Shown here one piece after another: positions 1 to 64,000 of a stretch of DNA of 64,000 nucleotides; the stretch's first letter is position 1; each line of letters starts with the position of its first letter. The translations under genes were made by a program, and so were the position numbers. The notes below the pieces were generated by a model. That model was not told the origin of the DNA and did no database searches. It saw only the letters and a program-made list of their open reading frames with translations. Source of the stretch: Candidatus Heimdallarchaeota archaeon. GTDB taxonomy: Archaea > Asgardarchaeota > Heimdallarchaeia > Hodarchaeales > Hodarchaeaceae. The stretch is from contig CP070695.1 in the NCBI GenBank assembly GCA_020353515.1, forward strand, positions 1,864,041-1,928,040, given 5' to 3'.

Positions 1-1
1 T

Positions 2-991
2 TCTGGTAATGGAACTATATTCTATCGATGGGATGGAGGAAATAATGGAACAATTGATGAGGGCACTTATATATTAGTTCCAAATCCCGATTTGGAAATT
101 TCTCATTCTCTAGATGTCTATGTGAGAGGTTCTACTGGATTATGGGCTCATTCTAGTTTTTCTTGGATTGTGGATAATAGTCCTCCCTTAATTTCCTGTA
201 ATTTTGAAAATAACTCGATTATTAAGGGAAATATCAAGATTATTGTTTTTTCTTCAGAAGATATTAACTTAACATATAGATTAATAAACACTGAAAATCG
301 AAGTGTTTTAATAAATACTGGTCAAAACCATACGATTTCTTATTCAAATCTAATTAATGGTAGTTATCAGCTATTTATTATTGGTTCAGATGAAGCTCAC
401 AACATTGCTTCCATTACTCTAATATTTTCAGTTTATACAAGTGCATTTAATTGGAATTGGGGATTAGAAGCGAAAATACCACGAACAATCAGAATTATTG
501 ACGCCTCAAGTGACCTTTGGTTCATTCTTACCTTAACTTCAGCAATTGATCAATCCTTCAACCTTACGGTCTTATCAAAGGATTTGTATCCTGTAAAAAA
601 TGATATGATAGAATACGTGATAGAATTCAATTGTGAGAAACCAGATGATATAATTTTTATTAGTTTGACCCTCCAATTGAGTTCTAATAATAGAGTGGTC
701 CCTGTGTATCAATGGGTACATTGGGATGTTGAATCAGAAGGATGGGTAAATATCACAACCTCATATAATGAGGTATCGAATAGTTGGGAAGCAACATATA
801 ATGGGTTTGTTCTCTATTTTGCTTTAATAAATCAAGGAATTAAAACAACCCTTACCTCAGTAACTCCTGGAGGAGGTCAGATTCCTTCGTTTGAAATTAT
901 TCCAGCTATTATGTCATTAATCATGGTTTCAACCTTTGTTTTCAATAAAAGGAGAATGAAGAAGAACTCAAAACGTCTCGGACTGAATTGA
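2..991 (+). CDS. C-terminal part of a surface/extracellular protein with a PGF-CTERM-like sorting signal (5' partial)
   Basis: The frame is open from position 2 (SGNGTIFYRWDGG...), so the gene starts before the window. It has Ig-like beta segments (VDNSPPLI) and many N-x-S/T sequons, and ends IPSFE + hydrophobic helix + KRRMKK. Confidence 0.8.
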   Translation, partial: SGNGTIFYRWDGGNNGTIDEGTYILVPNPDLEISHSLDVYVRGSTGLWAHSSFSWIVDNSPPLISCNFENNSIIKGNIKIIVFSSEDINLTYRLINTENRSVLINTGQNHTISYSNLINGSYQLFIIGSDEAHNIASITLIFSVYTSAFNWNWGLEAKIPRTIRIIDASSDLWFILTLTSAIDQSFNLTVLSKDLYPVKNDMIEYVIEFNCEKPDDIIFISLTLQLSSNNRVVPVYQWVHWDVESEGWVNITTSYNEVSNSWEATYNGFVLYFALINQGIKTTLTSVTPGGGQIPSFEIIPAIMSLIMVSTFVFNKRRMKKNSKRLGLN

Positions 992-992
992 A

Positions 993-2690
993 ATGAGCTA
1001 CAAAGATCCGCCTTCGGACCTCCTAATTGTGAATCAGGACAAAGTTATCTTCAGTTCTGGGATGGGAAAGTTGACAAGACATCCAGAGATTTCAGCCACT
1101 CTTGCTAATGTACTAACTCTCTTCTCTCAAAGAATTCTAAAAGGAGAACATATCGATTCAATTCGTTTTGATAACCACCTGATGGTATTTTTACCTTCTC
1201 AAAATCCTAATTTTCCAGAACTTGCTGCAGTAGTACTAGTTCCAATCGAAGTAAGTGCAAAACATGTTCTTCCTGGTATGAGAATCATCCTTAATTTAAT
1301 GGAAGAATATTTGCTAGGTAAAATTTACGATGCTAAGCTTCCCCAGTTAGATTGCTTCAATAGAGTCATTAACTTTCCTTCTCAGGCGATTTTCCTTTTA
1401 CCAAAAACTGCTGAAGGAGTTCGCTCAGCTCTTGTGCTTTTAGCTTGTTTTGCCCACGATTTTCAGCTTGGTCTTGAGAAAATAACATCCAGGATGTTCT
1501 TGGTTCGAGACGATGATTATTTATCTCTTGAAAATATTATTGAGAAAGTTGACAATCTTGGAGTCTTGTCTTTTTTTCCTCTTCCAAGCCATTTAAAGAA
1601 ACCCTTGAATAAATTCTGTGAAATTGGTCACAAAACACCCACGCGTCAGTTTTTTTCAGCTTTTCCTGACGAAAAACCATTCCAAACATTTGCTAGACTC
1701 GCTGGGTCAAATTCGAATGCGTTTAAAATGAAAACCTTCATTGAAAATGACGAAGCATTAGAAATTATGCAATCAATCGCTTCTTTAAATAAAGTATATG
1801 ATGTTTATGTACGGAATGAGATTCTCCAAGCCACAGTATTGAATCCAGGTCGGGATATCGTAACGACATTATCTTCCCCTCTTTTAAAGAAGATGATGCA
1901 AATAGCAGAACAGAAAGAAGTTACCCACCCCCAAATTACAACTCAATATCGAGATTTAGATCAGGTTGACGGATTTGTTGAGCTAAAAAATGTCAACAGG
2001 GTCTATAAAATCGGAAATCAACAGATATTTGCCTTAAAGAATTTATCTTTGGATTTATCGGGTGGCCAACTTGTAGTGGTCCTAGGTCCATCGGGATCAG
2101 GTAAAACCACCCTTTTAAATGTCATAGGAGGGATTGACAAATGTGAGGGGACAATTAGAGTAGGTGATATTGAAGTCACAAAACTAAGCAAAGGAAAACT
2201 GACAAAATATCGACGGGAGAAGTGTGGGTTTATCTTTCAGTTCTTTAACCTGATACCTGTTCTAACAGCCATTGAGAATATTGAATATGCGGTAGATCTC
2301 TCTAAAAGTAGGAAGATGTCGAAGAACGAAGTAAGAACAAAGACAGAGGAATATGTTAAGAAAATTGGATTATGGGAGAAAAGGTTCCTATTCCCCTCTC
2401 AACTCTCTGGAGGAGAACAACAACAGGTAGCTGCTGCACGTGCGTTTGCTAAGGAACCAGAAATACTACTATGTGATGAACCAACAGGAGAACTTTCGGT
2501 AAAAGAAGGCAAGAAGGTATTAGCGGTCATTCAAGGAATAATTAAAGAGAGACCAAATATGTTAGTGATACTCGTCACTCATAATCAGAAGATAGCTTTA
2601 ATTGGACATAAAGTTATTAGATTACGCTCTGGTAAAGTCGATTCTATTGAAACACAAATGCCAACTCCTGCAGAGAATATTACATGGTGA
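993..2690 (+). CDS. Fusion of an N-terminal longin/DENN-like region (~320 aa) and a LolD/MacB-type ABC ATPase
   Basis: The C-terminal part has Walker A GPSGSGKT, signature LSGGEQ, Walker B LLCDEP and H-loop VTHN. The N-terminal assignment is inferred from the secondary-structure pattern only. Confidence 0.8.
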
Positions 2691-2697
2691 TAGAAAC

Positions 2698-5235
2698 TTG
2701 GCTAAAACGGCTAAAAATATATTTCGTGCTTTGAAAGCTCACAAAGTTCGTTTCTTTACAATTGCATTAGTTATTGCTATAGGAATCACATCATTTAATG
2801 GAATGATCACTGCTTTCGTGCTTATGACAAGAACGTATAACCAAGCATTCACGGACCACAATATGGCTAGTTTCACAATGTTAACAGCAAATCCAGGGGG
2901 TTCTGGTGAAGATGCTTGGATTGATTATAATAATCTTACAACCTACATGGATGAATTTATGACCCTGGACGAAGGATCTGCAGTTATTGGATATGAATTA
3001 AGGATCGTTTATGATACAATATTTGAGATCCGAGGTACTCGTCAAAATGGTCGAATTGTCGCATATACTACTGTTGATGAGAATGGAGACTATCGAGAAC
3101 CTGATGTAAATGGCTTTAAAATAATGGATGGAGAACCATTTTCAGAGACAAGCCAGTACAGAAATGTTTGCCTTGTTGAGATACACCTAGCAACATATTG
3201 GAAGCTGAAACAGCACGAATTTATCGCAGTCGGAGATGATAATACACCCTTTGAAGTACAAGGAACCGTTGGTTCACCAGAGTACCTGATTAATATGGGA
3301 TCCTACGCGGATATTATGCCAAGTCCCCGACGTTTTGGTGTTATTTATCTACCTTTAAGGACAGCTCAACGATTATTAAATGTTCCAGGAAAAGTAAATG
3401 AGATTTCTGTGTTACTTGGTACTGACCTCTTTACCCGCCAACGAGAAGCAATTGCGGATGATCTTCAGGACTTTCTAGAAGAGACTCATGATTTAAAGTT
3501 AAGTGATCCTATCGATAGAGACAAACAAGCCGCTTATTATGTGCTCAAATTAGATATTGAAGAGGCTAGGGAATTTGGTTATGTATTACCAGCAATCATT
3601 CTGGTGATGGCGATGGGAGGATTATATGTGCTGTTAGGGAGAATGGTTGTCGCAGAAAGAAAAGATATTGGTGTCGCTCAAGCTCTGGGTTATAGTCGGA
3701 GAACGATAATCCTTCAGTATCTAGGTATTGCCATGGTTGTAGCCATTATCGGGACTATTTTGGGAACGATACTAGGTTTAGTATTTCTAGAGTGGTTTGG
3801 CCCCCTCTATACTCAAATGCTAACAATACCTTTTGACCCGAAAGTTACAATTGAATGGCCTATCATTATAGTAGGAGTTTTATTAGGTCTTCTTACAGGA
3901 TTCATTGGAGGATATATGCCCATTCGGGGAGCTATTCAACCTCTTCCTGCAGAAAGTCTTCGTTTTGATCCATCACTCCATATCACGACCGGACGCGTAC
4001 CATTCATGGAACGAATATTAAATAAACTAGGAATACATCTGAGAGTCACTGGTTACAAAATTCCAATTAGAAACTTTTTCCGCAGCAAACGACGAACCTT
4101 TTCTTCTGTATTCGCAGTTATTGTGGCAGTTTCCTTAATTTCTATGGTATTTGGTATGATGGAATCAATGACTTATTCTTTATTTTTTCAATATGAAGTC
4201 GCAGAAGATTGGGACCTCAGGGTTGATTATTCAGAAATTCCAATTAATGCCTCTCAGATCGCCATGGGAATTAACGACTCAATTGATGGTGTAGTAAATG
4301 TCACGTACCATCTCATTTCAGGAGCAACAGTCACCTCAGATAATTCAGACGAGAGTAAACAGGTACAATTAATAGGGATGAATGATTCGAACGGCTACAC
4401 GGGACATAAATTTGAATTTGAAGATGGAGGATGGGATCCAACGGGAATTGTACTAAGTGTTCCTGTAGCTGAAAAGTTAAAAGTATGGGAAGGGGATACT
4501 GTAAGATTGGAATTACCTCGTTTAACAAACATAACAAGTACCGCTCCGTTAAGAGCTCATTTTGATATGGTCAACTTTACATTCCGTATTACTGGAATTG
4601 TTGATGAATTTAATGGACTAGTCGCCTACATGGAACTGAATAAGTTAGTTGATGTAAGTGCGTTCCCTGGCCAACCTGCGAATGTGATTTTGATTCAAGT
4701 GGATAATCCCACCCCGAGTAAACTGGACTCAATACGTAAGGAGATTTATCAAAAGTATAGCTACAATATTCGTAATATCTTCACCAAGGAAGAGCAGAGT
4801 AGTGATTTCTTGGATCTTCTTGATTTGATTTATTTTATTATTTACATTGTAGCAGTATTTGCGGTTATACTCTCATGTTCAATCGTTTATAATACCATTT
4901 ATATTAATTTACAGGAGCAGCAAAGAGAGATAGCAACTCTATTAACTATTGGGACACCAAGTAGACGCCTTGTTCGAAATGTAACAGTGGAAAATCTCAT
5001 CATCACAATCATTGGGACAGTCTTAGGGTTAATTCTGGGCTGGATCATGTTATGGTTTTTTATGAGAGTCATTCTGGATCTAGAATTTTTCCGAGTGAAA
5101 CTGTTTATGAGTAATGAAACAATTTTAATATCATTTGGACTGACATTCCTCGGTGTTTTAGTAGCTCAATTCTTCCCCTTAAGAAGAGCTTTGAATTTAA
5201 ATCTCGCAGAAGCAACAAAGGAGAGAGTGGTCTAG
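2698..5235 (+). CDS. FtsX/MacB-like ABC transporter permease (two repeats)
   Basis: Two TM-ectodomain-3TM repeats with the motifs ERKDIGVAQALG and QQREIATLLTIG. Start moved from 2602 to TTG 2698, which follows a GGTGA SD-like motif at 2686-2690. Confidence 0.9.
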   Translation: MAKTAKNIFRALKAHKVRFFTIALVIAIGITSFNGMITAFVLMTRTYNQAFTDHNMASFTMLTANPGGSGEDAWIDYNNLTTYMDEFMTLDEGSAVIGYELRIVYDTIFEIRGTRQNGRIVAYTTVDENGDYREPDVNGFKIMDGEPFSETSQYRNVCLVEIHLATYWKLKQHEFIAVGDDNTPFEVQGTVGSPEYLINMGSYADIMPSPRRFGVIYLPLRTAQRLLNVPGKVNEISVLLGTDLFTRQREAIADDLQDFLEETHDLKLSDPIDRDKQAAYYVLKLDIEEAREFGYVLPAIILVMAMGGLYVLLGRMVVAERKDIGVAQALGYSRRTIILQYLGIAMVVAIIGTILGTILGLVFLEWFGPLYTQMLTIPFDPKVTIEWPIIIVGVLLGLLTGFIGGYMPIRGAIQPLPAESLRFDPSLHITTGRVPFMERILNKLGIHLRVTGYKIPIRNFFRSKRRTFSSVFAVIVAVSLISMVFGMMESMTYSLFFQYEVAEDWDLRVDYSEIPINASQIAMGINDSIDGVVNVTYHLISGATVTSDNSDESKQVQLIGMNDSNGYTGHKFEFEDGGWDPTGIVLSVPVAEKLKVWEGDTVRLELPRLTNITSTAPLRAHFDMVNFTFRITGIVDEFNGLVAYMELNKLVDVSAFPGQPANVILIQVDNPTPSKLDSIRKEIYQKYSYNIRNIFTKEEQSSDFLDLLDLIYFIIYIVAVFAVILSCSIVYNTIYINLQEQQREIATLLTIGTPSRRLVRNVTVENLIITIIGTVLGLILGWIMLWFFMRVILDLEFFRVKLFMSNETILISFGLTFLGVLVAQFFPLRRALNLNLAEATKERVV

Positions 5236-5248
5236 GAGGTATACTCAA

Positions 5249-5995
5249 GTGGCATTTATTACACTAGAGAACATTCAGAAGAATTATACATTAGGGGAAA
5301 CAACAATTCCAGCTTTAAGAGGAATTGATGTCAATATAGAACTTGGAGAACTCGTTATTATTTTCGGTCCATCTGGAGCTGGCAAAACAACACTTTTAAA
5401 CATGATTGGTGGGTTAGATGTCCCTACATCTGGGACTGTGACTGTTGGTAAAATTGCTGTCTCTAAATTGTCTGATAAGTGGTTGACAATTTATCGTCGA
5501 AAGAAAGTTGGGGTTGTATTTCAATTTTTCAATCTAATTTCACGCCTATCCGCTTTAGAAAATGTAGAATATGCTTTAGAATTAGTAGGTGTGAAGAAAA
5601 AGTCCAATGGTGAAGTTACATTTGATTCCAAAGTGATCCGCCAAACAGCGATCGACTACCTTGATAAAGTCGGTCTTCACGATCGGATCCATCATTTTCC
5701 TGCTCAGCTAAGTGGCGGAGAACAACAACGAGTGGCCATTGCAAGAGCGCTAGCAAAAGAACCTGAAATCTTATTAGCCGATGAACCAACTGGTAATTTA
5801 GATTTTAAGATTGGTAGACAAGTCTTGGAAATTATGGAAGCTATGACTGGAAAGAAGTTGAATCGAACTGTGATTATTGTTACCCATAATGAAGCTATCT
5901 GTCCCTTAGGGGATCGTGTGATTCGTTTATCGGATGGTAGGATAGTTGAAGATTATACACAAACTTTTACCCCTGCAAAGGAATTATATTGGTAA
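5249..5995 (+). CDS. LolD/MacB-type ABC transporter ATP-binding protein
   Basis: GPSGAGKT, LSGGEQQRVAIARAL, LLADEPTGNLD and VTHN motifs; GGAGGT SD before the GTG start. Confidence 0.95.
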   Translation: MAFITLENIQKNYTLGETTIPALRGIDVNIELGELVIIFGPSGAGKTTLLNMIGGLDVPTSGTVTVGKIAVSKLSDKWLTIYRRKKVGVVFQFFNLISRLSALENVEYALELVGVKKKSNGEVTFDSKVIRQTAIDYLDKVGLHDRIHHFPAQLSGGEQQRVAIARALAKEPEILLADEPTGNLDFKIGRQVLEIMEAMTGKKLNRTVIIVTHNEAICPLGDRVIRLSDGRIVEDYTQTFTPAKELYW

Positions 5996-6005
5996 AAACC
6001 GGAAT

Positions 6006-6018
6006 TATTTTTTTTATT
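6006..6018 (+). terminator. Oligo-T archaeal-type terminator
   Basis: T-run directly after the stop codon of the ABC operon. Confidence 0.5.
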
Positions 6019-6341
6019 GACTTATCAGGTCTGCTTTACTTTCTCCTTTTATAGGAATTCTCCTTTGAAATATTACCAGGATTTAGCATGAGGAGAAACT
6101 GACCACTTATTATGACACAAAGAGCATATTGAATTCTTATTTCAAGCAGATAAAATGCTTTCAATCGAAGATCGTGAGAAGTTACTGCATCAATATGTTA
6201 AAAAAGCTGTGTTAGCATTGTCGACCTCATCAAATTCAGAGGTAGAGGCTTAGACTTTCTTTTAAATCTTTCCTTAAGAATTTAACGAAATACTGTGGGT
6301 GAAAAAAGAGAAAAAGAGAATGGATATTCTCTGATAATGTT

Positions 6342-6755
6342 CTATAGTCCCTCGGGTCGCTCATCCACGATTTTAACGACTTTTGTTCCTCCTCGCATGA
6401 AGAATAATCGCTTAAAATGTGTTCCAAACTTTCTTTTTGTGCTCGAATTGTCATCATAGACTACATTAAGACCCATTATTATTTTACCAACGGTTTGACC
6501 ATTGGTAAAGCTGGGAACCAAAATGAAATAAACAACTATAGTAAAAATAATCATAAGCACAAAAACTGGAAGAAGTACTTCAGTATATGCAATATCCTCA
6601 AAGGTGGGTAATAATTGTTGCATAACAAACCAATCAATTTGGCCTAAAAAAGTAAATATTACAGCCAGAATCACTATAACTACAAGATCGATTATGAGAG
6701 CGATTAAGCGAGGGGCAATTGGGGAGGTTTCATACTTAATTCGTTCAGTTGACAT
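6342..6755 (-). CDS. RDD family membrane protein
   Basis: APRLIALIID and GQTVGKIIMGLNVV are typical RDD motifs. Confidence 0.9.
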   Translation of the reverse strand: MSTERIKYETSPIAPRLIALIIDLVVIVILAVIFTFLGQIDWFVMQQLLPTFEDIAYTEVLLPVFVLMIIFTIVVYFILVPSFTNGQTVGKIIMGLNVVYDDNSSTKRKFGTHFKRLFFMRGGTKVVKIVDERPEGL

Positions 6756-6873
6756 ATTTTATCACTTATTTCTGTTCTTTTATTATATCTATTCAGTTTG
6801 TGACTATATCAGGAATCAAATCATCTTATGCGAGGTTTGTACTCCTATTCGACAATGATTATTAAATATTCTC

Positions 6874-6900
6874 GTGTACACTGTGCACAACCCCTTATAT
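6874..6900 (+). promoter_or_regulatory. Tandem palindromic operator next to a TATA-like box
   Basis: GTGTACAC (6874-6881) and TGTGCACA (6882-6889) are both perfect palindromes. TTATAT at 6895-6900 begins 28 nt before ATG 6923. Confidence 0.55.
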
Positions 6901-6922
6901 GTCATTCCAGAGGATGCGTTAT

Positions 6923-7108
6923 ATGCGAACATCAACAATAACCGTGCGACTACCGTTAAAGGTTTTACACGACATTGAAAGGCTATCAGAAGTCACAAAA
7001 TTACGGCCCTCCGTTCTCTGTGCGTATGTGCTGCAAGACAAGCTGCACGAATGGGCTCATGAATATGCAGAGAATATTTCTAAGGAGATCATCGGTGATC
7101 GCAAATGA
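6923..7108 (+). CDS. Ribbon-helix-helix (CopG-like) DNA-binding protein
   Basis: STITVRLP beta strand followed by two helices. ATG 6923 is preferred over 6899. The stop overlaps the next start (ATGA). Confidence 0.7.
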   Translation: MRTSTITVRLPLKVLHDIERLSEVTKLRPSVLCAYVLQDKLHEWAHEYAENISKEIIGDRK

Positions 7109-7854
7109 TTGATGTCATACTCCGTCTAAGTGCTATGGTTAGCATGTTCTTATTTGCAGCTTTATTCCTTTACGCTGCGATAAAATTTTTTAGAATTTGG
7201 AGAAAATTCAGGGAGGAATCTTTGTTTCATCTTGGTATGTTGAGTCTAGGCATGATCTTCTATTTTCTCATTGTATTTCTTATGGTTGCTTTAGCAGGGG
7301 ATCCTGAAACGACCGTATTTTTACTTAAAAGAGTGATTGGTATTGCGTACTCGATATTATCTCTTGAAATGAGTCTATTTTATGTCACTGCTTTCACAAA
7401 TAGACGTACCCTCTGGGAAAAATATATCCCGTATTTCTTTGGGATCACTACTGGAATTTCTTTTGCTATCTTAGGTATGAGGGAAACAGATCCGTGGTTT
7501 TCGGTTCTTCTATTAATTGCATACATCGCACCCTTATTCTTGATAACAATTCTTGTTGTTAGAATTGTACTTAGTTCTTATCATCTTTTACAAGATGACC
7601 AGCTTACCCCCGAGGACCGAGGATTCATCAAAACACTTGCAGGTACAGCTTTAATCCTCTTTATTGGTGCGATAGGAGATCTTTCATTCTTTTGGGCCGT
7701 TATTCTAATCGGGGCTGATCTTTGGACTTTTATTGTGTTACTCAGTGGAATTATAACACCTTTGATACTTGTTCTATCAATTTATCTCATTAGAGCTATA
7801 TTTTTAAACATTGAAGAAGCTGATATTGTCTATTTAATGAATCTCTTGAGTTAA
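7105..7854 (+). CDS. Seven-TM membrane protein, unknown function
   Basis: Seven hydrophobic segments and no soluble domain; translationally coupled to the RHH gene. Confidence 0.8.
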   Translation: MIDVILRLSAMVSMFLFAALFLYAAIKFFRIWRKFREESLFHLGMLSLGMIFYFLIVFLMVALAGDPETTVFLLKRVIGIAYSILSLEMSLFYVTAFTNRRTLWEKYIPYFFGITTGISFAILGMRETDPWFSVLLLIAYIAPLFLITILVVRIVLSSYHLLQDDQLTPEDRGFIKTLAGTALILFIGAIGDLSFFWAVILIGADLWTFIVLLSGIITPLILVLSIYLIRAIFLNIEEADIVYLMNLLS

Positions 7855-7890
7855 AGCCCTTATTTTTACACTGTTAAGAAGAGGGTCATC

Positions 7891-8082
7891 TCAAGAAGTC
7901 TGTTTCGAGGGACAATGTGTATCCCCATAGGAACAAAACACGCAACAATCACCTACTTCAGGTTGAAGTATCGCTTGGCAATTCCTACATTTATGAAGAA
8001 CAACACACTGGTCAATAGGCATCTCCAGAGTATCAGCAAAATCACATTTCGGACAAGTAAGTATTGAACTGGTTTTCATCAT
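7891..8082 (-). CDS. GDCCVxC domain-containing Cys-rich protein
   Basis: LTCPKC...MPIDQC...CRNC...GDCCVFCSYGDTHCP matches the family pattern. Confidence 0.85.
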   Translation of the reverse strand: MMKTSSILTCPKCDFADTLEMPIDQCVVLHKCRNCQAILQPEVGDCCVFCSYGDTHCPSKQTS

Positions 8083-8152
8083 ATCCCCTAGATTGAGAGA
8101 GGATAAAAAAAGTATTTCTTCTAAAATCAGACTTCATGAACATGACACACTC

Positions 8153-9358
8153 TCAAATCGACATGGAGTTTTCATCATTTGTCATAGATTTTCTTTCCAC
8201 ATTCTTTATTCGTTCAAGTATTGAGGGATGAGACATAAAAAATAATTTTTCCCACCATGGGGGGTCGACATCTGATAGATTTTGGTCCGCCATCTTGATG
8301 AACAGACTTTTAGCGACAGCTGGATTCCTGATAATAGAAGAAGCAAAATCATCTGTTTCTGCTTCTTGCCTTCTTGAGTACCAGAGACTCGGGATATCTA
8401 TTATAAAAGAGAATATCCAAAAACATAGGCCTATAACTGGGATACCGCTAACATCTCCAATGATTGAAGAATAACCTAAAAGATTGGTAAGAGGGGAAAA
8501 AGTCATATAGGTAAGCAAGAAGATCAAAAAAGTCGTAAAACTTCCAAGAATGATCCTTTTCCAGAAATCATGGTGTTTAAAATGACCAATCTCGTGAGCA
8601 AGGATCCATTTAATCTCATTCGGGGTATATCTATTTAGCATTGTGTCTGCAATGATAATGCGTCGAGTATTTCCAAGTCCTAAAAGAGCAGCATTTGAAG
8701 TGGTTGCCATCTCACCGATTTTCCAGATGAATGCTTTTGTGGTTTTAATACCTATCTGCTCTGTCATTTCCACTAGCTCTACTGCTAATTCAGGACGAGT
8801 GTCCTCTAATGGGTCAAATTTAAAGAAAAGCGGGAGTAAAACTATCGGGATCAGATTAGAAAAGATAATTGTGAATAGAATGAGTATTAGCGTTGCCCAA
8901 ATCCACCAAGTACTTGGAAAAGTTCTCAGTAACCAATAAAATCCCTCAAACATGGGAAAACTTATCAGGAAACCAATGAAATTTCCTTTGATGTATCGAA
9001 TCAACCATTTCTTATTTGTAAGTTTAGATAATCCATATTTTCTAGATAACCTTGAATGTAAGTAAAAAGACACAGGAAACTCAGCAAAATTTACAATAAG
9101 GAAACCCACAATAAAGAAGATACCTGTAAGAATGAAAGGATCATTTATGCCAATATTATTCAATAAATTACGAAAAAATACAGTTAATCGGGAAAGTAGT
9201 ACACCAATAGAGAGTATGAAAGAAATAATCATCAACCGAACGCTATAACGGCGAGAAGTACGTGTATAGGCAATCGCTAGCTCACGACGTTTAGGATCAA
9301 ACTCTGTTATTAGTGTGGGTTCAGTCAGAGGGATTTCATCTAAATTTTCACTATCCAC
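8153..9358 (-). CDS. M48 family zinc metallopeptidase (Ste24-like)
   Basis: NAALLGLGNTRRI, HEIGH, EAETD and SHPSILERI motifs; about 7 TM helices. Confidence 0.93.
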   Translation of the reverse strand: MDSENLDEIPLTEPTLITEFDPKRRELAIAYTRTSRRYSVRLMIISFILSIGVLLSRLTVFFRNLLNNIGINDPFILTGIFFIVGFLIVNFAEFPVSFYLHSRLSRKYGLSKLTNKKWLIRYIKGNFIGFLISFPMFEGFYWLLRTFPSTWWIWATLILILFTIIFSNLIPIVLLPLFFKFDPLEDTRPELAVELVEMTEQIGIKTTKAFIWKIGEMATTSNAALLGLGNTRRIIIADTMLNRYTPNEIKWILAHEIGHFKHHDFWKRIILGSFTTFLIFLLTYMTFSPLTNLLGYSSIIGDVSGIPVIGLCFWIFSFIIDIPSLWYSRRQEAETDDFASSIIRNPAVAKSLFIKMADQNLSDVDPPWWEKLFFMSHPSILERIKNVERKSMTNDENSMSI

Positions 9359-9681
9359 CGTAGTATCTTCCCTTTTTTTGGTTCTTTAATTGAGAGGAGA
9401 CCTTGATTTATCAAAAAATTAAATTATTCTAAATTAATGTTGTTAATAATAATTTGACTCATTGCATCATTTTAGGATCTTGAATTTCTTTTATGCTTTA
9501 ATTGTGAAAACATTGGTTTTGTCGAATCCTCTTTACCTATGTTGCTATTTTAAAGTTTTTTTATGAATTTGTATAAATTTCATATGCAAAGCTTAAAATT
9601 TGGTGTTTTTTGATATTTATGTGTAATTATATATTATGGTTTAAATGAAAAACTGGATCCTAAGGAGACGAGGTGTAAACC

Positions 9682-12600
9682 ATGCAAATCTTAAAAAAGA
9701 ACCCATTGTTAATTCTAACTTTATTTATAATATTAGCTCCATTGGTAGTTGGAATACAATTTTTTGGAGATAATATGCCAATAACAATTATTGAATCGCT
9801 AAATGAAGATAATATAGAAACTATTCCCATATTGAATGAAAGAAACGACGATATAGAGTCAATCTATGAAAAAGAATCTAGTATTTATCTGAATAACGTC
9901 TTAGAACGCCTTAGATTAGGAGAAGAGCCAAGTACTTCAGAAAGTGTATTTCTCTCTTATTCTAATCGAATACCTGATCTACCAGAATGGGTAGAAATAC
10001 AAAGGTACTTTAAACTAATCCCCTTGATACAAGTAAGTACTACTCTTGAAAATATTCCCAATCTTACAGAAATTCGTCACGTTGACGCTGTTATCCCAGT
10101 CGGAAAAGGAGTATTAGCAAAATTATCTAGTTTTACGGAGGATTATAATCCTTACATTGGTGAATTCCCCCTTTTATTAAATGAAACTGTTTCATTGGTT
10201 GAAGCTGAAAATGATAATACAACTGGTTCTGGTGTTATAATCGCTATATTGAGCACCGGAATTGATGAGACCCATCCAATGTTGGATGATCAGGATGACG
10301 ATTGGTCGACAACTGATGATCTTAAGATTATTGATTCATATGATGCATGGGATGGAGGTATAACTGATGATCAAAATGGCCGAGGAACTGCTCTTGCCTC
10401 AATTGTTGCTGGAACAGGTGCCGTTGGTGGTAGATTAGAGACAGAATTATCCTTTACATATCCTTATCCTTATGAGACAGATCCAGAATATGAAACCCAA
10501 ATAGTAAATACGACCATTAATATTGGGACTCAGATGGGTCTTGCGCCTGAAGCTTCTCTTTTCGATGTGAAGATTACTAATGATGCTGGTGATGCATATG
10601 ACGAGGGTATAGCAATTGAAGGAATTGAATGGGCTGTTGACCATGGAGCAGATGTAATTTTGTTAGATGATCTACCTTCAGCAACTTCTGCAATTATTTC
10701 GGTGATTGAAGCAGCTACCTCTCGAGGAGCTCTGGTAGTCGTCCCAGCTGGAGACTTTGTCCCACCAGGAGGTTATGACGATGATAACATAGCACCCTAC
10801 TATTCAATAAACTCTCCTGCTTCTGCACCTACTGCATTAACCGTGGGAGCAACCACGGAAACTAATTCGTTATGGGTACAATCTGAACGAGGTCCAGTCC
10901 CCGTAACGGAACATTCAAAACCTGATGTCGCTGCTCCAGGAGTTTTTATGTTAGGAGCAAGCATTGATTATTCAACTAGTGAAGGATCAAACCCTGATGG
11001 TTGGCAAGGAGAGCCAGGTGACATTGATGATACTCTCTATTTTGATGTCTTTTCCAGTACAGCGATGGCTGCTGCAGTTACAGCTGGTGTCACTGCGCGC
11101 TTAATAGAGGCTTATCCTGGAGCTTCAGCAACAGCCATCAAAATAGCTTTAAGAAAAGGAGCGACTGATCTTGGATTTAACGAAATGGCTCAAGGTAAAG
11201 GAAAAATAAGTTTGTCAGAAGCCCTTGATATCTTAGAGGCAGCTCCTAAAGAAGCAAACAATTTAGTAGGGAATGTGTATAAAAAGGAATTCACGGTTCC
11301 AATGGTAAATTATACTGATTTTTCAGGGAAAAGGATCCTCATTGATGGTTCCTGGTCTACATCCCCTCTAGCTTTTCCAGGTGGAGGACCTTACGATTGG
11401 AGTCAGCAAACAAACGGTAATCTTAGCACATTAGGCGTTACCTCAAACTGGCAACATCCTTATGATGATACTGCGAACCAGTACACTTGGTATAATGTAA
11501 GTTATCAAGGTGCGTCACAAGTACGGATCACCCTCAATAATCTAACAGTGGCTACTGGGGATAACTTTACCATTTATCGATCTTCCACTCCAAATGGGCC
11601 TCTTACTAGTGTTTATGGTCCAACGAGTAGTAATTTTACTGGGAGTTTCACTGATACGACTACTGATAATTACTTCTACTTTAGATGGGGTAGTAATGGA
11701 GATGGATATACGACTGGTCAGAGTGTTTTTGGAATTTATGGCTTTGTTGATCTATGGTTCTATGCTGATACTACCCAACCACCCGCAGGGACTTTTGAAT
11801 TTGAAGAACTCGTTACTCAACTTATTGACCTCGGAGCTGTCGTTGAATATTGGTATGCCAATTCTGCAGATGCACCTCCTACCTCTATATTATTAGAATA
11901 CTATGATATTTACTTCCTTGGACAACCACTCGCAGTTGCGACCACAGGTATTCCTGGTGAATATTATCAATGGATGAGTGGAAATTTAACGAATTATCTG
12001 AATGCAGGTGGTCGAGTACTATTTATTGGAGACTATGAAAATCAATATTATAATGATGCGACAGAGGCTTTGGGGGTGACGTGGCACTATGGTGGTGGTG
12101 GAGGGCCAACAACTGATATTGTGAATCATGTTCTTACAACTTATCCATTTACAATTGAAGAACTTTTAATAGACGCTCCGTATGCCTATTTTACTGGTAC
12201 TGCTCCAACTCTGGTTCAAGAAGCGGGAAAAGCGACAATCAAGTATTATAACCAAAACAATGGAAAAGCTGTATTCGTTGCGGATGAGGATGTTTTCAAT
12301 GATGAAATGTGGGATAATCCATTCCCAACAAACCTTAACCCAAGCCGATATAATAATTCTCAATTAGCCATGAACATTTTCTATTGGCTGAGCGATATCA
12401 GTTATCAGTCTGGAGAACGAGATGATGGAGGTGAAGAGCATTTTGAACTCATTTCTTATGAATATCGCCCAATTATGACTGATGAAGACCTCTGGGAGGT
12501 TGAGATTGTTCTCCAAAATATTGGGAATTTCACCAGTCAAGCATGGGTAGCTTTTGGATTCGATTACACACCAACATCATACACATTAGGTTTCGGAGCG

Positions 12601-15435
12601 ATTGGTAACCCAGATGGAGTAATGGATACAGCTGGAGAAGATAATGCCAATGATACGTGGCACTTTTCTATTGGAGGAGATGGGGATATCAATTCATTAC
12701 AATCTAATACCACAATAGAATTCTTTTACAATATTTCAGAAAACTATCCAGTAAGTCAGATTGCAATGCCCTATATTGAGATATCTGCCTCAGGAATGAA
12801 TCGAGATACAGCGGAATGCCTTCTACTCTTAAATGGTTATCAAATTGGCCCAATATATGAAACAAACACATCTACTGGTGGAACTGGAGTTATGTATTAT
12901 CCTATTCACCCTATTAGCAGATTACAACAGTATAATAACACTGTAGAAATCACTGTTCCAGATTCTATCGATTTAACTTTGGAATCCTTCAGGATTGTAG
13001 GGTACAACTTCAGTAATTCTTTAGGCACTCAACATATTGCTACATCAAATATCGCTCCTAATCAAAACGCAGCCATAACATTTCAATATACTCCCCCTGA
13101 TCTAGAGGAACCTGCTTATTATGAACCTGAAATCATCTTCACACCTTATAATATGACTCATGCTCAATTCTCACCTGGATATGCATCTTCTCTCTTCAAA
13201 GAGTTGGCTTTAACCGTCGATTATGGACTCATTGATCCAGGCTATTACAACGAATTTGGCACACAAGTATACGCAATTCCTAAGACAACACGTCAAGGTG
13301 ATCTTCCACTCTTGTATGACATTACCCCAGGATCTCTTAGTTCCTCTTCGAGCACTAAGATTGCACAATTCCCAGGTGACATCAGAGTCGACGGATTAAC
13401 CGTGATGAGTAGCAGAATTGTTGATGATCCAAGTTTAAGGTTATCAGGAACTATAACTTCTGTAGCAGGACTTGGAAACTATTCAGAAGCCTCACTAGGG
13501 ATAAGTTCCTATGTGTTGGCCAATTTAGCACCAGAGCTATTCTTACTAAATGATACATGGGCTTCCACAGCTCAACTAGATATGAAATACCTTAACCATT
13601 CCTCCATTGGTCCTATCCTTCAAGTCGACATCCCTCAAACCCAGTCACCAACCACTCTTAGTGGCACTCTCTCTTTGATTTCAAATGGAACGTCGCTATA
13701 TCAAATTACGCTTCAAATAACTATTAGCAATCCTATATCTTCTTTCTTGCTTCTTGATTCTCTAGATATAACACAAGATCCTGGTGGATATCTTGAGCGA
13801 GACTATGATAAACTTTGGGATCAGCTATATGAGATGTGGCAAATAGCGGTTGAAGCGGGATATGATATAGATTCCCTCACTCAAACATGGTATCTGTATG
13901 GTCACCGAACTCATGATGACAGCGTGTCTGCCGATCCTTTCGAATTTTTAGATAAACATGTTTGTAGTGTTCCTCCAGAGGAAGATCTGCCATATGAGGG
14001 ACTTATTGGTGTTGATCTAGCTGACACATTCAATCCAGGGTATTTGGATGACTACTTTACCAGGGGTGGTAATCTAATTCAGCTCGGAATAGGAGGACCA
14101 GTACCAGCTAGCGGTGATCACTTGGGACCTAATTTTATTGCTGATATTGATTATTTTGACAGAGAAGAGGAGATGACAACTCTCGTAAGTGGAACTGATT
14201 CAATTAATCCTCTCATGGACACAGTCAATCAACTTTTCTACCTTGGTGGAGGTTACATGGTAATCGATCAGGAGAGTTACGATGATCAACTAACTTACGA
14301 TGTGATTACTGGTCAAAATTGGCTATTTAGCGGTCCCATTGTGGCACCTAATCGTGATATAGCTTTCATTTATCATGATGCTGTTTATCCTGATCGCTTT
14401 GGGTATGATCAAGGGCAATATACCAGTCTCGCACAAACCTATAAGGGATTAAAGGTTGTGGTTGGATCAGCTAGTATGACTCAAAGTTGGTTCCTTGAAC
14501 AGACTGATTATTGGGCTTATGGGTCAATGAAATACGCAGCAGATCAAAATATCATTGCAGAAGAGTTCAGTGTTAATTTAGGCAATAATAAGTTTGTTGA
14601 AAACATCTTTAGAGTCGGTGGAAATAAAGCCCCTACAATAGAGTCAATAAACATGTCAACACCTCATGTAGGACCTGGAGATTATGTAACTGTTCGAGTA
14701 AAGGTATCTGATGATCAAGAGAATCCCTCTGAGTTGACTGTTTTATGCCCAGAGAAGATAACTCCTGGAATGAACTACATAAATTGCTCCTATGATTCCA
14801 ATTCCAGCACGTTCATAGGGAGCTTTGCAGTTGTTGACACCTCCTTCATTGATTTTTGGAACATCTATGTTATTGATGATCTCTATAGGATCACAGAAGC
14901 TGTCGATGGGGTAAAAAGATTTCTAATCCCTGAAATGAACGTAAAACCTGTTGCTTGGATTCCCTTCAATGATGAAATGAACTATTATTCAATCATTGAT
15001 GTGGAAAAGGGTGAATTACTCTCTTTTGCGTTTTATTACGATGATTTCGAAGATGGAGACGCTATTATATGCAATATAAGTTTGGTTTATTATTTCAATG
15101 AAGAAGAAACAGAAATAATAAGTTCAGAGCTTTTTGCTGGATTGGGTCAAGGTATATTCTTAGTAGATACTACTACTTTAAGGGATGGAACTCATATAGT
15201 TTTTGCATTTGTCACAGACACAGACGGTGGTACAGCAGAATACCAATTGGCAGGATTTAACATCGGCAGAGGAACTCTCTATAAACCAAAACCAAAACCA
15301 GCAGGCATTGATCCAGTCCCAATTCTCATTGTAGGTGGTTCAACGTTAGGTCTCGCTGCAGCAGTCGGTGGTGGATGGTATTTCTTGTTACATAGACGAG
15401 GTATGGGTATCAGAGATCTTTTCCGACGAGATTAA
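9682..15435 (+). CDS. Large membrane-anchored S8 subtilase-like protein with substituted catalytic residues
   Basis: S8 scaffold motifs (GSGVIIAILSTGID, GLAPEASL, ALTVGA, KPDVAAPG), an N-terminal hydrophobic signal, and a C-terminal TM followed by a basic tail. Confidence 0.9.
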   Translation: MQILKKNPLLILTLFIILAPLVVGIQFFGDNMPITIIESLNEDNIETIPILNERNDDIESIYEKESSIYLNNVLERLRLGEEPSTSESVFLSYSNRIPDLPEWVEIQRYFKLIPLIQVSTTLENIPNLTEIRHVDAVIPVGKGVLAKLSSFTEDYNPYIGEFPLLLNETVSLVEAENDNTTGSGVIIAILSTGIDETHPMLDDQDDDWSTTDDLKIIDSYDAWDGGITDDQNGRGTALASIVAGTGAVGGRLETELSFTYPYPYETDPEYETQIVNTTINIGTQMGLAPEASLFDVKITNDAGDAYDEGIAIEGIEWAVDHGADVILLDDLPSATSAIISVIEAATSRGALVVVPAGDFVPPGGYDDDNIAPYYSINSPASAPTALTVGATTETNSLWVQSERGPVPVTEHSKPDVAAPGVFMLGASIDYSTSEGSNPDGWQGEPGDIDDTLYFDVFSSTAMAAAVTAGVTARLIEAYPGASATAIKIALRKGATDLGFNEMAQGKGKISLSEALDILEAAPKEANNLVGNVYKKEFTVPMVNYTDFSGKRILIDGSWSTSPLAFPGGGPYDWSQQTNGNLSTLGVTSNWQHPYDDTANQYTWYNVSYQGASQVRITLNNLTVATGDNFTIYRSSTPNGPLTSVYGPTSSNFTGSFTDTTTDNYFYFRWGSNGDGYTTGQSVFGIYGFVDLWFYADTTQPPAGTFEFEELVTQLIDLGAVVEYWYANSADAPPTSILLEYYDIYFLGQPLAVATTGIPGEYYQWMSGNLTNYLNAGGRVLFIGDYENQYYNDATEALGVTWHYGGGGGPTTDIVNHVLTTYPFTIEELLIDAPYAYFTGTAPTLVQEAGKATIKYYNQNNGKAVFVADEDVFNDEMWDNPFPTNLNPSRYNNSQLAMNIFYWLSDISYQSGERDDGGEEHFELISYEYRPIMTDEDLWEVEIVLQNIGNFTSQAWVAFGFDYTPTSYTLGFGAIGNPDGVMDTAGEDNANDTWHFSIGGDGDINSLQSNTTIEFFYNISENYPVSQIAMPYIEISASGMNRDTAECLLLLNGYQIGPIYETNTSTGGTGVMYYPIHPISRLQQYNNTVEITVPDSIDLTLESFRIVGYNFSNSLGTQHIATSNIAPNQNAAITFQYTPPDLEEPAYYEPEIIFTPYNMTHAQFSPGYASSLFKELALTVDYGLIDPGYYNEFGTQVYAIPKTTRQGDLPLLYDITPGSLSSSSSTKIAQFPGDIRVDGLTVMSSRIVDDPSLRLSGTITSVAGLGNYSEASLGISSYVLANLAPELFLLNDTWASTAQLDMKYLNHSSIGPILQVDIPQTQSPTTLSGTLSLISNGTSLYQITLQITISNPISSFLLLDSLDITQDPGGYLERDYDKLWDQLYEMWQIAVEAGYDIDSLTQTWYLYGHRTHDDSVSADPFEFLDKHVCSVPPEEDLPYEGLIGVDLADTFNPGYLDDYFTRGGNLIQLGIGGPVPASGDHLGPNFIADIDYFDREEEMTTLVSGTDSINPLMDTVNQLFYLGGGYMVIDQESYDDQLTYDVITGQNWLFSGPIVAPNRDIAFIYHDAVYPDRFGYDQGQYTSLAQTYKGLKVVVGSASMTQSWFLEQTDYWAYGSMKYAADQNIIAEEFSVNLGNNKFVENIFRVGGNKAPTIESINMSTPHVGPGDYVTVRVKVSDDQENPSELTVLCPEKITPGMNYINCSYDSNSSTFIGSFAVVDTSFIDFWNIYVIDDLYRITEAVDGVKRFLIPEMNVKPVAWIPFNDEMNYYSIIDVEKGELLSFAFYYDDFEDGDAIICNISLVYYFNEEETEIISSELFAGLGQGIFLVDTTTLRDGTHIVFAFVTDTDGGTAEYQLAGFNIGRGTLYKPKPKPAGIDPVPILIVGGSTLGLAAAVGGGWYFLLHRRGMGIRDLFRRD

Positions 15436-15458
15436 TTTTCTTCCCCCCCTTTTTTTTC
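15436..15458 (+). terminator. Pyrimidine/oligo-T terminator
   Basis: TTTTCTTCCCCCCCTTTTTTTT directly after the stop codon. Confidence 0.55.
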
Positions 15459-15691
15459 CATTTTAGAAAGTTATACATTCATGTCGGAGACATTCCCAAA
15501 GACAAAAAATGGAGTTAATCCGAATTATAACTTGTTTCTTGCCAAAAAAAGGATCTATTATGGGCTATGATTCTTTGATATTTCAGTTGAAAGCCTTATT
15601 ATATTGTGCTTAAATCTTAAATATCAGATTAATATTAGATAGATTCAGAATTAGGAGCTGAATTTAACAGTAAATATTGGAATTAATTCTT

Positions 15692-17107
15692 ATGAAACTA
15701 TACAATTCCTTAACCCGGAATAAAGAAGAATTTATCACTATTGAAGATAAAAAGGTTCGCTTTTACTCATGTGGCCAGACAGTTTATGAGGATGCTCATA
15801 TTGGTAATGCACGAACCTATTCTTACTGGGATACATTAGTTAGGTATCTCCGTTGGCGCGGATATGATGTTTTTTGGGTTCAAAACTTCACAGATGTGGG
15901 CCACCTGACAGATGATGCAGACAGCGGTGAAGATAAAATAATACGAACAGCCAAACGGAAATCTATCCAACCTATGGTTTTAGTGGAAACAAAAATACGG
16001 CAATTCTTCGAAGACATGGATGCTCTAAACATCCAAAGAGCGGATATTTATCCTCGTGCAACGGCAGAAATCCCTGAAATGATTGAATTCGTTAAAGATT
16101 TACTTGTAAAAGAATATGCATACGAGGTAAATGGCTCAATCTATTTTGATGTGACAAAATTTCCTTCTTATGGAGAACTTAGCCCATCATCATATTCTGA
16201 GGAATCAGCAGGTGCTCGTATTGCTGTTAATCCTGAGAAACGAGATCCTAGGGATTTTGCATTATGGATTCGAGCTCCTCCAGAACACCTTATGAAATGG
16301 CCATCCCCATGGGGTCTTGGTTATCCTGGTTGGCATCTTGAATGCAGTGTAATGTCTCAAAAATATTTGGGTACTACACTAGATATTCATGGGGGGGGAA
16401 TCGATCATCTCTATTTACATCATCCAAATGAAATTGCTCAATCTGAAGCACGCACAGGTGAAAAGTTTGTAAACTATTGGTTACATGCAGCATTTCTCAC
16501 TGTCGATGGTGAACGGATGGGAAAATCCAAAGGGAACTTCATCTTGGTTCGCGAGCTTCTTAACGAATTTGATCCAATGCTCATTAGGCTTTTTTTGATC
16601 AATTCCTATTATCGAAAAAGTGTAGATTTCAATCGAGATGCTCTTGTACAAACTCAGATTCTTCTCGATCGAATACGAACGACAATAGCTTCCATCGATC
16701 GGGCAACAGGCGAGAAAGAATCTGATTTAATCACAGCTATCACTGAGGTTGAGGCAGATTTTATCGCTGCAATGGATGATGACTTAAACACTGTTGGAGC
16801 ACTCCAAGCGATCATGCAGTTTGTCAAAAAAGTAAATGCTGCTCTTGACAATGAAAAGTCTCTCCTAGAAGAAGCTAAAAACAAGATTATAACATTTATT
16901 GGTATCTTAGGGATTTCTCTTCAAGATGAAGCCCAGCAGGGAACAATTCCTTTATCTGCTTTGGTGGACATGTTGGTAGGTTTGAGAGATAAATTACGAG
17001 AATCCAAGCAATATGAATTCTCTGATCAGATTAGAGCTGAGTTGTTAGAATTAGGTATTCAACTTGAAGACAAACCAGATGGAACCATTTGGAAATTAAA
17101 GAGATAA
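15692..17107 (+). CDS. cysS: Cysteine--tRNA ligase
   Basis: MKLYNSLT, CGQTVY, HIGN, PGWHLEC, DIHGGG and RMGKS (KMSKS equivalent). ATG 15692 is preferred over TTG 15677. Confidence 0.97.
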   Translation: MKLYNSLTRNKEEFITIEDKKVRFYSCGQTVYEDAHIGNARTYSYWDTLVRYLRWRGYDVFWVQNFTDVGHLTDDADSGEDKIIRTAKRKSIQPMVLVETKIRQFFEDMDALNIQRADIYPRATAEIPEMIEFVKDLLVKEYAYEVNGSIYFDVTKFPSYGELSPSSYSEESAGARIAVNPEKRDPRDFALWIRAPPEHLMKWPSPWGLGYPGWHLECSVMSQKYLGTTLDIHGGGIDHLYLHHPNEIAQSEARTGEKFVNYWLHAAFLTVDGERMGKSKGNFILVRELLNEFDPMLIRLFLINSYYRKSVDFNRDALVQTQILLDRIRTTIASIDRATGEKESDLITAITEVEADFIAAMDDDLNTVGALQAIMQFVKKVNAALDNEKSLLEEAKNKIITFIGILGISLQDEAQQGTIPLSALVDMLVGLRDKLRESKQYEFSDQIRAELLELGIQLEDKPDGTIWKLKR

Positions 17108-17136
17108 TCTTTGTTGTCTTGTTTAACAAAATATAT

Positions 17137-18339
17137 CTAATTAAACGCCTTTGAAATTCTCTCTAGAGATTCTTCTAAGATAGAAAGTGGACACGCAATA
17201 TTTATACGTTCAAACCCCTCTCCTCCTGCTCCAAATTTATAACCCGAATCCAATGCCAATTTCGCTTCCTCAAGTATCTTTTTTTCTAACTCCTTGGAAT
17301 CGAGTTCAAATGCTCGAAAATCTAGCCAAACTAGGTAGGTTCCTTCCGGTTCAATAACAGAGACAGAGGGAAGATTTTTGTTAATGAAAGATTTCAAGAA
17401 ATTCAGATTCCGCTCAAGAACTTGAATAAGAGAGCTTAACCATTCCTCTCCCTCGTCATACGCAACTTGTAAAGCTAATGCACCGAATGCATTAGGAATG
17501 GTGAGAGCAAGTGCTTCCATCTGAACTTTAAAATTTTCATGAAGTTTCTCATTAGGAATTATTACATTTGAATGTTGAAAACCTGCAAGATTAAACGTTT
17601 TACTTCCTGCGGTGCATGTGATAGACTGTTGTGCGAGTTCTTCAGAAATCGAAGCATAGACAATATGCTTGTGCTTTGGATATATTAGATCACAGTGAAT
17701 TTCATCTGAAATAACTAAGACATCATTCTCGAGACAAATTTCTCCCAATTTACTTAATTCTTCTTTGGACCAAACACGACCGATTGGATTATGAGGACTA
17801 CACAGTATCAAAGCCCTTGCACGTGGATCTTTGGCTTTTTCTTCAAGATCCTCATAATTCATTCGATAATAAGAATCATCTAGAATTAATTGGTTTGAAA
17901 GAACTTGACGACCATTGTTCTTTATAATTGAAGCAAAAGGATAGTAGACAGGATCTTGAATAATCACCTTATCTCCAGGATCGGTAAACCTCTGGATTAT
18001 GTATGTGCAGGCCTGAACAATACCAGGAGAAAAAACCAACCAATCCTCATGCAAATCCCAATTGTGACGACGTTTAAACCAATTTATCACAGAATTGTTG
18101 TATTTTGAAGGATCTGGTCCAGTATAACCAAATATCCCATGCTTTACTCTTGTAACAAGTGCATCAATAACTGGCTGAGGGGCACGAAAATCCATATCTG
18201 CGACCCATAGTGGTAATAGATCTTCCTTACCAAATATTTTAGTTAAATAGAAAGGGTCCCATTTAATGGATCCAGTATTTGAACGATCAATAACTTCATC
18301 AAAGATACTAAAATCTATTTTTGTCATTTTCAATACCAA
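17137..18339 (-). CDS. PatB/MalY family PLP-dependent C-S lyase (cystathionine beta-lyase-like)
   Basis: LPLWVADMDF, CSPHNPIGRVW, SDEIHCD and SKTFNLAG motifs. The start may be ATG 18327. Confidence 0.92.
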   Translation of the reverse strand: MVLKMTKIDFSIFDEVIDRSNTGSIKWDPFYLTKIFGKEDLLPLWVADMDFRAPQPVIDALVTRVKHGIFGYTGPDPSKYNNSVINWFKRRHNWDLHEDWLVFSPGIVQACTYIIQRFTDPGDKVIIQDPVYYPFASIIKNNGRQVLSNQLILDDSYYRMNYEDLEEKAKDPRARALILCSPHNPIGRVWSKEELSKLGEICLENDVLVISDEIHCDLIYPKHKHIVYASISEELAQQSITCTAGSKTFNLAGFQHSNVIIPNEKLHENFKVQMEALALTIPNAFGALALQVAYDEGEEWLSSLIQVLERNLNFLKSFINKNLPSVSVIEPEGTYLVWLDFRAFELDSKELEKKILEEAKLALDSGYKFGAGGEGFERINIACPLSILEESLERISKAFN

Positions 18340-18377
18340 CTTTCATTCATTAGAGATTAAGGAAATAAGATAAGTAT

Positions 18378-20168
18378 TCAAAGGTCCAAAGATGCAAGTT
18401 TGTCTTTCGTGGGAATTCCCTCTCGATCCCATCCTCTCAATTCATAGTATTTTGCTTTGGCTTTCTCAAAATCCTCTAATTTAATTCTTTGACCCTTTGG
18501 ATCCCCTTTGGGTGCTTCATCTTGATAAAAACGGGGTGGTAAAATATCATTGAAAGCAGTCATTCCTTCTCGTGTATTAAATTGGCGGATAATATTCCAT
18601 ACTCGTTCACCAGCCATCAGGTAACTCTCTGGGGTGTATGAAAAACCAGTTGCAGTGTTAAGTATTTCAACCATCTCATCAATATCAAATGGTAAGAAAT
18701 CACATAGAACTAACGAGAAACATGCGGCTCTCTCATCTTGTGATTCTTTAACAAATTTTGGTACTCCTTCCATACTAAATCGAGTTAATGTACCAGATAG
18801 TTCCGCTCCAGGTGTCCAACAACGTTGATGACAGCCTCCACGATCAGAGGTAGCATAAGCTAATGCCATCCCAAAGGATCCTCGGGGTTCAACACCTGCA
18901 AGTTCTAAATTTTTCACCTGAATTGCAAAATCAGTACTACCATGACCTATTATTTTTGCAGCAGAAAATGACCCCCTAGCAAACAGTTCCCCAACTCCTT
19001 TTCGTTCTGCAATAAGACGTAGCATCTCATGTTGGGCCTCTACAGTGCCAAATTTTAAGCTTTGAATATCCTTCTGATCAAAAATTCCCTTTTCACTACA
19101 TTCCATAGCAAACGCAATTGTCCCACCGGCAGTAATTGTGTCCATTCCTAAGTCATCACAAATCTGATTGGATTTAGCTATTGCAGCGAGATCGTCGACC
19201 CCACAACTTGCCCCTAAGAGTGCACTTGTTTCATATTCAGGACCATCAACTTCTAATCCTGCATATTTGCCTTCAGTAAAGCGGGTTGTTTTTCCACAAG
19301 CAATCAGACAGCCATAACAAGCAGTATGACCAATAACGAACTCATCACGCATCCTTTCCCCAGAAATGGCCTCTGCACCCTCAAATACCCCTGCTTGAAA
19401 GTTCCTTGTTGGTAGAAAACCTGCTTCGTTCGCCATTTTAACCCACATGACTGTACCAATCTCATGACGGCGTTTAACTCCAGGATTCTCACGTACCTTT
19501 TTCCTAAATTGCCTGGTTAATCCTCTGAATTTTTCAGGATTAGCGGCCTCAATCTTTTGATTTCCTCCCACAACAATTGCTTTGAGATTTTTTGATCCCA
19601 TTACAGCTCCTGCTCCTCCTCTACCAGCCATATGGGTTCGATCAGTCATAATATTAGCAAAAGTTACTAAATTTTCTCCTGCAGGGCCAATAGAACAGAC
19701 TTCAGAACCTTCATATCGTTTCTTCAATATTTCTTCTGTTTGATATGTTCCTTTACCCCAGAGATCGTCCGCAGAATGAATTTCAACCTGTTCAGAGGAA
19801 ATTTCCAAATAACAAGGAGAAAGCGCTTTCCCGTGAAGAGAGACGAAATCATAACCTGCTCGTTTCAAACGGTGACCAAATTTTCCCCCGATTTGACTAT
19901 CAAGATAGATTCCTGTATGAGGAGATTTTGTAACTATACACCATCGGCCAGAGGTCTGGACAGAGGTACCTGATAGAGGGCCAGTCATGAATAAGAGGAT
20001 ATTTTCAGGACCTAATGGTTCAACCCCAGGTTTCAGCGCATCAAAAAGAATTTTCGCCCCGAGACCTTTCCCTCCTATAAATTGTTCTGCAAGGTGCATA
20101 TCAAGAGAATGTTCTGATATTTTTCCTATTGAGAGGTCAACATCCAAAGATTTACCCATATATCCCAT
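18378..20168 (-). CDS. aor: Tungsten aldehyde:ferredoxin oxidoreductase family protein
   Basis: GGKGLG, KSPHTG, IGPAGEN, GRGGAGAVMGSKNLKA, CYGCLIAC and EYET motifs. Confidence 0.95.
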   Translation of the reverse strand: MGYMGKSLDVDLSIGKISEHSLDMHLAEQFIGGKGLGAKILFDALKPGVEPLGPENILLFMTGPLSGTSVQTSGRWCIVTKSPHTGIYLDSQIGGKFGHRLKRAGYDFVSLHGKALSPCYLEISSEQVEIHSADDLWGKGTYQTEEILKKRYEGSEVCSIGPAGENLVTFANIMTDRTHMAGRGGAGAVMGSKNLKAIVVGGNQKIEAANPEKFRGLTRQFRKKVRENPGVKRRHEIGTVMWVKMANEAGFLPTRNFQAGVFEGAEAISGERMRDEFVIGHTACYGCLIACGKTTRFTEGKYAGLEVDGPEYETSALLGASCGVDDLAAIAKSNQICDDLGMDTITAGGTIAFAMECSEKGIFDQKDIQSLKFGTVEAQHEMLRLIAERKGVGELFARGSFSAAKIIGHGSTDFAIQVKNLELAGVEPRGSFGMALAYATSDRGGCHQRCWTPGAELSGTLTRFSMEGVPKFVKESQDERAACFSLVLCDFLPFDIDEMVEILNTATGFSYTPESYLMAGERVWNIIRQFNTREGMTAFNDILPPRFYQDEAPKGDPKGQRIKLEDFEKAKAKYYELRGWDREGIPTKDKLASLDL

Positions 20169-20194
20169 ATCTTATCCCAGCATTGACTTACTAT

Positions 20195-21232
20195 CTATCT
20201 GGAAACCTTTCGATGAATATCCAAGATATCAGTTAATAAAGCATAACCTGTAGCCTCACGACCTGCACCAGGTCCGACTATTGTCACATCACCGAGATAT
20301 TTTGTAGTGTAAGTTAAGGCATTTATTGGGCCACTTACTGCAGCGAGAGGATGATCTAAGGGGATTTTCTCTGGCCTCACATATGCATCAACAAATCCAT
20401 CTTCTTTTAATTCAGCTCCCGCTATAAGTTTCCAGCGTTTTCCTTCCTTATTAGCTTCTTTAATATCCTGATAAGTGATCTTAGTAATTCCTTGACAGGG
20501 GACTTGGTCTTTAGTGATGTTCCCACCCATTACAACATTGGTTAGAATCACGATTTTTCCCAAAGCATCATAGCCTTCAACATCAGCAGTCGGATCAGCT
20601 TCAGCATAACCAAGGTCTTGTGCTTGTTTTAATGCTACCTCATAAGTCAAGCCTTTCTCCATCTCGGTTAAGATGTAATTAGTAGTCCCATTAACAATCC
20701 CAGCAATTTTAGTTATTTTCGAGCTTGCTAGATTATTTACTCCTAAATTAAGAGCTGGAGTCCCACTTAAAACAGTCCCCTCAAATCTTATCTCAACACC
20801 ATTTGTTTTTGCCATTGAAAGGAGTTCTCGCGCAGCCAAGGCAATTGGCCCTTTATTAGTCATAACTATATGTTTGTGACATCCAATAGCAGTCTTAATA
20901 TGCGAAATTGCTGGTTCTCCTGTGTTAATATCTGTCCAAGACACTTCTACAATAAGGTTTGCATTTGTTTCTGTAATTGTTTGAATACTATCCCATCCCT
21001 TAATCCCCTCTGGGTAATCCTCAATCTTGCCTGTAGATTTTACCAAATCTAAAAGCTTTTGAACATCTAATCCATTTTCTGCATAAACTGAACCTTTCAT
21101 TTTGTCAGCTATAGCAACAACTTCAAATTCAAAACCAAACTGGTTTTTTAAATCGGTTTTCTGTTCCAAGAGTATTTCTGCAAGACCCTGGCCGACAACT
21201 CCAAAACCGATAAATGCTATTCTTGTTATCAC
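20195..21232 (-). CDS. hom: Homoserine dehydrogenase (no ACT domain)
   Basis: GFGVVG, TNKGP, GIVNGTTNYIL, GYAEADPTADVEGYDA and GPGAG motifs. Confidence 0.95.
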   Translation of the reverse strand: MITRIAFIGFGVVGQGLAEILLEQKTDLKNQFGFEFEVVAIADKMKGSVYAENGLDVQKLLDLVKSTGKIEDYPEGIKGWDSIQTITETNANLIVEVSWTDINTGEPAISHIKTAIGCHKHIVMTNKGPIALAARELLSMAKTNGVEIRFEGTVLSGTPALNLGVNNLASSKITKIAGIVNGTTNYILTEMEKGLTYEVALKQAQDLGYAEADPTADVEGYDALGKIVILTNVVMGGNITKDQVPCQGITKITYQDIKEANKEGKRWKLIAGAELKEDGFVDAYVRPEKIPLDHPLAAVSGPINALTYTTKYLGDVTIVGPGAGREATGYALLTDILDIHRKVSR

Positions 21233-21246
21233 TTAATCCACCTTTT

Positions 21247-22416
21247 TTAGAATGAATCCTTAATGCTTTCTATTGCCTCATTAATATTATCAACAGACGT
21301 TGCATACGAAAATCTAAGATATCCTTCTCCCACATCTCCAAAAACTGTTCCTGGAAGACAAGCTACCCCATTCTCCTCTAATAATTTATCTGCCAATTCT
21401 TTTGAAGTTTTTCCAGTATCTTTAATATTAGGAAAAACATAAAATGCACCCTGGGGCCGCAAACAGGAAAATCCTGAAATGCTATTCAAGCCATCAACGA
21501 TAGCATCTCGTCTTTTGCGAAAGGCCTTCATATTCCTCTTCAGCTCCTCTTGAGGTTCTTTCATGGTTAATGCTGCGGCACCTGCTTTCTGGATGAAAGC
21601 ATTTACACAAGAGACTGTCATTGAAATTAAAAGCCCCATTCGATCAATGATTCTCTCTGGTCCTATTACATAGCCCAATCTCCATCCAGTCATTGAATAA
21701 GCTTTAGAGAAGCCGTCTAAAATGACTGTTCTTTCCTTACATTCATCATGTTCAGAACAAGAGTAAAAAGTCTCATCATAGGTCATTTTAGAATAAATTT
21801 CGTCAGAAAGAAGGTAAACATTGTTCTCTTCTGCGAGTTCTGCAATGCGAATGATTTCTTCCTTCTTCATAACTGAACCTGTTGGATTTTGTGGGCTGTT
21901 TAAAACGATGACTTTTGTTTTAGGCGAAATTTTTTCTTCTACATCAGCGGGGTTTAATCGAAATTCATTTTCTTCTTTAAGGGGAAGCGAAATATTTCCT
22001 GTATTTAGATAATGGACGACAGCCCTGTAAGTAGGAAATCCAGGATTAGGGTGAATTACTTCTTCTTTGAGGGGATTATCACTTGCTGCTCGTATCATAT
22101 AAAAAATTGCAGAGTTTCCTCCTGGTACAACTAAGATCTGATTTAATAAAGGACAAAATCCTCTTGTTTTTTCAATCTCGTCTTGAATGGCTTCTTTCAA
22201 TTCAAGAATCCCTTGCGCTGAAACATATCCAGTGAAATTCTCATCCAGCGCTTTTTTGGCTACGTCTTTAACACATTCAGGAGTACAAAAATCTGGTTGA
22301 CCTATTTCAAAGTGTAAAACTCGCTTACCTTGACGTTCAAGGGTTTGTGCTCGTGATAGAACATCAAAAATCCCTGCTCCAGTCCTTAAGCCCTCAAAAT
22401 CGAGCATATTACTCAC
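21247..22416 (-). CDS. Class I/II PLP-dependent aminotransferase (aspartate aminotransferase-like)
   Basis: IGQPDF, NSPQNPTG, SDEIY and DGFSKAYSMTGWRLGY motifs. Confidence 0.93.
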   Translation of the reverse strand: MSNMLDFEGLRTGAGIFDVLSRAQTLERQGKRVLHFEIGQPDFCTPECVKDVAKKALDENFTGYVSAQGILELKEAIQDEIEKTRGFCPLLNQILVVPGGNSAIFYMIRAASDNPLKEEVIHPNPGFPTYRAVVHYLNTGNISLPLKEENEFRLNPADVEEKISPKTKVIVLNSPQNPTGSVMKKEEIIRIAELAEENNVYLLSDEIYSKMTYDETFYSCSEHDECKERTVILDGFSKAYSMTGWRLGYVIGPERIIDRMGLLISMTVSCVNAFIQKAGAAALTMKEPQEELKRNMKAFRKRRDAIVDGLNSISGFSCLRPQGAFYVFPNIKDTGKTSKELADKLLEENGVACLPGTVFGDVGEGYLRFSYATSVDNINEAIESIKDSF

Positions 22417-23700
22417 TCAACGATGATGAAGGTTTCGTGCTGCAATAAATGGTAAACCATTCTCTGTAAGAATTCGAGCAGTAGTATTAATGGCATCCTG
22501 TCTATCAAGATAGTTCGTACGTAAAGCATCCCAATCATTAGCGCTTATAATATCTTCTTTAGAACGGAAATAGTCTAGAATATCTGACGGATGATCACGG
22601 GTTCTTTCAACTTCGACGTTGCCGCCTTCATGTTTTGCACTTATGTTTTTAACACGAGCTGCTAGTTCTACTAACTCCTCACGTCGATCATATGGTTGTC
22701 GTACGATACTTTTCCAAGTCTCAATCACATGATGTTCTAAGCGAACTACATCTTCAAAACCAAACTCGTTTCTAATATAAGCACTCAACTCAATCGTCTG
22801 ATTATTCACAGAATTTGCTAGATTAAATCCAATTAATGGACTACTACCATTTTCTCGAGCAAATAACTTCGCAGCAAGAAGAGTCCAAAAACAAGAATAA
22901 GGATTATCATTCCCAACAAATACAGAAATCTTGAATTCGTTGTTGATTCCTAATTTATGTAGAAAATAGCCTAAAAGAATGGTACCTAAATTAATATTGA
23001 GAACTTGCTGAACACCATAATTTGTATAATAATAGAGATATTCATCTACCCATTTAAGAGCAAAATCATTAGGTTGACCGACTCCACCAAAATAACCTGT
23101 GATAGTCCCTGGACCCCCTAAATGAACATTGACAGGATTTCCATCGGGGCCTGGAGCTGTCCCCTTAGTGTCCAAAGTTTCGACATAAGTTGCACCAATG
23201 ATCTGCATAGCTGCAGTCATTGCTAACAAATCCCCATCTTCTTCTTGTTCTTTCATTCTCCTAACTCGGATGATCCGTCCAGGTAATAACTCCTGATTGG
23301 CAATAGCACGTTTAGCTCCTTCAATCAGGAAAGGAAAATATTGACATGCTGAAAGTTCCAAAGTTACAGCAAAAGCATCATCAAACTTAAATTTATTAAC
23401 ATCGCCCCCTAGTACTTTTCGATGATAATCCTCAATTGGAATGAATGCTTGTTGATCCCGTTGAGTGGTTAACCAATCTAAGTCTTTAACATAATCTGGT
23501 TTCTTCTTCTCTAGTTTATATAAGATAGTCTCTAAGTCCCTAGCTTCCTTAGCTTTAAGATTAATGTTATCAATCCCACCATACTTATCTATAACTTCTA
23601 AAAGATCGTTAATTAATGGATTATCCTCATTCAGCAAAAAATCATTTATTTCTTTTAGATTTTGGTCTGGTATTCGTAACTTTGCTCGTAAATTATTCAT
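22417..23700 (-). CDS. Hypothetical soluble enzyme-like protein, first gene of the operon
   Basis: Long ORF; ATG 23700 follows a GGAGG SD. It is rich in motif-like segments (ETLDTKGT, HLGG, GYFGG, EHH, KHEGG). Family not recognised. Confidence 0.85.
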   Translation of the reverse strand: MNNLRAKLRIPDQNLKEINDFLLNEDNPLINDLLEVIDKYGGIDNINLKAKEARDLETILYKLEKKKPDYVKDLDWLTTQRDQQAFIPIEDYHRKVLGGDVNKFKFDDAFAVTLELSACQYFPFLIEGAKRAIANQELLPGRIIRVRRMKEQEEDGDLLAMTAAMQIIGATYVETLDTKGTAPGPDGNPVNVHLGGPGTITGYFGGVGQPNDFALKWVDEYLYYYTNYGVQQVLNINLGTILLGYFLHKLGINNEFKISVFVGNDNPYSCFWTLLAAKLFARENGSSPLIGFNLANSVNNQTIELSAYIRNEFGFEDVVRLEHHVIETWKSIVRQPYDRREELVELAARVKNISAKHEGGNVEVERTRDHPSDILDYFRSKEDIISANDWDALRTNYLDRQDAINTTARILTENGLPFIAARNLHHR

Positions 23701-24125
23701 AAAATAGGCCTCCAAAGCGTAATTCAAATTTCCCCTAATAATTTTAACATTTTTCAAAGTTTTTGTGCTTCTATTTAGTAGAGAGAATACTTACGCTATG
23801 ATGTCAAAGGTTGTCTCAAACAACCTTGGTTCTTTTTTTTTCTTGATTGAACCTTAAGCTAATTTCAAAAACCACTTAATGGGATTTTATCCCTTGAATG
23901 GTAATATTATTCAGTATGGAAATCATCCTGTATAAACTTCTAATTTTCAGAATAACAGGATGATATTACCCTTTTGCTAATTAATTTTGATTCTAAGTTC
24001 AGATAAGTGCAGAAAGCAATAAATACTTAAAACTTAGTAAAACATAACTACTTTGAATTTGATTTCACATATTAGTTTAACAGTCTAGAGAGAAGACTTC
24101 TCCATGATAATAGGTGGTAATAAAT

Positions 24126-25238
24126 ATGAGTTTGCGTAATTATATCATTCGGCGTGTAATTTTTAGCATTCCTTTAATTTTAGGAATTTCTATCATCCTC
24201 TTCACACTTATGTGGCTTAGTCCAATGGATTATGTTGATGTCCTAAAGCAGGGGGATCCCACTTTGACACAGGAAGAAATGGAAAACATGCGCCATCAGC
24301 TAGGACTAGATCGCCCTCCCCAAGAACAATATTTGTTCTGGTTATTTGGAAAAAACTCTGAAGACAGCGATTATTTAACAGAGTTTTCAGATTATGTTTT
24401 ATTGGGATTGGGTAGAGGAATTCAAAGCACCTTCAAAATAGATTTAGATATTGGGCCGAGTGATTTTACCCCAGGCTTCGTTTTTGGTAATTTAGGACGT
24501 TCTTATTCAGGTTCCACTATTAACTCCTTGATTGGAGCATTAGCCTGGCAAACCATGAAACTCCAATTAGCCTCATTAATTATGAGTCTAATGCTAGGTA
24601 TACCTCTAGGGATTTTTTCCGCAAGACGGCCTTACTCAAAAACAGACAATGTTTCTACAACATTTGCCTTATTTGGTGTCTCAATGCCAGTCTTTTGGAC
24701 AGGAATCATGTGCATTTTACTCTTCTCGGACTGGAAAATATTCTTTGGAATCAAATTTCCCACAATTGGTGCATATAGTTATGACTTGACGGGAAATGAA
24801 ACCTTCCTTGAGCTGATATGGGATGAACTATTTCATATGATTATCCCAACTGTCGTCTTAGGGCTAAGTGGAACCGCTTTGATTCTCAGGTTGACGAGAT
24901 CAAGCATGTTGGAAGTTTTACGGCAGGATTATATTCTGACAGCCCGATCGAAAGGTCTCTCAGAGAGATTAGTAATTTACAAACATGCTTTAAGTAACGC
25001 ACTACTACCTGTAGTCACTGTTGTTGGATTAAGTATAGGTTTCTTATTGGCTGGTGCTGCATTAACTGAAACGGTTTTTTCGTGGCCGGGTCTGGGAAAG
25101 GAAGCTGTTTACCGAGTAAATGTCAGAGATTACAACTTTATGATGGGGATCAATATGTTGATCGCAGTCATGGTGATTCTCGCAAACTTATTGACAGATA
25201 TCACGTATGCATTTCTAGATCCAAGAATACGCTACTAG
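24126..25238 (+). CDS. oppB: Oligopeptide ABC transporter permease
   Basis: LGLDRP, SMPVFW, RSSMLEVLRQDYILTARSKGL and ETVFSWPG motifs. Confidence 0.93.
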   Translation: MSLRNYIIRRVIFSIPLILGISIILFTLMWLSPMDYVDVLKQGDPTLTQEEMENMRHQLGLDRPPQEQYLFWLFGKNSEDSDYLTEFSDYVLLGLGRGIQSTFKIDLDIGPSDFTPGFVFGNLGRSYSGSTINSLIGALAWQTMKLQLASLIMSLMLGIPLGIFSARRPYSKTDNVSTTFALFGVSMPVFWTGIMCILLFSDWKIFFGIKFPTIGAYSYDLTGNETFLELIWDELFHMIIPTVVLGLSGTALILRLTRSSMLEVLRQDYILTARSKGLSERLVIYKHALSNALLPVVTVVGLSIGFLLAGAALTETVFSWPGLGKEAVYRVNVRDYNFMMGINMLIAVMVILANLLTDITYAFLDPRIRY

Positions 25239-25270
25239 AGTTATGAAACGCTTGAGGTGAAATTATAATT

Positions 25271-26968
25271 ATGGCTGAACATAGACTTGATGAAGCAAAA
25301 TTAGAAGAACTTGAAAAGGAGAAGCAAAAGAGAAGACGCGTTGGCCGATTAATGGTTTTTTGGAGAAGATTCAGACGTCATAGGATGGGTGTTTTTGGAT
25401 TATCAATCATTGTTTTCATAACTCTATTAGCTATCTTTGCGGATTTTCTCGCTGGAACTAATGGCCTTATCCCATATGGGCCCTCAGACGAACGTCTCGA
25501 AGCTCAATATGTTGCCCCATTTGGATTTGAACTGAATAAAGATAGAGATGCATCTTTAGCTGCTCAGGGTAAGGAAAAAACATTGGGAGCAGTTTATTAT
25601 GATAGAGAAATTAATTTTACCAATGGGATATCTCAACAAAACCTAACACATTATCAACAACTAAGTCAAATTGATAGTATTGAATCAGCTAATGGTAACA
25701 ACGAACTTTGGACGAACTCTGAAGGGGATTTTGACCATGATTCTGGTCAGATTACTCTTACCGACAATAGCTTTAGTGGAACTGCTCTTGTTGATTATCG
25801 TGTGGCAGGAAAATGTGCACTAAGGATTACTCCCTACAAGAGTGATATTTCTCAGATTAAAATGTGGATGAAGGTCGCTACTGACTATGCAGAACTCTCT
25901 TGGCCCGAGCCTGTTGATTTATATATTTTCGAGGACGGAGTAGATTTCGATACTGGGGAGGCAATAGCCACAACAAGTATCGATGGTCATAAAATCGTTT
26001 CTGGTCCTGGTGCTATAAACCCTACTGGTGTCACTTTTAATTTTGGTTATAAAGCTGTAGGAGTAACCCCCCAACGGAATTATTGGCTCGTTCTTGACAC
26101 AAATCTCATTAGGATGGAGTCACCAAGCGTAGATCTCCGTTTATTCATGGATTCAGGCAGCGATCCATTGGATCCTCTTAACTTAATGGGAAGGGGAAAG
26201 AACTGGAATAATTATGAAAAATGGGAAGGTACTACAATACCAGAGGAAGGAGAGTTACCTCGTATGAATGCCTATTTTGGTACAAATAAATTCCACCTAC
26301 TTGGTACAGATTCCTTAGGTAGAGACATACTCTCAGCTACTATCCATGGTGCTAGAACCTCACTTATTGTAGCTTTTGTTGCAATATCTATCCGAATCGT
26401 TATTGGTCTAGCTTTAGGTTCGATTGCAGGTTATTATGGTGGGAAAATTGATAATGCTATCATGAGACTAACTGATGTTTTCCTAGCAATTCCCTTTTTC
26501 TTTCTTATTCTTATTGCAATTACTATTTGGGAACAAGTAAGCTTAATAGTGCTTTCAATTACCCTTGGGTTGTTTGGTTGGTCACAAACTGCTCGAATTG
26601 TACGTGCTGAATTTCTCCACTTGCGAGAAATGGAGTATACCGATGCTGCTAAATCCCTAGGGGTATCTGATAGATCTATAATTTTCAAACATCTTTTACC
26701 CAATGCAATGGCCCCTGTTATCGTGACCGCATCATTAGGAGTTGCTACAGTAATATTAATTGAAGCAGGGCTCTCATTCCTTGGTTTTGGTGACCCATTA
26801 GCAATTTCTTGGGGAACAGCTATTCAATGGGGGATAGCTGGGCAGTCATTGAGGTTTGCTCCTTGGGTAGCCACAATCCCAGGGCTTGCAATATTCGTTG
26901 CAGTTGTTGGTTTTAATCTACTAGGAGATGCCTTAAGAGATGCACTCGATCCTAGGTTGAAAAATTAA
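25271..26968 (+). CDS. oppC: Oligopeptide ABC transporter permease with a large extracellular insertion
   Basis: [21 protein letters not shown] and [13 protein letters not shown] motifs; about 250 extra residues after TM1. Confidence 0.93.
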
Positions 26969-26983
26969 TCAAGAGGGTACATA

Positions 26984-27976
26984 ATGAGTACAACATCTAC
27001 AGATGGGACCATCCTTGAAATGAAAGGATTAAAGACACAATTCTTCACTGAAGACGGAGTCGTAAAAGCTGTTGACGGTGTAGACCTTAAAATAAAAAGG
27101 AAAGAGGTTTTAGGGCTTGTGGGAGAATCAGGTTGTGGGAAGACGATGACTTCGCTCTCAATACTACGCCTGATTCCTGATCCTCCAGGTAAAATCGTTG
27201 AAGGAGAAGTTTTCTTTAATGGTAAGGATCTCCTAAAATTAACTGAAGACGAAATTCGTTCAATTCGTGGTAATGAAATCTCAATGATTTTCCAAGACCC
27301 TATGACTTCACTTAACCCAGTTTTTACAGTAGAGAATCAGATTCTTGAGAATATTAAATTACACCAGAACCTAGACGATAAGGAAGCATTAGAATCTGGA
27401 ATCCAGATGTTAGACTTGGTAGGAATTCCTGAAGCTTCAAAACGAATACATGATTACCCACATCTCTTTAGCGGAGGCATGAGACAACGAGTAATGATAG
27501 CAATGGCTTTATCATGCCAGCCTGATCTATTAATTGCTGATGAACCTACAACCGCTTTAGACGTTACTATTCAAGCCCAGGTTTTAGAATTAATGAAAAA
27601 TCTTCAAGAGGAACTTAATATGGCTATTCTTTATATTACACATAATCTGGGTGTTATTGCAGAGATTTCTGATAATGTCGCAGTTATGTACGCAGGCAAC
27701 ATTGTCGAGTACGCTGCTGTTGAACCACTATTTGGAAGTCCGAGTCATCCCTATACACAAGCCTTGTTAGGTTCAATACCACGAATGGATAAGAAATTAG
27801 ATCGTCTAAGTGTTATTAAAGGAACAGTACCAAACTTAATAACCCCGCCAACTGGTTGTAGATTCCATCCCCGTTGTCCTTACGCGACTGAAGTATGTAA
27901 GGAACAAAAACCTCCTTATATTGATGTTGAACCAAATCATAAAGTCTATTGCCATTATGCAGGACAATTAGAGTGA
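26984..27976 (+). CDS. oppD: Oligopeptide ABC transporter ATP-binding protein
   Basis: [33 protein letters not shown] and a C-terminal Cys-rich HPY domain. Confidence 0.95.
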
Positions 27977-27987
27977 GGTAATATAAA

Positions 27988-28974
27988 TTGGCAACTAATG
28001 GACAAGCAATTATTGAAGTGAACAATTTATACAAATTCTTTCCTGTGAAGGAAGGAATCATTCGACAGACTGTAAAAGGGAATATACATGCTGTAGATAA
28101 TATTTCTTTTAAAGTTTTCAAAGGAGAGACAATGGGTTTAGTTGGAGAAAGTGGTTGTGGGAAAACAACTACTGCTAGAATGCTATTAAGGCTTGATGAA
28201 CCGACTGATGGAGAAATTTGGATCAATGGGATAGAAATCTCTAAAATCAAGAAAAGGGATATGCACCTTTTTCGTAAATCGATACAAATGGTATTCCAAG
28301 ACCCCTACTCTTCCCTAAATCCTCGAATGACTGTTTATGATATCATATCTGAAGGGATAAAGCTCTTTAAACTAACCAGAAGTAAGACTGAGACTGAAGA
28401 AAGAGTATTGGAATTAATGGATTTAGTAGGATTAGCTCCTTTTCACATTTATCGATATCCTCATGAATTTTCTGGAGGACAAAGACAAAGAATTGGGATT
28501 GCACGCTCCCTCTCCGTTAGTCCTGATATAATTGTGGCTGATGAACCTGTTTCAGCTCTTGACGTTTCAATACGTGCTCAAATATTAAATCTCCTTGATG
28601 ATCTCCAAAATGAACTGGGTCTAACATATATTATTGTTGCCCATGACCTCTCAGTAATAAGACATGTATCTGATCGGGTTGCAGTAATGTACGTTGGTAA
28701 GCTTGTTGAAGTTGCAGAAACCAACGAATTATACGGACAGCCAATGCATCCTTATACTGAAGCACTTATGTCCGCTGTACCAATTCCAGACCCCAGTGTT
28801 CGGGACAAACGGAAACGAATAATTTTACATGGAGACGCTGCCACCCCATTTAATCCTAAACCAGGCTGTCGATTTAAAGAAAGATGTGCATATGCAAAGA
28901 AAAAGTGTGAGGAAGATCCTCCTTTAGAAGAAAAAACACCCGGTCATTTTGCTGCATGTTGGTTCCCCAAGTAA
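27988..28974 (+). CDS. oppF: Oligopeptide ABC transporter ATP-binding protein
   Basis: [28 protein letters not shown] and DEPVSALD motifs. Confidence 0.95.
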   Translation: MATNGQAIIEVNNLYKFFPVKEGIIRQTVKGNIHAVDNISFKVFKGETMGLVGESGCGKTTTARMLLRLDEPTDGEIWINGIEISKIKKRDMHLFRKSIQMVFQDPYSSLNPRMTVYDIISEGIKLFKLTRSKTETEERVLELMDLVGLAPFHIYRYPHEFSGGQRQRIGIARSLSVSPDIIVADEPVSALDVSIRAQILNLLDDLQNELGLTYIIVAHDLSVIRHVSDRVAVMYVGKLVEVAETNELYGQPMHPYTEALMSAVPIPDPSVRDKRKRIILHGDAATPFNPKPGCRFKERCAYAKKKCEEDPPLEEKTPGHFAACWFPK

Positions 28975-29021
28975 TTTGTTGTTCTAAAAATAAAGGTTGA
29001 ATGAAGACACTGTAACTGTCC

Positions 29022-29492
29022 ATGCAAATGGAAAGAAGATTGATGCGATCGAATAAGTCTTCACAGGACTTTTTAAAGTTTTTAGAGGAAAACTATCAAA
29101 TATTATTTGCTATAATAGCCGCTTTTCTTTTATTTCTTAGTAATATCATTTTCACACAGGATATCGGTCTTTATATGGCATTCACTATTATTACAATTCT
29201 CATAGAGGTAATGGTTGGCTCCATCTTCCTTTTATTCAACACTACCTCCTTGATTCTAGCACTGGTTCTTCAAGAAGGATTATCACCTATAGAAAAACGA
29301 TGGGTACAACAAAAAACACGTAAAAATTTGGCAATAATTGTCATATGGCTTCTATTTTCAATATTCACTTTCATCATTATCGCGCCTAACTTCGGTATAA
29401 TCGCAGGAATCTACCTTATTGCCTTAATTTTCATCTTTAAACTCGCAGGGACTGAAGAGAATCCTTTCCTCGAAAGAAGGTATGAGATCTGA
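29022..29492 (+). CDS. Hypothetical 4-TM membrane protein
   Basis: Four hydrophobic segments; co-oriented just after oppF. Confidence 0.7.
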   Translation: MQMERRLMRSNKSSQDFLKFLEENYQILFAIIAAFLLFLSNIIFTQDIGLYMAFTIITILIEVMVGSIFLLFNTTSLILALVLQEGLSPIEKRWVQQKTRKNLAIIVIWLLFSIFTFIIIAPNFGIIAGIYLIALIFIFKLAGTEENPFLERRYEI

Positions 29493-29648
29493 CAAAAATA
29501 TGAAATTTTTAATTTTTATTAACAAAATTAATTAATTACAAATTTTTAACACATGAGTAAAAAGAGTAAATATTTCACCCTCGAACCAAAACCTACCTCA
29601 TTTCAACTTCAGTTTTCGATATATTTAAGTGGGGGAAGTTAGAATAAG

Positions 29649-29990
29649 TTGAATAATATGCCCTTTTCACACAATGTACAAAAATCGAAATCAAACTTAA
29701 TGACCCCATCAACAACTAAAGTTCTAAATATATTAAGATCAGGTAAACCAATGACTGCTACAGAGCTCAAAGAACGGTCAGGATACTCTATTCGAACTGT
29801 TTACTATTCATTAAAACCATTACTTGAACAAGGATTGGTGCATAAGAAAATAAACCTGATGAACATACAAACTACCGAATATCAAATAGCATCACTTACC
29901 AGAGCTTCAACACAAAAAGAAACAGCAATAGCTCGAATAAATACTGAAAAATTAAAAACATCAATAGCAAAAGTCCAAGAATTCAAGTAA
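29649..29990 (+). CDS. Winged helix-turn-helix transcriptional regulator
   Basis: KVLNILRSGKPMTATELKERSGYSIRTVYYSLKPLLEQGLV is a wHTH pattern. The exact start is uncertain. Confidence 0.85.
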   Translation: MNNMPFSHNVQKSKSNLMTPSTTKVLNILRSGKPMTATELKERSGYSIRTVYYSLKPLLEQGLVHKKINLMNIQTTEYQIASLTRASTQKETAIARINTEKLKTSIAKVQEFK

Positions 29991-30095
29991 TTTTTTAAGA
30001 TAAGGTTTTTTCACACTCACTAATCCCATAACAAATGGATATTTCTTATTTTGTTATCAAGTTCTTTCTGAAGAATTTTCTTTGGGAATGATATT

Positions 30096-30452
30096 ATGAA
30101 AGATCAATCTCAACGAAACCCTGAAAAAGAGATTGTACAGAAAATCAGTATCGGATTTATTGTTGCATTAACGCTTGTAACCTTATATATCATCTTTACT
30201 CGAGAATCGATCTCCTTTGAAATCTTGGGAATGTTTTTTTTCTTTATAGGAGGAATTTTCTTCATCATTGGAGGTACAAGAGATTTTTTTGAATCGATTA
30301 TAATAACAAAACTGAGAGGGAAGCAAACAAACACCATTCTTGAACCTACTAGCACAAAATATCTATATGGGTTTGGAAAACCTGGGGAAGACATAATAGC
30401 TGGGAGTATTCTTATATTTGTGTCTTTAGTATGTTGGATGATCGTTATATAA
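30096..30452 (+). CDS. Hypothetical 3-TM membrane protein
   Basis: Three hydrophobic segments; ATG start. Confidence 0.7.
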   Translation: MKDQSQRNPEKEIVQKISIGFIVALTLVTLYIIFTRESISFEILGMFFFFIGGIFFIIGGTRDFFESIIITKLRGKQTNTILEPTSTKYLYGFGKPGEDIIAGSILIFVSLVCWMIVI

Positions 30453-30459
30453 TATTGAT

Positions 30460-31092
30460 TCAAAAGAAAAGGACAATTATAATCCATCCAATTATCATGA
30501 CTCCAATCCCACCGAAGCAAAGTAACAAGATATCAGTCATAGGAATCCGAAATTCATCCAGAGTGATCTCAACATTTTCCATCTGTTCCAAAAACGTTTT
30601 TAACGTTTCTATTTCACCATTATTTAAATCATTGATTATATAAAGTCGTTTATCTTCATCAAAGAAGAACGTAGAATATATATCACCGTTTTTAATTATT
30701 TCTACTTTTTTTATTGAGTTATGAGAACTATCCCAACCTTTAGTTGTAGGAGGAGAGATACCATTAAATTTCTTATCCAACCCACGTCTTTGTTCTAGTT
30801 CTCGTGAAACCATACTTGCTACGAGTGATTTTCGCACTTCAGTTCCAAAAAGAATTACTCTCTTACTTGTCCAGATGATAGTACTATCGCTTAACTTATT
30901 TTCATGATATAAAGTGAATTTACCTTCAAATACGAATAGGATGTTTTCTGTATTTGAGATTGATGGCTCCTCAAGACCATCCCACTCATGATTCGTCTCG
31001 TGTTTGGAAAATCGTAATAATTGCTTCTCAATGTCCTTTGAAAGTCGTTTTTCGAATTTTGAATCTTCACCGATGTCTGAATTAGTCACCAT
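30460..31092 (-). CDS. Hypothetical tail-anchored protein with a possible PH-like domain
   Basis: IIWTSKRVILF resembles the bacterial-PH/GRAM LTxxRIIF motif; single C-terminal TM. Confidence 0.7.
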   Translation of the reverse strand: MVTNSDIGEDSKFEKRLSKDIEKQLLRFSKHETNHEWDGLEEPSISNTENILFVFEGKFTLYHENKLSDSTIIWTSKRVILFGTEVRKSLVASMVSRELEQRRGLDKKFNGISPPTTKGWDSSHNSIKKVEIIKNGDIYSTFFFDEDKRLYIINDLNNGEIETLKTFLEQMENVEITLDEFRIPMTDILLLCFGGIGVMIIGWIIIVLFF

Positions 31093-31196
31093 TCTCTGTT
31101 CGTTTCCTTCTTGATGCTATTAGCTCAAAATAATGACAGGAACAATATTTCCACTCAGTGTCTTAAGCAGCGGAAAATCTGATACGTTTAGATTAC

Positions 31197-31226
31197 AAGA
31201 AAAAAGAGGAAAAAAGAAGAAAAAAG
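31197..31226 (-). terminator. Three 10-bp tandem units forming oligo-T terminator tracts on the minus strand
   Basis: AAGAAAAAAG AGGAAAAAAG AAGAAAAAAG, downstream of the 31257-32204 gene. Confidence 0.55.
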
Positions 31227-31256
31227 GGTTGTTTTTAACATGGGTAGTTAAAAACT

Positions 31257-32204
31257 TCATTTCTTTCGACGACGAGATATGAGAGCTGCTAAGATAACAA
31301 AGCTAGTGGTAACTATAGCAATCTCAAATCCAGGAGCAGCAGCTGGCCAATCTCCAGTCAAATCAGTGTCTAATGAGATTTCTAGCGTCTTTAATCCGTT
31401 TGTAAGGTCTGTGGCGTTATTTGCGATCACTGGGTATTTGATATAGGGGTAGGTGGAGTTTGGGGTTGTTTGTGGATGAGTTGAAGGATAATCAATAGTC
31501 TTAATGACTCCATGTTTTGCATCAATTGTAAGATCAAATGCCATATGTAATTGGTCTCCAGCATAACCCATGGGTTTTCCTGGTGGATCACCTGGCATTT
31601 CTGTTCCATTAGGCCACATTGCGGTTTGTACTGTGGTAATCCATGCGTTGACTTCATCACCATCTTCTGCATTTTCACCAATTACTTCTAATTCTGCTGT
31701 GTCTTTTTCCACATTGAGGTTCCAAACACTCTCAGACATTGAGGAGAGTGGTAATGGGTAGCTATTATGCCAGTATCCTTCCATGAGCTTTATCCCAGAC
31801 ACTACTCCGCCAGAATAATGCAGATACACTGGAAGAACAAGGCACATTAGTGCTTTGCTTTCGTTTTCATCAGCTTTTGTGTCTCCAACAGTAACTTCAA
31901 TGGAACTCCAATTATAGAAAGGTATTCCAGTAGACGGTGTATCTTTGGTGATTTCGATCAAGGTCTTGTTAAATTCTTTCCATTCAAACTTAATTTTTTC
32001 ACCCTCTGCAAGGGTCATTCCTAAGTAGGGCCATTCCCATGATGTAGTATCATTCTCATCTGCAAGGTTATCGATGGTCCACTCGAAAATCGCACCAGTC
32101 TCATTCGCTGGTCCCCAAGAGAGAGAAACATCTGCAGAAACTGTGCTAACACAAGAGAAGGCGATGGAAAGGAGAAGAATTGAAAATATATATCTTTTCT
32201 TCAT
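31257..32204 (-). CDS. Secreted surface protein with PGF-CTERM sorting signal
   Basis: Signal peptide MKKRY...VSA; C-terminus APGFE + TM + RRRKK; several sequons. Confidence 0.88.
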   Translation of the reverse strand: MKKRYIFSILLLSIAFSCVSTVSADVSLSWGPANETGAIFEWTIDNLADENDTTSWEWPYLGMTLAEGEKIKFEWKEFNKTLIEITKDTPSTGIPFYNWSSIEVTVGDTKADENESKALMCLVLPVYLHYSGGVVSGIKLMEGYWHNSYPLPLSSMSESVWNLNVEKDTAELEVIGENAEDGDEVNAWITTVQTAMWPNGTEMPGDPPGKPMGYAGDQLHMAFDLTIDAKHGVIKTIDYPSTHPQTTPNSTYPYIKYPVIANNATDLTNGLKTLEISLDTDLTGDWPAAAPGFEIAIVTTSFVILAALISRRRKK

Positions 32205-32552
32205 TTTTCTTTATTCTCCAATATATTTTATTACGATAAAGGATCAATTGTTTGATTATAAGTATAATTTCTTATTAGATCCTCAACTAGATTTTTAGTT
32301 TTGGTTTTTCTTTTAACCTTTCCTCTTGCTGAATAACTCCCGTAAATAGTTTTTTTGATTTTCTCTTGAATTGACATGAAACTTCTATAAAGAGGATTTG
32401 CTTAAAATCCAATGAGAGAGAATTATCTTTCACGAATATCTACAATAATCCATAACTAGAATAAACAACATTTAAAAGAGATTTAGTCACAAAATATTTC
32501 GTTAGAAGAGACTAATACTAGTATGAATATGGAGCCATAGATAGCTCTAAAC

Positions 32553-32590
32553 TAAAAAAGAAAAAAGAGGAGGGAAAGAAAAAGAAATCT
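32553..32590 (-). terminator. Pyrimidine/oligo-T terminator
   Basis: Minus strand reads TTTCTTTTTCTTTCCCTCCTCTTTTTTCTTTTTT after the stop of the substrate-binding protein gene. Confidence 0.5.
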
Positions 32591-32606
32591 TTTTCTTGTG
32601 TCTATC

Positions 32607-34742
32607 CTAGCGTTTTTGTTTACGAAGATAGGCTGCTACACCAACACACGCTATTAAACCAATGACGATTTCAAAACCTGGGGTTGCTCCTTCTCTTGCA
32701 AGAGCATCTCGGAAGGGTTGTACTTCGTATCCTTCAGTTTCAAACCAATCAAGGGCTAACTCTAGATCGTACGAGTCATAGTGAGTAGTTGCATCTGCTT
32801 CAGGTTTAGATCCATCAGTAGCTGTAATTGTCTTCTTAAACTCTAAGAGATCTGCTGGAGAACATGCGCCCCAATTTGTGATTGGTACAGCGGTATAACC
32901 AGGGACACCTTGACCAGCGAGTAAATATTCGACAATATCTTCACGGGGAATTGCATGAGAAATTCCGTGACGAACTCCTTTCTTCTTTAAGTGATGAACA
33001 CCGTCAGCATCTTCATACTTAGGATTGAAATACAGACATTGCCAACCAGATTCAGTACTAAGGATTGCCGTGATCTTTGCGTGGTCTTGAAGCTCTGCAA
33101 GAATAGGCGCCATAGTGAATTGTGGATCGATTAAGTTCACACTGCCTTCTTTACAGTCAGCCACAATACTGTTCATATCACCTTCAACCATGGTGTATTC
33201 GTCAGGCATATCATCTAACAATCCATCTGCAGCGAGGTAGTGTTGTAGATTTGCATCGTCAACCCATTCTCCTGTTGCATCGTCCCACCTGATTCCATCG
33301 AATTTCTTTAATGTTACGACCTTACTTGTCGGATCACGATTATAGAAGACCAATGATCCACAACCAATAGGCCCTTTATAGCCACCTTCATCAGCTGAGT
33401 TTCCGGTGTTCATTGAGTGTGTGACCCAATTGGCAGGTTGAACTTGCCACAGACTCACATCGAAATCACCTGCAGCATCGAAACCGTGAGTATCTGGGTC
33501 TCCCAAGATATGTTCAGGTTTAGCAGATGTCCCTAGATCGGCAAGGACGAATGGAGCGTAGATTTGGTTGAAATTAAATTCTATTGTCTCATAGAAATCA
33601 TCGTCATCTTCATCTGTCACGGTGAAAGAGTAATTACCATGTTTATTTGCTTTATCATCAGTACCAAATTCTGTTTTAAGAGTTGAGTATGATGAAGATC
33701 CTGCATCTGGTTGAAGTTCTGCTTGGAAGCCAAACGCAATATCCCAGCCATCAAGTAGATGACCATCATGCCAATAGACATCATCTCTGATTTCGATAGT
33801 ATATTGGAGGCCGTCTGTTGAATAAGTTCCCATCGCGGTAGCAATTCGGGGATAACGCTCAAGATATCCACTTGTCCCATAAATGTCGTGGTAATGCTCC
33901 TGCATCCATTCTTCACGATCAACATCGGTAGGAATAATCATTTCACTGGATGGGGTGTTACCGACGAGAGCATCTTGAATGGGACCAGCAACATATTGAT
34001 CGTAAACAGATTTCCCAAGGAAGTCGTAAAATCGTGTACCAGAATCAGAGGATCCAAGAACTACTTTCCCAGCGGTACCAACGTAATCATCTGTAAACCA
34101 ATGATCCTCAGCAGAGGTCATTGGGTAACCAGTAGGATCATATCCATAGAGTCCTGTCGAAACAGCATGTACTTCAGATTGTACGATGACGTAAGTTTGA
34201 GGCATGGCATCATAATGGACTTTCTGCCATTCAACGAGCTGTTTTTTGGCTTCACCGAGATCTAACTCTTTATTAAGAGCATCGATCAGATCAGAGCCTT
34301 CACTTGCTAGATAATCGTTATAATCTTTGCTTCGATTGCTCCACATCGCTACGTTGTATCCAAACGGAGGAACTGCGTCTACGTGGTATATTGCAAGCAT
34401 ACTATTCCCAGGATGACTCGCTGGGGTTCCTACGGACATACCCATGCAGCATATATCATATCCGCCTTCCAAATAGGTTCCAGCCTCATCATAATAACAC
34501 CGAGGCCCCATAGCGGACCATGCAACAAGGTCTAACTCTACATCCACTCCAATTTTAGCAAATTCGGTTTCTAGTAACTGAGCGTATTGCATCCTAACTG
34601 GGTTATTAGTAGGAGCAAGTAGGTGACAACTGAAGAAAGGTTCTAACTCATCTTGAGCTGTAACCATAATTGCTATGTTCCCTAGAAGTGCGAAAGCAAA
34701 AATTAGAGTAAGTATCTTAAAAAGTGTTTTTTTGCTTTTCAT
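32607..34742 (-). CDS. oppA: Peptide ABC transporter substrate-binding protein (family 5), circularly permuted, with PGF-CTERM
   Basis: STDGLQYTIEIRDDVYWHDG, PIGCG, VRHGISHAIPRE and YDLELALDWF motifs; signal peptide; TPGFE + TM + RKQKR. Confidence 0.88.
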   Translation of the reverse strand: MKSKKTLFKILTLIFAFALLGNIAIMVTAQDELEPFFSCHLLAPTNNPVRMQYAQLLETEFAKIGVDVELDLVAWSAMGPRCYYDEAGTYLEGGYDICCMGMSVGTPASHPGNSMLAIYHVDAVPPFGYNVAMWSNRSKDYNDYLASEGSDLIDALNKELDLGEAKKQLVEWQKVHYDAMPQTYVIVQSEVHAVSTGLYGYDPTGYPMTSAEDHWFTDDYVGTAGKVVLGSSDSGTRFYDFLGKSVYDQYVAGPIQDALVGNTPSSEMIIPTDVDREEWMQEHYHDIYGTSGYLERYPRIATAMGTYSTDGLQYTIEIRDDVYWHDGHLLDGWDIAFGFQAELQPDAGSSSYSTLKTEFGTDDKANKHGNYSFTVTDEDDDDFYETIEFNFNQIYAPFVLADLGTSAKPEHILGDPDTHGFDAAGDFDVSLWQVQPANWVTHSMNTGNSADEGGYKGPIGCGSLVFYNRDPTSKVVTLKKFDGIRWDDATGEWVDDANLQHYLAADGLLDDMPDEYTMVEGDMNSIVADCKEGSVNLIDPQFTMAPILAELQDHAKITAILSTESGWQCLYFNPKYEDADGVHHLKKKGVRHGISHAIPREDIVEYLLAGQGVPGYTAVPITNWGACSPADLLEFKKTITATDGSKPEADATTHYDSYDLELALDWFETEGYEVQPFRDALAREGATPGFEIVIGLIACVGVAAYLRKQKR

Positions 34743-35153
34743 AATGATTCCTTCAAAATGAAACGAGTTGTAATAGGAAACGTTAACCTCATAACCGAGG
34801 TATTCTCGTATATCCTACATGTTCTGTGAATTATGTTTACTAATTTTTAAATCTTTTGAGGAATGCACCTTTAATTCTTCATTTAACGCCTAAGAATAAG
34901 GAGAAGAAATGAAAAAAACAATTATTTTGGCTTTGTTTAGTAATTAATTATTTTTAATCTTCTCTTTAGCTCTTTAATTTAATAAAAGTTAAGATTTCAG
35001 CTTTAACTTTTTCATATAAGCTTAATAACTCTATAGAAAAGGTTTAATCCTACCCTGTGATCTTTTTTGAAGCATTTTTTATCCTTCTATTTTTGCATTA
35101 ACCTAAAGAATCATTAATTAAAATTTAGCATGTTGAAATATCATCTTTAGTCT

Positions 35154-38105
35154 TTGGGATGGCTTTTTGTGGAAAAACAGCCAAAAAAAAACAACCACTC
35201 CAGCAACATGAGGCCAAAAAAAAAGTTTACCCCTAAACCAAGACTTCTCAATGGTTTTATTCCAAAATATGTGATTAAGACTATTTTACATAATTTAAAA
35301 CGTTCCTCAACAATTGTTATTGCCATTATCATATCAGTTTCTTTAACTACAGCGTTAATAATGTGGATTGAAACCTACCCGAGATTAGCAATCAATTCAG
35401 CCATGAAAGAACGATCGTTTGAAATTAGGGTTCAAAATCTCGTCTATGGTCTCCACCCAAATGACAGATTAGAAGAGGTTCAGGGGTATCTAGAAGATTC
35501 GGAACCACTTGTCGAAACTTCGTATCTTGTTCAACCAACAATATTTCTCTTTAACTTAAATGATCAGGATGAAAATTTTACTGTTTATGAACCCCCAGTA
35601 AATCAATCTAGCTTCTATGTTTCTGAAATCCTTGGCCAAGCCGCATATTTAATCGAAGAAGAATATATTTCTCATATTTCACCTCAATTAATCCTTTCAT
35701 CTCCCCAAGATAATCTTACTCTAACCAATGGTGTTGTTATTTCGAAAAGAATGTTGCATCAAATAGAACTGGCCACAAATCAAACTTATAAAGCTGGAGA
35801 CAAAATCGATTTTGCAGTGGCTACGAGAGTAATGGATCCAGAGAGCGGAGAGTTTTCAGTCAGATTTTTTAACCCAATTAAGTTTTACAATGTTACAATT
35901 AATGCAATTTTTGATCGTAAAGTCCAAAGAAATCTTTTGTATCCCTATTTCTTTCCAGAAAGTCTGGGAGATGGGATATTTATTTCCCGGAACCTTTTCA
36001 ACAGGACCTCTATCAAGAATATGGAATATCGGGTCATAGGTCCGAGACTCTATGTACGGCTTAGTCGTGAGGCAATTGCTAGTATGTCAATATTTTCAGT
36101 AACACAAGAAATTGAGGCATTGGCTTTTCGTATTTCCATTACTAATACGATAATTATAGCCGAGGTTTTCCTTGATGAAATAAATCAAATTTTAACAAAT
36201 TACGAGAACTCCCAGGTATTAGTTTTCTTCATCTTTGTTCCATTAATTATTGTAGCCTCTGTTTTTTTTGTAACAACTACTTCTCATTTCTTAGAAAAAA
36301 GGGAAAGTGAAATTGAGTTGTTGAGGTTAAAAGGTTCTCCTTTTAAACTCATCCTAGCTTTGTTTATTATAGAATTTATTATTCTCTCCATAATTGGTAC
36401 TTCAATTGGTATTATCGTTGGTCTCATCATTACTTTAATCATTTCATCAACAGAAAATTTTCTTGTTGTTAATCCTCAAAATTTTCCCACAGATTTCATA
36501 AATATTGCGTTCTTATCATGGCCCACGTGGGTTTTCAGTGCACTGTTCATAGGATTTACGTATATTCTTATCGCTATCCAAAAAACGAGAAAAGTATTAA
36601 TTGACCTCCAGGAGCAACAGCCTAAAAAAGAAAATTTTAATATCTCAAAACAGCTAACACAAAGGAATTTCGACTTAATTGTACTTGTACTTATTGTATT
36701 CATATTTTTACTAATTCTTCAATCAGATATTATCAATCGATTGACTCTCGACCCCCAGTTAATGGGATTTTACCTAGCTGGTGCTACCATTATCTGGTTT
36801 CTATTATGTAGACGTCTTACAAGTTTTAGTGGTGAATCTTTACCCCGAATATCTAAAATTACCCATTATCTATTTAAATCAAAGAGTAAAGTTATAACAA
36901 TGAATCTTGTCAGAAAAAGACCTCAAGTGCTAAACATCATTACCCTAGTAGTACTGACTGTCTCGTTAGGCATATTCTCAACTTATTATGCTCAAACCAT
37001 CGATTATAACACTCAAAAGAATTTAAATTATCTCGTTGGATCAGATTTCAAGGTTTTCACTGAAGAGACTTCCTTAAATTATTCTTTAGAACTAGAAAAA
37101 ATTGAGGGAGTATCAGCAGTATCAGCAATTAGTCAAACATCAAACCCCCAAGTCAGTGTCGGCAGTTATTCAGTTACTCTTGCTGCAATAGACCCTAAGA
37201 ACTATTTATCAGCATGTAGTTTTTCTAAGGAGTCTATAATTGCTGGTGGTTCTGCGGAGGATATTTTAAGCGAGTTGGAGATAAACAATGCTAGTGGTAT
37301 GATTATTAACGATTTTCTTGCTTCTACATTGAAATTAAACATTGGTGACCCACTGAATGTGAGCGGTCTATTTGGGTCTCACAGTTCAGTTTGGAATTTC
37401 ACAGTAGCTGGAATCATGAACTCTGCTCCTGGAATAGGAAAATTACATTCAGAAGCCTATACAATTCGAGGCTTTACTAAGTTTGGAGGTATTGTCCTAG
37501 TCAATCAGGATCTAATGAAGTCTTTTAGGGTCACAACTACTAGAATATTCCTGGTCAAAGTAGATAATCCCTCCGCGGAAACCCTCAACTCCATAACGAG
37601 CAGTTTAAACAAACAACCACAGGTAATTCAGGTTATAAATCAACAACATAGCAGTGAATTATTCTTTAACTTCATGAAAATTACTGGAGTCGCTGGTATT
37701 CTCACAGTAAACTTTCTAATGTCTTTATTTATTGCAATCATTGGGATTAGCCTGTTTTATAATTTTATTATCTCTAAAAGGCTGAAAGAATATGCGATTT
37801 TAAGAGCGTGTGGAGGGACTAAGAGGCAAGTGCTTTGGATATCCTTTGCAGAAGCACTTATAATCATTTTCTTTGGAATCACTCTTGGTTTCATCATTGG
37901 TTCGGGGTTTACAATCGGTTTTATGGTAGCCTCACGTAGTTATGTCCTTTCAACAGAAAATGTTTTTCGATTAGAATTTACTGCGTCACCACTCTTGATT
38001 GGATTAATTTTAGTATTAGAATTTTGTATCCTATTCTTAGCTTCGAGCTTGGCTGCTAATAAAGTTCAAAATGTTAATGTTTCCAATCTCCTTCGTAATT
38101 TGTGA
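35154..38105 (+). CDS. FtsX-like ABC transporter permease (large, two repeats)
   Basis: KRESEIELLRLKG and KRLKEYAILRACG motifs with two ectodomains. The start is uncertain (35169 or 35208 are possible). Confidence 0.9.
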   Translation: MGWLFVEKQPKKNNHSSNMRPKKKFTPKPRLLNGFIPKYVIKTILHNLKRSSTIVIAIIISVSLTTALIMWIETYPRLAINSAMKERSFEIRVQNLVYGLHPNDRLEEVQGYLEDSEPLVETSYLVQPTIFLFNLNDQDENFTVYEPPVNQSSFYVSEILGQAAYLIEEEYISHISPQLILSSPQDNLTLTNGVVISKRMLHQIELATNQTYKAGDKIDFAVATRVMDPESGEFSVRFFNPIKFYNVTINAIFDRKVQRNLLYPYFFPESLGDGIFISRNLFNRTSIKNMEYRVIGPRLYVRLSREAIASMSIFSVTQEIEALAFRISITNTIIIAEVFLDEINQILTNYENSQVLVFFIFVPLIIVASVFFVTTTSHFLEKRESEIELLRLKGSPFKLILALFIIEFIILSIIGTSIGIIVGLIITLIISSTENFLVVNPQNFPTDFINIAFLSWPTWVFSALFIGFTYILIAIQKTRKVLIDLQEQQPKKENFNISKQLTQRNFDLIVLVLIVFIFLLILQSDIINRLTLDPQLMGFYLAGATIIWFLLCRRLTSFSGESLPRISKITHYLFKSKSKVITMNLVRKRPQVLNIITLVVLTVSLGIFSTYYAQTIDYNTQKNLNYLVGSDFKVFTEETSLNYSLELEKIEGVSAVSAISQTSNPQVSVGSYSVTLAAIDPKNYLSACSFSKESIIAGGSAEDILSELEINNASGMIINDFLASTLKLNIGDPLNVSGLFGSHSSVWNFTVAGIMNSAPGIGKLHSEAYTIRGFTKFGGIVLVNQDLMKSFRVTTTRIFLVKVDNPSAETLNSITSSLNKQPQVIQVINQQHSSELFFNFMKITGVAGILTVNFLMSLFIAIIGISLFYNFIISKRLKEYAILRACGGTKRQVLWISFAEALIIIFFGITLGFIIGSGFTIGFMVASRSYVLSTENVFRLEFTASPLLIGLILVLEFCILFLASSLAANKVQNVNVSNLLRNL

Positions 38106-38115
38106 TTAATTCAGC

Positions 38116-39165
38116 TTATGTAGACCAACGACCAGCTTTTCGTAATAAACTTCCACAATTAGAGCATAAAATGCTTTTTCCAATATTTACGGTTTTACAT
38201 ATCGTGCATACTACTTCTTCTTGATGATTTCGTTGAAATATAATACTTTTCCTTGAAAGAGATGTTACTATTGGTTCAAGTACTATTTTCCCTTCTTTTA
38301 GAATAGCTTTAAACTGGCTTGTATTTGCATCCAGTCCCTTTACAAGTTCTCGGGGTAGTAGTATGCGCCCTTGGTCATCAGGAATGATAATTCGACTACT
38401 ATCAAGATTGTCAAGTTCAATCTCTTCATGTTGGCCTGCTTTAATTCCATCCCGAATTTCTATTACGCGATGAGCATGAGGAACTACCTGTTGCGAGTGA
38501 GTTACTATTAAGAACGCCGTTCCAAGGTTTTCATTTATTTCGTGAATCAACTCAAGTAATTCTTCCCCATTTTTATAATCGAGAGAACCCGTTGGTTCAT
38601 CTGCTAGGATTATCTTTGGATCATTAATTAATGCTGCAGCCAAGGCTACCCGCTGTTTTTCTCCCATTGATAGAACCATTGGCCTGCTATTTCGACGAGA
38701 TTTAAGACCAACTCGTTCTAGGAGCTCCAATGCCTTTTTCTTTAGTTCTGAACTACTCCGACTACCAATTCGTCCTTGTAACATTACATTTTCGATAACT
38801 GACAATTGTGGTAGTAGATTAGATTCTGAAATCTGGCAAATAATTCCAACGAATTGATTTCGAATTTGTGTGATTAAATTATCAGATAAACGAGAAATAT
38901 CAGCTCCAACTGCTGACCAGTACACAATTCCTGCAGTTGGTTTGATCAATCCAGCCATTATATTAACTAATGTAGTTTTTCCACTTCCAGATGGGCCAAT
39001 GACACCCATAATTTCTCCTTCAAATAAGGAGAGACTGACACCGCGTAATGCTACTGTTTCGATTTCCGATGTTCGATAAATTTTGTAAACATTTGCCAAT
39101 CCCACAAGTAAATCTTCAGGAAGGTCAGAGTCATCGCTATTATCCATATTTTGACTATTAATCAT
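38116..39165 (-). CDS. LolD-type ABC ATPase with C-terminal AbrB-like domain and zinc ribbon
   Basis: [16 protein letters not shown] and DEPTGSLD, followed by PDDQGRILLP and CTIC...CSNC. Confidence 0.9.
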   Translation of the reverse strand: MINSQNMDNSDDSDLPEDLLVGLANVYKIYRTSEIETVALRGVSLSLFEGEIMGVIGPSGSGKTTLVNIMAGLIKPTAGIVYWSAVGADISRLSDNLITQIRNQFVGIICQISESNLLPQLSVIENVMLQGRIGSRSSSELKKKALELLERVGLKSRRNSRPMVLSMGEKQRVALAAALINDPKIILADEPTGSLDYKNGEELLELIHEINENLGTAFLIVTHSQQVVPHAHRVIEIRDGIKAGQHEEIELDNLDSSRIIIPDDQGRILLPRELVKGLDANTSQFKAILKEGKIVLEPIVTSLSRKSIIFQRNHQEEVVCTICKTVNIGKSILCSNCGSLLRKAGRWST

Positions 39166-39342
39166 GGCTGAACATCACATAGAAAGCTATTTTTCTTTTT
39201 TTTAAGGATTTACTTCGTTCTAGTGTTTGGATCATTTCTGTGATGTAATTGAACTCTAAGGTTAAAAATAAATTGATTCTTGCATATAATCATAATACAC
39301 GTCTAAACAATCACGAATTGTAAATACAATGGAGAGAAAACC

Positions 39343-40032
39343 TTGGTAAACCCAGTTTTAGTAGTTAAGGGGTTAAAAAAAGAGTTTTACGAGGGTACAA
39401 GTACCTTAAAGATCTTTGATAGTGTGGATTTCAAACTATACCCTAATGAAATGGTCGCAATTATGGGAGCTTCTGGATCAGGTAAAACTACTTTGTTAAA
39501 CATAATCACTGGGTTGGAGCAAGCGACAGACGGGGATGTTCTTATTGAGGACAACAATATTGCTGAAGTATCTGATGAGATTGCCTCCAAAATTCGACGA
39601 GAACGTTTAGGATTAGTTTTTCAAGATTTTAACTTACTCCCACATCTGACTGCAGAAGAGAACGTGGAAATTCCTTTAATCTTTGCAGATATTCCAGAAG
39701 AAGAACGAAAAAGACTTGCGTTAAAAGCCATCCAACAAACCGACATGACTGAAAAAGCAAATTCCTATCCAAATCAGCTTTCAGGAGGAGAGAAGCAACG
39801 CATTGCCATTTCACGAGCTATTGTTAACAAACCTTCCATTTTGTTAGTTGATGAACCAACCGGAAATTTAGATTCACAAACAGGAAAAGATATTATATCA
39901 CTTTTCCGAAATATCGCAGATCAAGAAGGAACATACGCAATTCTAATGACTACTCATGACCCTGAAGCAGCTCAAAAGGCTGATAAAATATTTTTACTTC
40001 AAAACGGAAAATTATCTACAATGGATAGATGA
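39343..40032 (+). CDS. LolD-type ABC transporter ATP-binding protein
   Basis: GASGSGKT, LSGGEKQR, DEPTGNLD and TTHD motifs. Confidence 0.95.
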   Translation: MVNPVLVVKGLKKEFYEGTSTLKIFDSVDFKLYPNEMVAIMGASGSGKTTLLNIITGLEQATDGDVLIEDNNIAEVSDEIASKIRRERLGLVFQDFNLLPHLTAEENVEIPLIFADIPEEERKRLALKAIQQTDMTEKANSYPNQLSGGEKQRIAISRAIVNKPSILLVDEPTGNLDSQTGKDIISLFRNIADQEGTYAILMTTHDPEAAQKADKIFLLQNGKLSTMDR

Positions 40033-40047
40033 AGAAAACTTACTTGA

Positions 40048-40761
40048 TTATTTATGACCTACAAGCTTATTTCTGTGGCAAAAGGGGCATCCGCCTTCTT
40101 TACTAAAACATGAACGACAAATAGTTTTTTTACAACTTGCAAAACCACAGTACAATCCTGTACGAGTTCCACATATCTCGCAACGCGGGGTACGAAGTTT
40201 TTGGATCCTTTGATATAGTATAGTGTGCAGTTCAGTATAATAAACAAGAAAAATGAGGATTCCGATCAAAATCAATGAACCAATGGCAATTGGATGTGTG
40301 GGGGTTAATTCGAAGATAGGATCATATTGCGCATCTTGAAGCATTTCTAAAAATTCTACGTCGTATGTAACGTCTGCTCCGTACAGAGTATTATCTGGAC
40401 GAGTAATATTTAGGTCTTTATAATTTATTTTGAAAATTCGTGTTTCTCCCACCCTCATGCCTATTACTCTTTTTCTAAATATCTCTGACATTGTTTTTAC
40501 TCTATTAAACGTCTCATTTATATCTGGTGGCACAGTTGTCCCAAGATAGAGCTCTAAAAATCCATCAGAGAAAAACATATCAGTCCCCCCAGGTCTTCTA
40601 TAGGTAATCTTAACTTTCATCTTTACAACATCCCCCCAATCAATTACAACATAATCAGCAGTTGAGGGAGTCACGAAATTTGGTAATATTATAAATCCTA
40701 TAATTAAAATCAATAAAAAACGTTTAACTAATTTAGGATGTTCTTTTTTAGATTTTAGCAT
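40048..40761 (-). CDS. Membrane protein: signal peptide + FKBP-like domain + TM + 8-Cys RING-like finger
   Basis: GDVVKMKV...LYLG...IGMRVGETRIF...LYGADVTYDVEF resembles FKBP/trigger factor. The tail is Cx2C-x7-C-x4-C-x4-Cx2C-x6-CPFC. Confidence 0.8.
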   Translation of the reverse strand: MLKSKKEHPKLVKRFLLILIIGFIILPNFVTPSTADYVVIDWGDVVKMKVKITYRRPGGTDMFFSDGFLELYLGTTVPPDINETFNRVKTMSEIFRKRVIGMRVGETRIFKINYKDLNITRPDNTLYGADVTYDVEFLEMLQDAQYDPIFELTPTHPIAIGSLILIGILIFLVYYTELHTILYQRIQKLRTPRCEICGTRTGLYCGFASCKKTICRSCFSKEGGCPFCHRNKLVGHK

Positions 40762-40847
40762 TTTCTCTTCTTGTCATTTAATATTTACTATTCTTTCTCT
40801 GGAAGTATAGAAGACTAAACTAAAAAATACTACAAAATATTTGTTCA

Positions 40848-41597
40848 TCATAGTTTTGGTAAATCGTAAGCTGCTAATGTTTGATTTACCCATTCAGTAA
40901 ATGTTAACTCTTTGTTTAGTATTCTTGTTACCTGGATCTGATATTCTTTTGCTGCAGCTTCAGTAGGAATTATAATGAATTCACACAGCCGATTATTTTC
41001 TACCCTTTGCATTCTTAACATTGGTTTTTCTAATTTTGAAGTAGAATCAGCACATGCTAGTTCTAATGTTAATAGATGTAAGAAGTCGTGGGCAGTTATA
41101 TCAGAGAAAGAATATATGTCCATATCATCCGTGGGAAGAAGATTAAGGAGAAGACGACTCCAATCAAATATCCAAGCCTCCTCGGTGAACCAATGAGGTA
41201 AGAATTCCTTCCGGCTAACTCTAATTTCAGATAAGACAATGAGGTACCTAATCATGCATTCTCTCACACGATTCATCAGCTCAAGGCCTAGTTTGTCATA
41301 CAGGAAATTGAATTTAGAACGCTGTTTTCCTAGTAATATCATGAGTTGAATTAGCTCTTCTAGTTCTTTTTCACTTGGGATTGGTATAAACTGAGATATT
41401 TTTTCCAACCAGTTAATGGTTTCCTTAATTTGAGAATCAGACCTTTCATTCTTAGAAAGCGCCAGAAGTGCACGTTTTACATTATTTTCGTTAATTGTCT
41501 TTAGTTTTTCTTCCTCTTTAGGAAAACGACTCCTCATTTTTACGATATCACGAATTTGTGACTGGTTAAGCCCAATGAATTCCATTGATTTATTCAC
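40848..41597 (-). CDS. Hypothetical helical protein
   Basis: 249-aa ORF that fills the gap; no motif recognised. Confidence 0.75.
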   Translation of the reverse strand: MNKSMEFIGLNQSQIRDIVKMRSRFPKEEEKLKTINENNVKRALLALSKNERSDSQIKETINWLEKISQFIPIPSEKELEELIQLMILLGKQRSKFNFLYDKLGLELMNRVRECMIRYLIVLSEIRVSRKEFLPHWFTEEAWIFDWSRLLLNLLPTDDMDIYSFSDITAHDFLHLLTLELACADSTSKLEKPMLRMQRVENNRLCEFIIIPTEAAAKEYQIQVTRILNKELTFTEWVNQTLAAYDLPKL

Positions 41598-41791
41598 CCT
41601 TAATTATCCTAGTAAATGAGATGTGGTCCTTTACTCACTCAAAATACTTTGTCATTAATAAATAAATTCTTTGGTGAAAAAGAGAGTGGTATATATAAAG
41701 AGGGTGATTTAGGCAGGATCTCGAAAATAGTTAAGCCCTGTCCAAGAATGAAAGATCTAATTTCCTATTAAATCAGAGTGCAAAACGCATT

Positions 41792-42799
41792 TTAACTAGT
41801 TTTACCAAATGGTACTTTGCCAGTTCCTTGTAATTCTTTCGGAAAAAAGCAGGCAACCTGATGATCAGGCTTAATTTCGAGTAGTGGAGGTTCTTCTTGA
41901 TGACAGATTTCTTGGGCATATTTACAGCGCATTGCAAAGCGACAACAGAGGGGAGGATCAATTGGCGTTGGTACTTCTCCTGATAAGATTTCTCTTGTTT
42001 TCTTTGTGCGAGGGTCAGGTATAGGTACTGCAGCAATTAATGCCTCTGCATATGGATGCTGAGGATTATCAAATAAAGTCCCCACTTCACCTAATTCAAC
42101 AATTTGACCTAAGTACATCACTCCCACGCGATCACAAACATGTCTTACGACTGAAAGGTCGTGTGAAATGAAAATATATGTTAAATCAAAGCGTTTCTGC
42201 AATTCCTCTAAGAGATTGAGAACTTGAGCTCGAACAGAAACGTCTAAAGCTGACACTGGTTCGTCCATTATCAAGACCTCTGGTTGTACAGCTAGTGCCC
42301 GCGCTATAACTACTCTTTGTCTTTGTCCCCCAGAGAATTCATGTGGGTATCTGTATAGATGAAAATTCGCTAAACCAACAGTTTTCATTAATTGGAGAAT
42401 TCTTTCCTTTTTTTCGCTTCCTTTAGCTAATTTATGTATATCCAAAGGTTCTCCAATAATATCATAGACGGTCATACGAGGATTAAGACTGGAATATGGG
42501 TCTTGAAAAATAAGTTGAATTCGACGACGCATTTTAGCAACAGGATATCTTCTCTGGAAAATATCTTTGCCATAATACCAGATAGTACCTTCTGTAGGAT
42601 TTAATAACCTAAGAATCAATTTTGCCACAGTTGTTTTACCACAACCACTTTCACCAACTATTCCAAATGTCTCTCCTTTCGTTATTGTGAAATTTACGTT
42701 ATCTACAGCGTGGATGTATGAACCTCCACGCGCACCAAAAATACCCATCTGAACAGGGAACTTCTTTGTTAAGTTTTTTGCTTCTAGTATGGTTTCCAT
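41792..42799 (-). CDS. dppF: Dipeptide/oligopeptide ABC ATP-binding protein
   Basis: [18 protein letters not shown] and DEPVSALD motifs. Start moved to ATG 42799 to avoid overlapping dppD. Confidence 0.93.
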   Translation of the reverse strand: METILEAKNLTKKFPVQMGIFGARGGSYIHAVDNVNFTITKGETFGIVGESGCGKTTVAKLILRLLNPTEGTIWYYGKDIFQRRYPVAKMRRRIQLIFQDPYSSLNPRMTVYDIIGEPLDIHKLAKGSEKKERILQLMKTVGLANFHLYRYPHEFSGGQRQRVVIARALAVQPEVLIMDEPVSALDVSVRAQVLNLLEELQKRFDLTYIFISHDLSVVRHVCDRVGVMYLGQIVELGEVGTLFDNPQHPYAEALIAAVPIPDPRTKKTREILSGEVPTPIDPPLCCRFAMRCKYAQEICHQEEPPLLEIKPDHQVACFFPKELQGTGKVPFGKTS

Positions 42800-42809
42800 G
42801 ACAACCACT

Positions 42810-43832
42810 TTAACTGTAAAGATGACACCGGACAAAATGGCGAGGGCCAATCTCTATTCTTTCAGGAACTTCCTTACTACATATATCCATAACTTTTTTA
42901 CAACGGGGATGAAATCTACATCCTGATGGGGGATTAATTAAATTTGGAATGGATCCCCGAATTACTTCTAAATGAGTAAGCTTACGATCTACTCTTGGAA
43001 TAGATGATAACAAATCTTTGGTATAAGGATGGGCGGGATTTTCAAAACATTCCAAACAGGAATGTTCTTCAACAATATATCCAGCGTACATCACTGCTAA
43101 TCGATCAGCAATTTCAGCTACAACTGCAAAATTATGAGTAATGTACAACACAGATGTTTGGTATTTTTGTTTAAGCTCTTCAATTAGATTAAGTACCTGG
43201 GCTTGAATGGTAACATCTAAAGCTGTTGTAGGTTCATCTGCTATTAATAATGCTGGTCTGCAAGAAAGAGCAATGGCAATCATGATTCTTTGACGCATTC
43301 CCCCAGAAAATTGATGGGGAAAATCTTTTGCCCGCTTTTCGGCATCAGGAATACCTACGACTTTCATCATGTTAATAGCTTCTTCTATCGCCTCTTCAGG
43401 ATCCATATTTCTATGAACTCTCAGATTCTCCCCAATTTGGTCGGTCACTGAATATAGAGGATTTAATGAAGTCATTGGATCTTGGAAAATCATTGAGATT
43501 TTTCCACCACGAATTTTCCGCATTTCTTCATCAGACAGCTTGAGGAGGTCTCTATCCTCGAAATAAACTGCTCCACTCATGATCTTAGCTGGAGGAACAG
43601 GCAGCAATTGCAGCATTGAAAGTGCTGATACAGATTTTCCCGACCCAGATTCTCCAATTAGACCAAGGGTTTCTCCCCTATTAATATCAAGATCAATACC
43701 TTCAACAGCCTTAACAACTCCTTCTTCAGTGAAAAAATATACGCATAAACCCTTAACTCTGATTAATGAGTCATTTGGGTCTGTTCCTTTTATAATTTTA
43801 TTTGATTCATCTAATGTAGGAGTATAATCCAA
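42810..43832 (-). CDS. dppD: Dipeptide/oligopeptide ABC ATP-binding protein
   Basis: [26 protein letters not shown] and DEPTTALD motifs. Confidence 0.95.
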   Translation of the reverse strand: MDYTPTLDESNKIIKGTDPNDSLIRVKGLCVYFFTEEGVVKAVEGIDLDINRGETLGLIGESGSGKSVSALSMLQLLPVPPAKIMSGAVYFEDRDLLKLSDEEMRKIRGGKISMIFQDPMTSLNPLYSVTDQIGENLRVHRNMDPEEAIEEAINMMKVVGIPDAEKRAKDFPHQFSGGMRQRIMIAIALSCRPALLIADEPTTALDVTIQAQVLNLIEELKQKYQTSVLYITHNFAVVAEIADRLAVMYAGYIVEEHSCLECFENPAHPYTKDLLSSIPRVDRKLTHLEVIRGSIPNLINPPSGCRFHPRCKKVMDICSKEVPERIEIGPRHFVRCHLYS

Positions 43833-44232
43833 TGATCTTCCCAGCTTTGTGTTTATGTGATGTAGTTAATTCCAAAGATACAATGTTAAATGTTTTTCTT
43901 TCTTCTTTTCTATTATTAAGACATCAAGCTCAAGTAAAAATTTTCGAATAAAAGAAATCATACTCACACATTTAATATTTGATGGAGTTATTTCAGCTAT
44001 TTAGAAGAAAGTAAATTTAAAAGAAACCATTAACATTTGAATCTTTTATTTTTTATGAAAAATCCCTTTTCTTTAGGCTTTCAAAACATACTTTCTAGGA
44101 AGATTTGACTAGAAGAAAAACCTTAAAAGAGATTTTGCTTTTTATTAAGACCGTTTTTGGAACGTCTTTTTTTTTATTTACAGAAAAAAATAGAGAATTT
44201 CCAAAAATAATCAAAAAAAGGAGATTTAAACT

Positions 44233-46008
44233 CTGAAACACAAATTAAGATTGGTATGTTTTTCTATGATGGTCTTAGGACTAATTGTAGCGAATCTACC
44301 TGTACCTGTTGCTGCAGCAACAGAACTAGAACTAGATTTGTGGTATATGCCAGTAGAAAGGCCCTACTTCCCAGATGCTAAATCTGTAGCTGAAATCATG
44401 CAGGCAGATCTAGATGCGATTGGGATTACCACGAGTCTTAAGACCTATGAATGGGGTGAATATCTCGACCGAACCGAAGATGGTGAACACGATATGTGTT
44501 TACTTGGTTGGAGTGCTGACATAGGTGACCCAGATAATTTCCTGTATGTTCTATTATCTGGTGACTCTGCAGTCGTTGGGACAGCAATGAACGTTGCTTT
44601 CTATGATAATGATGATGTCGATGAATTATTGGATGATGCCCAACAGAGTTTCGTTAAATCTGTTCGAGAACCCTTGTACGAGGAAGCCTGCTGGCTTATT
44701 CACAAAGATTCTCCATGGGTGACCGTTGCTCACTCCCAGAACCTCGCAGGCGTTCTTGACGATGTTTCTGGATATGTAACCAATCCCACAGGACAAGGCG
44801 CAAATGTCTACGCAAACGTATCAAAAGCTGGTACTGAAACATTAATTGTTGCTCGTGGTGGTGACGCAGTCACTCTTGATCCAGCAGAATGGACCGATGG
44901 GCAATCGTGGAAAGTTGGTCGCCAAATTTACGATGGGTTATACAACCTTCCAGCAGATTCAATTGATCCCGAACCTGGATTGGCAACAGGCTATACGACA
45001 TCATCTGACGGATTAGAATGGACCTTTACCCTTCGTGAAGGAGTTCAATTCCACGATGGATCCGATTTCAATGCAGATGCAGTTGTATTCAGTTTTGAAC
45101 GAGCTATGTATTGGGATGACAACACATCGGAATATTACACCGAAGGTTGGGTTCCTCCAGAAGCAGGATATTATGATTACATCTATGGTGGTCTTGATCT
45201 CGAAGTGGAAGCTTTAAGCAATTATGTGGTTAAATTCACAATGGCAAAACCTTACGCACCATTCTTAGCCTCCCTATCCATGGGAGTATTTGCTATAGTA
45301 AGTCCAACCTATGTCAAAGCGCACCCTGGAACTCAAACAACAGATCGTCTTGGTCTTAATCCTGTTGGTAGTGGTCCTTATATGATGGAAGAATGGGTTG
45401 AAGATCAAACAATTACGCTAGAAGCAAACCCAGATTATTGGGGTCCTGCTCCAAAGATGGATACATTAATCTTCAAAGTTATAACAGAAGCAGCAACTCG
45501 AATAGGGGAATTAACGGCTACAACACCAACTGTTGACATTGTTGATAATGTAGCAGCTGCAGACGCTAAAACTGTTGAAGATGCAAGTGGAGTAGATCTG
45601 TTCTCGCAAGCAGGTATGAATGTCGGTTATCTAGCTATGAACGCATTGAAATGGCCATTTAATGACACAACTCAAGTAGATGACCCTGACTTCGGTGGAA
45701 AAACCACTCACGCTTCTTTAGTACGCCGTGCCTTCCACTACGCGATTAATCGCTCCAGAATTATTGAAGAAGTATATCAAGGACGTGCGATCCAAGCTAA
45801 GAATCCATTACCACCTTCATTCTGGGGTTACAACGACTCTGTTGAAGACTATGCATTTGATCCAGATCATGCCAGAGACCTTCTTCAAGATCTCGGATAT
45901 GCAGTTAAAGGTGGAAGAGCAACTGGATTTGATCCTCTCACCACTCTAGTGACTACTTTTGGTGCATGCCTGATCCTTGTTGTAATATATCAGCGAAAGA
46001 AGAGATAA
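44233..46008 (+). CDS. dppA: DppA-like dipeptide-binding protein, circularly permuted, C-terminally anchored
   Basis: DLWYMPVERPY, YEWGEYL, GWSADIGDPDNF, LREGVQFHDG, PVGSGPY and WGYND are DppA motifs in permuted order; the tail is ATGFD + TM + RKKR. The proposed start is CTG 44233 (ORF track: TTG 44251). Confidence 0.92.
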   Translation: MKHKLRLVCFSMMVLGLIVANLPVPVAAATELELDLWYMPVERPYFPDAKSVAEIMQADLDAIGITTSLKTYEWGEYLDRTEDGEHDMCLLGWSADIGDPDNFLYVLLSGDSAVVGTAMNVAFYDNDDVDELLDDAQQSFVKSVREPLYEEACWLIHKDSPWVTVAHSQNLAGVLDDVSGYVTNPTGQGANVYANVSKAGTETLIVARGGDAVTLDPAEWTDGQSWKVGRQIYDGLYNLPADSIDPEPGLATGYTTSSDGLEWTFTLREGVQFHDGSDFNADAVVFSFERAMYWDDNTSEYYTEGWVPPEAGYYDYIYGGLDLEVEALSNYVVKFTMAKPYAPFLASLSMGVFAIVSPTYVKAHPGTQTTDRLGLNPVGSGPYMMEEWVEDQTITLEANPDYWGPAPKMDTLIFKVITEAATRIGELTATTPTVDIVDNVAAADAKTVEDASGVDLFSQAGMNVGYLAMNALKWPFNDTTQVDDPDFGGKTTHASLVRRAFHYAINRSRIIEEVYQGRAIQAKNPLPPSFWGYNDSVEDYAFDPDHARDLLQDLGYAVKGGRATGFDPLTTLVTTFGACLILVVIYQRKKR

Positions 46009-46042
46009 ATTCATTCTTCATCTTTCCCCCTCTTTTTTTTTT
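46009..46042 (+). terminator. Pyrimidine/oligo-T terminator
   Basis: TCTTTCCCCCTCTTTTTTTTTT after the stop codon. Confidence 0.55.
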
Positions 46043-46075
46043 AGACTTCTACAGACTAATTTTTTCTAATTTTTC

Positions 46076-47035
46076 TTATTGATAGGTTAATATAAATCTC
46101 TCTATCTGTCGAAATGTATGAATTCTAATAAAACGCTTGAAAATTAAATATAGTTTACTTGTAATTACTAAGAATATAAAAGCAACCACAAAATATTTTA
46201 CAACAACATGGTTTAGACTACTATCAAAGAAAGAACTAACAATATTATTAACTGAAATGAGACTATTAATGATTTCCCAAAAAGATAAAGCAATAGGACT
46301 ATTGGGATTTGGCCATAAGAAAGTATAGTGAACTAAATTAAAAAAGCGAATCAACCCAGTCTCAATGAGGATATACACACCAAGAGGAAAAGCAAGCAGC
46401 ATTCCAGCAATGTACTCTAGCATAAGTCGTGGTTCCCTCCTGAAATAGTCTTTATTTTTGTAAAAACTCTTTAAACTTTCTTCGGAAATATGATAAAGCT
46501 CACCTATAATAATAAATGGTATTAAAATCTCTACAATAGCAACTATATTAATAAGACCAGGTAGTATGACTTGTAACATCAGAGGAAAGACAACCATGAT
46601 AATAAAAGGAAGCGTAAAAGACCCCTCTCTAAAATATTTAATCATAATATCAATAACTGATTGCTGTCTCTCATTAAGACGTGGGGATAGAAATTTTACT
46701 TTGAAAAAATTATTTATAGAAAATAAAACTCCGAATAATAGTAGAAAATAGAACATAACTAATAATTCCGTTACATTCAAATCAATTATAATATCAATTA
46801 AGTTCTGTACTGATATTCCCTTAAAGAACTTAACTAGTGCTTCGTCTCCATACGCGATTATTAGTAATGTATAGGTACAAAATAATCCCACAAGAAAGAA
46901 GATTATCGTTACACTTTGCAGGAAGAATTGCTCTTTCCTTGGTTTTTTTGCCTTGATCAAGCCCTCCGATACTAATTTGACACCCTCCTCAACCTTCTCA
47001 GTCATGAAAATTGTTCGTTCTGGTTCGGAACTCAT
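46076..47035 (-). CDS. Hypothetical multi-pass membrane protein
   Basis: About six hydrophobic segments; 14 nt downstream of dppC and co-oriented with it. Confidence 0.75.
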   Translation of the reverse strand: MSSEPERTIFMTEKVEEGVKLVSEGLIKAKKPRKEQFFLQSVTIIFFLVGLFCTYTLLIIAYGDEALVKFFKGISVQNLIDIIIDLNVTELLVMFYFLLLFGVLFSINNFFKVKFLSPRLNERQQSVIDIMIKYFREGSFTLPFIIMVVFPLMLQVILPGLINIVAIVEILIPFIIIGELYHISEESLKSFYKNKDYFRREPRLMLEYIAGMLLAFPLGVYILIETGLIRFFNLVHYTFLWPNPNSPIALSFWEIINSLISVNNIVSSFFDSSLNHVVVKYFVVAFIFLVITSKLYLIFKRFIRIHTFRQIERFILTYQ

Positions 47036-47049
47036 AATATAAACTCTCT

Positions 47050-48027
47050 TTATCTTTTAAATCGAGGATCAAGTGCCTCGCGTAATCCATCCCCGACCAA
47101 ATTGAATGATAATACGGTGAATAATATTGCCATTCCTGGGAAAAAAACTAAATGTGGACCTGAAGCAAAATATTTTCTTCCATCACCAATCATAGAACCC
47201 CACTCTGCTGTGGGTGGTAACGCCCCCAATCCAAGAAAGCTTAATGCAGCTACTTCTAATATAGCAGTACCTATTCCTAATGTCGAGTAGATAACTAACA
47301 CCCCAAGAACATTTGGCAGAATGTGTTTTGTGAGTATTCTGGGTGTTTTGGCCCCTAAAACTTTAGCAGCCTCAACATAGACTAATTCCCGTTCCACAAA
47401 AGTCTGGCCTCTCACGATCCTAGCATAATAAGGGATATATACAATTCCAACGGCCAACATAGCATTTTCCAGACTATTTCCAAGAATTACTAAGATTGCA
47501 AGGGCTAAAAGAATCGCTGGGAATGCAAGTAATATTTCTAGAATTATAGATATAATTGAATCAATAATTCCCCCAAAATAACCAGCCAATAAGCCAAAAA
47601 AGGTTCCAACTGATAATGAGACAAAAACGGCTAGGAATCCTACGGTTATTGAGATTCTAGCTCCGTAAATTATTCGTACAAAAATATCACGTCCAACATT
47701 GTCGGTTCCAAAAATGTGTTTATCAGATGGTGGTTCAAAACTGGATGCACCACCAGCAAAAATGTCATTTGGTCCGTAGGGGAAGATTGGATAATTGAAA
47801 TAGGTATAGAGAAACTCATCAAGGAAAGAAATTAGAGCTAATAAAAGGAAAAAGCCTAAGATGCCCATACCAAGGAGAGCAGCCTGATTACGACGAAATC
47901 TTTTAATAATTATTCGCCAGGTCGACGCTCCAGAGACACCCTCTGAGGTAGCCAATCCTTCATTGGATATTTCTTCTGAGAAAAGTGTGTTGTTAGATTC
48001 GGATGTTTTTGATATTTCTTCTTTCAT
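47050..48027 (-). CDS. dppC: Dipeptide ABC transporter permease
   Basis: HIFGTDNVGRD, YVEAAKVLG, PPTAEWG and GDGLREALDP motifs. Confidence 0.95.
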   Translation of the reverse strand: MKEEISKTSESNNTLFSEEISNEGLATSEGVSGASTWRIIIKRFRRNQAALLGMGILGFFLLLALISFLDEFLYTYFNYPIFPYGPNDIFAGGASSFEPPSDKHIFGTDNVGRDIFVRIIYGARISITVGFLAVFVSLSVGTFFGLLAGYFGGIIDSIISIILEILLAFPAILLALAILVILGNSLENAMLAVGIVYIPYYARIVRGQTFVERELVYVEAAKVLGAKTPRILTKHILPNVLGVLVIYSTLGIGTAILEVAALSFLGLGALPPTAEWGSMIGDGRKYFASGPHLVFFPGMAILFTVLSFNLVGDGLREALDPRFKR

Positions 48028-48029
48028 CT

Positions 48030-49115
48030 TTAATCCCTCTTATGATAACGCACTCTAGGATCCAAGTATGCATATATGATATCAGTAATCATATTTGCGA
48101 TAACGAATATAAAAGCGACTATCATAACGAATCCCATAATGATTGGACTATCTCTCTTGGTAATACTCTCCCATACAAATTTCCCTACTCCAGGCCATGA
48201 AAAAATCGTTTCTGTTAAAACAGCACCAGCTAGTAGAGCACCTAAATTCAATCCAATAACTGTTATCGTGGGAATCATCGCATTTTTTGTTACATGTTTA
48301 ATAACAACTAATCTCTCTTTAAGTCCCTTCGAACGAGCGGTTCTTACATAATCTTTTCGAAGCTCTTCAAGCATAGAAGAACGCATCATCCTTGCAATAA
48401 CAGCAAGTGGGATTGTTGCTAATGCTAAAGATGGTAAGACAAGCTGACTCACAGTTGAATTGAAAAATGTCCAATTTCCAGTTGTGATACCTGCCATAAA
48501 GGAATCAATTAAATAGAAATTTGTGTATTTTGGTAGATCTGCGCTTAAAACAGGATTAATTCTTCCACTACCTATAAACCAACCAAGATTCTTTGCAAAG
48601 ATATCTTGAAGCATGAGACCTAACCAATAAATTGGCATACTAACTCCAATTAAAGCAATAACCATTGTAAGATAATCCACACGGGTATGTTGTTTGTAAG
48701 CTGAGATTATCCCAATTGGGATACCAATTATCGTGGCTAGTAACATCGAAACCAAAGTCAATTCGATAGTAGCAGGAAACCGAATGCCTAGTTCATAAAC
48801 GACAGGAGTAGAATGGATATATGAAATTCCTAAATCAAATTCAAAAATCAGTTTTTGGATAAAAATTAGATATTGTTCCCATGCAGGCCTGTCTAGTCCC
48901 CATTTTCGCTTTATAGCTGCAATTTTTTCGGGAGTAGGATATTTACCAGCTAATTCTTTCGCGACATCACCAGGTAGAACACGAAACAGAATAAATACAA
49001 TAGTTACAATACCTAAAAGTACAGGTATTGCTCTCAACATCCGTTTTAACGCAAATTTAAGGAAGTCACGAAAATCGGACTGAATTTCCGTAAAAGATTC
49101 ATTTTTATCAGACAT
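48030..49115 (-). CDS. dppB: Dipeptide ABC transporter permease
   Basis: RFPATIEL, SMPIYW, RSSMLEELRKDYVRTARSKGL and ETIFSWPG motifs. Confidence 0.95.
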   Translation of the reverse strand: MSDKNESFTEIQSDFRDFLKFALKRMLRAIPVLLGIVTIVFILFRVLPGDVAKELAGKYPTPEKIAAIKRKWGLDRPAWEQYLIFIQKLIFEFDLGISYIHSTPVVYELGIRFPATIELTLVSMLLATIIGIPIGIISAYKQHTRVDYLTMVIALIGVSMPIYWLGLMLQDIFAKNLGWFIGSGRINPVLSADLPKYTNFYLIDSFMAGITTGNWTFFNSTVSQLVLPSLALATIPLAVIARMMRSSMLEELRKDYVRTARSKGLKERLVVIKHVTKNAMIPTITVIGLNLGALLAGAVLTETIFSWPGVGKFVWESITKRDSPIIMGFVMIVAFIFVIANMITDIIYAYLDPRVRYHKRD

Positions 49116-49510
49116 TGCCAGTCATCTATTCCCTACATTTATGAATTATTCGAATTTTCACGTCTATTCCAAGAAAATATAAGATAAAAACTATTGAAAG
49201 CAATTCCTTTATTAATTGTAATGCCTAAAAATCTGTTCTGGTTCGAAATATAAATCTGAGGAAGGTTAATCTTTATTCAGTGGTAACTAATGGATCAATA
49301 TTAGAATTAGCTTGTTTGGATTATACTGTATCAAGAATTTCAATTCATAAAGTTTTTTTGAATCAGCCACTTTCATAAAGTATAAATTTCCATTCACATC
49401 AGATATTGTTACAAAAATAAGCCGAAGATTTATTAATCCAGTGGGAAAATTACCCTCTATATCTATAAATTCAGAGTATAACCAAAGATTTAAAGGAAAA
49501 AAATCAGGGG

Positions 49511-49756
49511 ATGTCTTCAATGCGTCCAACAGCATTCGTGATGATAAACGCGGAAATTGGAAATGAGAAAGAAGTTTTGAAATTCTTGATGGAAGAGTTA
49601 AAAGTTGATGAAGCGTATGTTGTGTATGGTGTGTACGATTTGGTTGCAAAAATATCCGCAGATTCAATGAAGGATTTAAAGGATGTCGTAATCAATCAGA
49701 TTCGGCAAGCAACGGGAGTACGGTCGACTCTGACTATGGTTATTGTAAGAGAATAA
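49511..49756 (+). CDS. Stand-alone Lrp/AsnC ligand-binding (RAM) domain protein
   Basis: TAFVMINAEIG...VYGVYDLVAKI...IRQATGVRSTLTMV; no HTH. Confidence 0.92.
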   Translation: MSSMRPTAFVMINAEIGNEKEVLKFLMEELKVDEAYVVYGVYDLVAKISADSMKDLKDVVINQIRQATGVRSTLTMVIVRE

Positions 49757-49816
49757 GAACTCTGACCATCATTCTAGTTGTTGAATTAATCTCAGTTCCC
49801 ACATCACAAAATTAAT

Positions 49817-49870
49817 ATGAACAAACCTGTAAGTTCATATGAACGTTCATGATTTTTCAAAAATATATAA
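49817..49870 (+). promoter_or_regulatory. Four ATGAAC half-sites (operator-like) upstream of a TATA box
   Basis: ATGAAC 49817-22, GTTCAT 49833-38, ATGAAC 49839-44 and GTTCAT 49845-50; AAATATATAA at 49861-70. Confidence 0.6.
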
Positions 49871-49892
49871 TTGAAAGAGGGATGGAGAATTA

Positions 49893-51611
49893 ATGTCTAA
49901 TCCCCAGGCTCCATGGTTCCAAATGAGTTCAGATCAAAGACGAGAGGAAATCATACAAAGACGTCGTAAAAACGAATCTTTTGCTCAAATAGCTGAATCA
50001 CTACTTGGAAGTTCCAAAAACAAGTCGACTATTTGGAGTTGGGCAAAACGTAATTTAACTGATACAGATATCTACCCTCTTATGGTTAGACTCCCAAGCG
50101 AACCTTATGGTACCTTCAGTGATGTTGAACAATGGGTAATGTACGACATCATGTCATCTCTATTTCCCCGTCTTGATGCAATGTCACAGCACCTCTTAAT
50201 TGAAATTCAAAAAATTCACACTGAACAAAAAGAGAAATTTAAGACTACTGCAGGATTTTTGGACGATCTTGAAGAGAGAATTATGGGAGCTATCGGTAAA
50301 GTCTCTAGACCTGTACCAATCTCAATATCTACATCAACCCCACCTCCAGTTCCTAGAAGAGGGATTTCAGGGGCTCCACCCCCTCCTCCACCACCTCTAG
50401 AACCGATATTACCTATACAAGAAGGGGTTACACCTGGTTCAATGGCAGAATTAAGGACTGATTTTGAAGAGATGACAATGGAAGACATTACAGCTCTCCC
50501 ACAAGATTTTTTGGAGGCCTTGTCTCCTTCTGACAGAAATAGAGTTCAAGAACGTGTGAAAGAGCTGAGAAGAATCGATAAAATGACGCCGGAAGAACGC
50601 GAGGTTTATCTTAAGAAGAAATTGGAAGAAAAGGAACGAGTCGAAGCTGCTGAAGGGTTAGGTGGTTCTTTGACTGCCATGTTGGATGACTCTGATTCTC
50701 TTTTTGCACGAATGCGGCAAGCTGCTGATGACTCTCAAGTATCTGGAACAGGGACATTTGGAAAATTCACCACCGAGTATATATATTTCTATTGTTTTGC
50801 GTGTGGGAAAATGAATAGATCAGAAGAAGAAGCTATTCCCAATTGTGTTCATTGCACCGCAGATCCAGATCAACTTGTTCCAGACGAAAAAAAATCAGAT
50901 TACACATATTGGGAGTGTTTGTCCTCCAAAAATCGTGAATATATCGACCCTTCATATACACGTGGAAAACAGATCATAGTAAAATCCCGCTGGAAAGTAC
51001 CTGCAGGAGAAACTCTAAGTCATGATATTTGTAAACCTGAAAATACCCGCAATATAACAAGTGCAGTATTAGTCAAAACTGATCCCGATAAACAGTTTTC
51101 TCACTATTTAACCTTATTCCGTATGTACACACAACTAAACCTTCAGGGAGATTTAAAATCGTATATTCAGGATTTATCTGATGAAATTCAAAAATTACCA
51201 GATATTCCTACTAGAGAAGGTGCTATTCATCAAGCAAGTGCTATTTTGGATAAAGTAGACTTCCTTCTAGATTGGTTGGATAGTAAAGGCATAATAGAAT
51301 CCATTCCAGACTCGAAAGAGATACAAATTCAAATTAATAATTTAAAACAAGACCTGAAATTATTACAAGATCCTGATTCTCCTCAAGAACTTCAAAAAGT
51401 AAGTGAAGTTGGACAAATCAGTAATAAAATTGATCAAATTTTAAACAGATTTACTTCAGTATTTTTACAATTGGAGTCAGAGTTATTATCACCCTCACGT
51501 TGGAAATGTAGTGAGTGTGAGAATATTTTTGAGATGAAAGACCGCCAAAATATTCCCGAACTCTGTAATGCTTGTGGAAAAATAATTACAAAATTGGTTC
51601 CAGTCGATTAG
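49893..51611 (+). CDS. Multidomain protein: N-terminal HTH, polyproline tract, helical region, two zinc ribbons
   Basis: ESFAQIAESL...KSTIWSW, then TPPPVP...APPPPPPPL, CFAC...CVHC and CSEC...CNAC. Confidence 0.85.
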   Translation: MSNPQAPWFQMSSDQRREEIIQRRRKNESFAQIAESLLGSSKNKSTIWSWAKRNLTDTDIYPLMVRLPSEPYGTFSDVEQWVMYDIMSSLFPRLDAMSQHLLIEIQKIHTEQKEKFKTTAGFLDDLEERIMGAIGKVSRPVPISISTSTPPPVPRRGISGAPPPPPPPLEPILPIQEGVTPGSMAELRTDFEEMTMEDITALPQDFLEALSPSDRNRVQERVKELRRIDKMTPEEREVYLKKKLEEKERVEAAEGLGGSLTAMLDDSDSLFARMRQAADDSQVSGTGTFGKFTTEYIYFYCFACGKMNRSEEEAIPNCVHCTADPDQLVPDEKKSDYTYWECLSSKNREYIDPSYTRGKQIIVKSRWKVPAGETLSHDICKPENTRNITSAVLVKTDPDKQFSHYLTLFRMYTQLNLQGDLKSYIQDLSDEIQKLPDIPTREGAIHQASAILDKVDFLLDWLDSKGIIESIPDSKEIQIQINNLKQDLKLLQDPDSPQELQKVSEVGQISNKIDQILNRFTSVFLQLESELLSPSRWKCSECENIFEMKDRQNIPELCNACGKIITKLVPVD

Positions 51612-51616
51612 AACAG

Positions 51617-52924
51617 CTATGGTGTCGCACGATTAATCAAACGTGGATATAGACACGCTTCCCTAATGTGATCTAAGTTTAATAATCCTTGGACTTGTCG
51701 TTCTAATCCCAAACCAAATCCTGAATGAGGTACAGTCCCATATTTTCGCTGATCAATATACCAATAATATGGCTTTGAGTCCAATCCTTCTTCTTTCATT
51801 CGTTCCAATAAAATGTCAAGGTCATCTTCTCGTTGAGATCCTCCGATAATTTCACCAACATTGGGAATTAATAAATCAGCGGCATTCATGACTTCTGGGT
51901 TTTGGGGATTAAGTTTCATGTAAAATGGTTTCATTCCTTTTGGAAAATGTGTCAGGAAAGTAGGACTCCCGATTCTGTCCACTAGTGCCCTTTCAGGTCC
52001 TTCTGGAATCTCATCCCCATATTCTAAGTAGGTTTCAGACTCTCCTTTTATCCGATATTCTCGTAATAGGTCAATCGCTTGTTCGTAAGTTACTAGTTCA
52101 AATGGTTTAGATGGTATATCCAGTGACGGATTAAATTTCTCTAGTATCGGGGTTTCTTTCGCTTTAGTATATACATAGATGATCATATCTTCCATGAAGT
52201 CCAGTAATTCTTCGAATTCATACCATGGCATTTCGGCTTCAATATGGGTATATTCTGTCAAGTGTCTTCTTGTCCGTGATTTTTCCGCGCGGAATGAGGG
52301 TAATACGCAGAACACGTTTCCTAAACTGGGTAAAACGGTTTCTAGATATAGCTGACTCGATTGTGTCAGATAGGCCTCATGATCAAAGTACTTAAATGCA
52401 AATAACGTCGATCCACCCTCAACCTGCGTTTGAACAATGGTAGAGGGAGCCACCTCGACAAATTCTCTTTGAAAAAAGAACTCCCGAAATGCACGAGTTA
52501 TTAGATCCCGGAATCGCATAATATTAGATGCTTGTTCCCCTCGTAGCACTAAATGTCGCTTATCAAGTAGTACTTGAGGTCCAGAGTCAGGTCGAATTTC
52601 ATACTCCAATTCAGGAGAAGCATATCTAATTACAGGATCTATCTTCGTAATTTGCAGCTCAAGACCTATATATGGGGCACGGTCATCTTTCTTAACGACC
52701 CCCTCAGCTGTTACCGCGGTTTCTCGTGTTAACTTCTCGGCTTCTTTGAAAGCAACTTCACCGATTGTTTTGGATTTCACAACTGCTTGAACATACCCGC
52801 CTATGGGATCTCGAATGACTAGAAAAATCAGGCGTCCTTGCTGACGAACATGATGAAGCCATCCACGAACGTTTACGGTTTCATTGACTTTGTCCTGCAG
52901 ATTTTTAACTGGGATATATTTCAC
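51617..52924 (-). CDS. asnS: Asparagine--tRNA ligase
   Basis: VRGWLH OB fold, YLTQSSQLYLE, FRAEKSRTRRHL, GEIIGGSQRE and PHSGFGLGLER motifs. Confidence 0.96.
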   Translation of the reverse strand: MKYIPVKNLQDKVNETVNVRGWLHHVRQQGRLIFLVIRDPIGGYVQAVVKSKTIGEVAFKEAEKLTRETAVTAEGVVKKDDRAPYIGLELQITKIDPVIRYASPELEYEIRPDSGPQVLLDKRHLVLRGEQASNIMRFRDLITRAFREFFFQREFVEVAPSTIVQTQVEGGSTLFAFKYFDHEAYLTQSSQLYLETVLPSLGNVFCVLPSFRAEKSRTRRHLTEYTHIEAEMPWYEFEELLDFMEDMIIYVYTKAKETPILEKFNPSLDIPSKPFELVTYEQAIDLLREYRIKGESETYLEYGDEIPEGPERALVDRIGSPTFLTHFPKGMKPFYMKLNPQNPEVMNAADLLIPNVGEIIGGSQREDDLDILLERMKEEGLDSKPYYWYIDQRKYGTVPHSGFGLGLERQVQGLLNLDHIREACLYPRLINRATP

Positions 52925-53005
52925 TTAATGATCTCACCATGAAACGTTATGTTTCTAGCTGGATCTATCTAATTATAAAAAACAGATCATTTTTGTAAAT
53001 AATAA

Positions 53006-53830
53006 TCAAGAGGAGGAACGAACTGGTATTCTAGACCAAATAATTCCCCAAAAAATTGCTAGATATCCAATAATAAAAATTCCCCCTAGGTAAATATGTG
53101 CTTCACTCCAAACATTAGTTGGGAAATACAAACTTAGAATTATCAAGATTAGGATTCTAAATAGGTTCAATAAATAAACACCTATCATACCCACTGTCCC
53201 AAATGCTATCACATGTTCCCGTTTAAATTCCCGATTGCTTCTTGTAACGTTAACAAAGAAAATAAAACTACTTAAAAAGATTATTAACCCATAAATACCT
53301 GAACATGAATCAATAATTGATATTCGAGTGAAATTTTCAATTTGAATAGTCGTTTTATTTACCAATAATACTTCCTCTGGAGAAAAAGTGAAAAGAAATA
53401 ATATAAAGAAAACCACGAATAATGTGACTAAAGAAAATCGTTTAGAATAAGATTTCATTCTATTTAGGCTTAAAGATTGAAAAACACAAAATGATATCAA
53501 TAAAGTAAGCAAAAGAATCGAATCACTATATTTCAGCATTAGAAAGAGAACTTGAGTAGTTAATTCAGTTAAAATTTCGGTAAAGACTGTTTTTAGAATT
53601 ATCTGATCAATCCGAAATATACAAAGAATGATAATACTTGTCAGAGGATGTATAATCTGACGTTGAGCTTCTTTGAGTAAAAAAATTGCAACAACATAGG
53701 AAATAATAATCGTTAGTAATATAGTTACCCAGTCTGTTGGGAACGGTGAAATTAGTGCATAGAAGACCAAAAAACCTACGACTGTTTCATATAGAAAGAG
53801 AGATTCATATCGATTTGAGCTGCTAATCAA
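53006..53830 (-). CDS. Exosortase/archaeosortase family membrane protein
   Basis: Catalytic-type motifs IIDSCSG (Cys), LNLFRI (Arg) and EAHIYLG (His) in a multi-TM protein. Confidence 0.88.
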   Translation of the reverse strand: MISSSNRYESLFLYETVVGFLVFYALISPFPTDWVTILLTIIISYVVAIFLLKEAQRQIIHPLTSIIILCIFRIDQIILKTVFTEILTELTTQVLFLMLKYSDSILLLTLLISFCVFQSLSLNRMKSYSKRFSLVTLFVVFFILFLFTFSPEEVLLVNKTTIQIENFTRISIIDSCSGIYGLIIFLSSFIFFVNVTRSNREFKREHVIAFGTVGMIGVYLLNLFRILILIILSLYFPTNVWSEAHIYLGGIFIIGYLAIFWGIIWSRIPVRSSS

Positions 53831-53893
53831 TATAGATTAGTCCTATTTGTTTTAAAGGAAAATCCTATTAAGAAGAAAAACACATAAATGGTA

Positions 53894-54175
53894 TTATAAC
53901 TGTTTTTCTCTCTCTTCTAAATCTTTAACTCGTTTTCTCAGATAGATTAATTCTTCTTTCTCTTCTCGTCTTTTTTGTTCTATAGCCTCTCGTTCTGCAA
54001 TACCAGACTTCCCAAGATAGAATATCACTGAACCGAAAAGAAATAAGAAGGTACCTATCAAACATACAAATCCAGGTAAGACACTCCCTTGAAAGTTAGG
54101 GTTAAAATTCGATAAAAATCCAAAAAAAATCAGTAAGGGACTCATGATCATTAACATAATCCCACCAACATACAT
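53894..54175 (-). CDS. Small 2-TM protein with a C-terminal coiled coil
   Basis: Two hydrophobic helices followed by a charged E/K/R-rich helix. Confidence 0.65.
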   Translation of the reverse strand: MYVGGIMLMIMSPLLIFFGFLSNFNPNFQGSVLPGFVCLIGTFLFLFGSVIFYLGKSGIAEREAIEQKRREEKEELIYLRKRVKDLEEREKQL

Positions 54176-54490
54176 CTATCAGCTAGATCAAAATCCATTA
54201 CTCATGCCTCGTATTAACCCCTAAGTGACCGAAAGTCTTAATGTATGGCTAAATACTGGAATTAAAATATAAATAGATTTGCTTTGGCGAACTCAACTAT
54301 TTTCAATATTGATTATCACTTAAGTTCATAAGCTCCTTGATCTTCAATAAATTCTTAGGAAATGAAATATTTATAGTATTAAGAAACATTAATCAATAAT
54401 TCGTCTAGATGATTTTATAAGAGAAAATTCCCTTTAATTTAGTTAGAATTTCTTTTATATTCCACACAATATGGTAATCAAGGGAACACA

Positions 54491-55027
54491 ATGGTGCATT
54501 ATAGTTGTAAAATTGTCATGCTGGGAGAAGGATCAGTTGGAAAGACCTCCCTCATTCGTAGGTACATTCAACACACATTTACACACGATTATATTACAAC
54601 GATTGGTAGTAATTTTCTTATAAAAAAATTACAGCTTGAGGAGGGAATAAATATGACTATGCAAGTCTGGGATATTTCTGGGCAAGATACTTTTAGAACC
54701 ATCCGAAAGCAGTACTATCTTTATGCTCGAGGGGGAATAATGGTTTTCGATCTTACAAGACCTTCAACCTTCCACGAATTAGAAAAATGGTATGCAGATT
54801 TTACACAAAGAGTGGGAAAAGTCCCTTTAATGCTATTTGGAAATAAATCTGATTTAAGAGATCAAATTGGTGTTCAAAGAGAAGAGGGAAAGGCATTAGC
54901 AAAAAAATTTAACGCTCCCTACTACGAAACATCTGCCCTTGATGGAACTGGTGTTGAACCTGGATTTCTCGAACTAGCTTTGAGAATTGTAGCCCATATC
55001 AAGTCACAACCAAAGAAATTTGCCTAA
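54491..55027 (+). CDS. Rab-like small GTPase
   Basis: G1 GEGSVGKTS, G2 TIG, G3 WDISGQ, G4 NKSD and G5 ETSAL; no C-terminal Cys. Confidence 0.95.
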   Translation: MVHYSCKIVMLGEGSVGKTSLIRRYIQHTFTHDYITTIGSNFLIKKLQLEEGINMTMQVWDISGQDTFRTIRKQYYLYARGGIMVFDLTRPSTFHELEKWYADFTQRVGKVPLMLFGNKSDLRDQIGVQREEGKALAKKFNAPYYETSALDGTGVEPGFLELALRIVAHIKSQPKKFA

Positions 55028-55221
55028 CCATAATTTTGTAAAGTGATGTCTTCCTGATCGTACCATCTCTTTTATGAACTCCAAGAATTATTGATTCCTC
55101 TTTTTATTAGCTGAATGGACAAATTTCACTTTTCCCCAAGGTTCTACACTCGGTTCACCTGAAAAATTATTAGAAATTCTTTAAAACACTAGGTATAAAT
55201 AGTATATCGAAAAGCTATATC

Positions 55222-55461
55222 TTGATATACTCAGAGATGATGGAGTCAAGAAATGTGTCTAGACGGGATGAACCTCTATTAATTTTCACAACTAAAGTCT
55301 CTCGGTGCGCAAACGGTTACCACTTAAAGATAAGAAAAAAGGATGTCGAGCTACTTAACTTGGCTGGACAAATGGTCAAGATCAAAGTTTATAAGGTAAC
55401 TACAGGTGAAGAAGAGGAGGAAGAAATAAAAGATCCATATGACGTCTTAATTTCAACTTAG
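55222..55461 (+). CDS. Small AbrB-like (swapped-hairpin) protein
   Basis: TKVSRCANGYHLKIRKKDVELLNLAGQMVKIKV pattern with an acidic tail. The start may be a downstream ATG. Confidence 0.6.
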   Translation: MIYSEMMESRNVSRRDEPLLIFTTKVSRCANGYHLKIRKKDVELLNLAGQMVKIKVYKVTTGEEEEEEIKDPYDVLIST

Positions 55462-55653
55462 ATGCATTATTAGTTTTTTTTTCTTATTAAATTGATAATT
55501 CAGCACACATCCTCTTCTAAGTGTTATTTCGGTATGTTTTTATTTAGGTCACCAATCCTCGTTTATATGATAAGGTTTAAAATCTGGGCTTAAATTTTGA
55601 TGTCGGGTTTCTTTGAAAACTGATTTAAGTCAGCGAAATTTGAGTTGTTGTGA

Positions 55654-56406
55654 TTGTCACTTAATGTGAAACCTACAGGGATAAAAGGTCTTGATGAAAT
55701 CTTAGGAGGAGGTATTCCTGCAGGATGGTTCGTTGCCATGAGAGGAGGGGCTGGAGTAGGAAAAACAACATTAGGTGTGCAATTCCTATTAGAAGGTATC
55801 CTTCAGTATCATGAACCTGGATTATTGGTAACGTTCAATGAGCCGTTATTAGCTCTACATGCCATCATGCGGAATTATGGCTGGGATTTATTAAGTCTCC
55901 AACAGATGGGTGAATTAACAATTCTTGATTTCAGTTCAACTGAGATGGGGATTATGCAACAAGCGAGTCGTCTTCGGGAGGCATCATTGGATTATATCAC
56001 TCAAAGGATAATTGATGCAGTACGTAATACTGGAGTTAACCGCTTGGTTATTGACCCTTTGAACACATTCTCACTTCTTTTTAGAGATCTATTTGAAGTT
56101 CGGAAAGAGCTTCATCGAGTCATTGGTATTCTCTGGGAAGAAAAGTGTACAACATTAGCTGTTTATGAATCCACGGGTGAGATCGTCCATGATACAAAAT
56201 ATCCTCAATTTTCAACAGAGGATTTTCTGGCTTATGGAGTTATTCATCTTCAATATATTACTGTTCACTCTGTGAGAGAACGGGGTATTGAGATTTTAAA
56301 AATGCGAGGGATGCCTCATTCTAAAAAGATCCACCCATTTGATATTACAAAAAAGGGTATTAAAATTGATGTGAAAAATCCAATAGATTTCTCAGAAATC
56401 TCTTGA
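55654..56406 (+). CDS. Single-domain KaiC/RAD55-like ATPase
   Basis: TGIKGLDEILGGGIP, GGAGVGKT, RLVID and EILKMRG motifs. Confidence 0.93.
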   Translation: MSLNVKPTGIKGLDEILGGGIPAGWFVAMRGGAGVGKTTLGVQFLLEGILQYHEPGLLVTFNEPLLALHAIMRNYGWDLLSLQQMGELTILDFSSTEMGIMQQASRLREASLDYITQRIIDAVRNTGVNRLVIDPLNTFSLLFRDLFEVRKELHRVIGILWEEKCTTLAVYESTGEIVHDTKYPQFSTEDFLAYGVIHLQYITVHSVRERGIEILKMRGMPHSKKIHPFDITKKGIKIDVKNPIDFSEIS

Positions 56407-56439
56407 GGTATAACTTCGAAAAAACTTCTTGAATGATTT

Positions 56440-57210
56440 GTGACACATATGAAGAAATGGCGGCTATTAAATTTCTCTGTACATCAAGCCTCCATGAATA
56501 TGGCGATAGATGAAGCAATTTTCCGGAATTTTGAAGAGGAAAATACTCTTCGTTTATATGGTTGGAAACCTAGTGCTGTTTCGATTGGAAAAAATCAATG
56601 TATTGAAGAAGAGGTTGATCTAGATTCAATCCATAGACTTGGTTTTGATTGTGTCAGACGAATCTCTGGAGGGGGAGCTGTATTTCATGATGAAGTTGGG
56701 GAATTAACCTATAGTATTATTACAAACCTTCAGAATTTTAAAATACAGACAATCGAAGCAGTATATTACGAGATATCAAGAATTATTTTCCAGCCTCTTG
56801 AAAAAATCGGTCTAAACCTTGATTATGGGCAGATCCATTGTCCTTCCGTTTTTTGTGGTGGTAAGAAAATCTCTGGTAATGCTCAAGCCCGTGATGGAAA
56901 TGTTGTCTTACAACATGGCACCATTCTAGTGAAATATCGTCCTGAGATTATGTACTCAGTTTTAAGAGCTCGTCCAGGAAGAACACAAAAAAGTATGGTT
57001 GAATCTGTGTACCAACACATAACCACCCTCACAAATCTCTTGAAGAAGGACATCACCCCCCAAGAATTGGCAGAATACCTACTCAATTCTTTAGCGGAAA
57101 CTGATCCCCTCCAACACATCTCTGGAGAATTAACTTCAGAGGAAAAACAATTAGCTTTAGAATTAGCTTCGACTAAATATGGATCTAAAGAATGGTTGTA
57201 TTCAAGGTGA
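56440..57210 (+). CDS. lplA: Lipoate-protein ligase family protein (catalytic domain)
   Basis: NMAIDEA, LRLYGW, VRRISGGGAVFHD, KKISGNAQ and LQHGT motifs. Confidence 0.92.
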   Translation: MTHMKKWRLLNFSVHQASMNMAIDEAIFRNFEEENTLRLYGWKPSAVSIGKNQCIEEEVDLDSIHRLGFDCVRRISGGGAVFHDEVGELTYSIITNLQNFKIQTIEAVYYEISRIIFQPLEKIGLNLDYGQIHCPSVFCGGKKISGNAQARDGNVVLQHGTILVKYRPEIMYSVLRARPGRTQKSMVESVYQHITTLTNLLKKDITPQELAEYLLNSLAETDPLQHISGELTSEEKQLALELASTKYGSKEWLYSR

Positions 57211-58158
57211 ACCAAAAACAACATTAGTAGAAAATTCACGATTCAAGAAATCAATTATAAAATTCTTTGGAAAACGTATTTTTCCATCTTTCTGAAATAA
57301 CGAGAGCTTTTCAGCAAAAGCTGTTTCAACATAGGTTAAAACTGACTCTGCAATGACACGGGTGACACCAAGATCAGACTCTTTGTCAGTAATTATAGCA
57401 CATAATACCCCCTCACGCTTAACCATTAAAATAGAATGATTTAAAGTATTTAATGATTGTAATCCCTCAGTAGGCCCCATCATTCCACTTGTAAATTGAT
57501 CAAATGCATTTAAAAACCCTGGAATCATATCAAGATCAAGACCATTCGTATTTCCATTGGTGAATAGGTATGAAGCAATCGGAATTCCAGTCGGGAGGTA
57601 GAGATAGAAACCAAGTAACTTAATTTGACTATCCCCAATATTCGTGGCAGTTTTCTGTGCAAACCAAGAAAGTGCTTCATCAAGATTTGTTCCAAGTTTA
57701 ATCGAAACTTTAAAGATTCGAAATGAACGATTTGGATTTTGGATGGGAAGCTGAGGTAATCTAATTTTGTCAATTAATTTTTCTAAGCCAACGTGATTTA
57801 GATCGGATTTGTTTGCTAATATTAAAAGTGGAGCTTCTATATTCCAATCTAAACACTTCCAAAGCCAGTCGACTACTTCATCGAATTTTTCTGTATCATT
57901 GGTATCAATGACAAAGATAATCCCTTGGGATAGCTGAATATAATTCTTCCAAAACAGTTGTCTGAAATGTTGATGACCACCTAAGTCAAAAAGTTGGAAA
58001 ATATTTCCCTTCATTTCTATTACTTCGACATCTAGTCCTGCAGTTGGAAGTGTTTGGTGATACCTGCCAGTTTGGAGGCGGACACTTAGAGTGGTTTTCC
58101 CTGCGTTCTCTAATCCTACAATAGCTATCGGAATGCGCCTTTCGGAATGCGTATTCAA
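57202..58158 (-). CDS. Arf/Sar-like GTPase with a C-terminal longin-like domain
   Basis: GLENAGKTT, PTAG, FDLGGH and NKSD; the C-terminus GFYLYLPTGIPI...IPGFLNAFDQF fits an Asgard longin pattern. Confidence 0.9.
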   Translation of the reverse strand: MNTHSERRIPIAIVGLENAGKTTLSVRLQTGRYHQTLPTAGLDVEVIEMKGNIFQLFDLGGHQHFRQLFWKNYIQLSQGIIFVIDTNDTEKFDEVVDWLWKCLDWNIEAPLLILANKSDLNHVGLEKLIDKIRLPQLPIQNPNRSFRIFKVSIKLGTNLDEALSWFAQKTATNIGDSQIKLLGFYLYLPTGIPIASYLFTNGNTNGLDLDMIPGFLNAFDQFTSGMMGPTEGLQSLNTLNHSILMVKREGVLCAIITDKESDLGVTRVIAESVLTYVETAFAEKLSLFQKDGKIRFPKNFIIDFLNREFSTNVVFGSP

Positions 58159-58377
58159 CAGATTTCAGACTCTTACTTAGAGATGAGATATAGTATTTAC
58201 ATAGTATTTTCCCTAGTAATATATAAGATATCTCATTTACTTTTTTTTAAAATGTATTTTAGTAGAAATTTAATACCCAATAAGCCTTAAAAATAGTTCT
58301 TATGTTATAGAAAAGTCTATACTATTATTCAACAATCTCCCTATATTATCTGTAAACATTCTAACTATCCATTAATA

Positions 58378-59760
58378 TTAACTACTTGTTAGGTAGTTTT
58401 CTACTAATTTCCTAGCAAAATCGATCAGATTCCCTTGTCTCTCGGGATTTGCATTTGGGTCAAATATTTCAATTTGTAGTGTGTTTAATTCCGTTGCCAA
58501 ATGGAAGTGAATCCATTCATTAGCTTCTGTAATTAATTTAATGCCAACGAAGGTATCAATTGCATAATAACCAGTAGGAGGATGATTGAGAGTTGATGTG
58601 AAGAATTCCAACATTTTATTAACTGGAAAAGTGATTTCTGCTAATCTCTGTGGAAAAGTTTGATGTTTTCGATATAGATCCGTAGATTTAACCTGTTCAC
58701 GTGCCATTTGTGTTAAGACAGTTAATGAAGCTACAATTCCATCAGATCCAGGAGCAAAAACTGGTAAAATAAATAGTCCTGTATCATTAAAACCATAAAT
58801 TGCTCGATTTTCTAGTACATTCCTTGCTAAAGCTCCAGGTTCTCCGTGGCCTGAAAAAAGAATATTCTTTTCTAGATGACTATAAACCGATGGATGCACA
58901 GTACTACCCACTACAACTGTTGCATGAGGATCGGGATCATACCTAGAATGCAGATTCACTGAAGCTGTTTCCTCTGCTGTTCGAATTCGTCCTTGACTAT
59001 CAACAATAATAGCGTGTCTAGCTTCAGCATCTAATGCAATTCCTAAATCTGCTCCAATCGTACCAACTATTTCCTTCAACCGAAGAAGAGATTGAGGATT
59101 TGGTAAAAATAACGGATTACGAGGACGATGTGCATTAAGAGTAATAACCTCACAGCCAAATTCACTTAGTAAATCAGGCATTATGAGCGATATTGGTCCG
59201 CACGCACAATCTATAACAACTCGGAGTTTAGCTTCCTCCATTGCCTTTTTACTATCATCAAAAAATCCTACAAGAGCACGATCATAAATCTTCATAGCAT
59301 CAGTAACACTGATCCATCCAACTTCAGTAGGCTTGGCACGCCTAATTTCTCGATTCTTGGCAATCTCAACTACTTTTTCAGTTCTTTTTCTTTCATATTC
59401 AATTCCTGTTAAGTCAAAAAGCTTAATTGAAACCATTCCAGCAAGATTATGGCTCCTTGTGATCATAACTCCCGCATCTGCACCAAAGCGCCTTACTGCA
59501 AACTGCAAAACGCTTGTGGGTACTGCTCGAAGATCGATTAACTCCACTCCACTTGCCATTAAACCACCTGAAAAAGCTCGTTTCAGCATTCTAGAGTCAC
59601 GACGATAGTCTCTACCCACCATTACGACAGCTTGTGGATCTAATAATGTTCCTGCAGCCCCCCCAAGTAGTGTAGCTAATTCAGGAGTTAATTCTGTGTT
59701 TGAGAAGGCCATAATTCTCCCCCATTTTACATAAGATTCCTTTTCGGTCGTCATTTTCAT
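58378..59760 (-). CDS. Phosphohexomutase (PMM/PGM)-like protein with a degenerate metal-binding loop
   Basis: VGRDYR, ITRSHN and VVIDCACG are present, but DAEARH replaces DxDxDR. Confidence 0.85.
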   Translation of the reverse strand: MKMTTEKESYVKWGRIMAFSNTELTPELATLLGGAAGTLLDPQAVVMVGRDYRRDSRMLKRAFSGGLMASGVELIDLRAVPTSVLQFAVRRFGADAGVMITRSHNLAGMVSIKLFDLTGIEYERKRTEKVVEIAKNREIRRAKPTEVGWISVTDAMKIYDRALVGFFDDSKKAMEEAKLRVVIDCACGPISLIMPDLLSEFGCEVITLNAHRPRNPLFLPNPQSLLRLKEIVGTIGADLGIALDAEARHAIIVDSQGRIRTAEETASVNLHSRYDPDPHATVVVGSTVHPSVYSHLEKNILFSGHGEPGALARNVLENRAIYGFNDTGLFILPVFAPGSDGIVASLTVLTQMAREQVKSTDLYRKHQTFPQRLAEITFPVNKMLEFFTSTLNHPPTGYYAIDTFVGIKLITEANEWIHFHLATELNTLQIEIFDPNANPERQGNLIDFARKLVENYLTSS

Positions 59761-59789
59761 AATAACCTTATTTTAATAAACATATTATA

Positions 59790-60947
59790 CTAAATTGTGG
59801 AAATATCTTTTATGATTTGCCCTTTTGTGGTCATTAATGGTTTTTTAGCCTGTATATTAGGACCTATAACTGTTCCTGGGGCTAATTTTGAATTACTTGG
59901 TATAACTACGTCATTACAAATCACAGATTCTTTAATATTCACATTGTTACCAATTTTCACATGATCCCAAACAACAGAGGAATTAATTGAAGTGTTTTCT
60001 CCAATAATTACTTCATCACCAAGCACAGTCTGGGAACCGATAATAGTGCCCTTGTTTACTTCTACTGCCGATCCTATCGCTGCTGGTGGTTCAATTCGAG
60101 CTCCTGGTGCAAGTTCCACTTTAGGATCACTCCACCAGATACTATTTTCCTCAAAAGCTGCTTTGGGAAAATAAGGAAAAGCCCAGCGTCTTAACACATC
60201 CCAATTTGTGTACAAATAAGTCTGCGGATTCCCTGCATCCATCCAATAGTAATTCCTCACATAACCAAAAATTCCATATTCACGTGCAAGATAAGGAAAT
60301 ACATGCTTTCCGAAGTCCATTAAGTCATGTACAGTATCTAAGATATCTAGCACCCCATGTTTAAACGCGTATATTCCTGTGTTCACTAAATTTGACTGTA
60401 GATGAATAGTTTCTTTTTTTGAAAATGTCAGAACTGCTAATCCTAATTCTTCAGGATGGGGTTTCTCAAGAAAGAGTAAGATTCGCGAATTTTGATTAAG
60501 CATTATTACACCAAAAGCACGTGGATAAGGGATGTCTTTTAGTGTAATGCTTGCAATACCCTTCTTTTTTAGGTGAAATTCCATAAAATCGCTTACAGAA
60601 AGATTTGTAATAATATCAGCCATTGAAACAATAAATTGATCTGTATCAATGTAATTAGATGCCTTTCTCACTGCATCAGCAGTATCTAAGGGATCAATTC
60701 TAGGGAGGATGATATCTAAATCATCAAAATGATCATTTTGAGAAAAATAGTCGCGAATCTGTTGATGAAGGTACCTTGTAATAATAATTATTTTTCCTGT
60801 TATTCCTGCGTTCTTAAGCAGTTCCAAGTTATAGTCAATCATTGGTTTGTTTGCAACTGGTACCATAGGTTTAGGACAATTAGTAGTCAAGGGTTGAAGT
60901 CTTGAACCTACTCCCCCTGCTAGCACAATAGCACTCCAATCGTCCAT
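59790..60947 (-). CDS. NDP-sugar synthase (mannose-1-phosphate guanylyltransferase-like) with left-handed beta-helix
   Basis: LAGGVGSRLQPLT, PKPMVP, FLEKP, DFGKHVFP and YWMDAG motifs, plus hexapeptide repeats. Confidence 0.93.
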   Translation of the reverse strand: MDDWSAIVLAGGVGSRLQPLTTNCPKPMVPVANKPMIDYNLELLKNAGITGKIIIITRYLHQQIRDYFSQNDHFDDLDIILPRIDPLDTADAVRKASNYIDTDQFIVSMADIITNLSVSDFMEFHLKKKGIASITLKDIPYPRAFGVIMLNQNSRILLFLEKPHPEELGLAVLTFSKKETIHLQSNLVNTGIYAFKHGVLDILDTVHDLMDFGKHVFPYLAREYGIFGYVRNYYWMDAGNPQTYLYTNWDVLRRWAFPYFPKAAFEENSIWWSDPKVELAPGARIEPPAAIGSAVEVNKGTIIGSQTVLGDEVIIGENTSINSSVVWDHVKIGNNVNIKESVICNDVVIPSNSKLAPGTVIGPNIQAKKPLMTTKGQIIKDISTI

Positions 60948-61200
60948 TTTTTATTAGACTCCAATTTTACTAAATTCTAGATAAATAAAACTTACTTTTG
61001 ACCATTATTAGTTGGTTATGACATGTCAAACTTAAATTATTTTTCTCGAATATCGTTAGATGTTTTATTTTTAACTTATTCAAAATGAAAACAAAGACCA
61101 TCTCCCTTAAAGAAAGAAACAGAAATTACATCAATCTTAATATTTTCTATAAAAAAATCGATAAATTTTCGTTTAAATTTTCTTTTGGACAAGAATTTAA

Positions 61201-61398
61201 TTATATATTTTTGCGGAAATAAATTCGCCAGTGATGTTGGCATAGGCGTTCCTCGCAACTTGAGCAATTTGCCTTGCCTTGTTTCTTTATATAACAAACA
61301 AATTTATTGCATAACGCTAATTCATTACACAAATGACAAACTTTATCCCTCTTTTTTTCTAGGGGAGCACTAAATTTTAGTTTCTTTGAAGATATCAA
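61201..61398 (-). CDS. Small Cys/His-rich putative zinc-finger protein
   Basis: CHLC...C...C...CSSC...LCQHH within 65 aa; the best of three overlapping short ORFs. Confidence 0.5.
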   Translation of the reverse strand: MISSKKLKFSAPLEKKRDKVCHLCNELALCNKFVCYIKKQGKANCSSCEERLCQHHWRIYFRKNI

Positions 61399-61679
61399 TT
61401 TAAATCACTTTAATTCAATTGAAAGACACAAAAGAAAGAAGTAAATTCATGGAAGTGTGTCAAGCTTCCCCCATGACCGTTCTTTTTCTCTGCTCTTACA
61501 TTTTGAGAAGTCTTTTTTACTGGTTTTAAGATTTTCTACTATAAAATAATGTTCACTAAGTTAAATAAGAATATTCGATTCTAGAATGCTACTTCTTACT
61601 TTGTACATATTAACTGAAAAAAACAGTTTTAAAACATCATGATGATAAGAGAGTACAAACCTTATTGTGGTTGTAATGT

Positions 61680-62612
61680 ATGGGAAATGAGGAATTCAGA
61701 CAAAACGAATATTCAAATCAACAGAAACAATTAGAATCCACTGGTTCTGAGTCTCCATCTACAACCGATAATCAATCGAACAAAATTCAAAAGTTACAAG
61801 ATCAGGTACAACAATTGCAAGATCAACTAGCGATTTATGAGACGGAATTCCAAAAAAGAGAGGAAGAGCTTAAGAAAGAATTGAAAGAAAAAACTGAAGC
61901 TTTTGATCGCCTCAATGTCGAAATGAATGATAAAACTCAATCGATGGTTGCATTGAGTAATGAAATTGAGGGGAAAAATGAGAAACTAATCAATCTTGAA
62001 GAAAGATTGAATCAAATTAAATCAGAATCTCAAAAACAAATAAATGAGAAATCTGAACAATTAATCACAATGGAACTAGAATTAAGAGAAATAAAGAATG
62101 AACTATCTGTTACGAGAGAGAAAACTCAAGAATATAAAGCAGCTCTTCAGAAAACACAAACAATGATCGATGGTCTTCAGGGTGAAAAAGAGGCCTACTT
62201 AAGTCAAATCGCGAAGATGCAAGATGTAATTCAACAGACAGAGGAAGAGATCAAGGAAATTGAAGTCAGCCATCTGGAAGTCCAAGATCAGCTAAAATTA
62301 GAAATCTCTCGAATGGAAGAACGAACAGGACAGATGAGAGAGGACTTAGTACGCGAATCGACAGGTACACTAGCAAGGGATAGACACATAAGAGTTGTTT
62401 TACAACAATCAGAATTAGGGAGAATCTTGCTCTTTTTAGTAGACTACTTTGAAAATACAAAAAAGAAATCACTTGCTTTAGACACATTATCCACCGAGGT
62501 AGGGATTCCTCCTATTATTTGCCGCACCCATCTTCGTCATCTCCATGAACTAGCAGTATGTGATTTTAATGAAGTTACAAGGGAGATAAGATTAATTAAA
62601 AGGGCAAAATAA
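61680..62612 (+). CDS. Long coiled-coil protein with a C-terminal winged-helix-like domain
   Basis: About 190 aa of E/Q/K-rich heptads, then LALDTLSTEVGIPPIICRTHLRHLHELAVCDF. Confidence 0.85.
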   Translation: MGNEEFRQNEYSNQQKQLESTGSESPSTTDNQSNKIQKLQDQVQQLQDQLAIYETEFQKREEELKKELKEKTEAFDRLNVEMNDKTQSMVALSNEIEGKNEKLINLEERLNQIKSESQKQINEKSEQLITMELELREIKNELSVTREKTQEYKAALQKTQTMIDGLQGEKEAYLSQIAKMQDVIQQTEEEIKEIEVSHLEVQDQLKLEISRMEERTGQMREDLVRESTGTLARDRHIRVVLQQSELGRILLFLVDYFENTKKKSLALDTLSTEVGIPPIICRTHLRHLHELAVCDFNEVTREIRLIKRAK

Positions 62613-62638
62613 TACCCAGATGTATTAGAAAAGGGGTC

Positions 62639-62977
62639 TTACTTCTTATACGGTTTTAAATGGATTGAAAAAACACCATTGTTACCTACAATGACTGGAG
62701 AAGAAGTTTTCTTATCAGTTTTATCCGAAAGTAACTTTTCTACATTAATATTGTATCTACCTACTTCAATTTCTTGAACTGTAAGAAAATTCATATTTTC
62801 AGCTTTTTTAACATCATGCTGAGTTTTATTCTTTGGAGGAATATTATTTCGAATTATTCGAAAAAGACGGTGTCCACATATACATCCATGAAAGAGTTCT
62901 TGGGATTTTGTAGGAGTTCGTTGACACTGAGCACATTGATACTGATTCAAGTTAATTTTACCATCAGCTAGGCTCAC
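62639..62977 (-). CDS. oapC: OapC (DUF2072) zinc-ribbon protein
   Basis: YQCAQC...GCICGHRLF and GRYNINVEKLL...GVFSIHL; lies after oapA and oapB. Start moved to GTG 62977. Confidence 0.8.
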   Translation of the reverse strand: MSLADGKINLNQYQCAQCQRTPTKSQELFHGCICGHRLFRIIRNNIPPKNKTQHDVKKAENMNFLTVQEIEVGRYNINVEKLLSDKTDKKTSSPVIVGNNGVFSIHLKPYKK

Positions 62978-62993
62978 TGTATTTCCCCAAGAC

Positions 62994-63323
62994 CTAAACA
63001 AGAGCCACTGACAGATGATCGTAATCATGAGGAGCGATAACAGTCATTTTGATGTCTTTGTGTCTAGAGAATAAACCTGAACTAGGTCCACGAATTGGAA
63101 TAGGATTAATAATTTTATATCCTAGGAAATGTTCGTGGTCAATTTGGCTCATTGCTTCTTCGATCAAAATAGCCTCTTCATTAGGGTTGAGGCCTCCTTC
63201 AAATACAACGACTCTATCTCGTCTGAGTTTTGAAATGATGAAATCGCATTTTTGTGTTGAGTTCATCCTTCGGGTTGTATTTTCGGTTACAAAATCTATT
63301 TTTAGTTCCATACTTGAGCCCAC
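62994..63323 (-). CDS. oapB: OapB (DUF2073) protein
   Basis: VVVFEGGLNPNEEAILIEEAMSQID...FLG...MTVIAP pattern. Confidence 0.85.
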   Translation of the reverse strand: MGSSMELKIDFVTENTTRRMNSTQKCDFIISKLRRDRVVVFEGGLNPNEEAILIEEAMSQIDHEHFLGYKIINPIPIRGPSSGLFSRHKDIKMTVIAPHDYDHLSVALV

Positions 63324-63938
63324 CTACGTACTGGCTATAGAAAGGATACTCCCATAGAGCTCATTCATCCCGCTGCCTTCTTTCGCGGAAATAGGGATTA
63401 TAGCACTTTGGAAAGTCTCCTCTACAAGGCTTGTATCAGCTTCAGGCAAATCTGTCTTGTTTGCGGCTACAATCAATGGAATATTCCTTGCTTCTAAGTT
63501 TCCAAGGACAGTCCAATTAATTTGATCAAATGGGGCTCTAGCAGCATCAACCACAACGATTGCAGCATCTAGTTTGTCAAGTGATTGGATAGCTTTTATA
63601 ACGCCCCTTGTTGCTTCTTTGGCACGTTCTATACTCTCCTGTCGTGACAATCCAAAGGATTGGAACTCACGATAATCGACCGATGTAGCGATACCTGGTG
63701 TATCAACCACTGTAAGATCAATGGAACCACTATGATCTGAGACCGTACAATGTTCTAATGCTACCACATCACGTGTTTCATGAGGAATTGGGCTAACATC
63801 TCCAAGAGGTGTTCCATTCCCACATTCATTAGAAATTCTGTTTGCTAGCGTAGTTTTTCCAGCATTGGGGGCCCCTAAAATGCCAATTGTTAGTTTTGAT
63901 TTACGACTTCGTGCAAAGATCCGCGAAAGGATACTCAT
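63324..63938 (-). CDS. oapA: OapA Era-like GTP-binding protein
   Basis: GAPNAGKTTLAN, IPHETR, DTPG, RAKEATRGV, NKTD and ISA motifs. ATG 63938 follows a GGAGGT SD. Confidence 0.9.
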   Translation of the reverse strand: MSILSRIFARSRKSKLTIGILGAPNAGKTTLANRISNECGNGTPLGDVSPIPHETRDVVALEHCTVSDHSGSIDLTVVDTPGIATSVDYREFQSFGLSRQESIERAKEATRGVIKAIQSLDKLDAAIVVVDAARAPFDQINWTVLGNLEARNIPLIVAANKTDLPEADTSLVEETFQSAIIPISAKEGSGMNELYGSILSIAST

Positions 63939-64000
63939 GAGTTTTTTACCTCCAGTCATATACATTAATATTCGATTACTGAGTTACATCTTGACTTCCT

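Follow-up and report, generated by a model that had tools for sequence, protein, structure and literature searches.

The window analysed here is a stretch of 64,000 nucleotides that begins within an operon for a membrane ABC machine. At its edge lies the 3' part of a gene for a surface protein of about 670 amino acids (2 to 991, forward strand), which ends in a C-terminal motif, a membrane helix and a basic tail. This gene is the first of the operon in all relatives seen. A sequence-only reading of the window had called its product a CTERM surface protein; by eye the C-terminal tail indeed looks CTERM-like, although none of the NCBIfam sorting models matches the protein. The gene stops at 991 and the next open reading frame runs from 993 to 2690 on the same strand, confirming the 1-nt spacing and the uninterrupted frame described earlier. 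Its 565-amino acid product consists of a longin domain followed by a pseudo-DHH domain (together, the module), a variable linker (residues ~312-327, 1926 to 1973) and an ABC ATPase domain of the LolD/MacB type, ABC1 (1974 to 2687), recognised by its motifs and by Pfam and NCBIfam matches. The extra N-terminal part, which had also been noticed, amounts to about 325 residues without a Pfam or NCBIfam match. Next come, on the forward strand, a duplicated (ADOP-like) MacB/FtsX permease of 845 amino acids with two MacB_PCD and two FtsX domains (2698 to 5235, with a likely TTG start at 2698) and a second, canonical ABC ATPase, ABC2 (5249 to 5995). An RDD-family membrane protein is encoded on the reverse strand (6342 to 6755). 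In the ancestral operon the RDD gene lies between the surface gene and ABC1, and it has been relocated in this lineage.

Pfam ABC_tran covers residues 348-498 of the fused protein and the best NCBIfam models are DevA, MacB and LolD, all NCBIfam matches of this operon being below the curated cut-offs. Walker A (residues 365-372), the Q-loop, the LSGGEQ signature, the DE of Walker B and the H-switch are intact, as they are in 21 of 21 fused proteins checked. The D-loop reads GELS (residues 499-502, 2487 to 2498), not GNLD, in all ABC1 orthologs, fused or unfused. Acquisition of GELS together with the fusion is rejected by its presence in the unfused proteins. The GELS D-loop is older than the fusion, and it suggests that ABC1 may form asymmetric ATP sites with ABC2, which has GNLD.

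The type VII class of ABC systems works by mechanotransmission (PMC11627006). Like MacB, LolCDE, FtsEX and the ADOP-type systems, the operon combines LolD/MacB/DevA-like ATPases with a permease that has the MacB periplasmic core and FtsX domains, and it encodes a type VII (MacB/LolCDE/FtsEX-like) machine in which two different ATPases drive one duplicated permease. It differs from the known systems in being archaeal, in pairing a single duplicated permease with two distinct ATPases (of which one has the GELS D-loop), and in the 310-aa add-on. To judge from the gene content, the machine probably handles the surface protein of the operon or some other envelope substrate. The earlier description of a MacB/LolD-type ATPase fusion in an envelope operon holds, since the fusion is conserved and its cognate MacB_PCD/FtsX permease lies in the same operon.

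A search with residues 1-315 retrieves 25 proteins, and those that are named come from Hodarchaeales-type Asgard archaea. Twenty are in-frame ABC fusions (60-89% identity), two end after the module and three have another C-terminal half. The linkers of the fused proteins vary in length. Because the in-frame form recurs in 20 database proteins, the fusion is biological and an assembly artefact is ruled out. The same fusion is also in frame in seven other genomes. Pfam gives only scattered weak matches among the 25 members (MC4 in three of them). In the ESM Atlas, feature matches are all below 0.9 and structure matches have a TM below 0.5, the leads being of the longin type only. In part of one genus of Hodarchaeales, one of the ATPase motors of the ABC machine thus carries the module as a borrowed add-on of about 310 residues.

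The AlphaFold (AF2) model of residues 1-312, built from 48 sequences, has a pLDDT of 88.7 and a pTM of 0.88. Residues ~5-127 (1005 to 1373, forward strand) form a longin domain of the order beta-beta-alpha-beta-beta-beta-alpha-alpha, identified from the model with VIA and Foldseek. DSSP assigns strands 9-14 and 17-22, helix 26-48, strands 56-58, 62-68 and 77-84, and helices 93-107 and 116-127, with a pLDDT mostly of 76-95. VIA aligns this part with Mon1-Ccz1 (5ldd_D; Z 11.2, rmsd 3.1 over 97 residues) and with the Vamp7 longin (Z 9.3, rmsd 3.5 over 110 residues, spanning 1-126), and Foldseek finds Fuzzy with an E of 3.5e-4. Further fold matches are to TRAPP and, by circular permutation, to roadblock/MglB. 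The domain lacks the N-terminal helix, unlike roadblock; the roadblock matches begin at their residue ~16-28, and the longin matches extend to 126-131. The longin proposed from the letters alone is thus borne out in its strand and helix order by the model and by the structural matches. Residues 5-127 share fold and order with LD1 of Mon1, Ccz1, Fuzzy and Inturned, with TRAPP, AP sigma and MglB (Z 9-11.2). In contrast to the longin GTPase regulators, the fused protein has a single longin, at 10-16% identity to theirs, which continues into a DHH-like domain and an ATPase. Elsewhere in the genome, the HMM of the module's longin has only one other match (E 1.2e-4), a standalone longin of 145 amino acids (Fuz_longin_1, E 0.0026) on the reverse strand at L170:429-863, which is a candidate partner.

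Residues ~128-311 (1374 to 1925, forward strand) comprise a parallel alpha/beta part at 130-225 and then helices to 311. Structural matches and column counts indicate a catalytically dead N-terminal domain of the DHH type found in RecJ, GAN, Cdc45 and NrnA. The VIA matches are 7e15_D (Z 9.7, rmsd 3.8, 169 aligned), the PAP phosphatase 8a8k (Z 9.5) and RecJ-Cdc45 proteins (Z 9.1-9.4). The DHH scores are moderate (Z 9-9.7, rmsd 3.8-6.4) yet consistent across the family. An hhalign comparison with Hodarchaeales DHH proteins gives a best E of 0.069, which is not significant; the match falls on motif I. Adenosine kinase, which appears when the HMM is run against PDB sequences (E 0.04-0.09), is taken as a chance match and is absent from the fold lists.

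A second copy of the module in the genome, 44% identical, is the N-terminal half of a protein of 658 amino acids (L031:8573-10549; G000 C1 2590572-2592548). We refer to it as the parent. It consists of a longin, a pseudo-DHH domain, a linker, a DHHA1 domain and a small alpha/beta domain. Modelled without its longin, the parent (pLDDT 86) shows the DHH domain at 8-212, a disordered linker, a DHHA1-like domain at 248-377 and a small kinase-like alpha/beta domain at 392-487. The DHHA1-like domain resembles a T. maritima PDE and DhhP (Z 6.3-7.0, rmsd ~3), and the small domain has a match of Z 8.0. All top Foldseek matches of the parent are DHH/DHHA1 proteins, among them a DHH PAP phosphatase (E 6.8e-6) and RecJ-Cdc45 (E 8e-5). 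Its C-terminus carries a strongly conserved G(I/V)(G/S/A)(F/W/Y)SRW. All 24 Hodarchaeales genomes searched have the parent gene, against none of 376 other Asgard genomes; it is also found in LC_3 (HeimC3_26940).

The strongest argument for DHH ancestry, rather than DENN, is the succession of DHH and DHHA1 in the parent, the layout of RecJ, NrnA and Cdc45. The sequence-only reading had taken the second part of the module for the alpha/beta core of cDENN. Were this so, uDENN longin, cDENN and dDENN would make the module a Rab GEF carried by an ABC ATPase. There is a certain appeal in this idea, since DENN-domain proteins have been described in Asgard archaea (10.1101/2020.10.19.343400) and the tripartite layout, with an N-terminal longin followed by alpha/beta and helical parts, resembles that of eukaryotic and Asgard DENN/folliculin-like proteins. 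However, DHH-family proteins are the best matches for 128-311 in all four structure searches that rank that part, and the stretch read as the start of cDENN aligns with DHH motif I, albeit in a weak profile match. Among the best 50 VIA matches of both models, no DENN, folliculin, C9orf72 or NPRL2 chain is recognisable by its title, although such an absence is compatible with a DENN fold. Foldseek returns a chain of the Commander/DENND10 complex at rank 33 only (E 9e-3, prob 0.33, rmsd 19). Pfam DENN, uDENN, dDENN and folliculin models match none of the 25 members, although these models are insensitive here, PF02141 giving one weak match in 151 Asgard genomes. The module also differs from DENN/folliculin-like proteins in lacking the operon context of roadblock, GTPase and DENN genes (10.1101/2020.10.19.343400). 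Structural comparison of the N-terminal part returns the anticipated longin, but DHH proteins in place of DENN. The models point to a DHH-type domain for residues 128-311, and a true DENN module appears highly improbable. The correction has some general use: an Asgard longin followed by an alpha/beta lobe, tempting as a DENN call, can be a longin with a dead DHH domain.

The DHH catalytic motifs are missing from the domain. A remnant of motif I, TAEG-x-x-SA at 139-146, is its most conserved spot (G142 in 36 of 36 aligned rows, E/D141 in 31). There is TAEG at motif I itself, F or I after strand 3, and an IGHK-type sequence at the triad, with His in five of 36 rows. In these column counts neither the motif II Asp nor the DHH triad is retained, motifs II-IV being placed by strand order. 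Position 266 is Asp in 15 of the 36 rows, mostly in ABC-linked copies, and Asn in the window protein. The fused protein also lacks DHHA1 (or DHHA2), the ABC domain following directly. With neither the DHHA1 half nor intact metal-binding motifs, the fused module is probably no nuclease. It has in common with the DHH/DHHA1 phosphoesterases (archaeal RecJ/GAN, Cdc45, NrnA/PAP phosphatase) the fold of 128-311 and the motif I remnant, and is set apart from them by the loss of the catalytic Asp and His residues, by the longin in front and by an ABC ATPase in the place of DHHA1. The host genome retains five ordinary DHH genes. A dead DHH protein that serves as a scaffold has a precedent in Cdc45.

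The conserved motif I remnant and the Asp at position 266 in some copies could also mean that the dead DHH pocket still binds a nucleotide, a phosphate or a metal and regulates ABC1 allosterically. Yet in DHH enzymes the substrate binds between DHH and DHHA1, in a cleft whose other side is absent from the fusion, and the motif II Asp and the triad are gone, with Asn at 266 in the window protein. We regard such a ligand sensor as very unlikely.

The census of the genus puts the origin of the fusion in perspective. The permease is present in all 22 genomes. ABC1 is fused in frame to the module in eight of them, stands alone (241-251 aa) in ten and is split from the module in two; one genome (G019) keeps a remnant of the module and one (G021) is unscored. 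The permease gene of another, G017, has an in-frame TGA (L083:1450-4008), which is either a sequencing error or the mark of a broken gene. In ten genomes the order is the ancestral surface-RDD-ABC1-permease-ABC2, and the P0025 loci show an intermediate order, surface-RDD-module+ABC1. All 27 ABC-linked modules fall in one clade (100/99), sister to the parent P0023 (99/98) and outside the parents of their own genus. P0023 represents a deep-branching lineage whose parent gene is located in the GTPase locus described below. Because the ABC-linked modules form a single clade with this sister, the module arrived once; the tree is compatible both with a transfer from a sister lineage and with an ancient duplication. 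Synteny and trees show that the copy lost DHHA1, was inserted once between the RDD gene and the existing ABC1, and became joined to ABC1. The order of fused and solo clades is not resolved in the ABC1 tree; it is the monophyly of the module, its tree position and the synteny that argue for gain rather than repeated loss.

In G019 an internally deleted remnant (L082:3796-4029), consisting of the first ~49 and last ~12 codons and lacking residues ~50-296, lies between RDD and an intact ABC1. As this ABC1 groups with the fused ones (98/95), the deletion is a secondary loss. Both module domains are nonetheless under purifying selection, with dN/dS values mostly of 0.05-0.2, as against 0.04-0.09 for ABC1. 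The module is thus conserved but optional: gained once, then split twice and deleted once. Intermediates record how, in Hodarchaeales, a prokaryotic membrane machine acquired a trafficking-type domain by shuffling. In Asgard archaea such domains have already been described as extensively shuffled, in a lineage-specific way (10.1101/2020.10.19.343400), which makes the fusion less surprising. All of its parts are of known kinds. The fusion is absent from the published literature searched, where neither this combination nor any longin and pseudo-DHH add-on on an ATPase was found.

In two lineages, separate in both trees, the module and ABC1 are in different frames. The breaks occur at the linker, which in the window gene is in frame and has no A-run, and they coincide with runs of A8-A11 (L007:2103-2123; L071, L072, L067, L073; L006, L069, L070; L065, L066). 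In the first lineage a run of A10-A11 directly follows the last module helix, and three diverged strains (L007 and L071 are separated by a dS of 0.2-0.4) have ABC1 in the -1 frame. In the second, an A8 lies ~17 codons further; one population has a shift of -1 there and another a shift of +1. G003 also carries an A8 at this position but is in frame. The out-of-frame junctions recur in independent assemblies and in a gap-free Logan contig match. At both breaks the downstream frame is open from the A-run onward. Runs of A10 or more are rare within coding strands (2 of 57 in G000).

These A-runs would fit programmed frameshifting or polymerase slippage. L071 and L072 carry heptamers of the A-AAA-AAT/AAC type, and a programmed -1 frameshift is known from Sulfolobus fucA1, where two ORFs are likewise offset by -1 at such a heptamer (PMC1616953). 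The split relatives differ from fucA1 in that one strain needs +1 and coupled restart is an alternative. No stable downstream stem was found in the A10-A11 group. The split forms can be read equally well as plain fission with coupled restart, since runs of Lys codons are mutation hotspots and several split strains have a start codon overlapping the module stop or just after it. Should the A-runs prove to be recoding sites, they would join the very few frameshift cases known from archaea.

The split forms bear on whether the join itself matters. It may not, since G019 has lost the module with ABC1 intact and two lineages are out of frame. One may go further and suppose that the truncated parent copy acts alone, for example as a competitor or as an alternative subunit in the complex of the parent, its join to ABC1 being tolerated but unneeded. 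In two independent out-of-frame lineages the module is still under purifying selection (dN/dS ~0.1 in a split lineage), the overlapping or adjacent start codons would provide translational coupling, and ten genomes have the same operon without the module. On the other hand, the frame is kept in 20 proteins down to ~60% identity while linker lengths vary, and the module is always found with ABC1 and never apart from it. Moreover, the breaks lie at A-runs of a kind rare inside coding strands and are followed by an open frame, as would be the case if these lineages still made a fused product. An incidental fusion therefore seems unlikely to us.

The sequence-only reading also raised the prospect of a link to small-GTPase signalling, citing Rab- and Arf-like genes in the window. 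Both are present, namely a Rab-like gene (54491-55027, forward strand) and an Arf-like gene with ~130 extra residues (57202-58158, reverse strand), as is an MMR_HSR1-type GTPase gene (63324-63965, reverse strand). The genome has at least 54 small-GTPase-like ORFs, or ~0.7 per 64 kb. As the Rab- and Arf-like genes are 52-56 kb away and at chance density, they are no evidence for a link, and there is no GTPase gene in the ABC operon.

The only real hint of such a link comes from Rab- and MglA-like genes beside the parent, not the fusion. In family f1 and in L068 the parent lies downstream of Rab-like, MglA-like and Sua5 genes, and in G022 it is within 4 kb of the same Rab- and MglA-like GTPases. 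The cluster at L031:2732-8512 comprises genes for a Rab-like GTPase (184 aa), Trm56, a TPR-like protein, a gelsolin-domain protein with PT repeats, a second Rab-like GTPase (179 aa), an MglA-like GTPase (250 aa) and Sua5; its order is identical in L068 and partial in G022. The 250-aa MglA-like paralog has no adjacent MglB, unlike the canonical MglA of the genome, which has two flanking genes of roadblock/MglB-like sequence. The MglA-like match of G005 (L159) contains an internal TAA, again a sequencing error or a broken gene.

This neighbourhood admits a model in which the longin, as a dimer, makes direct contact with a small GTPase and serves as its GEF, GAP or effector. The likeliest partner would be the MglA-like or Rab-like GTPase beside the parent, whose state would control or position the ABC machine. 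The top structural matches of the longin are GTPase regulators (Mon1-Ccz1, Fuzzy-Inturned, MglB), and the lack of an MglB gene next to the MglA-like paralog also speaks in its favour. However, longins also serve as plain adaptors, as in AP sigma and SNAREs. Three distant Hodarchaeales loci have no GTPase gene closer than 8 kb to the parent, and the MglA-like family is far wider (203 of 400 genomes at E<=1e-25) than the parent gene; the ABC operon, for its part, is devoid of GTPases. We hold direct wiring to a GTPase to be possible but doubtful. If the longin does bind one, it would physically couple an ABC envelope machine to GTPase signalling. In the boldest version the module links a type VII envelope machine to a circuit of Rab/MglA-like GTPases, in an order of Asgard archaea that has been proposed as the nearest to eukaryotes, and programmed slippage at the A-run of the linker sets the ratio of tethered to free module in some lineages. 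That all of this is right is improbable.

The reading we prefer, and whose chances we put about evenly, is that the module is a non-catalytic and optional docking handle on the cytoplasmic side, carried by ABC1. Longin and roadblock domains form dimers in Mon1-Ccz1, Fuzzy-Inturned, MglB and Ragulator. The longin of the module may pair with another longin or roadblock protein, most simply with the full-length parent. Such pairing would tie the ABC machine to the complex or site of the parent, or would gate ABC1. The machine itself would work without the module, since some genomes lack it or have deleted it. The parent gene is a better target for study than the fusion.

Two other features of the window lie downstream of the operon. 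A set of genes for RDD, a 249-aa membrane protein, an M48 (CAAX-protease-like) peptidase, a redoxin and a DsbD-like protein (6342-9358, and L032:11346-12782) has remained close to the ABC operon in many relatives despite rearrangements, and is possibly a cluster for envelope-protein maturation. It is followed on the forward strand by a gene for a 1917-aa subtilase (Peptidase_S8, 9682-15435), which has long regions without assignment.

Follow-up and report, generated by a model that had tools for sequence, protein, structure and literature searches.

Four genes of a Hodarchaeales-like archaeon (96% complete, one contig) form a conserved core that on balance probably encodes an oxidative route of amino-acid breakdown: a protein of a family without a name (U), an aminotransferase (AT), a homoserine dehydrogenase (Hom) and an aldehyde:ferredoxin oxidoreductase (AOR). 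From gene content and order, co-occurrence, folds and missing pathways, all directly observed, we infer each of its reactions. U would convert a gamma-substituted 2-oxobutanoate into 4-hydroxy-2-oxobutanoate (HOB), the leading candidate substrate being the keto acid of methionine or homocysteine, from which methanethiol or sulfide would be lost as water is added; AT would turn HOB into homoserine; Hom would oxidise homoserine to aspartate semialdehyde (ASA) with NAD(P)+; and AOR would oxidise ASA to aspartate with ferredoxin, the route yielding NAD(P)H and reduced ferredoxin. In other lineages, PanB paralogues or aldolase-Fae fusions would split the U product into pyruvate and a carrier-bound one-carbon unit. 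HOB is a likely intermediate and an oxidative direction of flux is likelier still, while methionine or homocysteine as the source of the U substrate is a tentative suggestion. An amino-acid breakdown route of this kind is probably undescribed so far, and we found no literature on Hom together with AOR in Asgard archaea.

In the window, that is, the whole stretch of 64,000 nucleotides analysed, five minus-strand ORFs follow one another in the transcription order U, AT, Hom, AOR and PatB (Table 1), with computed intergenic gaps of 0, 14, 26 and 38 nt. An earlier note on this DNA had described five co-oriented genes with these gaps, which the ORF coordinates bear out, and had left U unassigned while naming the families of the other four, in agreement with our Pfam and NCBIfam searches. 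U likely starts at ATG 23700 rather than TTG 23757, because homologues of 426–441 aa align with 100% coverage and a TGGAGG-like element lies upstream; the element precedes the start ATG of U in many relatives. PatB probably starts at ATG 18327, since its homologues measure 396–399 aa, and the last gap is then 50 nt. Scans for sigma-70 promoters, with models ill-suited to archaea, and for terminators gave chance-level results. An inverted repeat at 23807–23827 was considered as an operator and rejected, as it is not kept in relatives.

Table 1. Genes of the operon in transcription order, with family assignments and proposed roles.
Gene	Coordinates	Strand	Basis
U, 427 aa, proposed HOB-producing enzyme	22417..23700	-	TIM barrel, possibly U32-like, family without a name, highly conserved
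AT, class I PLP aminotransferase; proposed HOB/homoserine transaminase	21247..22416	-	PF00155
Hom without ACT domain; proposed oxidative direction	20195..21232	-	PRK06270 above cut-off
AOR, tungsten-family aldehyde:ferredoxin oxidoreductase; proposed ASA -> aspartate	18378..20168	-	PF02730 + PF01314
PatB/MalY-family C-S lyase, accessory fifth gene	17137..18339	-	TIGR04350 above cut-off

The gene order is conserved beyond chance. Among same-genus loci, the U-AT pair is present in 18 of 18, Hom in 14 and AOR in 12; the misses of Hom or AOR are contig ends, except in one 70%-complete genome with fragments of U and AT. Loci of a second family hold AT (6/6), Hom (five) and AOR (five), a third family adds one of one, and linkage of Hom, AOR and U also occurs on two bacterial contigs and one other archaeal contig. 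Three genomes of the same family, two of which consist of a single contig, lack all of U, AT and Hom. The recurrent linkage of hom, aor and the unknown gene, which the earlier note had proposed to look for, thus extends over three Asgard families. PatB, counted there as the fifth gene, and the divergent oligopeptide importer, taken there as a fit to peptide fermentation, are accessory and lie outside the four-gene core: PatB occurs at 6/18 same-genus loci and at no locus of the other families, the importer at 2–3 of the 18.

What kind of protein is U? Searches of Pfam (to E 0.1), NCBIfam, the PDB (single-sequence and profile) and Atlas features gave no match, and no PLP-family signature was found in it; its homologues number at least 8000. 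A fold search with the predicted model (pLDDT 91) returned generic TIM-barrel matches at Z 11–12 that name no reaction: Mk0906 scored Z 11.4 (rmsd 3.0 over 184 residues), in a tie with CutC, BKACE and other unrelated barrels. Among Atlas structures, U reached TM 0.73–0.77 (by target) to clusters of 303–316 aa, the best named one being of the U32 family, and for class II aldolase/DAHP synthase Foldseek gave at best E 6e-4, with TM 0.33 and about 9–12% identity. U does not match the U32 model PF01136, which a homologue, V, matches weakly (22.3 against a cut-off of 22.4), and is extended at its N-terminus by about 110 residues of helical structure. Across 167 homologues E115, S117, R142, K257, S259, E322, H324, K356, H357 and E358 are invariant; no Cys is, the two of U itself not being conserved.

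The partners of U elsewhere speak to its product. The family is single-copy and present in 174/301 Asgard genomes, as well as in many anaerobic bacteria; a distant homologue takes its place in other Asgards. We sampled 46 U-positive Asgard genomes and found the operon Hom in 17, with one more cut by a contig end, an aldolase-Fae fusion in 26 and a plain DapA-like neighbour in 2; operon Hom and fusion occurred together in none of the 46, which are related genomes from a handful of lineages. PanB lies within 2.5 kb of U in 56/86 non-Asgard loci, and three of five U-PanB genomes hold further full-length PanB copies, a fourth holding a fragment. In 2017, Bouzon et al. reportedly found PanB to move the HOB hydroxymethyl group onto THF. 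The aldolase-Fae fusion and PanB both point to HOB. In the genome studied here, PanB sits among CoA-biosynthesis-like genes, unlinked to U. On a Polaromonas plasmid, U lies beside DapA-like, Ldh-family, Fe-ADH and ALDH genes, a cluster that can be read as a hydroxy-acid twin of the proposed route, and at several bacterial loci the importers, amidohydrolases and sigma-54 activators around U give a catabolic picture.

Homoserine appears to have neither a known biosynthetic source nor a known sink in this genome, since LysC, Asd, ThrB, MetA/MetX, DapA and AroA'/AroB' were not found. The three PF00696 (AA_kinase) matches genome-wide are PyrH, carbamate kinase and an IPK-like fusion; Asd (PF02774) had no match, and was matched in 1/10 other same-family genomes (weakly) and 0/10 in another family. 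The lysC and asd that the earlier note had reported as lacking from the window are therefore not found elsewhere in the genome either. ThrB and MetX gave weak matches of 24–33 bits, those of MetX being 24–29 bits over about 60 residues with a model that stays below its cut-off in every control genome; MetA, ASA sulfurtransferase and DapA gave none. The idea that ASA is needed for making aromatic amino acids does not hold here, as AroA' and AroB' were not found in the genome; AroB' occurs in 1/17 operon-Hom genomes.

Hom is the only copy in the genome, scores 428 against the PRK06270 cut-off of 373 and carries the motifs NKGP and EADP..D..G.D..GK. Its nucleotide motif is GFGVVG (GxGxxG), and the GxGxxN/A motif of the oxidation-only class (AnHSD) was not found; in its clade the second Rossmann strand is followed by an Asp, which generally marks NAD use and sets the clade apart from three outgroup Homs. 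AOR contains both AFOR_N (PF02730) and AFOR_C (PF01314), with four Fe-S cysteines and pterin motifs, its best solved relatives being 9mqx and 1aor. Its clade (support 99/99) is sister to bacterial Hom-linked AORs (100/98) and apart from the nine paralogues in the genome. AORs are reversible enzymes of broad specificity, which, like the GxGxxG motif of Hom, counts against the proposed route. In two related genomes, the same Hom clade (66–69% identity) adjoins an NAD-type aldehyde dehydrogenase in AOR's place, and such dehydrogenases work oxidatively; both genomes lack U and AT, so the direction is shown for the Hom clade and not directly for the operon. Oxidation is favoured because of this replacement and because homoserine has no known source or sink. 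The earlier proposal of catabolism from homoserine through ASA to aspartate with gain of reduced ferredoxin is supported.

Could the four enzymes run backwards? AOR would then reduce aspartate to ASA with ferredoxin, Hom would form homoserine, AT would form HOB and U a needed product, which may be the keto acid of homocysteine or methionine made by thiol addition; PanB and aldolase-Fae would in that case serve elsewhere as other sources of HOB, made from pyruvate and a one-carbon unit. AOR and a dehydrogenase can reduce acids together, as in acetogen ethanol formation, and the complementary distribution of Hom and fusion fits this direction equally well. The missing LysC and Asd and the MetE-like and homocysteine methyltransferase-like genes of the genome also speak for it. 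We nevertheless consider reverse flux unlikely, given the NAD-type dehydrogenase beside the same Hom clade, the ALDH of the Polaromonas cluster and the catabolic look of several bacterial U loci; a version serving aromatic amino acids fails on the missing AroA'/AroB'. The ATP-independent bypass that the earlier note had offered is likewise not favoured, as searches of the genome turned up no known consumer of homoserine or ASA.

U might also act on a different carbon skeleton, such as a keto acid derived from a tetronate, a branched analogue resembling ketopantoate or hydroxyvaline, or a molecule whose leaving group is an amine, sulfonate or sulfonium, with Hom and AOR working on homoserine or an analogue. 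The native substrate of PanB is branched. Some members of the family may take part in sugar-acid chemistry, as a divergent U is located among IlvD, lactonase and DhaKL genes; U and V co-occur at two Bacillota loci, which hints that they differ in substrate or in step; and threonine-degradation-like genes flank U at a further locus. No sugar-acid genes lie near U in the Asgard loci, however, and Hom passes its equivalog cut-off with motifs intact, which makes this explanation quite improbable.

AT matches PF00155 but no NCBIfam model at cut-off, and its PLP-Lys motif is intact. Its orthologue occurs in 18/18 U-operon genomes, 1/28 other U-positive genomes and 0/2 genomes with Hom and ALDH. Because it is almost confined to genomes with both U and operon Hom, AT probably acts between the keto acid made by U and homoserine; aspartate could still be the amino donor. 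The earlier note had wired the operon otherwise, leading from homoserine through aspartate to oxaloacetate with a feed from Met/Cys-family compounds; read this way, U or PatB would make homoserine directly from such compounds and AT would only deaminate the final aspartate. This placement of AT is probably wrong and the scheme as a whole has little likelihood, slightly less than a different skeleton: the closest solved relatives of AT, aromatic and aspartate aminotransferases, fit it, as does a known PLP gamma-lyase that gives homoserine directly (PMC9533460), but U lacks a PLP-family signature and partners 2-oxo-acid enzymes elsewhere, most operons lack PatB (here TIGR04350, 479 against a cut-off of 340), and AT was not found in the two Hom and ALDH genomes, which would likewise have to dispose of aspartate. 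A chance cluster of unrelated peptide-fermentation genes, conceivable in a genome with ten AOR-family genes and several aminotransferases and with PatB and importer varying among loci, is highly improbable and largely refuted by synteny and co-occurrence: the order is kept in three Asgard families, Hom-AOR-U linkage reaches bacterial and other archaeal contigs, AOR forms a dedicated clade, and U, AT and Hom are missing jointly in three same-family genomes.

Where would an oxidative route obtain the U substrate? A methionine or homocysteine source is hinted at because a true methionine gamma-lyase lies directly upstream of U-PanB at one locus (L192), a related lyase (L186) and a homocysteine methyltransferase-family gene (L191) lie near U at two others, and PatB is present in six operons. 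The feed from Met/Cys-family compounds suggested earlier is thus plausible, if weakly so: sulfur genes occur at few U loci and were not enriched in the neighbour survey of bacterial loci, where nothing apart from PanB was. A complementary pattern of methionine gamma-lyase and U was not found, no genome passing the cut-off. That U is a new family freeing methanethiol or sulfide from the methionine or homocysteine keto acid, with HOB as a natural hub with interchangeable exits, is speculative. Such a hub of sulfur amino-acid catabolism would span Asgard archaea, Chloroflexota, Bacillota and others, with exits to aspartate (AT/Hom/AOR), to pyruvate and methylene-carrier (PanB or aldolase-Fae) and to malate (the hydroxy-acid twin).

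Asgards are the closest archaeal relatives of eukaryotes. The proposed route would explain why Hom is kept without LysC and Asd in several of their lineages, and cautions against reading Hom alone as threonine or methionine biosynthesis in Asgard metabolic models. It offers candidate substrates for a single-copy family that lacks a Pfam entry and occurs in more than half of the Asgard genomes searched. Should HOB be confirmed, there are natural transaminases, aldolases and hydroxymethyltransferases dedicated to it, whereas synthetic one-carbon pathways at present rely on promiscuous enzymes for these steps; an AOR specific for ASA would add a new class of substrate to its family.

U shares the (beta/alpha)8 fold with the U32 family (TrhP, RlhA, UbiU/V, Mk0906), CutC, class II aldolases, BKACE and DAHP synthase, but differs from U32 in having no PF01136 match and no invariant Fe-S cluster cysteines, and has an invariant Lys/Glu/His/Ser set instead. 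AOR has two Pfam domains, CxxCxxxC plus a distal Cys and pterin-binding motifs in common with Pyrococcus furiosus AOR (1aor) and related tungsten oxidoreductases, yet falls in a clade of its own that is linked to Hom in both archaea and bacteria, with ASA as proposed substrate. A genuine Hom is shared with the canonical aspartate pathway (LysC, Asd, Hom, ThrB, ThrC, MetA/MetX), whereas here LysC, Asd, ThrB, MetA and MetX were not found and Hom sits with AOR, AT and U. Canavanine catabolism of Pseudomonas canavaninivorans uses a homoserine dehydrogenase, an aldehyde dehydrogenase and aspartate ammonia-lyase, and oxidation of homoserine to aspartate by Hom and ALDH has been reconstituted (PMC9533460). 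Like that module, the archaeal route would pass from homoserine through ASA to aspartate by Hom and a non-phosphorylating aldehyde-oxidising enzyme, but here (i) the aldehyde step would fall to a ferredoxin-linked tungsten-family AOR; (ii) homoserine would come from HOB transamination rather than from a PLP gamma-lyase; and (iii) Hom has GxGxxG, unlike the oxidation-only class. The synthetic homoserine cycle combines an HOB aldolase with an HOB aminotransferase, HOB being called a non-native metabolite (PMC8879981). Its interconversions of HOB with homoserine and of HOB with pyruvate and a one-carbon unit match the partners of U elsewhere; that cycle is engineered, assimilatory and without U, whereas the proposed route would be natural, served by dedicated genes and probably oxidative.

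On recomputation, the five genes that the earlier note had grouped into an operon all lie on the minus strand, with the gaps it gave (0, 14, 26 and 38 nt): U, a protein of an unnamed family, an aminotransferase (AT), homoserine dehydrogenase (Hom), aldehyde:ferredoxin oxidoreductase (AOR) and a PatB/MalY-family C-S lyase (PatB). Its proposed linkage of hom and aor to the U gene proved recurrent. AT directly follows U in 18/18 same-genus loci, then Hom in 14/18 and AOR in 12/18, the missing genes falling at contig ends except in one 70%-complete genome with fragmentary U and AT. A second Asgard family keeps AT in 6/6 loci, Hom in five and AOR in five; a third has U-AT-Hom-AOR in 1/1 locus, and linkage of U to hom and aor recurs on two contigs from bacteria and a further one from an archaeon. 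PatB and the divergent peptide importer, in turn, dropped out of the unit: PatB is present in 6/18 same-genus loci and the importer adjoins in 2–3/18, so the conserved unit is four genes (U, AT, Hom, AOR). The operon AORs group into a single clade (99/99) whose sister is the Hom-linked AORs of bacteria (100/98); nine AOR paralogues of the same genome fall elsewhere. The operon is a real, conserved and undescribed variant pathway around an unnamed enzyme family, with chemistry that we infer throughout.

Features of the operon, its surroundings and the compared loci (G000, genome studied; C1, its contig; L numbers, loci compared)
Feature	Location	Strand	Remarks
U	window 23700-22417	minus	427 aa
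AT	window 22416-21247	minus	family assignment holds, catalytic/cofactor motifs intact
Hom	window 21232-20195	minus	as AT
AOR	window 20168-18378	minus	as AT
PatB	window 18339-17137	minus	as AT
cysS	window 15677-17107		converges on operon; adjacency kept in 8/18 same-genus loci
Second cysS	G000 C1:4748726-4750138		67% identical to window cysS
Perfect 8-bp inverted repeat	window 23807-23827		upstream of U; single occurrence in genome, no conservation in relatives
Oligopeptide-type ABC system	window 24114-35000		OppC of 565 aa with long insert
Oligopeptide-type ABC system	window 41792-49115		
Subtilisin-like secreted protein	window 9682-15435		1917 aa
Isopentenyl-phosphate-kinase-like fusion	G000 C1:3146316-3148037 (L003:3317-5038)		573 aa; fused to metallo-beta-lactamase/RNase Z-like domain
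Hom + NAD-type aldehyde dehydrogenase pair	L198:4773-7272, L199:1-1451		two U-negative genomes
Family V	L209:6421-7359, L210:5625-6593, L211:10026-11015, L212:6340-7287, L213:9929-10876, L189:5956-6894, L082:2483-3436		about 312 aa, weakly U32-like
411-aa protein	L197:1551-2786		25% identity to U, profile probability 96, no Pfam match; third branch of the U family, further removed than V
385-aa U homologue (50%)	L177:8001-9158		among small hypothetical and replication-factor-like genes; 41-kb contig named as VirSorter category 3 prediction
Divergent U (39%), gut metagenomes	L178:329-5817 (also L181)		with IlvD/EDD dehydratase, metallo-beta-lactamase-fold protein, DhaK/DhaL, IclR, branched-chain-type ABC importer
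Polaromonas plasmid CP087967.1	L186:3970-20670		U divergent from sigma-54 activator, FAD oxidoreductase, DapA-like, TRAP, Ldh-family, Fe-ADH, ALDH genes; several look frameshifted

The lack of lysC and asd, noted earlier for the window, extends to the whole genome, a single 4.94-Mb contig that is 96% complete: its three amino-acid-kinase matches are UMP kinase, carbamate kinase and the isopentenyl-phosphate-kinase-like fusion, none an aspartate kinase, and Asd has no match. Among 80 Asgard genomes compared, Asd is missing almost uniformly from those with the operon Hom. The genome gives weak matches only to ThrB and MetX and none to MetA, aspartate semialdehyde (ASA) sulfurtransferase, DapA, AroA' or AroB', the last being found in only 1/17 operon-Hom genomes, which speaks against a demand for ASA in aromatic amino-acid synthesis here. 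Therefore, neither homoserine nor ASA has a known biosynthetic origin or sink in this genome.

What could the operon do? U would convert a substrate X to 4-hydroxy-2-oxobutanoate (HOB), AT would aminate HOB to homoserine, Hom would oxidise homoserine to ASA, giving NAD(P)H, and AOR would convert ASA to aspartate, giving reduced ferredoxin. In our judgement, flux through the operon most likely runs in this oxidative direction. In two U-negative genomes (G022 and G131), a Hom of the same clade (66–69% identity) directly adjoins an NAD-type aldehyde dehydrogenase, not an AOR, a probable stand-alone homoserine oxidation module; non-phosphorylating aldehyde dehydrogenases work oxidatively. In the Hom clade an Asp, a general NAD marker, follows the second Rossmann strand, and the GxGxxN motif of the oxidation-only Hom class is not present. 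Reverse flux, delivering HOB to U, appears unlikely beside the paired dehydrogenases. Homoserine has been converted to aspartate by reconstituted Hom and ALDH of canavanine catabolism (PMC9533460).

U has at least 8000 relatives, its closest named homologues among the matches listed being from Hodarchaeota and related Asgard MAGs, and no match in Pfam or among PDB sequences. Of 301 Asgard genomes 174 have it, in most cases once only. The predicted structure (pLDDT 91), a helical N-terminal region followed by a TIM barrel, gives generic structural matches only; invariant polar residues include E115, S117, R142, K257, S259, E322, H324, K356, H357 and E358, and no Cys is invariant in the family. 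A 2-oxobutanoate carrying a C4 leaving group could lose it via enolisation and take up water, chemistry to which Lys, Glu and His at the strand ends of a barrel would be suited. Methionine and homocysteine keto acids would be the substrates of this kind that a peptide fermenter meets most often, and a single AT could make such a keto acid while also aminating HOB. Hints of sulfur, namely the PatB of six operons, a true methionine gamma-lyase adjoining U-PanB (L192), a related Cys/Met lyase downstream (L186) and a homocysteine methyltransferase-family gene near U (L191), lend this identity thin support; sulfur genes showed no overall enrichment in a survey of U neighbours, and no complementary distribution of U and gamma-lyases was seen. 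The divergent-U cluster suggests sugar-acid catabolism, and with IlvD and DhaKL genes beside U other substrates are therefore possible; for the operon itself, another carbon skeleton or leaving group is quite improbable.

One metabolite, HOB, would be consistent with all U partners, its fates being pyruvate plus a one-carbon unit, homoserine, or 2,4-dihydroxybutyrate. Among 46 U-positive Asgard genomes sampled, 17 (plus one cut at a contig end) have the operon Hom, 26 a fusion of Fae with a DapA-like aldolase, and 0/46 both; a plain DapA-like gene adjoins U in 2/46. Two tandem aldolase-Fae fusion genes occur unlinked to U in family f11 (L215-L220). PanB, which is reported to act on HOB, is found no more than 2.5 kb from U in 56/86 non-Asgard loci, six of them with folD, and is often an additional copy in its genome. 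In Polaromonas, an aerobe, DapA-like, Ldh-family, Fe-ADH and ALDH genes are near U. V, a 312-aa distant homologue of U (profile match probability 49, E 2e-4) with ExS, FK[IV]S and KxE motifs in common, is found in 8/80 Asgard genomes, all eight U-negative, and adjoins the aldolase-Fae fusion in five; it is probably a functional substitute for U, despite their co-occurrence in two Bacillota loci, where V adjoins U or PanB. An AT orthologue is present in 18/18 operon genomes, 1/28 other U-positive genomes (53%, unlinked) and 0/2 Hom+ALDH genomes, as expected if AT bridges the keto acid of U and homoserine; because the genomes are related, the AT and partner pattern rests on few independent lineages. 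The wiring of the earlier note, with homoserine formed directly and AT as last step, seems to us very doubtful beside this distribution. A chance gene cluster is scarcely credible for an order kept in three Asgard families.

We found no literature on a U-AT-Hom-AOR operon, on AOR in such a role or on U. The coupling of Hom to aldehyde oxidation has a bacterial precedent (PMC9533460), and HOB chemistry is already known from engineering, the aldolase and transaminase reactions of HOB being documented for a synthetic homoserine cycle (PMC8879981).

Follow-up and report, generated by a model that had tools for sequence, protein, structure and literature searches.

Substrate-binding proteins (SBPs) of cluster C, such as DppA, OppA and NikA, rank with the most thoroughly studied proteins of bacteria and have become favoured scaffolds for biosensors. 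The closest described systems to the archaeal protein presented here are the DppA of Escherichia coli (PDB 1DPP and 1DPE; complex 8Z1Y/8Z1Z) and the DppA-like lipoproteins of Bacillota, which belong to the same SBP_bac_5/cluster C family and share 33-45% identity with each of its two sequence blocks. In the E. coli protein, R355 and D408 (R383 and D436 of the precursor) clamp the carboxyl and amino ends of the bound dipeptide (PMC12136057). Both clamps and the kind of partner importer (DppBCDF) are shared with the archaeal protein, whose chain is however rotated, so that the region equivalent to DppA 345-507 comes first and the one equivalent to residues 1-340 comes last. A second difference concerns the membrane, to which the archaeal protein would be tethered by a C-terminal helix, whereas DppA and the DppA-like lipoproteins are either free in the periplasm or N-terminally lipidated.

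Natural circular permutation is already known among the cluster B SBPs. The Treponema pallidum protein Tp0684/TpMglB-2, classified as 'Type Ic / Cluster Bc', is a natural circular permutation that keeps both fold and ligand binding, and its authors also tied the odd topology to tethering (PMC4990184). TpMglB-2 nevertheless belongs to the sugar-binding cluster B (Peripla_BP type), shows no sequence kinship with the protein described here and is rearranged in another way, with the first three strands of its N-lobe shifted to the end and a fourth hinge crossing added. For cluster C, a literature search of full-text papers outside subscription journals found no description of permuted members or of permuted Asgard SBPs, and a glycoproteomics study of an Asgard binding protein is silent on chain order.

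The gene occurs in a 64,000-nucleotide stretch of contig CP070695.1 of Candidatus Heimdallarchaeota archaeon, hereafter the window, where positions 44230-46008 of the forward strand form an open frame. Reading from the first common start codon, a TTG at 44251, the gene (44233-46008) encodes 585 amino acids. The CTG at 44233, the start given in a preliminary description of this DNA, lines up with TTG or GTG starts of the orthologues and is likely the true one, which would add a K/R-rich n-region (KHKLR). Residues 1-23 (44251-44319) have the features of a signal peptide, with a hydrophobic core and VAAA before TE in a layout conserved in the orthologues, so the protein would be exported and this segment cleaved off. 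What follows revealed the unusual order: in phmmer searches against PDB chains, residues 197-550 matched E. coli DppA (1dpp_A) at 2-340 with 191 bits, and residues 27-182 matched the same chain at 345-498 with 116 bits, two non-collinear matches in place of a single collinear full-length one. Similarly, the Pfam family SBP_bac_5 (PF00496) matched in two stretches (315.1 bits against a cut-off of 32.4), and a profile HMM built from the 91 next-best homologues, all of them bacterial-type and canonical, was matched first at hmm 371-528 and then at hmm 33-367. The fold elements hence do not run in the canonical N-to-C order of cluster C SBPs.

Block 1 (residues 27-190; 44329-44820, forward strand) corresponds to the last third of canonical DppA, comprising 1dpp 345-498 and the old C-terminal tail ending in YANVS, and block 2 (residues 197-550; 44839-45900, forward strand) to the first two thirds (1dpp 2-340). 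The old termini meet at residues 190-196 (S-K-A-G-T-E-T; 44818-44838, forward strand), as located by phmmer and the clade alignment, where the chain reads ...YANVS-KAG-TETLIV and only 3-4 residues separate the old C-terminal tail from the old N-terminal strand TETLIVARGGD. This junction (44818-44838), with a linker that is nearly nil, shows no sign of a second signal peptide or of an intergenic remnant. A new C-terminal tail (45901-46005, forward strand) is composed of an 11-residue linker, TGFD at residues 558-561, a hydrophobic helix at 562-580 and QRKKR, in the arrangement ...LLQDLGY-AVKGGRA-TGFD-(19 hydrophobic residues)-QRKKR. The sequence comparison confirms a genuine circular permutation: the protein is a DppA-like family-5 SBP cut at DppA 340/345, with the old termini fused. 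In this regard, the preliminary description had read the swapped order relative to DppA correctly from the letters alone: its junction (44821-44840) agrees with the one found here, its C-terminal ATGFD, transmembrane segment and RKKR are present, and every sequence element that it listed was recovered.

An AlphaFold2 model computed from an alignment of 29 sequences has a pLDDT of 85.5 and a pTM of 0.81, with both blocks mostly above 85. Model residues 196-554 superpose on residues 1-344 of 1dpp_A (Z 24.9, rmsd 2.8 A over 330 residues). The match obtained with Foldseek and VIA-align was limited to residues ~192-555; since both aligners are sequential, block 1 (27-182) is tied to DppA 345-498 by its sequence only. 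With this qualification for block 1, the predicted protein has the two-lobed fold of DppA and OppA. Block 1 holds both ligand clamps, R37 and D90, which together with Y39 (equivalent to R355, D408 and Y357 of DppA) are invariant in 19 of 19 clade members and, as for R37 and D90, absent from the more distant permuted Asgard families. From these two conserved residues, the ligand is most likely a dipeptide or short peptide. The NCBIfam equivalog model for DppA (NF043070) gave 320.7 bits, far below its cut-off of 1005.

The surroundings of the gene are those of a Dpp-type importer, encoded on the opposite strand. On one side lie two ABC ATPase genes, DppF-like (41792-42850, reverse strand) and DppD-like (42810-43832, reverse strand), both with ABC_tran and oligo_HPY domains; on the other side are a DppC-like permease with OppC_N and BPD_transp_1 domains (47050-48027, reverse strand) and a DppB-like permease (48030-49115, reverse strand) that aligns over its full length with E. 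coli DppB at 280 bits. Between the dppC-like and SBP genes, 46076-47035 (reverse strand) encodes a conserved multi-pass membrane protein without a family match, of which 31-46% identical copies exist at the same place in L021-L023. The layout DppF-DppD / SBP / membrane protein-DppC-DppB is kept in two other species (L022 and L023), a third species has a rearranged version of the cluster, and the DppD neighbourhood is conserved across L021-L024. Encoded in this way with permeases and ATPases of the DppBCDF type, the window protein is best read as the peptide-binding receptor of the flanking importer, its ligand being predicted from the sequence. One detail counts against the DppA-type reading: where E. 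coli DppB has the scoop-loop pair E41/R42, the window DppB has K/Y.

The tail of the protein resembles the PGF-CTERM/ArtA and Heimdall-CTERM anchors, which likewise place a small motif, a hydrophobic helix and a basic tail at the extreme C-terminus. It differs from them in having TGFD in place of PGFE and in scoring below the Heimdall-CTERM cut-off (NCBIfam NF045529): the protein reached 13.3 bits by itself and 17.7 in a genome scan, against the 24 required, and matched profile positions 7-26 of 26 only. Among the clade members aligned, 8 of 29 matched the profile at E <= 1. The PGF_CTERM model did not match the window protein, and the best candidate in the genome for ArtA (TIGR04125) had 35 bits, below the cut-off of 75. 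The Exosortase_EpsH profile (PF09721) had no match in the genome; this profile also missed a Haloferax control, which leaves its blank with little meaning. A C-terminal tether is thus real, but processing of this particular tail by an archaeosortase is doubtful. From the C-terminal sorting anchor first proposed for this protein, the helix with its basic tail can be retained, while the sorting signal is weakened by the low Heimdall-CTERM score.

The rotated order is not confined to this gene. According to Pfam and the canonical HMM, about 12 of the 14 intact family-5 SBP genes of the genome are permuted, at two cut points: four paralogues have the window-type cut (the window gene, a second gene of the window at 32607-34742, C1:3172486 and C1:1254827), eight are cut near hmm 230 and two keep the canonical order. 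The cut at hmm 367/371 recurs in further families of the Heimdall group (L001-L009), with one occurrence (L005) in a different Asgard family, and L017, a relative from a second Hodarchaeales family, has its cut around hmm 300. Most profile matches in another genome of the Heimdall class break off at ~287, as would be consistent with the window-type cut, and the family-5 genes of four genomes from other Asgard families are all canonical. Yet another type of protein, with giant chains carrying at least two complete tandem family-5 domains, occurs in another Asgard family (L012, L014 and L020). Split and reordered profiles, for which the preliminary description proposed to survey the Asgard SBP_bac_5 proteins, are found both in this genome and in L001-L009.

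The permuted forms extend beyond Asgard archaea as well. An exhaustive phmmer search over 1.84 billion cluster representatives was examined through its 150 nearest matches, one of which (P0012) belongs to the window clade; among the other 149, canonical single-domain proteins account for 116 and the remaining 33 are not of that kind. Six of these nearest matches have exactly the same cut together with a bacterial lipobox signal and without a C-terminal anchor (P0251, P0252, P0263 from a Planctomycetota MAG, P0298, P0335 and P0347), and another six are cut near hmm 152, with one cluster member from Anaerolineae (P0384). Other permutants in the set are cut near hmm 200 (P0238) or near 280-300 (P0305 and P0368, the latter from Methanofastidiosia), and several matches are tandem-domain proteins (P0213, P0300 and P0355). 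The bacterial origin of P0251, P0298, P0335 and P0347 is taken from their lipobox signals and from the named P0263 and P0384. A tree built after re-ordering the sequences places five of the six permutants that have a lipobox beside or among canonical proteins: P0263, P0252 and P0335 are each paired with a canonical protein (91-100 SH-aLRT), and P0347 with P0305, which is cut at a different point (100 SH-aLRT). The most telling case is P0252, a cluster with four members from at least three assemblies, which is 68-75% identical to a canonical protein from a Chloroflexota genome. Its residues 39-239 correspond to canonical 413-606 and residues 244-584 to canonical 77-418, with a six-residue overlap, and the canonical N-terminus is matched by its signal peptide and acidic linker, the original signal peptide having been kept; tandem duplication followed by fusion and deletion would be expected to leave such a footprint. 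As these comparisons read, permutation is recurrent in the family-5 SBPs of archaea and bacteria. The restriction to Asgard archaea implied by the preliminary description does not hold, given the same or other permutations in Planctomycetota, Chloroflexota/Anaerolineae and Methanofastidiosia; the novelty that it had made to depend on an arrangement neither published nor widespread elsewhere is thus partly lost, through the occurrence elsewhere, and kept as regards description in the papers searched.

A swapped order could arise trivially, from a misjoin or from the read-through of two tandem genes, and Asgard genomes do contain family-5 genes in tandem as well as tandem-domain proteins, so that read-through chimeras are conceivable. 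The junction is however seamless, and the contig is a single 4.94 Mb piece. Moreover, a search of 5.8 billion proteins retrieved 29 close sequences at 55-100% identity (P0001, the window's own, plus 28 others). These relatives are 55-89% identical, come, when named, from Hodarchaeales, Hodarchaeota or Heimdallarchaeota, and span the full length except for fragments; below them there is a sharp drop to bacterial proteins with 38-44% identity over ~61% of the query. The order hmm 371-528 followed by 33-367 was found in 28 of the 29, the last one (P0026) being a fragment that lacks the front block, and the canonical order in all 91 next-best proteins. The misassembly at the junction that had been named as a possible refutation is rejected on these grounds, as the order is common to 27 of 27 junction-covering relatives from independent assemblies of several species in four data sources (ENA, NCBI, JGI and Logan), and an artefact of assembly or gene calling retains a practically negligible probability. 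Hardly more credit can be given to a chimera of two different family-5 genes or to a decaying remnant. The top 15 canonical matches of blocks 1 and 2 have only three proteins in common, as a chimera could produce. Over 201 canonical proteins, however, both blocks rank their relatives alike (Spearman 0.69, p 6e-30), and P0030, the top match of block 1 (55% identity), is also the 11th of block 2 (44%), which argues for one rotated gene. Against decay, the reading frame is intact in all orthologues and the ligand clamps are invariant; dN is 0.12-0.35, and dN/dS, where computable, is about 0.07-0.2, a rough value since dS is saturated. Four further species in the GTDB genus of the source archaeon have collinear full-length orthologues (59-78% identity), and a fifth, G060, has fragments at 81-84% identity; collinear orthologues also occur in named Hodarchaeota MAGs.

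With the rotated gene accepted as such, its origin and the reason for its retention can be weighed together. The window clade and four Asgard-like cluster representatives (34-44% identity) form one group (100 SH-aLRT), nested in the canonical DppA-like set (97 SH-aLRT) and separated from the remaining same-cut families of Asgard archaea. We lean, by somewhat more than an even chance, to the view that a dppA of bacterial type was permuted separately in the Hodarchaeales line; the import of an already permuted gene appears improbable. A serious competitor, though we give it clearly less weight, is that the clade underwent no permutation of its own and took its order from an ancestor of the other Heimdall-group proteins, since the cut position (hmm 367/371) is identical in all same-cut Asgard proteins and an AU test did not reject a single clade of them (p 0.303, with a log-likelihood 26 lower). 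In view of this p value, an independent origin of the window clade is not claimed here as shown. Besides its placement in the tree, what speaks against inheritance is that the clade is 40-45% identical to canonical bacterial DppA-like proteins and 23-28% identical to the other Asgard families, that R37 and D90 are missing from the latter, and that the same cut clearly arose independently in bacteria. A close tandem-domain intermediate of the clade was not found among the longer proteins searched, which is weak evidence. As for retention, the preliminary description had proposed that the rearranged order provides a new C-terminus at which a sortase-type signal can anchor the protein, and selection for an archaeosortase-type anchor would fit the permuted paralogues of the genome, whose C-termini all show a PGF-like motif with a membrane helix and a basic tail. 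It would also fit the three TIGR04178 matches over cut-off that mark exosortase/archaeosortase-family genes in the genome (one at window 53006-53830), the at least 30 proteins passing the Heimdall-CTERM cut-off, other family-5 SBPs among them, and the short tethers of proteins with the window protein's cut (~9-20 residues, against ~35 and Thr/Pro-rich in canonical and near-230-cut proteins). We nonetheless regard this explanation as unlikely. Whereas the window protein's own TGFD tail falls short and most aligned clade members have no match at E <= 1, passing paralogues score 26.9-35.6 bits, and the best value in the genome, 35.6, belongs to C1:4271332, a paralogue in canonical order with a long Thr/Pro-rich linker; a canonical C-terminus can thus carry the anchor signal, and permutation is not needed to create a site for it. 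Bacterial proteins cut at the same point, moreover, rely on an N-terminal lipoprotein signal and dispense with a C-terminal anchor, which the window protein has in the form of its membrane helix.

As a whole, we consider it highly probable that the gene encodes a functional, naturally permuted cluster C SBP of the DppA type. Past its cleavable signal peptide, the chain would begin at the strand that follows DppA residue 344, run to the old C-terminus, continue directly into the old N-terminus and the first two thirds of the fold, and end with the helix preceding DppA residue 341, followed some 11 residues later by the membrane helix and basic tail. The fold and the peptide-binding site would thus be those of DppA, and only the free ends, and with them the membrane tether, would leave from the 340/345 loop in place of the canonical termini. 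Peptides bound through R37 and D90 would then be passed to the DppBC-DppDF importer encoded on both sides of the gene. The order itself most likely came about when a tandem duplicate was fused in frame and then trimmed at both ends, a route that would have been repeated in this class of proteins, in which single chains with tandem full family-5 domains do exist (L012, L014, L020; P0213, P0300, P0355); the presence of the same and other cuts in several archaeal and bacterial groups indicates that the rewiring is recurrent. A bolder extension, which we advance as speculative, is that most peptide-type SBPs of the Heimdall group have undergone such rewiring, in several independent events and at a small number of preferred loops, in a way that shifts the point of tethering.

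The window gene is not unique to Asgard archaea, and its main value is to be, of the permuted members, the nearest to a canonical system that has been solved. By retaining its clamps, a naturally permuted form shows where the fold tolerates new ends, and it amounts to a natural experiment on what the position of the tether does to docking at the translocator, while pairs of permuted and canonical proteins up to 75% identical make a clean case of permutation by duplication. Annotation is affected too: the permuted proteins carry no more than the label 'ABC transporter substrate-binding protein', and tools that depend on order align just two thirds of their length, so that models, orthology calls and equivalog thresholds fail silently. 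If the more speculative reading of repeated rewiring were true, then, taken with the bacterial cases, the geometry of the tether relative to the translocator would be a selected trait of ABC importers, and circular permutation by tandem duplication would be evolution's usual way to adjust it. The DppA-like clade, with its close canonical relatives and the solved complex 8Z1Y, would in that case provide the best natural test pair.

The circularly permuted DppA-type binding protein (family 5, SBP_bac_5; 44233/44251-46008, plus strand) is encoded by a gene that carries CTG (44233) at the codon where its orthologues begin with TTG or GTG. This candidate start codon has a GGAG 9 nt ahead of it, and initiation at the TTG of 44251-44253 would leave the signal peptide without its K/R-rich n-region. 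On the importer side of the locus, a multi-pass membrane protein (46076-47035, minus strand) for which no family match was found in Pfam or NCBIfam lies between the DppC and binding-protein genes, a place kept in three other species at 31-46% identity; this protein could be an additional part of the Dpp-type importer. In E. coli DppB, the scoop-loop pair E41-R42 contacts the ligand clamps of DppA, whereas the DppB of the window (48030-49115, minus strand) has K-Y at these positions.

The window encodes a second family-5 binding protein (32607-34742, minus strand; 711 aa), whose sequence has diverged strongly. It is cut at the same point as the protein of 44233-46008 (367|371 in a profile of canonical homologues), and its Heimdall-CTERM sorting signal scores 26.9 bits, above the cut-off. 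Its 69 strong relatives (E <= 1e-91), of which those with names all come from Asgard archaea (Hodarchaeales, Heimdall, Hermod, Promethearchaeota), mostly align to the query without a break, with a coverage of 84-100%, which falls to 54-69% in seven that are short or partial. Directly downstream, on the same strand, a 314-aa protein (31257-32204) has a Heimdall-CTERM tail (24.2 bits) as its sole family match. One of the three exosortase/archaeosortase-family genes in the genome adjoins asnS at 53006-53830 (minus strand; TIGR04178, 42.9 bits), and its product is a candidate for the enzyme that sorts the many proteins with a Heimdall-CTERM signal.

Outside the window, eight family-5 binding proteins of the same genome show another permutation, with profile positions ~231-368 first and ~33-230 last. 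Most of them end in a long Thr/Pro-rich linker and a PGF-type tail, and their genes, which include two tandem pairs, lie at contig positions 135426-139571, 1205325-1209833, 1692715-1694658, 3236906-3238882, 3939008-3941041 and 4009444-4011630. Giant proteins of another Asgard family, encoded at loci L012 (1011-5576, plus strand), L014 (3-9440, minus strand) and L020 (695-3196, plus strand), contain at least two complete canonical family-5 domains in tandem, and resemble a fused stage that trimming can turn into permutants. The database lipoproteins P0347 and P0305 are closely related, being sisters with an SH-aLRT of 100 (branch lengths 0.26 and 0.22), yet they are cut differently, at profile positions ~370 and ~279 respectively. 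This suggests that a gene which had been permuted or duplicated before was then permuted a second time.
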